Positions 1 to 64,000 of a stretch of 64,000 nucleotides of DNA are shown here, piece after piece. How positions within the stretch are numbered: the first letter of the stretch is position 1; each line of letters opens with the position of its first letter. Made by a program: the position numbers and the translations under genes. Origin of the DNA: Botryllus schlosseri (taxonomy: Eukaryota); the NCBI GenBank assembly GCA_051294905.1, contig CM119371.1, positions 3,846,001 through 3,910,000 of the forward strand. Direction: 5' to 3'. Below the pieces are notes generated by a model. The model had not been told where the DNA came from, ran no database searches, and was given only the letters and a program-made list of their open reading frames with translations.

Positions 1-101
1 ACTCCATATGGACTCTTTGGATCTGCTGTGAACGTGACTTGACTCCCTATGGATGCGTCAGACCTACTGTGGACGTGACGTGACTCCCTATGGATATGTC
101 A
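1..101. repeat. 41-bp minisatellite (about 2.5 units visible, probably runs off the window)
   Basis: ACTCC(A/C)TATGGA recurs at 1, 42 and 83; the first two units also share CTGTG(A/G)ACGTGAC. Confidence 0.8.
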
Positions 102-551
102 TTTACCACCTGTTCTATTCCTCGGGATTACCATATCAGGACTCCCCTCCACACCTGGTGCAATTACATGGAATTCAACATCATATAAACTAACGAACTG
201 TTTATATTGGGTTACTGGAAAACGACAATTGCAAAATACAAGTACAACATTAACTAATGAACTATTACTTGTTAACAAAGTTCAGGCTTACGTGAAAAAT
301 CGATCAGGAAATCACTACGAATAAATGTGTCAGTGGGATTTTGTATATAACAGCAAGTTCTAAGTCAATTTTATATTACCATTACAAACATTTCAATTGA
401 AGTGCATCATGAAATTAGAAATAAACGTGTCACATGACTTTGAAAAAGTACAACTGCTAATACAACTAAAACAGGGAAAAGCATGAAGCAATCATAAGTA
501 ATAATTTACATTGCATATGATAAAACGATGCATCATTTGCACTGCATCATG

Positions 552-3452
552 TTAAGAGCGCGAGCGCGTATTCGCAATAAACTTGGTTGCAAAAACAGTT
601 TTCTTCTTGGTCTTTGTTTTGCCTGAAACATATACAACAATGTCAGCAGATCATTTGGAATTTGTGTCAGGGCTTCAATTTCTATTTCCTCGTGCATTAA
701 TTGTGATATGTCTTGTTATCCGCTACCGCTACTTCTACTTGTGCTGAGTGATAATTTATGACGATACTACCATGTCTACTCGAGTGCGGGAAGCTTCTGA
801 CGTAGTGATACGGAGTATGCAACCCGTCAATCAAATTAAATTGTGGAAACACTTCAAGTACATACTTCAGTACTTTCCAGAACTTCTACTTTACCTAAAA
901 TAGTTTTGATAAGCCGTGTATATCGCTGCTTGAGTGCTTGAACCCGAGTAGAAATACATTGCGTTACTCTTACTTGTACTAGACTACTGACGCTACAAAT
1001 ATTTCTAATTGAGTGCTGAAAATGGTTACTTTCCTTATCTCTGTTTAAAAGCATACAACTACGAAATTCCTCAGGTCTCCATATTTTGACCGTGTCAACA
1101 CTTGGAAGTAGTTTGATGTCTTGTAAATCGCTATTTATACTATTTAGTACGGTACTAACGATGAACACTTTGACCACCTTCATTTCGAACTTACCACCTA
1201 CTACAACTAGGGCTTGCCACGGATCTGAATAGAGTAACGATAAGTCGAAACAGATGATCTTTTAGGGTACATAAATTGTACTCAACAAGAATTAGAATTC
1301 CGATTCTATGTACCACTGCGAGGCCTAAAAACATCGATTGGTCATATCGCAGAACACGGAACATGTAGGACGTAGCTACGCACGATCGTGTCAATGACAA
1401 ATGTATTGTCTCAAAGTACAATGAAATAGGAATTATCTTAAATCTGAAAAACTTTCTTCGATGTAATGTAGAGCCGGTATTCATTTTCTTTGAAGTCGCA
1501 TAGGAGATAGATATTTCAACTTTTCCTTGTTCTTAATGTTGTCACATCATATAGAGCAGAGGCTTCAAATTCAAATGTGGTCGCAGCTCGCAGGTCATTT
1601 TCCAGAATTTTGACGACGCAGCAAGATAAGGATATTCAATGTATAATTTCCATGTAGGCCTTATTTGACGGGAGCTTGCAGACAAGCATTCCACAAACAT
1701 CTCGAGAATGTAATTTACTATTGTATCATTCACGTTTGACACGAAAAAAAAGTTTTGAATATTTCAATAAAATTATTTTTGTGCTGGGCATAATTTGTTA
1801 AAATAATGAGTTATAGAGATAATGCAATATGATGCATCATGACATCGTCAAACTCTGGGTTATAATATTGCAGTTGGTGGACCTTTGACGTGTCACAGTT
1901 TTTTGTAGGGTATTTTAAAATCTACTGAAATTTGATCTGGTATTTGAGCATTTGAGCGATGTAGCCTAATCCGGGTTTTGATATAGTCGTGATAAGTAGG
2001 CTGTTGCTACTGTCATTACCGAAGTCAAATTAATTCAGAATTAGATGTTGCCTTCGATTATTATTGGAACATATCAATAACAACTTTAGCCATAGTAATA
2101 ACATTGTTTCTTAGCCTTAGCGATCGCACCCTTCATGCTACTTAAAAGATTTCTAGCAGCCCACAATTTATTTTCAACACAATTTCTAATGGTACCTATA
2201 TTAAAATCAGATAGTCAATTCACATAAAATTGCGCATAGCACGAGAACCACAGCATATAGGTCTAATTCCACGATGAATACCGTACCCTCGGATGTGGTG
2301 CTTCGTACCACGAGAGGGTCTACGGGCCCTGGTTAAGAACCCTTGGGATAGAATAGAGCACAAAATTTTCTTTTAGAACTTTTTAATTCATTTTGAAGTG
2401 AATTTTACAAGCTTGGTAAATGGCTAATTGTACAGCAGTAGAAATTCAAGGCGTTGCAATTGCAACTATTTCAACTCCAGTGCAAACAATAATTACTTTG
2501 ACCACCAGCTATGATTAAACGCTAAGAAGGCCTACGCAACACCTCAACCAAATCTACTTTTTAAAACTTATTATTTGTATACTTTCCAGAACTGCATTAT
2601 CTACTTCCATTTCGGGTAGATCTAACGCAACTTTAAAGTTGCTACCTCTAGGTGTGTATAAATCCATAACATTACATCTACTTCAGTTCAAAAGATGATT
2701 ACTTTCACATAGCCTCTGGTTTCCATGAAGTGTAATCAATGTTTTATACCTTTCGACTTTTTCCTGAGGATGACACAGCACCGATTTACAGCAACGCTTG
2801 TTCCATGTGGCAGTAGTACTTCCGAACGTTTTTGGTTCCAGTCATCAAGACATTCTTTGTACAGTGTTCTTGGCGTTGTTGAACACCATCAATTGAAGAC
2901 ATTGCCGATCCAAATAATCAAAATTATTATAATGTTTGTAGTGAAGCCATTTGTCAAGAAGCCAAGCCAGGAATCTAGAATATCCTGTAAAAAATAACAA
3001 AGACAATGAAGTTCAAGCTGGACCATTCCCATATTCTACTCACTATAATGACTAATCAGTAGGGCTGAGCACATTGGTATGGTTACTCAAATCTCGAATG
3101 AGTATCAATTCTTATGATTCGAGCCAAGTATGTGACTATTTTCAAGACAGCCTACTGAAATTACACGCTCTATGCCACTATAAGAATGCAGTTGATAATA
3201 AAATTATAGTTCCATCCAGCACGTTTTAGAAGCCTGATTGCGAACCACCGTAAATAGTATATTCCCGCATCATCGATGGCACTTTTTTCAGGGTAATAAA
3301 TTGCTCATTATTGAACAATCATAAATCATCATAAATAGTTCGTAACTTCAACTTACATAATTCAACATCTTGATCCATGAACAATGCACCACTGCGGCGC
3401 CTTCCTCTGAAGTTTAGAACTACATAACATTGCCTGTTCAATATCTAGTCTC
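552..3452 (-). other. Candidate spliced non-coding transcript or decayed gene
   Basis: GT-AG-bounded blocks at 3357-3452, 2750-2984 and 552-622. The last two join in frame, but with a TGA at 2889-2891. The 3357-3452 block has stops in all frames. Confidence 0.3.
854..1742 (-). pseudogene. Decayed intronless coding relic, possibly an NLR (NACHT winged-helix/LRR) C-terminal region
   Basis: Three consecutive same-strand ORFs (1542-1742, 1191-1484, 854-1183). HLNLK loosely resembles NACHT FxHLxxQE, and LSLTRSCVATSYMFR resembles NLR LxLxxxDCxAxxYxL. Weak motif recall only. Confidence 0.25.
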
Positions 3453-4604
3453 CTGGTAGAAATGAAGTAACTTTGTATACACAAACACAGATATGTCCCA
3501 TCCATATATAGTAAGAAACCATTGATAACAAGGTTGTGTTTTCTTATCGACGGCAAGATGACCATCAAGCAATCAGCCTTCCTTAGGGCCCATCCATAGC
3601 CTACTTTTTTAATACTGCTGCAATGCAGGCAATGTTTTCATGTATATATACTAATATCGAAAGTTATAATCAAGCTATAAAAGTATGCACGGAGGCCGTG
3701 CCAATATTGCGGTAACATTGCCAACAACCCGTCTGCACCAGACCATGAACATGTTAAGTTTATAGAGTTTATAATTGGTTTAGTGTTGGAGTATCCTTTG
3801 ATTAGAGCGAGGTTAAAGATGGGCTAACAAACTATTATAATGTTGCTCCTAAAATACCCTAAATACAAACCAATATTGCCATAAATTCTTACATGTTCAT
3901 GTTCACTGAAAGCCGCAATTATATTTATTAACGCTATTATAGATGGTTATATACTGTTGTGGACACAAAAATGGATGTTAATGTGATGCTACAATCTTCA
4001 TGCATCCACAAATTCAGCAATCTCACATTCCATAAAGGAACATTCCACATTTCTATTAGCCTACATAACATTTCAAAATTCAGTATATACCGATATGTTA
4101 TAAAATACCGGTACATTACTTTATGCGGCATCTAGTTTGTTGATTGGGTCCTGCAGTCCTAAGAAATCCTTGTAAAACTTGTCACAGGATGCACATGAAA
4201 TGTCAAGTTATTGCTTGTGAGACATTATATGCAACAGAGCACAACAAATCAGACTTCTATGATCAATACATTATCATATAGTATCAAATGTACTACCATC
4301 GGCTTGCATGAGTTACCGATTAGCAGCGGGTCGATCAATTTCGTCTGTATAGCTGATATTACAGCCGTGTCACTATAATCATATAGTCGAATTCACTATC
4401 GCATCAGCAGTTCATGATGATCGAGAGTCGAGACTGTTGCTGTTTATTAAATATAGCACTCAAATACCAAGCTTCCTGCCCTTCCGGTACTCATGATAGA
4501 GACATCTCACAATCCACGCCGTTTCCAATAAAGAACTAAACCATTACTGTGATAATTCGTCCCTCCGCCATTGCTATTACATACGCTGATCAAATTGAAT
4601 TACA

Positions 4605-4616
4605 CGCGCATGCGCG
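4605..4616. promoter_or_regulatory. NRF1-type palindrome
   Basis: CGCGCATGCGCG contains the GCGCATGCGC consensus and lies upstream of the candidate minus-strand transcript. Confidence 0.35.
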
Positions 4617-4760
4617 ATGCTCGCCAAATAGAAGAAGGCAGGCTTCTGGTTTTATGGTTGGATGAATTTGTAGCAACATGCGTGTTCGACTCCATTATCG
4701 AAATAGCCGAGAGGATTGCTTACTGCGTTGTTCCGTGATTGGAATAGTCATGACAATCCC

Positions 4761-5063
4761 GGTCCGTGGACATATGAGCATGCGACATTACAGCATGCGA
4801 GACTTCGGCATGCGACAATTTGACATGCGACGCATGATCATGTGGGTTAAATTACGGGTTAGGGGTAGGTTAGGGCTGGATTTATGGTTGGGTTAGGGTT
4901 AGGCTTTAGTTTAGGTTAGGCTAGGTTAGGTTAGGTTAGGCTATGTTTCGGGTTAGGGTAAGTTTTTGGGTTATACAGTCACATGCTAAAGTGACGCATG
5001 CTGATGTGTTCCATGCTGAACTGTCGTTTTCCATTGTGTCGCATGCTCATGTGTCGGGCAACC
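4761..5063. mobile_element. MULE-type MITE with internal telomere-like TTAGG/TTAGGG repeats
   Basis: 9-bp TSD GACAATCCC (4752-4760 and 5064-5072); inverted subterminal GCATGCGAC repeats; second copy at 49015-49296. Confidence 0.8.
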
Positions 5064-5649
5064 GACAATCCCATCATGACGATTATCAAGTTCTGATGTC
5101 GGAAGATTTCACATGCATTTCGAGTATTTGCCCCTGATGTGGGCATTTTCCACTCAGTAATGTCACAATAAAATAAGCAACTGTGTCTCTGTATCGCACA
5201 TTAAATCGAGCCTCTTTAGCACTGTGCGACCACAATGATCGATAGCCGGGCTTGTGAAATTGCAGGCGATGGGAAAGTCATCACCATATCAACATTCACG
5301 GCTTCACTCCACTAGATTTCACTTGTATCATGAGTGTATTCAACACAACTTATTTAGCATTGACTGCAGAATAATGCACATTTGAGTTCATTGAAACGAT
5401 TTTCCAGTAAGGACATCCAAATCAACTACTGTGTAGGTGGCATCCAGGCATCACACTATTATGGCATCCACTGGGATGGTCATTGGTAAGTGGCATAGGA
5501 GCACTCTAAAAGTTACTTCCTCTGGGGGTCACTTGGAGTTACATAATTGGACGTCAATTTGTGACTTACTGAGCAAGTCCTCAGTCACTAAAAGTGGGAC
5601 GTGGGACGATTGGGCACAATTGTGGACGTACCCGTAAGTCTGTGGGAGA

Positions 5650-6192
5650 TCGGGTGTTTGCTGGGTAGTGTTCCGTCATTGCAAGTCGATCTGGAATGGA
5701 CAATACCAAAGTACTGACCAGGGAGCAACGTATCGACAATACCAGCCTAACATCGACACGGCAATTCCAGGACAAGCATCGAGAAAAAATGAATCCACGT
5801 TATTTCGGTTACGAACGGGACACTGCGGATTGAATGGACATCTCCACAGTGGAGTGGACATCTCCATCATGGAGTCATCGAAGACGTGCGTCATTTTTGA
5901 TGGATTGTCCGATACTAGAGCAACGCAGACAGATACTAAGAAACAGTGTGCATAGAAAGAGAATACCATTCGACTCGGAAAACTTATTGACAGACACCAA
6001 TATTTTACAACACGTAATCGACTTTGTAACATCATCGGGACGCCGTATATAAATATTTACATTTGACTTCTGACTGAGCGTACTGAATTTGCAAGTTATC
6101 TTGTGTTAGTGATGGAATTTGTTGTCACGTGGTGCAAAAGACCACGCTGTTATAAGCACCATAACATGCTTTTAATAATAAATAATAATTAA
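5650..6192 (+). mobile_element. 5'-truncated LINE 3' end (I-like clade, RNase H/CCHC C-terminus), decayed
   Basis: STLFRLRTGHCGLNGHLH...FLMDCP...LQHVIDFVTSSGRRI*, followed by a 3' UTR and an AAT-rich tail at ~6173-6192. Confidence 0.8.
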
Positions 6193-6351
6193 AAGAGCAA
6201 TGGAAAATTTTTAGGCTGATAAGGACCGAGTCTATTTGCCTCTAATTATTGCTTTAAAAAGGAAACCGCACGTACGGCGTACGGCGTACTGCGCAGTGAC
6301 TGGGCGAGTGTGCACAGACCCGTCAAAATTAGTGGGAACATTGGTTGTAAC

Positions 6352-6868
6352 TAGGGCTGGGCATAATGATTCGAGTACTCGAATCTGAATCGAGTAGTAA
6401 TTTTGATGATTCGAGTCGAGTAGTAAAATACGATTTTTTCGAGTACTGAAATTATACGCTCCTCGCCGCTGAAAGTTGATTTATCAACAAGAACTATAGT
6501 GTCGATACTAATTTTCAGTGAGGAAGCCTTGAAACCTTGACTGGTCGTACCGTAGCATACAATACATAGTACAAAGCTACAAAAGTTACTGGGACGAATA
6601 ACGCATTTCTGAAGTCATGATCATTCCACAACATTGCCACCCAGTGAAATGAAATCAGTGTGGTCCAAAAATACCTAGCTATCTTTAATATGATGGATAA
6701 TGGACATTACATTCCTTGTGGCGGCATAAAAGGTACAAATTTGTACTTTGAAATACTGTATTCGGTTATGACGTCATAATAAGTGATACTCGATTACTCG
6801 ACTCGACTCGAAGCAGTATACGTGATTCAGAATCGAATCACCCGGGTACTCGATTTTGCCCAGCCCTA
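6352..6868. mobile_element. hAT MITE
   Basis: TIR TAGGGCTGGGCA/TGCCCAGCCCTA; TSD GTTGTAAC on both sides; subterminal TCGAGTA repeats. A related fragment starts near 3060. Confidence 0.85.
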
Positions 6869-7662
6869 GTTGTAACCAAGTCACAAGGTTACGAGTCACA
6901 GGGAAATCCTACTCTTATAGTAATTCTCAATTCAGCACTGAGTCAAGTGCCAGGACATGTCATTGTTGCGCTTTTAAGTTTCAAGTTCGAGTCATATTCA
7001 TGGCACTTTTTATACAACTTCGACATGGTTTTTCCCCACAAAAAGCATTTTCTGGTCCCAATGTATCCAGTAACAGCATTACTGGTCGACGAAAAACGAA
7101 TAATGGGGTAACTTTACTCTTTTTCGCAGGTACAATGACATGCTGTATTAGCAGTCCAAGTCTCGAGTCACATAACTTCTCCAGTCGGCGGGCCGGATAT
7201 AAGAAAATTAAGTACTTAGCGGGCCGGATTGCTGAATCGATACATTATTCGCCCATTCATCCCCATATAGGCCTACAAGGAATAAATCGTATTTAATGAA
7301 TGTATTTCAACGGCAGCAATGTCACGTCAAAGCCATTTCTCGTCGATATTGACGAAGGCAATGCGGATTTGAGAATACCATTGTCATACAGGCACCGCCA
7401 TGTCTGCTTTTATCTGATCAATCAACACACGGTGCAATCCTTAATTAGGATTTCAAGGCGATCGATAACCTCGGGACCCCTAATTTACCAAGATATCAAT
7501 TCATCAGGGTTGAGTAGGTGACGAAATAGCCTCGTTGTTCAACTGTGTGGCCTGAATAATCTCGATATTGAATTCATGCGGTCCGCGTCCTCTACGAAAT
7601 TTTCAAAGTGGCCCGCGAACCGTTTTGAGTTGGCGACCCTTGATATATAAGCGGTGTCTTAC

Positions 7663-8085
7663 TAAGGTTACCATACGTCCTCTTTTAAGAGGATTTGTCC
7701 TCTTTTTTTGCTTTTTTGAAAGTGTTCCCGGAGGACGCCCAAATGTCCTCTTTTTTTAGATTTTGTCCTTTTTTTGAGAATTTTGGTTAAATGTATGGTT
7801 AAATCGACTGAGATACTGTAAATTAACACTGAAGTAACGCTCCAGCGGCTATTTCGGGAGATCAGCCGGAACTTTGACTATTTTGTTAGTCAACCAACTG
7901 ATAATGTGAAAGGAAAAACTGTATTTTAGGTGCTGAGTGAGAAAGTTGACCTTTCTTTCATTTTAGTTAACCGATCGCGAAGTGGGAAAAATTTACCATT
8001 TTTTCAGAATTTTCCTCCGGTTTTGCAAGTCTGAAAATTTTGAAGAAGTGTCCTCTTTTTAGATTTTCAAAATATGGTAACACTA
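7663..8085. mobile_element. hAT-type MITE (family with three copies in the window)
   Basis: TIR TAAGGTTACCATA/TATGGTAACACTA; TSD TGTCTTAC/CCTCTTAC; homologous to 47764-48068 and 57827-58268. Confidence 0.8.
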
Positions 8086-11000
8086 CCTCTTACAAAAGCC
8101 TAGAAGTGTGTCGTGCTACTATAGTCGGCGGTTAGGGATTGACAAATAAGAATATCAGCCTGGTGTAAACGACCATTGTTGTCGACAAACAAAATGATTT
8201 CCGCAAACGACATTAGGGTGGTTGATTACATCGTGAATGTCGATAATGCAAGTCTTCTCGCTTCGACGAACTTACGCGTAAGCTCCACTCTCGGACACTT
8301 CACATACACGTAGGCTATATCATAACATACAGTCACTAAAATTTGACGGAGTAAGCAATTAGTGGGAGATCTCGGCAGACTGGGGTCGCGGGTCAAATTA
8401 TCATGTAAGACGTCAATCTCTCCGTGGGCCATACAAAATCCCTTCGTGGACCGGATCCGGCCCGCGGGCCGTATGTTGCCCGCACCTTATATAGGCCATA
8501 GTCATGCGCAATGACTTGAGCCTATATAACTGGAATTGAAAAAAAACTGACTCGAGTCAGGCCAGACCACTAAAAATGGCAATTTGAGTCATTACATCTG
8601 TGGTCAGATTTTGTGATTCACCTCTACAATCTGCCCGACAAAACAATTTCATTTCCGTCAAATAATCTAATAAAAGAGGTGCCTCGAGTATGCCACTCAA
8701 AACATCATAACTTACCACATAAAGGAGTTGCCGATCAATTGATATACATGTTTAGGCTACTTTTTAAATCTACCAGATTTAACATTCTCTAAAATGTCTG
8801 GATATATGCTATCTTTGGCACAAGTACAACGCTCGACATCAATTCGTTGCTTAACCATATATAGAAGTAAAAACTGCAGAAACACGTCTATTTGTTCATG
8901 CATCAAATGTAATCCTGCACCAGTATTGGTCGCGTGGGACTTGAGCCGAACCTCGGCGCCTGTTACTTGATAGTCTAACGCAAGATCAGTAGTCTACTGC
9001 GTGGGTGAGCTGGACACCTTATGCTTCACATTGAGCTTGCAGGTAACGGCATACAAATGTAACAATGTATATTTGGAAAAAAAATGATTTTTTGCGTGAG
9101 CATAAATAACACGTGCTTAGTTCACTACTGAAACTTCTTTTGCAGAGGCTTGTAGCTTTATTACGAGAAGCTCAACATTACAACCTGTCGAAACCGGGGG
9201 CTCCCTTCGTCCAACATAGGCATTCATTAATAAACATCATGTGACAACTTTGTGTCTCACATTTCATATGAAACAGATAAGGTGTATGCATGCAAGTTAG
9301 TGTAGCATTTAACAAGATTTTATGGATTAACATTATAGTGAATAGCAATAAATACTGAAACAACGACACTACGAATTTTGGACCACGCAAACAGCTCAGT
9401 AAACAAAATATACTTTAACGCAAGTCATTCAACTATACCGTTTGTTTATTCTCGTAGATAACAGGGAAGCGCACAGGCCGACAATATTACATAAGGCGTA
9501 TTATATATTTACCTTGGATGTACTAACTTTGCCTTTATAGTTGCTCGAATTTATTAGATGGCCGAACCAATTGATCTATCAATTTTCAAGTCCCTACTAA
9601 TTATTTTATGTGATCACGAATCATTGCATCAATCATACATTGGAAACATGCGGTGAATTATATCAAGACAATAATTCGAGTCACTATTTCCAAGTTACTG
9701 TTTAGAATACAACCAAATTCTGGATGGAAGCTGGTTGCATTGTTAACATATCGATTTGTGAAACTAGATTAACATATCTGAAATGTTTTGATTGGGAAGA
9801 TTAAGCCGTGTTCGTAAAAACCACACAGCGTATTGTGGATATCAGGAAATATTTTACAAATGTAATTGTCTCCAGTAACCAGGACAAAAGATGAAACAAC
9901 AATTTCCTTTGTTGAACAATAACCGGTACAATACTTGATCATCGTAATCTGCGGTGAGAAATGAAACACTTTCGTGCATTACTCGGTGTCAAGATATCGC
10001 ACTAGGTGAATTGTCATACCGCCGCCTGATTAATGCTTAATCCGTTCGAACCATTTCACGCACTTTGATCATTACAAAAGTAAATTGTGACATGTTTGTT
10101 AGATGCATCGAATTCAACTAGAAGTGTCTAGTGCCCAACACTCGTAATATCGAAAAAGTACTTGCTGCACTGTTATTTGCTAAACGTGTTTTGCATTGTT
10201 GTTCATTTCTAGTATTGATTGAAATCGTTCTTGAACCCTCAAATAATAATTCCCGACATGAAACCAAGCCGCTGAAAGTCGTTACCATCACGAAGAAACA
10301 ATGTGTACGATGTTTGTCAAATGTGTCCTACCTGGTCAACAGAAAACAATTTTCACTCACTCGAAATGAAACCAATGTGATGGTCTCCACTCGATATTTT
10401 GTTTGTGTCAAATACTTTGCAATGAACACATTTGCGTGGTTGAGCTTTACATCATCAAGCTGTTATTTGTAAATCAAGATTCCGGTAAACTTGTAAATGT
10501 GTCGTTTAACTAACCGACATTTAGTGATTGGGGAACATACCACTTCGAAATACTGCGTTGATCGTAATTTCCATCATCGTGATAATCGAAGTACATTTCT
10601 TTCGAATTCATAACAATCGGCAACGACATGATAAATTTTTGACAAGTTATGCTTAGAAGATTGGTTGCATATCGCGAAAAATAATATACCACTCATATTG
10701 ATACTGTTACTCCATTGATCGATATTTTCAAACGAGTAAAATTTATTACTTGAGTTTCTCCGCTTAATGTAAATGCAAACTCAGCCGTCTTTTAACATCA
10801 CAAAGGCATTGATAAAAAGTAGACAATCAAACGCTACAAGTTTAACTTTTGTAGGTTGTGTATGATTACCCCACGCAACTCATTTCTTACCAAAAGTAGA
10901 TGAAATATATTCATGGTACACGAAAATACTCGACATTCCCATGCTACGAACCTGTACAATGATTGGTGACGCTTTCAAAACTGTTTCGATACCTCAAGAC

Positions 11001-12100
11001 CTTTATTGTCTGAATGGATGTTCATGTATCTTAATAATCAAATAGTTCAACACAGAACCAGTACGAACAGAAACACCAGAGTTGTTTACACAAAAGTTTG
11101 TATGTGTACAGTATGCGAATACCATGTGCAAGTCCAGCACAATTGCGGTATCCATCCGAGTTTAGTTAACACAAATTTATTACAACGGAACCACGTAAAC
11201 TTTCGTGAAAGAAAAGCATACTCACTTCCAGAGGGTTATGTCAATACCATAGCAGTAAATCAGCTACGCCAACAAGAAAGTACATATGTTTTCTAGTCAC
11301 GGTCCTTCCATCTTTCACATAGATCAATCTACTTTGCTAACGAAAAGTGCTGAGTCGTCACATGATTGCCCTCACAACAAAACAGCTAGAAGATATTATC
11401 ATACAAAAATATTCCTAACCCTTTGAGCACCTGTGACAAATCATACAACGAATATGTTTTGTGTGTCGAATTGTTGTTCAGTGTCAAGTCTACCTGTTGA
11501 AACGTACATTAAAACAACACAGTCACAATTCAATTAAAACCACGAATCTATTTTCATTTCCTCACAAACTGTCACATACAGAAAAATAAATTTTATTCCG
11601 CCAAAACATACTTGTAACCAATCGCTTTCATTAAACACACAACACCATAAAAGTATTTACTTTCTACAACATAGACATTCCGATGTAGTCAAGAAATATT
11701 TTTATTAATTAAAATCATCGACTTCTGTTTACGGCGTTAGTGTGTGCATTTCATATATGTGGGATCCGTATTAAAATGGACACGACGCGACTGAATGTAA
11801 GGAGATAGAAGTCTATCGCATAGATTTACATGTGGTCTTCGCTACGGTTTCAAAAAACTAATCATCTCTTTTGCATTGATCGAGACCGAGCAAGTTAGTT
11901 AATGGCCATGATTGTGTTTGTCATATGCGAATGATAGGGTTACTGTCAAATCTACATACAACAACCTTCTGGCACTCATAATAGCAATTTCATTCTCTCC
12001 TTTCGTAATTGTAGACTCACGACAAGTATATTGTACAACTCGACAGCTACGTTTAACAACACCAACGACACTAAACATACGATACCTACCCAAGTAAAAT

Positions 12101-12600
12101 TACCATTTTCACTTGGCGGGTCGTCGTTTACCTGAGTAAAAATATCATTTTCCTTTGGAGATTTATCGTTTACCTAGTGTAACAAACCCCTTTTTCACTT
12201 GGAAATATATTTTTACCCAGTGTAACAAAACCCTTTTCTTTTGGAAATCTATTTTTGCCCTGGATAACAAACCTTTTTCACTTGGAAATCTATTTTTGCC
12301 CCGGATAACAAACCTTTTTTACTTGGAAATATATTTTTCCCTGGGTAACAAACCTTTTTCACTTGGAAATATATTTTTTCTCTGGGTAACAAACCTTTTT
12401 CACTTGGAAATATATTTTTTCCCTGAGCAACAAACCATTTTCCCTGTGCAACAAACCATTTTCACTTGGCGGGTCGTCGTTTACCTGTGTAAAAATATCA
12501 TTTTCCTTTGGAGATCCGGCGTTTACCCAGTGTAACAATACATTTTCTCTTGGTCATCTAGCTTTTCCTAGAGTAACAAAACCATTTTCATTTTGAAATC
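12101..12600. repeat. Tandem array of ~12 units of 40-44 bp with an imperfect palindrome core
   Basis: TTGG landmark at 12113, 12155, 12199, 12241, 12282, 12323, 12363, 12404, 12466, 12508 and 12550; consensus TTTTCACTTGGAAATATATTTTTCCCTGGGTAACAAACC. Confidence 0.92.
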
Positions 12601-12720
12601 TGACAAACACACCTGACAATTTGGTATTTGTTGTATTGACGATAATTTGAAATAGATTACAACGGATAGCGACAAAATATACACCAACAACAACTCCGAT
12701 ACATTTGTTTAATCAAATAT

Positions 12721-12969
12721 TCACTTGTTCTGATTCATCCCAACAAAATCATTGGGTACTCGCATGCAATAACAATGTGCTGTTGTACATCGACATGTAT
12801 GTTTTCGGAATTGGCGAATAAAGCGGTTTCCGATATGTCTGTATTGTCCGGGTTCGTGCTTTGGATTTTCCAGAGTCAAAATGTCTGAATAAAACACCTC
12901 ATCGACTTTGGTAACTGGTTGATACATGGATAATGGCGTTTGGAAAACGGATGAATTTATGTTCCCCAT
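12721..12969 (-). CDS. 82-aa hypothetical protein with an N-myristoylation-like start and a Cys/His cluster (left-arm copy)
   Basis: ATG start; MGNINS fits MGxxxS; HTCRCTTAHCYC; identical in both arms. Confidence 0.35.
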   Translation of the reverse strand: MGNINSSVFQTPLSMYQPVTKVDEVFYSDILTLENPKHEPGQYRHIGNRFIRQFRKHTCRCTTAHCYCMRVPNDFVGMNQNK

Positions 12970-13397
12970 CGCGCTAACAACACCTGGTTACTTGTGAGTT
13001 TCCTCGGGTCTGTTTACTATATTGTGTCTTTACTGGTCAATACATGTCGCTCCAGTCAGCTGAAACCGGATCACTAATATGAGAAAGTGTGTGGACCGGA
13101 TCCGGATATTCACACATGAACCAACGACCAATATTCAAGTAAACATGTTACAGACCGTGTTTTGTCACCATGAAAAATACCAATGCATACACCATCACAT
13201 CAAGTACGTCACGATTGTTCACAAGTATTCGCGTAAACCAGGTGTACATACAATGTGTCGGTGTACAAACATCATGGGACACAAATTCATGTTCTCAAGT
13301 CTCATCATGCGACGACTCTGTACATTCAATGTGGGTATAGAGGACTTGGGGACATGATACAATGGACAGTGCATTATGCGTACCGATATATTCTCAG

Positions 13398-13673
13398 TCA
13401 AATATGCGAACCATTAACAACCATATACCCTGATTTTCGCTGAATATCCACAACACCAAGAAATCTGTACATTTCTTTTCCCTCGACCTCGACGATAGAG
13501 TTGTCATCCCAATGTACCAATCGAGTGTATGGTTCATCAGGTGTAAAATCCAAATCAAATGTCACCAAGGTATCGTTTTTCATTTTCAATATTTCCACCG
13601 CTGCATCTTGTCTGTGTCGTAAAACCACGGTGTGAGGCCAAAGAAACCGATGGACAGTTACGCGTAGTCCCAT
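13398..13673 (-). CDS. 91-aa hypothetical protein in the inverted-repeat spacer
   Basis: ATG-initiated, intronless, globular-looking composition (VTFDLDFTPDEPYTRLVHWDDNSIVEVEGKEMYRFLGVVDI); no recognised family. Confidence 0.35.
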   Translation of the reverse strand: MGLRVTVHRFLWPHTVVLRHRQDAAVEILKMKNDTLVTFDLDFTPDEPYTRLVHWDDNSIVEVEGKEMYRFLGVVDIQRKSGYMVVNGSHI

Positions 13674-13764
13674 ATTTACTCGTGCATATAGTCAGGTAAC
13701 GACAACGTTTTCTCAGTGGTCTGCGTGGGTGACCCGTTTCAGTACGTAGCTGGATCAACTAGAC

Positions 13765-15629
13765 CAGTGCTTTTCAACCTGTGTGACGGTTCGCACTGGT
13801 GCGAATGAAAAAAATGGCAGTGCGAATGACGAAGGTGGTGCGAATAGTGCGAATGAAAATCCGGATCATGGGCGAATGAAAATCATGAATAATTGTTTAC
13901 TTTTCTGAGGTGGAATAATTCAAATAAACCTAATAGGAAATTTAAGATCAGTAACTCAGTTGCGAAGCAATTGTAAAAACTGAATACGACGCACCACTAA
14001 TCGTAGCTCTCACAATTCCCGCAATATAAATATTACGTAACCAAAAGCCTGGTTTGGAAGCTGGTTTAGTGGCAGTATAGAGATCTCTGCAATCTCTGTA
14101 GTGGCAGACATACAGTATATCAGCGCATCTGAGCCTGCGACAGGCTGGAAAATTGACATCAAATTGACTTTCTGCTTTCTTTCGCTAAACAATCATTATA
14201 TTTTCGTAATAAGTGTTCGATAGCGCGAGGCACGAGGATAGTAGTAAATACCATCATTACAGACTCACATTTGTAAGTTACTGTAACGCAGATATACAGA
14301 GACGTATCGCAGACATATCCATATCGCAGACATATCCAAGATCACTGTGTTGGGTACTGTAGCCAACAAGCGAGACACGCATTAAATATGGCTCCATCAT
14401 AAGAATTTATGATAAGATTTGTCCGACACTGTTTTTTCTGGAAGACATGGCCGAAGCTCGAAGATGAACGTTGGGATGAGCTAGTGTAGAAGTGTGCAGC
14501 GAGCGAGTTCAGGTCTATGAGACTCATTCATTTCGAGGCCAACCCCTTCTGCGTCGGGGCACATGAAGACATAATGTTTTGGCGAACAAACCGCTGATAA
14601 AATGCGGTGCCAAAACATAAGCGGCGAAAAAACTATGGTCTAAAAATTACCGATGCTGGATGGCCAAACCTTTCGAGATGGATTGGATATGCTCCGTCGT
14701 CAGCACGGAATAAATAGTCTGGTTATTGCAATCTGAGTAGACAGCAGTACAACTGCGATACGCAGAGGAATTTAATCCGCCCTAATTTGAAATCGCGTGC
14801 GTCAGACATGTTTTGTGGAGCTGCGTTGGGTAGAATTGTGGTGTGCGGGTTATGTATGTCATACATGCCCGTAAAATCGTACCATACAACTGTAATATTA
14901 AAAATAAATTGCTTTTCATGGGTGAGGCTCGGGTCGCGAGATGCCACAAAAACTCAGATTTTTGTGGTAGTATAAAAGCTGCTTTACCGTTATTAAACTG
15001 TCATTCTTTAGTTCTGTAATTCTCAAGTTAGATTGAGCTAAAGAGTAAAACACACAGTATCGTGAGCTATTTTGCTCTTCTCATAAACTTGCGAGACAGA
15101 AGTTGGAGCAACGTATCATCAGGTAGCGAGCTCTAATGTGCCTACTCTCATTGATCGTTTTGCACCTTATGTTCCAAAGACATAAGGCAAAAGCCTCAAC
15201 ACAAACATGTGGGTTTTCCATCCTTTCGACAAACTAGAGCCTCGTAGAACCTTTGTGTCAGCTCTCAAAACGATTTCTGCCAGCAAGTATTTTTCACTCG
15301 CGAAAAATACGCTGTATTTTGGATAGGATTGCAGAACAGATTTTAAGACCTGGCCATCCAAGCACTAGTAGAAGTTCTTGTACAAATTCTCAACAACATT
15401 GTTTGGCCGAGAAATGAAAGCAAAACGAGCGAAAAAAGTCGCCTTTACATTGAGACACTTGAAAGCTTAAGGTAGATAGTAGCCAATTTGTTGCACATAT
15501 GAACAAAATATTGTTAAGTAGGCCTATCATCATCATCTTTTTGTATAACAATTTTCGATTAGTTGGTGCGAATGAAATTTATTTTACAAAAAAAGTGCGA
15601 ACGGTGCTCAAAAAGGTTGAAAAGCACTG
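13765..15629. mobile_element. Non-autonomous hAT element (Buster/Charlie-type), 1.87 kb
   Basis: TIR CAGTGCTTTTCAACC/GGTTGAAAAGCACTG; perfect TSD AACTAGAC; subterminal GTGCGAATG repeats; diverged copy at 44727-47492. Confidence 0.92.
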
Positions 15630-16590
15630 AACTAGACCAAAAGTTTCCATCCGCGTTTTATAACGACATGTAGAATTACGAGACAGCACCCTCTTGCAGT
15701 GTGATTAACACGAAATCAACCTTTAAGACGAAATAAGCCTCCAACTCGCAGAGACACACCTTGGATTACATTATCTAATCGTAATCGAACTCGAGATTCA
15801 CACACACACAGAGTCCCTGTTTACGATTTCAATCCGGAGTCACTGCTCACGATGTTTATCTGTACTCGGTATGTGGGAGTAGCGACATCTGACATATTCA
15901 TCGCGTGAAAGATTGATAACGATGGTGATCGCCAAATACATTATGCCAGGTGAAACACTGCGGCCTCAGCAAAAAAAGTTCGCAGGTTAGGACGAACAAT
16001 ACGTGGCGGGATTGAGCGAGTTACCCAACCCGATTATGTCGAAGTCTGGATCACGATACAAGTCTACCTGAGAATCCGAACAATCTTGCAAAATCAAGGT
16101 GTGAACCCGTGAAAGGGCTGTACTCGTGTAAGATTGATTTTTCACAAGTTGGGTGGAGGTTGGTTCATACTAAGACCATGTTACGTCCAAATATGGCTGC
16201 TTGCCTGTCTCCAAGTCCTCTATACCCACATTGAATGTACAGAGTCGTCGCATGATGAGACTTGAGAACATGAATTTGTGTCCCATGATGTTTGTACACC
16301 GACACATTGTATGTACACCTGGTTTACGCGAATACTTGTGAACAATCGTGACGTACTTGATGTGATGGTGTATGCATTGGTATTTTTCATGGTGACAAAA
16401 CACGGTCTGTAACATGTTTACTTGAATATTGGTCGTTGGTTCATGTGTGAATATCCGGATCCGGTCCACACACTTTCTCATATTAGTGATCCGGTTTCAG
16501 CTGACTGGAGCGACATGTATTGACCAGTAAAGACACAATATAGTAAACAGACCCGAGGAAACTCACAAGTAACCAGGTGTTGTTAGCGCG

Positions 16591-16839
16591 ATGGGGAACA
16601 TAAATTCATCCGTTTTCCAAACGCCATTATCCATGTATCAACCAGTTACCAAAGTCGATGAGGTGTTTTATTCAGACATTTTGACTCTGGAAAATCCAAA
16701 GCACGAACCCGGACAATACAGACATATCGGAAACCGCTTTATTCGCCAATTCCGAAAACATACATGTCGATGTACAACAGCACATTGTTATTGCATGCGA
16801 GTACCCAATGATTTTGTTGGGATGAATCAGAACAAGTGA
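16591..16839 (+). CDS. 82-aa hypothetical protein (right-arm copy of 12721-12969)
   Basis: Identical translation, MGNINSS...CRCTTAHCYC. Confidence 0.35.
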   Translation: MGNINSSVFQTPLSMYQPVTKVDEVFYSDILTLENPKHEPGQYRHIGNRFIRQFRKHTCRCTTAHCYCMRVPNDFVGMNQNK

Positions 16840-16959
16840 ATATTTGATTAAACAAATGTATCGGAGTTGTTGTTGGTGTATATTTTGTCGCTATCCGTTG
16901 TAATCTATTTCAAATTATCGTCAATACAACAAATACCAAATTGTCAGGTGTGTTTGTCA

Positions 16960-17459
16960 GATTTCAAAATGAAAATGGTTTTGTTACTCTAGGAAAAGCT
17001 AGATGACCAAGAGAAAATGTATTGTTACACTGGGTAAACGCCGGATCTCCAAAGGAAAATGATATTTTTACACAGGTAAACGACGACCCGCCAAGTGAAA
17101 ATGGTTTGTTGCACAGGGAAAATGGTTTGTTGCTCAGGGAAAAAATATATTTCCAAGTGAAAAAGGTTTGTTACCCAGAGAAAAAATATATTTCCAAGTG
17201 AAAAAGGTTTGTTACCCAGGGAAAAATATATTTCCAAGTAAAAAAGGTTTGTTATCCGGGGCAAAAATAGATTTCCAAGTGAAAAAGGTTTGTTATCCAG
17301 GGCAAAAATAGATTTCCAAAAGAAAAGGGTTTTGTTACACTGGGTAAAAATATATTTCCAAGTGAAAAAGGGGTTTGTTACACTAGGTAAACGATAAATC
17401 TCCAAAGGAAAATGATATTTTTACTCAGGTAAACGACGACCCGCCAAGTGAAAATGGTA
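16960..17459. repeat. Mirror copy of the 41-bp palindromic tandem array
   Basis: Reverse complement of 12101-12600. Confidence 0.92.
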
Positions 17460-20400
17460 ATTTTACTTGGGTAGGTATCGTATGTTTAGTGTCGTTGGTG
17501 TTGTTAAACGTAGCTGTCGAGTTGTACAATATACTTGTCGTGAGTCTACAATTACGAAAGGAGAGAATGAAATTGCTATTATGAGTGCCAGAAGGTTGTT
17601 GTATGTAGATTTGACAGTAACCCTATCATTCGCATATGACAAACACAATCATGGCCATTAACTAACTTGCTCGGTCTCGATCAATGCAAAAGAGATGATT
17701 AGTTTTTTGAAACCGTAGCGAAGACCACATGTAAATCTATGCGATAGACTTCTATCTCCTTACATTCAGTCGCGTCGTGTCCATTTTAATACGGATCCCA
17801 CATATATGACATGCACACACTAACGCCGTAAACAGAAGTCGATGATTTTGATTAATAAAAATATTTCTTGACTACATCGGAATGTCTATATGTAGAAAGT
17901 AAATACTTTTATGGTGTTGTGTGTTTAATGAAAGCGATTGGTTACAAGTATGTTTTGGCGGAATAAAATTTATTTTTCTGTATGTGACAGTTTGTGAGGA
18001 AATGAAAATAGATTCGTGGTTTTAATTGAATTGTGACTGTGTTGTTTTAATGTACGTTTCAACAGGTAGACTTGACACTGAACAACAATTCGACACACAA
18101 AACATATTCGTTGTATGATTTGTCACAGGTGCTCAAAGGGTTAGGAATATTTTTGTATGATAATATCTTCTAGCTGTTTTGTTGTGAGGGCAATCATGTG
18201 ACGACTCAGCACTTTTCGTTAGCAAAGTAGATTGATCTATGTGAAAGATGGAAGGACCGAGACTAGAAAACATATGTACTTTCTTGTTGGCGTAGCTGAT
18301 TTACTGCTATGGTATTGACATAACCCTCTGGAAGTGAGTATGCTTTTCTTTCACGAAAGTTTACGTGGTTCCGTTGTAATAAATTTGTGTTAACTAAACT
18401 CGGATGGATACCGCAATTGTGCTGGACTTGCACATGGTATTCGCATCCTGTCCACATATAAACTTTTGTGTAAACAACTCTGGTGTTTCTGTTCGTACTG
18501 GTTCTGTGTTGAACTATTTGATTATTAAGATACATGAACATCCATTCAGACAATAAAGGTCTTGAGGTATCGAAACAGTTTTGAAAGCGTCACCAATCAT
18601 TGTACAGGTTCGTAGCATGGGAATGTCGAGTATTTTCGTCTACCATGAATATATTTCATCTACTTTTGGTAAGAAATGAGTTGCGTGGGGTAATCATACA
18701 TAACCTACAAAAGTTAAACTTGTAGCGTTTGATTGTCTACTTTTTATCAATGCCTTTGTGATGTTAAAAGACGGCTGAGTTTGCATTTACATTAGGCGGA
18801 GAAACTCAAGTAATAAATTTTACTCGTTTGAAAATATCGATCAATGGAGTAACAGTATCAATATGAGTGGTATATTATTTTTCGCGATATGCAACCAATC
18901 TTCTAAGCATAACTTGTCCAAAATTTATCATGTCGTTGCCGATTGTTATGAATTCGAAAGAAATGTACTTCGATTATCACGATGATGGAAATTACGATCA
19001 ACGCAGTATTTCGAAGTGGTATGTTCCCCAATCACTAAATGTCGGTTAGTTAAACGACACATTTACAAGTTTACCGAAATCTTGATTTACAAATAACAGC
19101 TTGATGATGTAAAGCTCAACCACGCAAATGTGTTCATTGCGAAGTATTTGACACAAACAAAATATCGAGTGGAGACCATCACATTGGTTTCATTTCGAGT
19201 GAGTGAAAATTGTTTTATGTTGACCAGGTAGGATACATTTGACAAACATCGTACACATTGTTTCTTCGTGATGGTAACGACTTTCAGCGGCTTGGTTTCA
19301 TGTCGGGAATTATTATTTGAGGGTTCAAGAACGATTTCAATCAATACTAGAAATGAACAACAATGCAAAACACGTTTAGCAAATAACAGTGCAGCAAGTA
19401 CTTTTTCGATATTACGAGTGTTGGGCACTAGACACTTCTAGTTGAATTCGATGCATCTAACAAACATGTCACAATTTACTTTTGTAATGATCAAAGTGCG
19501 TGAAATGGTTCGAACGGATTAAGCATTAATCAGGCGGCGGTATGACAATTCACCTAGTGCGATATCTTGACACCGAGTAATGCACGAAAGTGTTTCATTT
19601 CTCACCGCAGATTACGATGATCAAGCATTGTACCGGTTATTGTTCAACAAAGGAAATTGTTGTTTCATCTTTAGTCTTGGTTACTGGAGACAATTACATT
19701 TGTAAAATATTTCCTGATATCCACAATACGCTGTGTGGTTTTTACGAACACGGCTTAATCTTCCCAATCAAAACATTTCAGATATGTTAATCTAGTTTCA
19801 CAAATCGATATGTTAATAACAATGTTTCTGAAAAGTTTGTTGGTGTCGTGATAACCTTCTACACAACCCTGATCTAATAATGTCATAATTTAATAACCAA
19901 GTCATGATCGACTATTACAAAATCTCATATGTCAAAATCAATGTGTCAATTCGTGAAAATTTTCAATATAACACCCGCGTTTGATCGTAAGAATTCTCAA
20001 CTACGTGTTCGGACATTCAAATTTCGTATACTCAAATGTAATATGTTAATCTCAAACCACACACCGAGTAGTATTTACTTTGGTTTATAAAATTTACCGA
20101 GTAGTAATTACTTTATCTTACAGCATATTAACGACTTTTACAGTTGAACAAAGATGATTTGGTGGTATATGACTACAACCGAACTTGTTATGGATTTTAG
20201 ATTGTAGCGATTGTATGTACTCGCGTAATCTTGTCTTCTTCTTTCTGTATGGTTGGTTGGCCGAGTTACAAACGGATTTACTTGACAAGGTTTTCATGAT
20301 TTACTCTTTTGAGTATGGTAAGATGTTAAAATTTCGAGGTGTAATACTATTTCCATTAACTCAATTGTGACAAAAAAAAATACCCAGATAAGTTGCTCAA

Positions 20401-21439
20401 GGCTTCTTTTGTTTCAAATCAACATGTGAATAATCAGTTATTGTGACAAGTTGAAATGTCGTACCGAAGTTGTGAGTGGGAACAGTACGCGATTGTGTAA
20501 GTGTGAGGACAGCGAGATGGTGATCGTGTGAATAAATTAATCTGAAACGCATTGGAGTGAAAGTTTATCCAGTCTGTCTGGTAATCCTACTTCAAATCGT
20601 GATATGACAAAGTAGCTTGAAATATTCCGATTCAACTCATCGCATCGCAACTCGATCGTGGTATGCACAAGTGGTTGTCAAGTAAGAAATATTTACAACA
20701 GGTGCTATTTCATTGATTGACTTGATTGTGTGTAGTAACACATTAAAATATAGCGATAGTAATTACTGAAACTCTATTTGACAAACGGAAAACTGTGAAT
20801 AGCGTTGTAAGGTTTCAAGGATTGTTTCAAAGTGTAATCTCTAACTATGGTTGGGTTGAAAGTTGGTAGTAATGTTTGTCAATCTATTTCAATTCACACT
20901 ATGTCAAGTCCAAATATTTCATTCTGGATTATCTGGATTTACCTTTAGTACATCCCGCGAATGGATTCCGACGCCGTACTATAACATTTTTTGATAATAA
21001 GGATTCAAGGATTTTCATGATAGAGTTGACAAGTGATAAGATGCGTGTTTTTGGTAAGAGTTTGATTTCAAGTTGGTAAAGACAATAACTGTATGATGCA
21101 CGTACTTGTGATTCTTGATTCTTGTAGAGTTATAGTTGGTATTGATTCTATAGGTGTGAAAACAGCGGCGCGGAATGTGCGAATAATTCAATGTGGCTGA
21201 AAGTCGGCGTCAGTAATGGTCGAATCAAAAGATCACGAAAAGATTTCTCAAAATAATTAGAATTGTACCGAATCAACACATTCGGATACGAATCAACTTG
21301 AGCTGTGTAGTAAGTTTCATTTCGAGTTGGCAAATTGACACATTACTTGAATATTCTCATAATTCTTATCGCGCAACTAAAGTCAGCCACGTTCCGAACT
21401 GTCAAAACATATAGCGACCACCAGAAAGTGTCAAATTGT

Positions 21440-22225
21440 TGGTTTTCGAATCACCGTCTGCGACGGTTCTGGGACAAACTAATTACCGAAATATTACCTT
21501 GTGAGCGGACATGAGGGATTGCTATGTCTGAAGCATTATCCGGTGAGTGGTCGTTGGATTTTAAAATTATATCACACCCTTTTGAATAAGCGTTCACTTC
21601 ACAGAGGATTAGGGTTAGAGCGGAAATAAGTGACAATTTGTCGCAATTCAAGTTACCGACACTGGCGGTCTGTTATTCGTTACTTGTTAAATCTTACCAG
21701 CGAAATCAAGTTCTGTGACAAACTGATTACTAAAATTTCACCGCGTGAGCGATCGGTATGGTTATGACACCAAGTCGTGAAAGATGGTTATGTCCGGGAC
21801 ATTATCTTGTCAGTGATCGCGGGGTTTTGCAAATATTTCACACCTTTTTGAATAAGCGTTAACTTCACAAAGGATTACGGCTAGAATAGAAATAAGTGAC
21901 AATTTGTTGGTATTCAAGTCTCGCCGGTGGTGTATCTGTTATTCGACACTTATTACACTTATCATGAAATTAGAGTGAGAACATAAAGCATCAAGTTGTT
22001 GTTTTCGAATTTTGATGTCGAGGTGATAAATTTACGCATTCAATTACAATTCAACTTTGGTTGTGTATTGAGTGATAGATCGATATGCCGGAAGTGGTAT
22101 CTTGTGAGTGATCGTAGGATTTTACAAATATTTCACATCTTTTTGAAGTGTTAGTTTGCGAACGCGACTATTGTTGATATTCGAATCGCCGTCTACGCCG
22201 GCTCTGTGACAAACTAAATACCTGA
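21440..22225 (+). repeat. Diverged direct repeats, ~250-290 bp period
   Basis: TCACACC(C/T)TTTTGAATAAGCGTT-like motif near 21570, 21835 and 22130; GACAAACT at ~21473, 21717 and 22208; GAAATAAGTGACAATTTGT twice. Confidence 0.75.
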
Positions 22226-22679
22226 AAGCAGAGATGGAAGCGGGCCGGGTGAGCCAGACCCGAACCCGGCCCAAACCCGACAAGTTCAGCCCGAACCCGG
22301 CCCGAACCCGACGGTTGGGTTTTGAGCCCGTTTCGGCCCGAAACCAAGTTCAAATAGCAATTTTCAACTGTTGCGAGCAAATAAGCTGATATACGATTCA
22401 AATTTCGTGCTTTTCAACGCTTTCAATGCTCTCACTTTGTTTTCTTTCGATAGCAATCTTGCAAATGGCAAGAGAGCTTAATATATTTGAATAAGAATAC
22501 GCTGAAAACAGCTCCACTGTTAACTTAGTTCCACCAAACCTTTTGCAAAATGTGAACTGTATTAAATGGTTCAATACCAAACTAAATTAAAGAAATAAAG
22601 GAATGAAATTGGCCAAGATGAGAAAAAATAGTGTGTTCAAAATACAAGTCAACTGTCATCCATACAAAGGGCGTTGCAT

Positions 22680-22890
22680 TCACACGTTATACGAAGAATT
22701 GATTATTTCAATAGCCTCAACAGTTACTGGAGACAGTCGGGTTCGTCTATGCGACAAGGTCAGACCGCACGATGAAAAATCTCTTTCGGATCGCGCACTT
22801 GAGCACTGGGCTGCAAACATCTTTCTAGCCACCCTGAAGAGCGTTGGAAAGTCCCGTTCATGGTTTCTCCAGAAGTTTCGTATATAGACC
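22680..22890 (-). pseudogene. hAT transposase C-terminal dimerisation-domain remnant
   Basis: Minus-strand translation FWRNHERDFPTLFRVARKMFAAQCSSARSERDFSSCGLTLSHRRTRLSPVTVE fits the hATC pattern W..FP.L..A...SS..SER.FS..G....R..L. Confidence 0.88.
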
Positions 22891-23247
22891 TAAAGTCCTA
22901 AAGCAATTCACCATGGACGACAAAATCACTATGGCGCATCTAAAAGCTTTCTTTAATAAATATTAACACCGCCGTAACACATCTATCGATCAATCCTGCT
23001 GTGCCACAACGGAAGCCGTCGTCTCATCACCTGCTTCTAGCTGTTCAGTTCAGCATGCCTCATCGAAATTAAAACTAAATTGGTAGTAATCCAGGCTCCA
23101 GCATGGTAATCCATCCATCCGTTATTCATGTTTTCGTCACAATGTGGCCTGAACAATGATCAATGTCTGGCGTATTAGGGACACTTGTTTACTATTTAGC
23201 TGACATTGTTTCATTATTCAATCATAGTCTTCGGGCCGTCTTATAAT

Positions 23248-24220
23248 CAGTGTTGGGATCAAGTCACTACCTTCGAGTCACGAGTCATTTCGAGTCATTG
23301 CGCATTTTGACTCGAGTCAAGTCAAGTCAATCGATTTTCGAAGGTGACTCGAGTCAAGTCAAGTCACTCGATTTTTGGAGGTGACTCGAGTCAAGTCGAG
23401 TCAAGTCAAGTCAAGTCACGAGTCAAGTCACAATTCAAGTCAAGTTGCCTTTTCCAAGTATATAAGCATGATTACGTCATTGCATTTTGCTAGCTGTCTG
23501 AAATACAGGTTGAGTGGACATTGATTTTCTACCGATGATGAACTAATATAGAGTTAAAGGCGTTGTATCGCTCACATATAGGCTACGTAGAACTACTAAA
23601 CTACGTAAGTAATTGCATACCCTCAGTTTATAGTCACCTTCCAAAATAGAGAATAGAGAAACGAATTGATAGGATGCAATAAATTACCTATTTACAAATT
23701 GATATGATACAATTCGAGCCTGCGCCAATTGGTGGGGACTATATGTAAACTATATTCGAATTCAATTTCAATAAAACAAGAGGTTGGTTAAGGTAAGAAC
23801 AGAGAAGTGAAATACACATTTTTCTATCAAATTACTTTACTATGCTAGTTTACAGCAAAGTAAGCTGTAAGCTTCGACTTCGTTTGCGGTCAATATATTT
23901 GTGAGAGTGAGAAAACAATGGAGGCTCAGTAAAGCGCACGATCATTGAATGATTGGTCGCTCTCGCGGGTTACAGCAGCGTTTCGTGAACAATTCGACAT
24001 ACGTGAGATACAGTGATTTTTATCGAGACCGATTACTTGATGACTTGAAATTGACTCGTGAATTTTGCTCCGAGTCACGAGTCAATCCACATTTTTGATG
24101 CGCCGAGTCAAGTCAAGTCAAGTCATTTTAGCAAAGTGACTCGAGTCAAGTCAAGTCATACGAAAAAGGTGACTCGAGTCTGACTCGAGTCAAGTCATGA
24201 CTCGAGTCATCCCAACACTG
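23248..24220. mobile_element. hAT MITE with GAGTCAAGTC subterminal repeats (nested)
   Basis: TIR CAGTGTTGGGAT/ATCCCAACACTG; TSD CTTATAAT/CTTGTAAT. Confidence 0.88.
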
Positions 24221-24276
24221 CTTGTAATGAAGTTTATCTGGGTTCGTACTTCGTATAAAGTTTATTCACAGATATT

Positions 24277-24527
24277 GTAATGGTTATGCGTCCGGCTTCT
24301 CGAGCGGTAGGTCGTGGGTTCGATCCCCGGCCGGGTCATACCAAAGACTTGAAAATTGGTATCCGCAGCTATCCCGCTAGGCGCTCAGCAATCACGGATA
24401 GCATGGAGGAGAAAAAAAACGGGGGCGCAGACTAGATGACCTCATGGGGCCGTATCGCAACTCCGTCGTCAAAGCATCTCGATGGTGCAGGCGAAAAAGA
24501 ATATCATATCTCTCTCTCTCTCTCTCT
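24277..24527 (+). mobile_element. tRNA-derived SINE, probably with a Meta/MESC-type core (nested)
   Basis: A-box remnant TAATGGTTA; B box GGTTCGATCCC; core GGTCATACCAAAGACTTGAAAATTGGTA...GGCGCTCAGCA; (TC)n tail. Confidence 0.8.
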
Positions 24528-24556
24528 ATTGCCATACTTACGTGATACGGTATTGG

Positions 24557-25010
24557 CAGTGATGGCCCTACGAACGGGGGGGCCTGGGCGAGACTTACCG
24601 GGGGGCCCCCTATAAGTATCTATCCGTAACTTCTGGTATCTATCCCCAGACCCCCCTCACGCATCGGTTATTATTATCTATCTTTCACCACCGCAGAAGG
24701 TTTGCCCAAGTCCTGGATTCGGCCATGTCTGTTTTGCATGTGTGCAAGGATATAGACTACATCAAAACTAAGTAATTCTACCTCATGCAGAGACGTGATG
24801 ATTATCGGGATACGGGACTTTTCTAACAAATGCAGTGATTTGATGATGATTGACACATTTGTACGGAATCATATTCTTGCTTGGTACGCGGATTTCCATG
24901 TTTATTTGTCATTCTCCTTGAAAAAAGCGCCAAATCCAAATAGGGGGGCCCCTTCGACCGAGGGGGGCCCAGGCGACCGCCCACCTCGCCCACCCCAAAA
25001 GCCACCACTG
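24557..25010. mobile_element. hAT MITE (nested)
   Basis: TIR CAGTGATGGC/GCCACCACTG; perfect TSD GGTATTGG. Confidence 0.85.
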
Positions 25011-25344
25011 GGTATTGGTGTATCTTATATGTAGTTGTGCCACTTTCGAACAAAATTGCAAATCAAATTTGTATATGAGGTCAATGCTTTTCGTAGTGAC
25101 TATTCGGCCCGATTCAATCCCGATAATTTTTATAACTTTGGGCCCGAACCCGGCCCGAACCCGGCCCAAACCCGGCCCGAACCCGAAAAGCCCGGCCCGA
25201 CTTCCATCTCTGCCTGAAAGTACGACTTTTCACCGCAACCATAAGCCACCACACGAGAGATGTCTATACCCGAAAGTACGACATACCAACAACGAAGCCG
25301 CGTGCGACCGCTGTCTATGCTGAAAAGGGTTACCGTGCGACCAC

Positions 25345-25575
25345 AAGACACAATAGCCGCTCGCCACCCCCACCATAAGACATAAAAGCCGCTTGCCACC
25401 CCCGGTTTTCCAGCCGCTCGCCACCCCGCCTATAAGAAATAAGAGCCGCTCGCCACCCCCGCCATAAGACGCAATAGCCGCTCGCCACCCCCGCCATAAG
25501 AAATAAGAGCCGCTCGCCACCCCCGGTTTTCCAGCCGCTCGCCACCCCGCCCATAAGAGCCCCAGGCACCCCCAG
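25345..25575. repeat. GC-rich tandem array, 7 cores of AGCCGCTCGCCACCCC
   Basis: Cores at 25355, 25387, 25412, 25444, 25476, 25508 and 25533 (spacing 32/25/32/32/32/25; 121-bp higher-order period). Confidence 0.92.
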
Positions 25576-25954
25576 AGCGATCTATATAACTACTAACGGA
25601 TGAATGCTTGTGTGGGGAGAAAACTAAAGGTACTACTTCTGATATACACAAGTTCTTTTGAGATTAATGTATCTGTTTATCTGAAGTGCGGAGTAGGCCT
25701 GTGTAAATTTACGCAGCGAACTGCATACTGATCATTAGTTTATTATGTATCAGAACGTCCGTATCAAATAGGAGACCATTGTTTAAATTCGAACTAAAGT
25801 ATCTTAAACAGTAAACTTAGGAACATCTTCAAATTGGTATTCTTTTACTGTTAGGCTATAGTGAAGTCGAAATGTATATTTGGCATGAATTGAACATAAT
25901 ATCATCGCTCGGTACTTTACCTTCTCATCGCTGCTATATGAAATTCTCTTTCAG

Positions 25955-48555
<22,601 letters not shown>

Positions 48556-49014
48556 GGAGATAAAATGGAATTGACTTCAAACGGAATTTTGAACCTTGAA
48601 CTACATCGCCTATTCCGTCCCTGGTGCAGCTATATCAGATATAGTTCCTTATAATATCGTGAATATACAGGAGGGAAAAAACCTATCCAATCCTTAAAAT
48701 TTAATCAATCTAACATTTATGGTGAAAACAAGGATGGAAGAGATGTAGAACTAGTTTTTCTATTGAGGTTAAAGAATTTCCGCGCGTGTATATTATTGCA
48801 AACATCTATTCAAGTCGTTTCCGCGAACATTTTTTGCAGTGTATAGATATTTAACATTTGTTGCGGAAATTTCCGTTCAGGTCCATTTTTTAGTTACTTA
48901 TGGTATTTTTCTTTCCGCTGAGTTTCAGGAACAGACTGGTAATAACCTTAAAGAGTGTACAGACGAACGCGGTAAATCTTATAATGTAACCTCGCATATT
49001 TCTACTCGTAACGG

Positions 49015-49296
49015 GGTCCGTGGACATATAAGCATGCGACATTATGGCATGCGACACTTCGGCATGCGACAATTGCACATGTGACACTTGAGCATGAGGG
49101 TTAAATTACGGGTTAAGGGTGGGTTAGGGTAAGGCTTTGGGTTAGGATATATATAGCGGTTAATTTCAGGGTTATGTTTCGGGCTAGGGTTAGTTTTGGG
49201 GTTATAAAGTCACATGCTGAAGTGACGCATGCTAAAGTGTCTCATGCTCAACTGTCGTTTTCCATTGTGTCGCATGCTCATATATGTCGGGCAACT
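49015..49296. mobile_element. MULE-type MITE with telomere-like interior (second copy)
   Basis: 9-bp TSD TCGTAACGG; homologous to 4761-5063. Confidence 0.82.
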
Positions 49297-50406
49297 TCGT
49301 AACGGTTTCCATGACTCGTCAAAACTACATGTACTTTACAATATGGAAGATTGGAATGAAGGTCCGGGAAATGGAAATACTAAAGCAGGTAGATCAGAAA
49401 GAAAAGTTGGTCGACCGGTCTCACAATTGTAGCAGTTCAGCGGAGGTAGGCTACGTTCAAAATTCAAGGGTACATCCACACTATTCCTGCAAAATCACCA
49501 ATCACGTAACATAAAGGAGTAAGTATCTTAATATGTTTAGTTACCGCGATACAGAGGCTCTTTCACCGAATGTTGTATTGACAAGTATTACAAACATTTC
49601 ATAAAGCTACACTCTTTTTTACATAATCCAGAGTGCATAAAGTATGTGGTGTTGACTTGAAGGACTGTATACATGGAAGTGGACGTAGTCCGTAACGATA
49701 GGCACTTGAGCAAATAAATGCATGTGGGTAAAAATTCCCAGTGTAATGCAGTAATTCCTTATACCGACCCTCTATCGCCGCAGATGGCGATATCTCGACA
49801 GTTGTGAAGTCACAGTAAAAAATGAAGCCTTGCAATCACACGTCAATACGACACGCGAATAATACTATGCAGTGGTATGCACATTGCAAAGCCTATAGCC
49901 AATTTTAACGGTTGCTCGCATTGCAACATTGCAAGATAGTCACAACGTACGAAGACGACATCGAATTATACGACAATATCGATAAATATGACTATCAGTT
50001 CAGTCTAATAAGGAAGTTGATCTACTTATAAGTCGAAAGTAAGCACATTATCAATTTATATGAATGTCATATAGCCTAGTTTCTTTGGAATAGTAATCAA
50101 AAAACCTAGGATGGGTCATGAAAAAGGGTAGTTACGAAACGACAGGCTTGTGGATAGTATATTAATCCAAAAATTGGGTTCACTTATTTCGTAGATTGTT
50201 AGAAATGATCCGCCAATCTGAAATCCAATATTCTTACGAATCGATAGTTACTCATCTTCCTTAAAATTTCCGGACAAGATACTAGCGAAAATCTTATCAG
50301 GGGATCTATATATTATGACTCAGTTTGGAATGACAAATTATGTAACCATGTTCCGAATTGTGCAGACAGTTGATTATTAAAATGTTACACTGTAAATGAT
50401 CTATCC

Positions 50407-50949
50407 CAGAGGCTGGGCAAGATACGGCCCACGACGGAATTTTGAGCAGCCCGCAGACAGTTTACGGTCCGATGATAATGCGTCCCGCGGCCACAGTCTG
50501 CCTAATTCAATGTGTCACCGAATCAATCCAAGTTTGTCAACCTGAGCTGGTCATGACACTACCTGTTCTGTTCGGGTCTACATTAATTTTTTAGGAAACA
50601 TTTACATAACAAAGCTGCGTTCCAATCAAACTAATGTTCTCGTGCAGTCTTTACTATGGGTATATCTACGTCCGACATGCAGCCAGAATTCAAAGAACTT
50701 GCTGACCATTTTGATCAACTGCAGATGTCATTGACTTTAACAGCTACAAAAGTGCTACATTATGTTATTAAAATATTGATTACTGTTTTGGTCTCTATGC
50801 TTTAAGCTTCAAGTTTATATAAAATATGATTTGTTTTTTGCATTGGTGGATAAATACGCGGCTAATGTATCCATTCAGGAATCCGGTCTGCCGAGTATAC
50901 TTCATTTACCCTTATCCGGCCTGGCGACTGAAGAAGTTATCACTCCCTA
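50407..50949 (+). mobile_element. Charlie-type hAT deletion derivative
   Basis: TSD ATCTATCC; decayed TIRs; C-terminal transposase-like relic ISTSDMQPEFKELADHFDQLQMS. Confidence 0.7.
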
Positions 50950-52304
50950 ATCTATCCGATCACACACAAGCCAGCGAAGGGTAAAGGCACGACAATATTT
51001 GTATTTGAAATGTCAGAACAACGACTCGTCACTTCTGATTGTTCTCTCATGGATGCATCATTTCATTTTTTATGATCATGATCATTCCATTCGATAAAAT
51101 CTTGCCCGCTCCTATTAGTCCACTATTTGCAGTTGTTCTCGCGTTGTTCGTCCGACTGAGTGTTAAGACTTGACAACAACAACAAAAATTTGTCATTTCG
51201 TCTATCCTTCTGCTTCAAAAGTTGGGTGTGACGCGCGAATGTACCGTTTTAAAAGACTCTCACGCGTAGAGGAAGTTAGTAATTACGTGTGTAAGTAAGT
51301 CAATAAACTGCGTATTCTTGTCGATGAAATTGCCCTTTTTGCAACGAGATGTGAGATTTCGGTGTACAAAAATGACTTCCCAAAGCCGGACTCATGTTAC
51401 ATCAATCAGCATCAGCATGTCAAGCAGCCGTCTTGAACTCTCAACAAAAGTTTAATAGATAACACGTCACATACTTCTTATCAAAGTAAATAACCTTTCA
51501 CAAGTTAATACCATATGCTGAATGCTACACGAAAGGGACTACAACATAAAATTAGGACATCACAGTCATATTACATCGGTAAATAATGGATAATACGTCG
51601 CCAAACAAAAACGCTTCGCAATATCTTGTCGCGTCGAGGGACATGTCGCTGCTCCACTTCACTTTACAGAAGGATTACTTAAGAGAAGTCTCCAGTCATT
51701 AAGACAAAGTATTATATGGAGCACCCATATGCAGACTTTATACAAGGGGGCCTGATATGAATAACACTGACAGCCTATAGGGCCGCGTATAGAATTTGTA
51801 GTCGTCGTTAAGTATCCACATCATAAAGAGATCGTCATCAATGATGGATATCATAGTACAGATTGCAATCGTAAACATATTAAAGGAAATCGCGTTAATC
51901 CAGAACATTGTTTTCAGAATATTCGGTGAATTATGTCAAGAATATTCAAGCGCCAAAGTAACGTATGCATTTCTCAGTGATTTGACCCTTATCGTAGCTA
52001 AAGATTATCGAACTAAGAGAAATTGGAAACTCATTTCGCAAGATATACACCATTAACACATGTATTTTTCTACTCGAGTTGAAAAATGTACCTCTACTGG
52101 CGGCGATTGACAATTGACTATTATAGAATGCTCTGTCTTCATGTGCGATGTAAATAAATATGTTCCCTTTTTGTAAACCTGGTGGCGAGCCGCAGAATAA
52201 GTAATTACAGTTCCGAAAATGCTGATATAACATCTTCTTTATATAAATTTAGTGCCATAACGCAAGTGTTTCGTATTTCGGAAAGAATACCGCGCGAATC
52301 AATT

Positions 52305-53549
52305 CTATAACGCACCGAAGCTGCAGTGCGACAATGCGTGGGACTTTAATCTTGACTTACGATAAAACTCCATGCCGCATTCGTCACATCTAAATTCTCT
52401 GAACCCGAAATGAATATTCATGTGCGACTTTAAATCAGATTTCAGACGAAATGCCCAGTTGCATATTTCGCATCTATGAATATTTACATTGAAATGAATA
52501 AGCATGTGCGACTCTAGGCTAAATTTACTGCGTAACTCCAGCCCGCATACATCGCATTCAAACATTTTGATGCCGAAATGAATTCGAAAGTGTGTCCGTA
52601 AGTTTGATATAGAAGTGAACGTCTTGTTGCAAATATCACAGCGATGCTGTCTTGCGTCGATGTGAATCAGTGAATGTGTAGTTAGATCGTGTTTTCGAAG
52701 AAACGCCTTTCCGCATATTCCACATACGTATTCTTTGTTCTTAGTATGAATTCTTAAATGCAGTTTCAAGCTACGGCGAGCTGCATATACTTTTCCGCAG
52801 ATCTCACAACTGTACGTCGCCAGATCCCAGTGAACAGCAGCGTGCGTCTCCAAATACTGCAATGGACGAAACTCTTTTCCACAAACATCGCATTTATATC
52901 CTTTTGCATTTGCGTGATTCAAGACATGGTCTTTGTAGTTCGCTTTCCTTCGGAATCTCTTGTTGCAGATATCGCATTTAAATGCCTTGACGTCCGAATG
53001 CATGGAAACATGGCTTCTGTAATTTGCTTTAGATCGAAATCGTTTGTTGCAGATAGCGCACTGATATTTTTTATCATTGGTGTGAATCAACGAATGTTGT
53101 TGTAAGCGATACTTTCCTATAAAAACCTTCCCACATATATCACACTCGAACGTTTTGTTACTCGTGTGAATTTTCATGTGAAGCCTCAAGTTGATTTTGT
53201 TAACATATGTTTTCCCGCATATTTCACACTCGCACTCTTAACGCCGGACGTGAATTTTCAGATGCTTTTTTATCCTGGTTTTTGAAACGAATGCTTTTCC
53301 GCATACATTGCACTCATGGTCTTTAACTCCAGCGTGAATTTCTGTGTGCTGTTTCATGTTTGCCTTCGTAGTGAATGCCCTTCCGCAAACATCGCACTCG
53401 TGGTCTTTCACTCCGATGTGGAACTTTATATGAATTTTCAGCTTATACTTGCTTCCGAATTCCTTGCCACAGATCTCGCAGACATTTTGGTGGTCCTGGG
53501 CGTGACATTGCAAATGCGCTGCAAAATCCCCAACTTCAAGGAAACGCAT
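52305..53549 (-). CDS. Tandem C2H2 zinc-finger protein, 14 fingers, interrupted by an in-frame TAA at 53238-53240 (pseudogene or sequence error)
   Basis: ORFs 53238-53549 and 52305-53189 share one frame; 14 C-x2-C-x12-H-x3-H units at 28-aa period; non-TGEKP linkers; N-terminus not resolved. Confidence 0.88.
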
Positions 53550-56039
53550 TTCGAAACCAGATCACGATGTACAGGGAACAGAACAAGACAACCACATTAA
53601 ATGATATCTCAAACTCACTTAAAACTATTGTCTGTGTAGACATTTAACATCGAAGACTACAGTAGAGAAATAATATGCACTAAATCATGGTATAAATATA
53701 TGGATTCTTAAACTTAAGCCAGACGCTTTGGATTAGGTCAATTTATCCTATACTTCGTGTATATCAATTTCAACAAGTGGGCCAGCAGCCTAAAATTCCT
53801 ATTAAACACAGTGTTCATGCCATATTTCCATTCGTGCTGGTATTTTTTTGAAGCTTGGTTTGAATAAGCACATGAAAGTTTTGAGTCACCGATTTCCATG
53901 AGATATCTCAGCTAATTTTATCCATTAGCGGATTTATAGTTGGATAAGGACACGATGCGATAAGAAATTCTGGATTCGGTCTGAATATCGCATGGATTAA
54001 AATCTCAAATCAAAATCCGCAGAAACGCATTTCTACATATTTATTACTCTAAATTCTGGTTTCTCGAACCCACGGATAATTCCGTCACTTCCGCGGCTCA
54101 GTTTTAGCGACTGCAACGACGAGCTGGAAGAGTTCCATTTTTTTTCGGATGATCCCTCAAAACTTGTCTAGGACGGATATCTTAAGATTAGCTTTTCCTG
54201 TAGAATGGTAAACGTCTGGTTAAAACTATTAATCGTGGCGCTGAAAGTTTGATTGGATTTCGTGCGAGGATTATCACGAGTCGTCTGGTAATACTTTTAC
54301 TTCAGTGAAGTAGTTTCCGACGATTAATTGTTTGAATCAGAAGACTAACACTCTCCCGAATAATCTGAGTGTATGAGCAGTGAGCACCACCCTCGGCGTC
54401 ATCACGTGTATGGCTATATACTGCGTAACTTACATCGGAATTTTGAAACTGACGCTCTGTCCGCAAAATGAATAACGCCAATCGATTATATAGCTAATAA
54501 TATGACGGAAAATTCCAAGCCCACGACCAAGAAGAACAGCACCCCCAAAATATAGCGTAAACATCTATATTATATAGGTGCCTCAAAGCGAAATAACCAA
54601 AGCGCCGATGTATTTGTGTCTGGTGTACCTCCTTTTCACATAACTCCCTTATCAAATTGTATTTCACTCTGAAATTGTCCTGTCCTTTAGTCGGAATACA
54701 TTATCTCGAATCTACGCATCGACTTCCTATAGGTAGAAACATTCATGTTCAACCGCTATATCATGTGTCAAGTTATATAATACTTACTGACTAGTAACAT
54801 CTACTAAATCAGTGCTGCTTAGTGAGTGACTCACCAGTGAAGCTATTTCAGGTGGGTCGCCCATTCAAATTGCCCGACCTGCCAGCCATATTCCCGCGCT
54901 CACAATTCGTGAGGGTACTGGAATTCACTCCTTCCTGCCAAGGCGTTGCAAACGCTGATCGGGAAATTCGGCAATCCATCGCCATTTGTTGACATAATCA
55001 TTGAACATTCGCGGCGGCGGGAGCTACCCAAACAACTTTCGTCTGACGTGAATGACGAAATACCGATTGGATACGCCCGTTCTCGTTTGTAATGCGTATA
55101 TTTCTGTCTGCTTGGTACACTCTTATTCCCAAATCGTCACACAAGGGTCGGCATCTCGTTTAATTCGTTACTGACACGAGACGCTGCTCGGTAAATTACG
55201 TTGGAATTCGATTGGTTTGTTTGTTTTGGGGTATACATGGTGTTTGTCGACTACTATGGTCATTTACACCAGGTCAATATTCTTCTTACTTTTCCTTAGC
55301 TGCCGACTTATAGCACGGTCCACCTCTAGGCTTTTGCAAGACACCGACGACGCGGATGAGATGGAGAGGAGGAGCCTAGGTTAACCTCCAACACTTAGGT
55401 ATCGGAATTCGGAAGTAATTCGATTGGTCATATCATATCTCATTGTAGTTCGCGCAACGCAACTTGGGTAAAAGTAGGATCACGAACTGAAAAAGGTTGG
55501 GAATGAAATTGATCACTAAAAATTATGCCATATCAATGTTTTGTGATACATCCGCCTCAAATTATCCCCATACTGCGATCAACGTTGACTAATACGCAAT
55601 CGGCACTACCCGTTTAGAATCGGAACAAAGTTGACTCAAAACAATTTGTATCGCAATGGTCAAGTTTTGGCCACGCTGCGAAATATCTTTTCCAGCGAGA
55701 AGATTGTCAGCTTCGAAATGACGTCTATGTTGTAATTCCTGCTAACTAATGCAAGCTATTATCTTTCTTTATCATCTACACGCAACAGCAGTGTATGCCA
55801 TGTAACACAGCGGCAGTACATCATCAAATTTTGCTTTCAACTTCACCGGAACCAACAACCAATAGCTACAATAATAACATAATTCACACTTGATATCAAC
55901 CATAAAATAATGACTAACTATTGGACTGATTATAATTAACAGATCATATCATACGTCACGGAGGCGATTTCATCATGGTATCAGGGTCTTTTCTGATGAT
56001 ATTATACTCAACACGTCATCAGCCATGGCATAGAGAGGA

Positions 56040-56800
56040 AATTATGGCAGAAAAACAAACAGAGCCCACCGAACGAACAATAAAAGATGTTTATATCCAT
56101 ACCTTGGATTGGCCCCATTTCCAACCGCTTTGAAAAATAATTGATTTCTGCGGTCAGTAAGTGTTACGACACAGTCAAAACCAATGTGATTTTCACCACA
56201 ACACAACTGCTCCCTTCATCAAGCAAAGACGTTCTCCCTGCGCTTCAACAAAGTAATGTAGTGTACGAATACAAGTGCCACTGTGATTGTGGCTACGTGG
56301 GAAGGACGTCAAAACGTCTGCAGGAGCACATAAACCAACATGTCCCCAGACTTATCAGAACAAGCGCATCATGCTCAGTGAAAAGCTCACCCTTAACTCA
56401 TCCGCTTAAGATTGATGCTGGTCGATCAAAGGCCAATAATTCTGTCATCCGCAAACATCTATTAGATAATCCGATTTGTGCGAATAATTATTGAGACGCC
56501 CGATTTCGAATCGTTGCGCGGGGCGGTTAACAATTCCATTTGTATGCCTTGGAGTCGACATTTATCAAAATACACCAACCAAAACTCTGTCAACAAAAGG
56601 AGTTCGTGTTCCACCTAAAGTGGTACATTGAGCGCTCTCCCTCTTTCATACTGGTGAGTGGTGACGTCATATTTTATGATACGATTGTTGATATACAATG
56701 TTCTTTCCAATTCTCTACTAGTTGCTGACGATTACCCCTGACGAGTGTCAGCCGGAAATATTCGGGTTCATTTCAATATGAATATACTATTCAATCAAAT
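56040..56800 (+). mobile_element. Penelope-like retroelement 3' fragment (GIY-YIG endonuclease relic plus 3' UTR)
   Basis: SNVVYEYKCHCDCGYVGRTSKRLQEHINQH...KHLLDNPICA...LESTFIKIHQPKLCQQKEF, with internal stops. Confidence 0.9.
56724..56767 (+). ncRNA. Minimal type-I hammerhead ribozyme motif (one core substitution)
   Basis: ACCC-CTGACGA-G-TGTCAGC-C-GGAAATATTC-GGGT: stem I ACCC/GGGT, CUGANGA box, GAAA box altered; upstream GCTGAC is complementary to loop II GTCAGC. Confidence 0.6.
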
Positions 56801-57826
56801 AAATCTCCACATGAGCATACAATGCTAGACCAATGCCTCTCGTGACTTCCATAGCTGCTTCCCATCTTAACACTAAACACCCGAAGCCTCTTCTGAGTCT
56901 ATTGGTTAAGCATAGGAATGATTCTCTGACTTACGAATCAATCGTGACCGAGAACGAAATAACTATGTGAATAAGCGCGTATCGCCGCTAGGCAATGTGA
57001 CAACCAGTTATCAAGGTTATGTTTATTCTGGTCTTCGTCTGAACAATCTATGGTCACTTCTGCCTGATTACTATTAAATATTATCATTTACGGTAGACTT
57101 ACATGCCTGCACCCGAGTTACCGATTAGACCTCCTATAGCACTGGTTCCGAACCGTTTCTTAACCTGGTGAACACTTATGGCCGGTATACAATGAGTGAA
57201 AGCTATGCAAAGCTTAGTACACACGCACTGCCGGCGTAAATCATTCGCGGCCAGGTGTGACCTGCGATTATTCCTGCACAAATACACATTCCCGGCTCCC
57301 CGTCAGGTCACTAATCTAGTACTGTGCACTTGAGCAAACTTCGTCGATTGCGTACGAACTTTGATCCAATGTATAAGGCAATGCCCGGCACTGTATGCAA
57401 AGTCGCGCAGCACAGTCTTCCATCAACGGATTTCGCAGCAGATGAATCAATCTTCAAAAAGATACATCTGATTTCAAACCAATGCTTTTATGAGTAGACT
57501 CATCAAGATCAAAAGGATTTGTTGGTAATCAAATCTGCTCGCCTGTGTATACTATTCCTCATCAGCAGTATCCCCCTTGACATTGTAGAACAAATGTATA
57601 TTATAGTTAAATTTTCACACAAAAACGAAAACAATGTAGTGAATGTTTATTGCATATCATCGTGACGTTTACTGCTGCCTTCCAGAGACCGCCACAGTAC
57701 TGCGAGGTTTCACCTTGGAAAGTGCTATCAATGATATCACATTGTTCGGTCGAAACGCCACAGCGTGATATACCAGTCGCCTATTTGCAAATTGCTCATA
57801 AAAACGCATAAAACAGCACGTCCATT

Positions 57827-58268
57827 TAGGCTTACCATATTTTGGAAATCAAAAAAGAGGAAACTTTTTCAGAAATTTGCAACTTGCAAAACCGGAGTGA
57901 AATTCTCAAAAACCGGTTAATTTTTCCTACTTTGTGATCGGTTGACTAAAAAAAAAGGGTCATCTTTTCCGCTCAGAGCTCAAAATAACGTTTTTCACTC
58001 AACTTTGCCAGGTGGATGACTAAAAAAAAAGGTCATCTTTTCCGCTCAGAGCTAAAATCACCGTTTTTCACTCCGAAATACCCGTCGGAGCTTCACTTCT
58101 GTGCTAAGATGCGGCATATCACTCGCAATCTGCTCTAAATTTGCCTAAATTTTCAAAAAAGAGGACAAAATCTCAAAAAAGAGGACAAAAGGGCGTCCTC
58201 CGAGGACACTTTCAAAAAAGTCAAAAAAGAGGACAAATCCTCTTAAAAAAGGACGTATGGTAAGCCTA
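57827..58268. mobile_element. hAT-type MITE (7663-8085 family, inverted)
   Basis: TIR TAGGCTTACCATA/TATGGTAAGCCTA; no clear TSD. Confidence 0.8.
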
Positions 58269-58279
58269 CCATAGATTTA

Positions 58280-59143
58280 CTAAAGCACGCGCATCACGAT
58301 CAGAGAAAATCTCTTGACTCATCCCATGACGCTTGATTCAGAACCGGAAAAAGCTATGAATTCTGCCATTGGCAAACATTTGTTGAATAATCCTGTTTGT
58401 GCGAAAATGATGGAGACGACAGATTTCACGTCTTTGGGAGAGGCCTGTCAATTGATTACTGCGGACAATAAGTGTTACTACACAGTCACAACCAATGCGA
58501 TTTTTATTGTTACGACTGCACAACTTCTCCCTTCAAAGCGAAAAAACGTGCTCCCTGCACTTTAACAAAGTAATCTAGTGTACGAATATAAGTGCCATTG
58601 TGGTTGTGGCTTCGTAAGAAGAACGACAAAGCGTTTGCAGGAACGCATAAACCAGCATGTCACCAGATCTATCAGAGCACGTGCATTACGCTCGGTGAAA
58701 AGCTCACCTTCAACTCATCCGCTCAAGCTTGATGCTGAGCGATTAAAGGCCGTTAATTCTGCCATCGGCAAAATCTGTAAAATAACCCGATTTGTGCGAA
58801 TAATTATCGAGACCACAGATTTCACTACGTCGGGATGGGGCCATTCACGCTTCCATTTGTGTGCCTTGTAGTCGACTTTATCCAAATATACACCAACCAA
58901 AATTATGTCAACAAAAGGAGTTTGTGTACCACCTTGAAAAATAGTACATTGAACGATTCCTCTTTCGAAATTTCATACTGGTGACGTCCTATTTTGTGAT
59001 ACGATTGTTGGTATACAATGTTATTTCCAATCTCTACTAGTTGCTGACGATTACCCATGACAAGTGTCAGCCGAAAATATTCGGGTTCATTTCAATATGT
59101 ATATACTATTCAATTGTATATTGAAGCTCTGTACCTCCAATAA
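58280..59143 (+). mobile_element. Second Penelope-like fragment with a partial tandem duplication
   Basis: A NSAIGKHLLNNPVCA piece (58310-58445) precedes a longer copy containing VYEYKCHCGCGFVRRTTKRLQERINQH and the same 3' UTR. Confidence 0.88.
59043..59086 (+). ncRNA. Degenerate copy of the hammerhead motif
   Basis: ACCC-ATGACAA-G-TGTCAGC-C-GAAA-ATAT-TC-GGGT: GAAA and cleavage triplet intact, CUGANGA box with two substitutions. Confidence 0.5.
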
Positions 59144-59898
59144 ACTCTTCGTTTGTTGATCAACAATACCCTACCAATGTTCCCTTCGGTATGAATTTAC
59201 AAGTGTGATCGCGCAAGCCAGCGGGGCTCGTGAGTGCTGTTTTCACAGGTTTCACAGACCATAGTGTTTGTATTCAGGACGTGCTAACAAATGCGAGTTT
59301 GTGAGATGTGATTTCAAATTAACTTTGTGACGAGACAAGATGGTGCCAAAATGATTTGGCGTGCATACTTTCGAAGCACAGTGACATCGGGATATAGCTG
59401 ATTGCATACGGTACATCGGTGTTGTAAAACGCTGCTGTGATTTGCGAATATCTCATTCAATACACAGCAGCATGCATATTGTTTACTGCATATGTTACAT
59501 GGATTCTCTGATACCGTCTGAATTCCATATTGTTATCTAATTATTTTCAATAGATTTTATAGAAGGCCTCGTCTGCATTGCCCTGACAGTGCATCGTTCT
59601 TTGTAGCGTGCTCGATTGCAACTGGTAACGGGTATTCCGACCGCGGTTATTAAAAAATGTGGAATTTCGAAGCAATAAGTGACCTATGACATATGCCGCA
59701 AAGAAGATCTAATAGTAAATAAAGCACTTCTTTTATCTAAATGCACTACTACCTGATTACCGAAATACATACTTCACAGTACTACTGATCGCAACCATTC
59801 CAACGGGTTGTTGACACTTTCGGCTCCGAGCCTTCACTGGCCGGGCTGAGAGTCGGTGAGTACGGGATCATAATAGAATATTATCGCTGTGGTTAAAA

Positions 59899-60275
59899 TA
59901 GGTTTGCATTTAAAACAAATGGTTGTTTGAAACACTTTGTTTAAAACATGTTTCAAACACTGTTCTAAACAAAGGCCTTTTTTAAATGTTGTTTTGTTAA
60001 GTTGTGTAAATATGCCATAATTGTGTACATACTTTACAAAAAACATGTTGTAAGAGCCTACGGACGATTACCAGCCGATATAGCCAACGTATACGATATG
60101 GAATGGGTGGGACCCTCAAAATGTCGGTTGAATAGGAGCCAGTTGTATTGGCAATGTCAATTCACTACGACGTCACAATTGAATATTCGTGAATCCATGG
60201 CTTTAAAAAAGCAACAAAGAACATGTTTAAAACAAGAGCCTTGCTTCAAACATGTTTGTTTTAAATGCAACCCAA
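59899..60275. mobile_element. MITE (27680-28072 family, inverted)
   Basis: TIR TAGGTTTGCATTTAAAACAAA/TTTGTTTTAAATGCAACCCAA. Confidence 0.8.
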
Positions 60276-61329
60276 GGTGTAAATGACCATTGTAGTCGAA
60301 ACGCATCACGGATGCCACAAACAAAAACACAGCAATTTAACCATTTAATTGCTTCAATTCTAAACAACTCACGACACAAAGATTCAGCCAACAAGAAAGC
60401 GTTTCAGAAAGAGACTGTATGTCGGAATCATGTTGGTGACAACAGGAACCACCTATATTCAATATGATCAATCCTTAGATTTGAGATATCATTTTCAGAT
60501 TTCTAAAACTGCTGATTGCTGTCAAAAATTTTACATTATGTGGTGAGTACCATCTGCTTCCCAGTTATTGGATTGATTGATCAGGAGATTTTCGCATGTC
60601 CGAGAGATAGTTAACAAGGTTATTATTTACGATCGAAACTGGCCTTTCAGTGGCGTGTTGAGACTATAGTCCGCATACCCATGGTTTATTTGAGATTGAG
60701 ACTCTGATATACGATTTCGCTCAAATTTATTTACACTACAAACATAATAATTGTTATCAAGGTGTCGACCACTGTCTCCCGATTTCTTACAGGACAGAAG
60801 AAATAAACGATATTTCCGCAATTTTCCCATTACCTCACTGTGCATTTGCCGACTTATACTACGTCGTCCCACAATTGAAAGTGTGACTTCACCCCTATCC
60901 TATGCTTCGCATGCATTTAGGAATACATGCATTTTCTCAATGCAACTTTGTCTTAGTCCTAACCGTAATAGGATGTATCAAGGCTATAATAAGCTCTCCG
61001 ATCAATCTATTTCTGATAAAATTCGAAGTCTCCTAGTCTGAATTTCGTTTGTACTGTGGAACATCAGTTAAACTCACCACAGTGAGTGTGTTCTTCAGTA
61101 AATATTACAGCGAGCGCTATGTCGCAATCGTAACGGACGAATTAAAACATCAAAACAAACATCCACATATATTCGGCAACGCTGAGATCGGTTAATTCGA
61201 TGAGTCCCGCTTTATTTCAATCGGGATTATGGTTTGCTATCAATGATCTAAATATTCTTATGGTATGAAAACAAATACAAAGGATCATGTTTCGTGCTCT
61301 GTATACAATAGTTTATATCAGTAACATGT

Positions 61330-61591
61330 ATAATTATTTTTGAATAATATAACTTAATATTGAATAAATCCGAATATTTTCGATTATCGTCTGCAACTAT
61401 AGTAGAGATTGGAAGGAACAATGTTGTTCAACAATCGTATCACCAAACATGACGTCACGAGCATGAAACTTCAAATAATCGCTTTAGCTTAATGTACTAT
61501 TTTAGATGCTACACTAATTTCTTCTGTTGGCACAAACGGTGACGTCATATTCGGTGATACGATTGTTGATATACAATCTTCTTCCCAATCT
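61330..61591. mobile_element. Inverted pair of Penelope 3'-UTR fragments
   Basis: 61330-61460 is the reverse complement of the PLE UTR (CCAATCTCTACTA...CGAAAATATTCGG); 61539-61591 is a forward copy (GGTGACGTCATATT..GATACGATTGTTGATATACAAT). Confidence 0.7.
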
Positions 61592-62115
61592 GTTCACTCT
61601 TATCTAAACGAAGTTTGGATTAAAGAGGTACAAGCGGCACAATCGCCCAGTGATTACTAATAGGAACTCGAGCGTATCGCTGTGACTGTTCGCAGTTATA
61701 ACATCCGCTGTTTGTTTAGTGTGTTCTACGACTGAATAATCCATGTCTACTACCAACGTAGTGGTTGATTAGTATTGGCCGGTAGTGGTGGCCGGATATT
61801 ATTTATGACAGCCGACCAACTGGACTCAAGTAAACGTGATAAAGTTTTCGTTCCTTATTTACTCAAAATTATTACATCGGAGGGAATCGTGATGAAAATA
61901 CACCTGTTTATCTACAAGCAAATGAGAAAAGAAATCATAAATTAATTAGATATATCGTATGCAAGTCATTTCAGAAGCAAGAAGTGGCAGACAAGAAACA
62001 AAAGGACTGTCCGGTTCTCATTTTAACATAGATATTTGAGTTTCAGGATGTCATTTACGGCTGTCCTCCATACGCGATAGAAATATTGCTGAACTCCCCT
62101 GCTGTAAAGACATAT

Positions 62116-63624
62116 TAGGGGTGGAGCCCAATTTCTCTGCTGAGTGGCGATTCTCTACTCAGCAACGATTTCGTTACTCAACTCACGCCAAAAAGTATAC
62201 TCACACTCAAATGCGTCCAGATCGGCACTCAAATCTAAGTCAGCGCACCACCAGACTTAAGTGTCAATTTTCATGGTCGAGCAGCCAACTGCAGGCAACA
62301 CCCGCCAAATACCGGAGTACCGGTATTGTCGTATATATAGGTACAGTGGTACACACTATTTCTAGATGTGAGGTTCTGCTGAGCGAATGACATCAGTGGC
62401 GCTTGGACGGATGTTGTGTTTATGATTGCATTTGTAATTATCTTCTGTACCCTTTCGACTTCTTGTCGTACGGCATCTCGGTATACCGGAATGGTAACTT
62501 CTGCACTGCAGTCTCAATGGGCTAGCATCCCCCGCCGTCGCCGTTCTTACGGCGACAAAAAAAGGCCCAGAAAAAGACCCGACGAAAGAAAGCACTCACA
62601 AGGAATGGAAAGAACTAGAAAGGGCCGTGGCTTCAGAAAGATCAACATCGAAAAGAACTGTGACATCGGGCACTCTAGGCCGAGCCGCCGGGTGGATGTC
62701 AGTATAAAAAGAATAAGATCGCAACTGCGTGTCGTTCGATATCCTCATATCTGTTCATTACATCGCATTGTGTCTTATCGCATTCTACATTGTGTGTGAC
62801 TTGTTCAAATGAAAAATATAACTTAACGATTATTATTAATATTACGCATGCTCTTCCCATAATTAAACAGACGAAGCATCTTGAACAGACCCCTAGCATG
62901 AACCTCGATCAGCTGATAGAGTTCCTGCATGGTAATATCAGTGTTGGGATGGAGTCGCTATGACTTCAAGCCAATTTAGACGATAGCAGCAATAAGCTAT
63001 TGGAAACAAGAAATACTGAATAATTAAGGGAGAAAATGTCGGGTGGGTCTGGGTACTTCGGGAATTTGAATGGTAGAGGGTCAAAGAGAATTGGAAAGAA
63101 ATCCTGAAAATCTGTAAATTTTTCAATTTGTTTTCACGATATAGATGCGTTTATTTGTTCTTTCAGGCCTGCACTTACGTGTTCGCCTGCTGTGAAACTT
63201 ATCTTCATAAATTTCGAATGGGTTTGTAGCGTCTTGCAAATATACTTCTGTGGGACATAGGAACGTTTCGGGTATCTTCAAGGATTTATATATTTCTATT
63301 GGGTCATCTTCAAAGAGTGTGGATCAGCTGAGGGTATTCATTGCATTTAGATAAATCAGTGAGAACTGCGTCTACTTTGTAGGTCAGTGACGAAATAGGG
63401 ACGATAGCGTCGTGTTGTCATGACAAAATCGTTCACTAGTGTCCGGTCGAAAACGAAAAAAAATCTGGCAACGCTATCTCGGAAAACGACGTCTGGAAAT
63501 CGATACTTAACTGAGTAGAGAGAATTGGCGCGCACTCAACGCTGAGTACCAATCGATTTTTAGTTGAGTGGAGATTCGCATCTAAGCAGTACTTAGTTGA
63601 GGAGAAGAATTGGGCTCCACCCTA
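62116..63624. mobile_element. 1.5-kb non-autonomous TIR DNA transposon
   Basis: TIR TAGGG(G)TGGAGCCCAATT/AATTGGGCTCCACCCTA; subterminal CTCAGC/GCTGAG repeats; no clear TSD. Confidence 0.7.
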
Positions 63625-64000
63625 GGTCAAGAGGTGATCTCATTCTGAGCTGAATAAACTTGTTCATTACCTTGACCATTAGAACATTGGTTCTGAGTGC
63701 CGTCTCCATTGTCAATTCCGCATGAAAAGAGTGGCCTCATCATAAATTTTTACTGGGTTATTTCCTCCGGGCCACTACACGACAATCTGCGAAAAAGAAA
63801 AATTATTCAAATCTGCCCAGTGCGTAGCCTAATGAAGGCTGACACTGAGGATTTCACGGCTCTGTCACGGTTTATTGTTACTGATTGGCGATGATCTGTC
63901 ATAAATGCATGTGTCTACAGCAGTCGTAGTTAACCTTGGCGCCAGCGCCCGCCATACGGGCGATTTTGATTTTGAAGGGGTGGTGGTCGGTTCAGCGCTA

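Follow-up and report, generated by a model that had tools for sequence, protein, structure and literature searches.

The 64,000-nucleotide stretch of Botryllus schlosseri DNA analyzed here (the window) contains a block of foreign appearance, and the question it raises is what kind of element left it there. The original prediction placed this block at 9180-25580 and read it as a piece of a large DNA virus or of a giant mobile element. Our analyses showed it to be one truncated copy of an abundant repeat family, spanning 9740-25594. The view that the block is foreign, mobile and non-autonomous was upheld, and we consider it probable that it represents an old, damaged copy of a gene-less, near-palindromic, non-autonomous Polinton derivative of ~13.7 kb.

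Both edges of the block were revised. The left edge moved from 9180 to 9740, with homology to other copies beginning at 9738-9740 and no match to any other copy in 9440-9739. The right edge moved from 25580 to 25594, based on a terminus at 25575-25594 and a junction set by two paralogous empty sites. The window copy is inserted within another repeat, and the two paralogous, uninterrupted copies of that repeat read ...CCACAGG followed by AACGGATGAATGC. The hexamer AACGGA at 25595-25600 is the surviving copy of a presumed 6-bp target-site duplication.

The 3.6-kb inverted repeat described originally is real (9740-13354 and 16206-19819; 1,929 nt at 99% and 1,684 nt at 100%) but is the remnant of a 6.4-kb repeat. 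Based on the inverted repeat and homology to other copies, only the inner 3,615 bp of the left arm survive (9740-13354); in other copies, arm sequence goes on outward of position 9740. The window copy has lost the ~2.78 kb that would complete this arm on its outer side, together with the left terminus and the target flank beside it. A search of the window found no second terminus, and the left flank of the target was absent anywhere in it. The right arm extends outward to 25594 and is whole, but interrupted by a hAT insertion, without which it measures 6,397 bp. Its inner part (16206-19819) mirrors 9740-13354 at 99.42% identity (21 differences in 3,615 bp), while its outer part (19820-22228), partnerless in this copy, is matched elsewhere in the genome at 94-97%, mostly by inverted pairs. 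The terminal part (25213-25594) holds a 32-bp array and the terminus GAGCGATCTATATAACTACT at 25575-25594, whose final letters are ACTACT. Between the arms lies a unique central spacer in two parts (13355-13764 and 15630-16205), together 986 bp with one extra copy of an 8-bp hAT duplication included, and conserved at 74-98% in other palindromic copies.

The repeats noted previously within the block were all located. The palindromic 41-bp arrays lie at 12179-12442 in the left arm (6.4 copies) and, mirrored, at 17118-17381. Three diverged repeats occupy 21511-22147 in the outer part of the right arm (starts at 21511, 21777 and 22072; spacing 266 and 295 bp; 72-79% alike), and the GC-rich array at the right end consists of subterminal 32-bp units at 25340-25558. 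The proposed strand asymmetry was also present, with GC skew below zero over 10-13 kb and above zero over 16-22 kb; opposite skew of this kind is inevitable in any inverted repeat.

The two hAT insertions, said to be bounded by target-site duplications, were found at 13765-15629 and 22229-25212, both with 8-bp duplications. The first, hAT-like insertion (1,865 bp) lies in the spacer; its inverted ends start CAGTGC and the duplication AACTAGAC stands at 13757-13764 and 15630-15637. A Pfam search of 13765-15629 gave no match, and it is therefore the duplication and inverted ends that give this insertion its hAT label. The second (2,984 bp, reverse strand) lies in the right arm, has the duplication CCTGAAAG and retains a remnant of a hAT dimerization domain at 22683-22889 on the reverse strand (Pfam, E 9e-15). 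One contig of run X5 links 22220 to 25213, with 8 letters common to both sides, and therefore a form without this insertion exists. Both insertions thus resemble hAT elements in their 8-bp duplications and short inverted ends, with a domain in the second only. Both are secondary and do not belong to the palindromic element proper, and each is decayed or non-autonomous.

The coding capacity of the block bears directly on the proposed origin from a large virus. A stop-interrupted plus-strand frame was indeed present at 18404-19443, with 9 stops in 346 codons. However, the outward-pointing frames are not genes, as ORF lengths matched those of simulated sequence and were no greater than expected by chance; the longest ORF (131 aa) lies within the 41-bp array, and its length was reached by 56 of 200 simulated sequences. 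Of the 77 frames with 55 aa or more between window positions 13300 and 25700, the only counted Pfam match was the hAT domain of the second insertion; arm and spacer frames had zero matches. One further Pfam match in the same interval (E 0.0089) was taken as noise. Neither tblastn nor Pfam identified a gene, whole or as a remnant, for a polymerase, integrase, ATPase or capsid protein in the window copy. Eighty frames from a second copy, on C14, gave only chance-level Pfam matches, and no polymerase or integrase gene or remnant was found there. An endogenized fragment of an uncharacterized large DNA virus (baculo-, nudi-, nima- or herpes-like) would be in keeping with the internal inverted repeats, the repeat arrays and the foreign look of the block. 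Nevertheless, we regard this origin as very improbable, since the block lacks a viral hallmark gene or remnant and the family to which it belongs, with ~330 terminus pairs and 6-bp duplications, behaves as an integrase-driven element.

The original prediction had itself named a single-copy block as evidence against its reading, and the block is not single-copy. In the 495-Mb ascidian genome, a 20-bp terminus with at most 2 mismatches occurred 332 times in forward and 330 times in reverse orientation, as opposed to 2 and 0 for a reversed-pattern control, giving ~330 pairs of termini. Among 100 terminus places listed, 76 formed 38 adjacent pairs with a median span of 13,764 bp, 28 of the 38 spanning 12.5-16.5 kb. 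The window arm was matched at dozens of loci (72-95% identity, mostly inverted pairs), and its terminal 320 bp likewise at many loci, mostly in inverted pairs.

A complete copy of ~13.7 kb consists of two inverted 6.4-kb arms, which make up ~93% of the element, and a conserved spacer of ~0.9 kb. The copy at C3:33685709-33699435 (13,727 bp) has arms of 6,395 bp each, with 0 mismatches and 0 gaps, a 937-bp spacer and the target duplication TACAAC; in eight other copies the spacers measure 836-977 bp. Each 6.4-kb arm contains tandem arrays of 32-bp units (~220 bp), 41-42-bp units (~260-410 bp) and 266-295-bp units (~640 bp), the remainder being unique sequence. All complete copies examined start AGTAGT and finish ACTACT (5'-AGTAGT...ACTACT-3'). 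A 6-bp target duplication flanked seven of seven complete gene-less copies, that is, C3 and six of six others (TACGAT, GACGGG, CCCGAG, ACCGTA, GTCGTA and CACTTG), a count in which the window copy, with its left end deleted, was unusable. An inverted repeat of 99-100% identity with a short spacer is a common product of long-read assembly, and an assembly artifact, or else an inverted segmental duplication of local origin, was therefore a candidate. It was refuted by the recurrence of this architecture at dozens of loci on many contigs, each with its own flanks and target duplications, and by the ~330 terminus pairs; we see almost no chance that it is correct.

Gene-bearing Polintons in the same genome connect the palindromes to a known class of element. 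The Polinton at C5:885676-904217 (18,542 bp) has 588-bp terminal inverted repeats, the duplication AACACC, and 20-bp termini identical to those of the palindrome family. Among its products are a chromodomain-bearing rve integrase (E 2.5e-15) and a polymerase of the DNA_pol_B_2 type (33.6 bits against a cut-off of 25.8); there was a weak match to an A32-like ATPase, and a 432-aa frame resembling double-jelly-roll clusters in a protein atlas (score 0.98) serves as a lead only. Protein searches identified at least 57 polymerase loci in the genome, 52 of them uninterrupted by stops across the matched stretch. Scanning the whole genome with the Pfam model PF03175 had returned nothing, which, given the 57 loci of the protein search, marks that scan as insensitive. 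Polymerase and integrase genes occur in relatives that share the palindrome termini.

The similarity extends inward from the ends. Positions 607-1515 of the C3 palindrome are 96.2% identical to the right end of the C5 Polinton (locus positions 18409-17496), and ~758 bp of this match fall outside the inverted repeat of the Polinton itself; both C3 arms have them. A second Polinton (C1:5923771-5942033) has its last 1.4 kb 86-99% alike to palindrome ends, and the terminal array layout is equal in palindromes and gene-bearing Polintons. Polinton end sequence amounts to 0.9-1.5 kb in some subfamilies (86-97% identity overall; 89-97% for C3 and C14), and some have in both arms about 0.9 kb that the C5 Polinton has at one end only. 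The window copy has less in common with a gene-bearing Polinton: the 20-bp terminus is exact, the last 80 bp are ~80% identical, the arrays are laid out alike, and a single weak match covers 165 bp at 71.5%. Its subfamily lacks the 0.9-kb block at 96%, which belongs to other subfamilies (C3 and C14). About 4.9 kb of each arm and the spacer had no match in Polintons at the DNA or protein level.

Based on the common termini, end motif, array layout, 6-bp duplication and subterminal sequence, we conclude that the palindromes derive from Polintons, and the comparison with Polinton-like elements in the original prediction was well founded. Most likely they are a parasite or defective form of a Polinton. 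This link of the palindrome family to Polintons is new; we found it in no paper. An alternative would be a class II transposon of the foldback (FB) type that has no relation to Polintons and depends on a cut-and-paste DDE transposase whose gene lies elsewhere. The hairpin architecture, the arms forming ~93% of the element, the tandem arrays (both terminal and within the arms) and the lack of genes would all suit such an element. However, this genome's gene-bearing Polintons have the same ends, motif, array layout and 6-bp duplication, some subfamilies share 0.9 kb at 96% with a Polinton, and the arms are mostly unique sequence in which tandem repeats are minor. We therefore consider a foldback transposon unlikely.

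The two arms of a copy are more alike than different copies are. In a 1.17-kb block compared in 13 copies, arms within the same copy were 99.4-100% alike, whereas the same block was 94.6-99.65% identical to the best other sampled copy, the latter values being underestimates because 14 copies were sampled of several hundred. Subfamilies are only about 83% alike and copies differ by 5-20%. Eight copies other than the window copy had 0-10 arm differences per 4.2-4.5 kb. Arm identity was lowest (99.28-99.42%) in precisely those three copies that were found interrupted or truncated, namely the window copy, a 17.8-kb copy on C7 and a C1 copy near 21.09 Mb. Of the 21 arm differences in the window copy, the outer 2,011 bp hold 20 and the inner 1,604 bp a single one; no gradient toward the center was found in the eight other copies.

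We propose that the palindromes arose when a snap-back (copy-back) event put one Polinton end on both sides, and that Polinton integrase would insert them in trans. Each round of copying may pass through a single-stranded hairpin or copy-back step in which the second arm is made from the first; such a step would account for arm identities of 99.3-100% despite differences of 5-20% from copy to copy. Chromosomal gene conversion from one arm to the other might also keep them alike, and the window copy hints at this. A related proposal is that the host keeps or exploits the Polinton-derived palindromes as a hairpin-RNA source of small RNAs that target active Polintons, with chromosomal gene conversion maintaining the arms. 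If transcribed, perfect 6.4-kb arms would yield long double-stranded RNA, arms in some subfamilies carry 0.9-1.5 kb of Polinton end sequence, and the window copy has almost no arm differences across its inner 1.6 kb, the pattern that a conversion tract would produce. On the other hand, RNA-seq run X23 placed 0-2 reads per bin on the arms in the ~6% of the run that was read, the eight other copies lack the gradient toward the center, and the lowest arm identities in interrupted copies fit decay after insertion better than steady conversion. Retention by the host thus appears improbable. After its insertion, the window copy received one hAT in its spacer and another in its right arm, and a subsequent deletion removed the outer portion of its left arm along with the terminus and flank on that side. 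It is no longer able to move.

A more specific version of Polinton derivation, which we put forward tentatively as a possibility, is that an endogenous polintovirus gave rise to the palindromes as snap-back defective genomes, now integrated, that were copied by its polymerase, packaged in its capsids and inserted by its integrase. A protein-primed Polinton polymerase would copy the palindromes, with hairpin or copy-back synthesis rebuilding one arm from the other in every cycle; the products would be packaged in Polinton capsids and inserted by Polinton integrase. The snap-back signature is seen in C3, both arms of which carry ~758 bp from one end of the C5 Polinton, "one end" referring to this single gene-bearing Polinton with exact termini that was compared. 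Packaging would explain why ~74% of helper length is kept (13.7 of 18.5 kb) in subfamilies only ~83% alike. If correct, no natural lineage of defective-interfering or satellite type would have been known for a Polinton before this one, and the palindromes would be a natural record of Polinton replication mode.

Among known systems, the palindromes resemble Polintons (Mavericks) in their termini, (AGT)2/(ACT)2 motif, 6-bp duplication and subterminal array layout. One report on vertebrate Mavericks gives 6-bp duplications, 5'-(AGT)2//(ACT)2-3' ends and inverted repeats of 46-1,447 bp, compared to 588 bp in the C5 Polinton and 6,395 bp in the C3 palindrome (PMC8097293). Polintons are defined, in another, as encoding both polymerase and integrase (PMC5499653), and by that definition the palindromes, which lack both, are a derivative and not a member. 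Unlike Polintons, they are gene-less and most of their arm sequence has no Polinton counterpart. Foldbacks (Drosophila FB, sea-urchin TU and Galileo-like elements) form whole-element hairpins with arrays in their inverted repeats, and most copies are gene-less and occur at high copy number. The palindromes share the hairpin, the tandem arrays in the arms, the lack of genes and the high copy number, but differ in their Polinton termini and subterminal sequence, mostly unique arms and unusually uniform large size (median 13.8 kb). Drosophila FB makes 9-bp target duplications, as opposed to 6 bp here. Snap-back forms are described for RNA viruses in a review (PMC13506859). Snap-back or copy-back defective viral genomes and the palindromes have in common near full-length inverted complementarity, a non-coding nature, both ends derived from one parental end and presumed helper dependence. 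Unlike such genomes, the palindromes, known here from integrated copies, are heritable chromosomal insertions with target duplications and have diversified into subfamilies. Adenovirus replication is protein-primed, as that of Polintons is presumed to be, and defective or "symmetric recombinant" adenovirus genomes, reportedly described by Deuring et al. in 1981, are said to have a structure comparable to that of the palindromes.

Alignment of the two arms of the inverted repeat in the block under study (9740-13354 and 16206-19819) showed them to be 99.42% alike, with 21 differences in 3,615 bp, the feature resolving into 1,929 nt at 99% and 1,684 nt at 100%. This repeat was as the original prediction had described it, and the other repeats it had named were also all present: the 41-bp arrays (12179-12442, with a mirror copy at 17118-17381), three diverged repeats (starting at 21511, 21777 and 22072) and a GC-rich 32-bp array (25340-25558). 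Its two hAT insertions, at 13765-15629 and 22229-25212, were each found to be bounded by 8-bp duplications (AACTAGAC and CCTGAAAG, respectively). The second of these contains a hAT dimerisation domain on the minus strand (22683-22889, E 9e-15), and a form lacking it exists, because one contig from the sequencing run X5 links 22220 to 25213 with eight letters shared. Contig depths from the sequencing runs are sums over copies and are unusable as copy numbers. A strand asymmetry had also been pointed out; it is present, but is not special, being expected of any inverted repeat.

The block as noted is real, but its bounds had been misplaced. Homology to other copies of the family begins exactly at 9738-9740; those copies extend outward past this edge, and the right arm of the window copy follows them while its left arm stops. 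The copy has a single terminus, at 25575-25594. The host DNA at the insertion site is another repeat, and since two uninterrupted paralogues of it read ...CCACAGG followed directly by AACGGATGAATGC, the right junction could be set at 25594/25595. This inserted-into repeat (25595-27192) was also matched at C17:665853-667460 (92%) and C1:29550270-29551438 (93%). The pre-junction sequence, that is, the left target flank, was absent throughout the 64-kb window, which indicates that the left arm's outer 2.78 kb disappeared along with its terminus and the left flank. The window copy is a dead, truncated member of its family, and the locus itself is ordinary.

The outward-pointing frames listed in the original prediction are not genes: open frame lengths were within the simulated range, and no Pfam match that counts fell outside the hAT. 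Nine of the 346 codons in the plus-strand frame at 18404-19443 are stops. In the right arm, open frames reach 131 aa at most; this longest one lies in the 41-bp array, and its length was reached in 56 of 200 first-order Markov simulations; stops in the arm numbered 680, versus 737 ± 27 in the simulations. Across 13300-25700, 77 frames reach 55 aa or more, and the sole Pfam match among them that counts was the hAT domain, a second match (E 0.0089) being taken as noise; Rfam and tRNA scans of the window gave no match. Tblastn revealed no remnants of Polinton genes in the arms. The matches obtained were end sequence read as protein and one match of 76 residues (27.6% identity, E 5e-5), which came from a short frame on the non-gene strand and was taken as chance. 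In the RNA-seq run X23, of which ~6% was read, 738 of the 747 reads placed were only partial fits; nearly all fell within the second hAT, with 0-2 reads per bin in the arms. Coverage within the block was confined to 23175-24875, inside that hAT, at 8-14 per bin on both strands and nearly all partial. These reads probably derive from other copies of the hAT repeat embedded in transcripts.

Searches of the Botryllus schlosseri assembly (495.5 Mb, 219 contigs, with the window at C1:3846001-3910000) showed dozens of loci carrying the arm, at 72-95% identity to the window copy and for the most part paired head to head. Other copies, mostly inverted pairs 13-16 kb apart, were also found for 19820-22228 and for the last 320 bp (25274-25594). 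The complete copy at C3:33685709-33699435 spans 13,727 bp, with arms of 6,395 bp that match with no mismatches and no gaps, a spacer of 937 bp and the target duplication TACAAC. Duplications of 6 bp also flank six further copies (TACGAT, GACGGG, CCCGAG, ACCGTA, GTCGTA and CACTTG). All copies start with AGTAGTTATATAGATCGCTC and close with its reverse complement. This 20-mer, allowing up to two mismatches, was found 332 times in the forward and 330 times in the reverse orientation, versus 2 and 0 for a reversed-pattern control. Among 100 terminus places listed, 76 formed 38 adjacent pairs with a median span of 13,764 bp; 28 of these 38 spans were within 12.5-16.5 kb and 21 within 13-15 kb. A palindromic copy on contig C7 is 17.8 kb long and contains nested insertions. 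Counts of a variant terminus, AGTAGTGTAGTAGATCGCTC, were 320 in the forward and 331 in the reverse orientation, its pairs being spaced over a similar range, and we estimate, to an order of magnitude, that both terminus types at ~14 kb each make up 1-2% of the genome. At C5:24843939-24865250 and C7:5550438-5573406 the termini run + + - - and + - -, respectively, which suggests palindromes nested in one another. The central spacer is 836-977 bp long in eight copies and is 74-98% conserved between copies, indicating that the architecture is inherited and not re-made at random points.

One incomplete copy, C14:23200321-23214842, has a 700-bp inverted repeat and a unique right half, and was considered as an asymmetric progenitor of the palindromes. 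This was rejected, as the right half is a separate repeat of ~5.5 kb (C14:23207977-23214000, positions 377-6400 of the fetched locus L024) found at 20 or more loci at 97-99%; the C14 copy is a disrupted palindrome. The ~5.5-kb repeat is young and has no Pfam match in frames of at least 55 aa, and the 80 such frames of the C14 copy as a whole gave Pfam matches at chance level only.

The same ends are found on gene-bearing elements. A Polinton ~2 Mb from the window has its genes on one strand, including a polymerase frame of 1,214 aa, and spans 18,263 bp between termini at C1:5923771 and 5942033. The sequence at its right end is ...GAGCGATCTACTACACTACT, and its last 1.4 kb are 86-99% like the palindrome terminal region. 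A whole-genome scan with Pfam PF03175 returned no polymerase and was uninformative, as a search with the C1 polymerase as protein query then gave at least 57 loci, 52 of 57 being stop-free over the matched stretch. Among the terminus places listed, pairs of exact palindrome-type termini flank two polymerase loci, one of which, C5:885676-904217, was examined. This Polinton is 18,542 bp long, with identical 20-bp termini, inverted repeats of 588 bp (95%) and the duplication AACACC. The original prediction had proposed looking for hallmark genes beside other copies. This element encodes an integrase (rve and chromodomain, E 2.5e-15) and a polymerase (DNA_pol_B_2, 33.6 bits versus a cut-off of 25.8) whose frame is interrupted by one TAA, and it has a weak match to an A32-like ATPase. 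Its 432-aa frame resembled double-jelly-roll clusters in a protein atlas (score 0.98), which we treat as a lead only. Positions 607-1515 of the C3 palindrome match the right end of the C5 Polinton at 96.2% over 914 bp; ~758 bp of this match lie beyond the Polinton's inverted repeat, and are present at one end in the Polinton and in both arms of the palindrome.

Palindromes and Polintons also have a common subterminal array layout, in which CTTATGG(G)CGGGGTGG plus a variable core alternates with GAAAACC-GGGGTG plus the same core (compared at window 25340-25594, L040 277-726, L042 110-560 and L038, the last being the fetched right end of the C1 Polinton). The core of 8-10 bases is uniform inside each element and different between elements, and the arrays may serve as protein-binding sites specific to each element. 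In the subfamily of the window copy the link to Polintons is thinner, comprising the exact 20-bp terminus, ~80% identity in the last 80 bp, the common array layout and a weak match of 165 bp. Some 4.9 kb of each arm has no counterpart in the Polintons in DNA or protein, nor has the spacer, and the arms hold no Polinton-protein remnant. The right flank of the C1 Polinton (C1:5942034 on; L038 ~6035-6100) reads GCCGAG, then (TCAAG)n ...TTTTAGCAAAGTGACTC, nearly the same as the subterminal motif at window 24099-24135 inside the second hAT; this Polinton seems to sit within a copy of that hAT's family.

Together, the Polinton ends and Polinton insertion scar of the palindromes, their lack of genes, and the coexistence in this genome of gene-bearing Polintons with the same ends and mostly open polymerase frames indicate that the family most likely consists of giant palindromic, gene-less Polinton derivatives. 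The interpretation in the original prediction was partly right: its comparison with Polinton-like elements is upheld by the ends and the 6-bp scar. The palindromes would be inserted in trans by the Polinton integrase, and could have originated in an event, for example a snap-back or copy-back, that put the same Polinton end on either side.

Arm identity bears on how such elements propagate. The two arms matched at 99.28-100% within every copy examined, against a divergence of 5-28% between the window copy and the others. For 13 copies compared over a conserved block of 1.17 kb, arm identity was 99.4-100%, and the best match in another sampled copy was 94.6-99.65%. Identical arms across many cycles imply that one arm is copied from, or repaired against, the other during the cycle; a double-stranded cut-and-paste move fits less well. 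We infer that the arms are re-made alike every cycle, a fit for strand-displacement replication that passes through a single-stranded hairpin or panhandle. It is possible instead that conversion in the chromosome keeps the arms alike. Of the 21 arm differences in the window copy, the outer 2,011 bp hold 20 and the inner 1,604 bp, by the spacer, a single one (binomial chance ~1e-4, by hand calculation), a split that may represent a single gene-conversion tract beside the palindrome centre. However, no gradient toward the centre was seen in eight other copies, and the three lowest arm identities (window copy, 99.42%; C7 copy, 99.3-99.6%; C1:21.09-Mb copy, 99.28%) belong to the three copies seen interrupted or truncated, a picture that suggests post-insertion decay rather than steady conversion. 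Re-making of the arms through a single-stranded hairpin or copy-back intermediate has arms that stay alike while lineages diverge as its expected product, and is testable.

The right arm of the window copy without its hAT is 6,397 bp, 2 bp from the C3 arm of 6,395 bp, although the two are ~83% alike where aligned and whole segments of them fail to align. At 13.7 kb the palindrome is 74% of its 18.5-kb helper, and a gene-less element is without obvious reason to hold 13-14 kb. Adenovirus packaging has a lower size limit, and we hypothesize, from the two arms compared, that such a limit would account for the steady size. If the size clustering reflects packaging, it would be an indirect sign that the palindromes pass through capsids.

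Accounts of how Polintons exit the chromosome and replicate are so far models, and the arm behaviour here bears on replication. With ~330 exact-type and ~320 variant-type terminus pairs versus at least 57 polymerase loci, a rough comparison as the termini are common to both kinds of element, the gene-less family roughly outnumbers its presumed helpers. Perfect multi-kb palindromes are also likely sites of fragility, deletion and misassembly, of which the truncated window copy is an example. What is new here is the link of the giant palindromes to Polintons: searches of openly available full texts, Repbase and subscription journals aside, turned up no account of Polinton derivatives of such a palindromic, foldback-like or non-autonomous kind, nor a paper on Styela Polintons, and non-autonomous Polinton entries may exist in Repbase. 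In adenoviruses, one viral end is reportedly present on both sides of defective genomes, and likewise of the 'symmetric recombinant' of adenovirus 12.

In published accounts, the Polinton excision mechanism is called unknown (PMC2836005), Polinton virions are given as unobserved at the time of writing (PMC8097293), and 'non-autonomous polintons' is used once, of Tlr1 elements (PMC5499653). Snap-back and copy-back defective genomes are described in a review as symmetric, non-coding and strong rivals for the replication machinery (PMC13506859). Vertebrate Mavericks, as characterized in PMC8097293, have 6-bp duplications and 5'-(AGT)2//(ACT)2-3' ends; their inverted repeats measure 46-1,447 bp and their size is constrained to 16.9 ± 1.7 kb, the repeated end motif being linked there to the 'jumping-back' step of protein-primed replication; the family described here has exactly this (AGT)2//(ACT)2 end motif.
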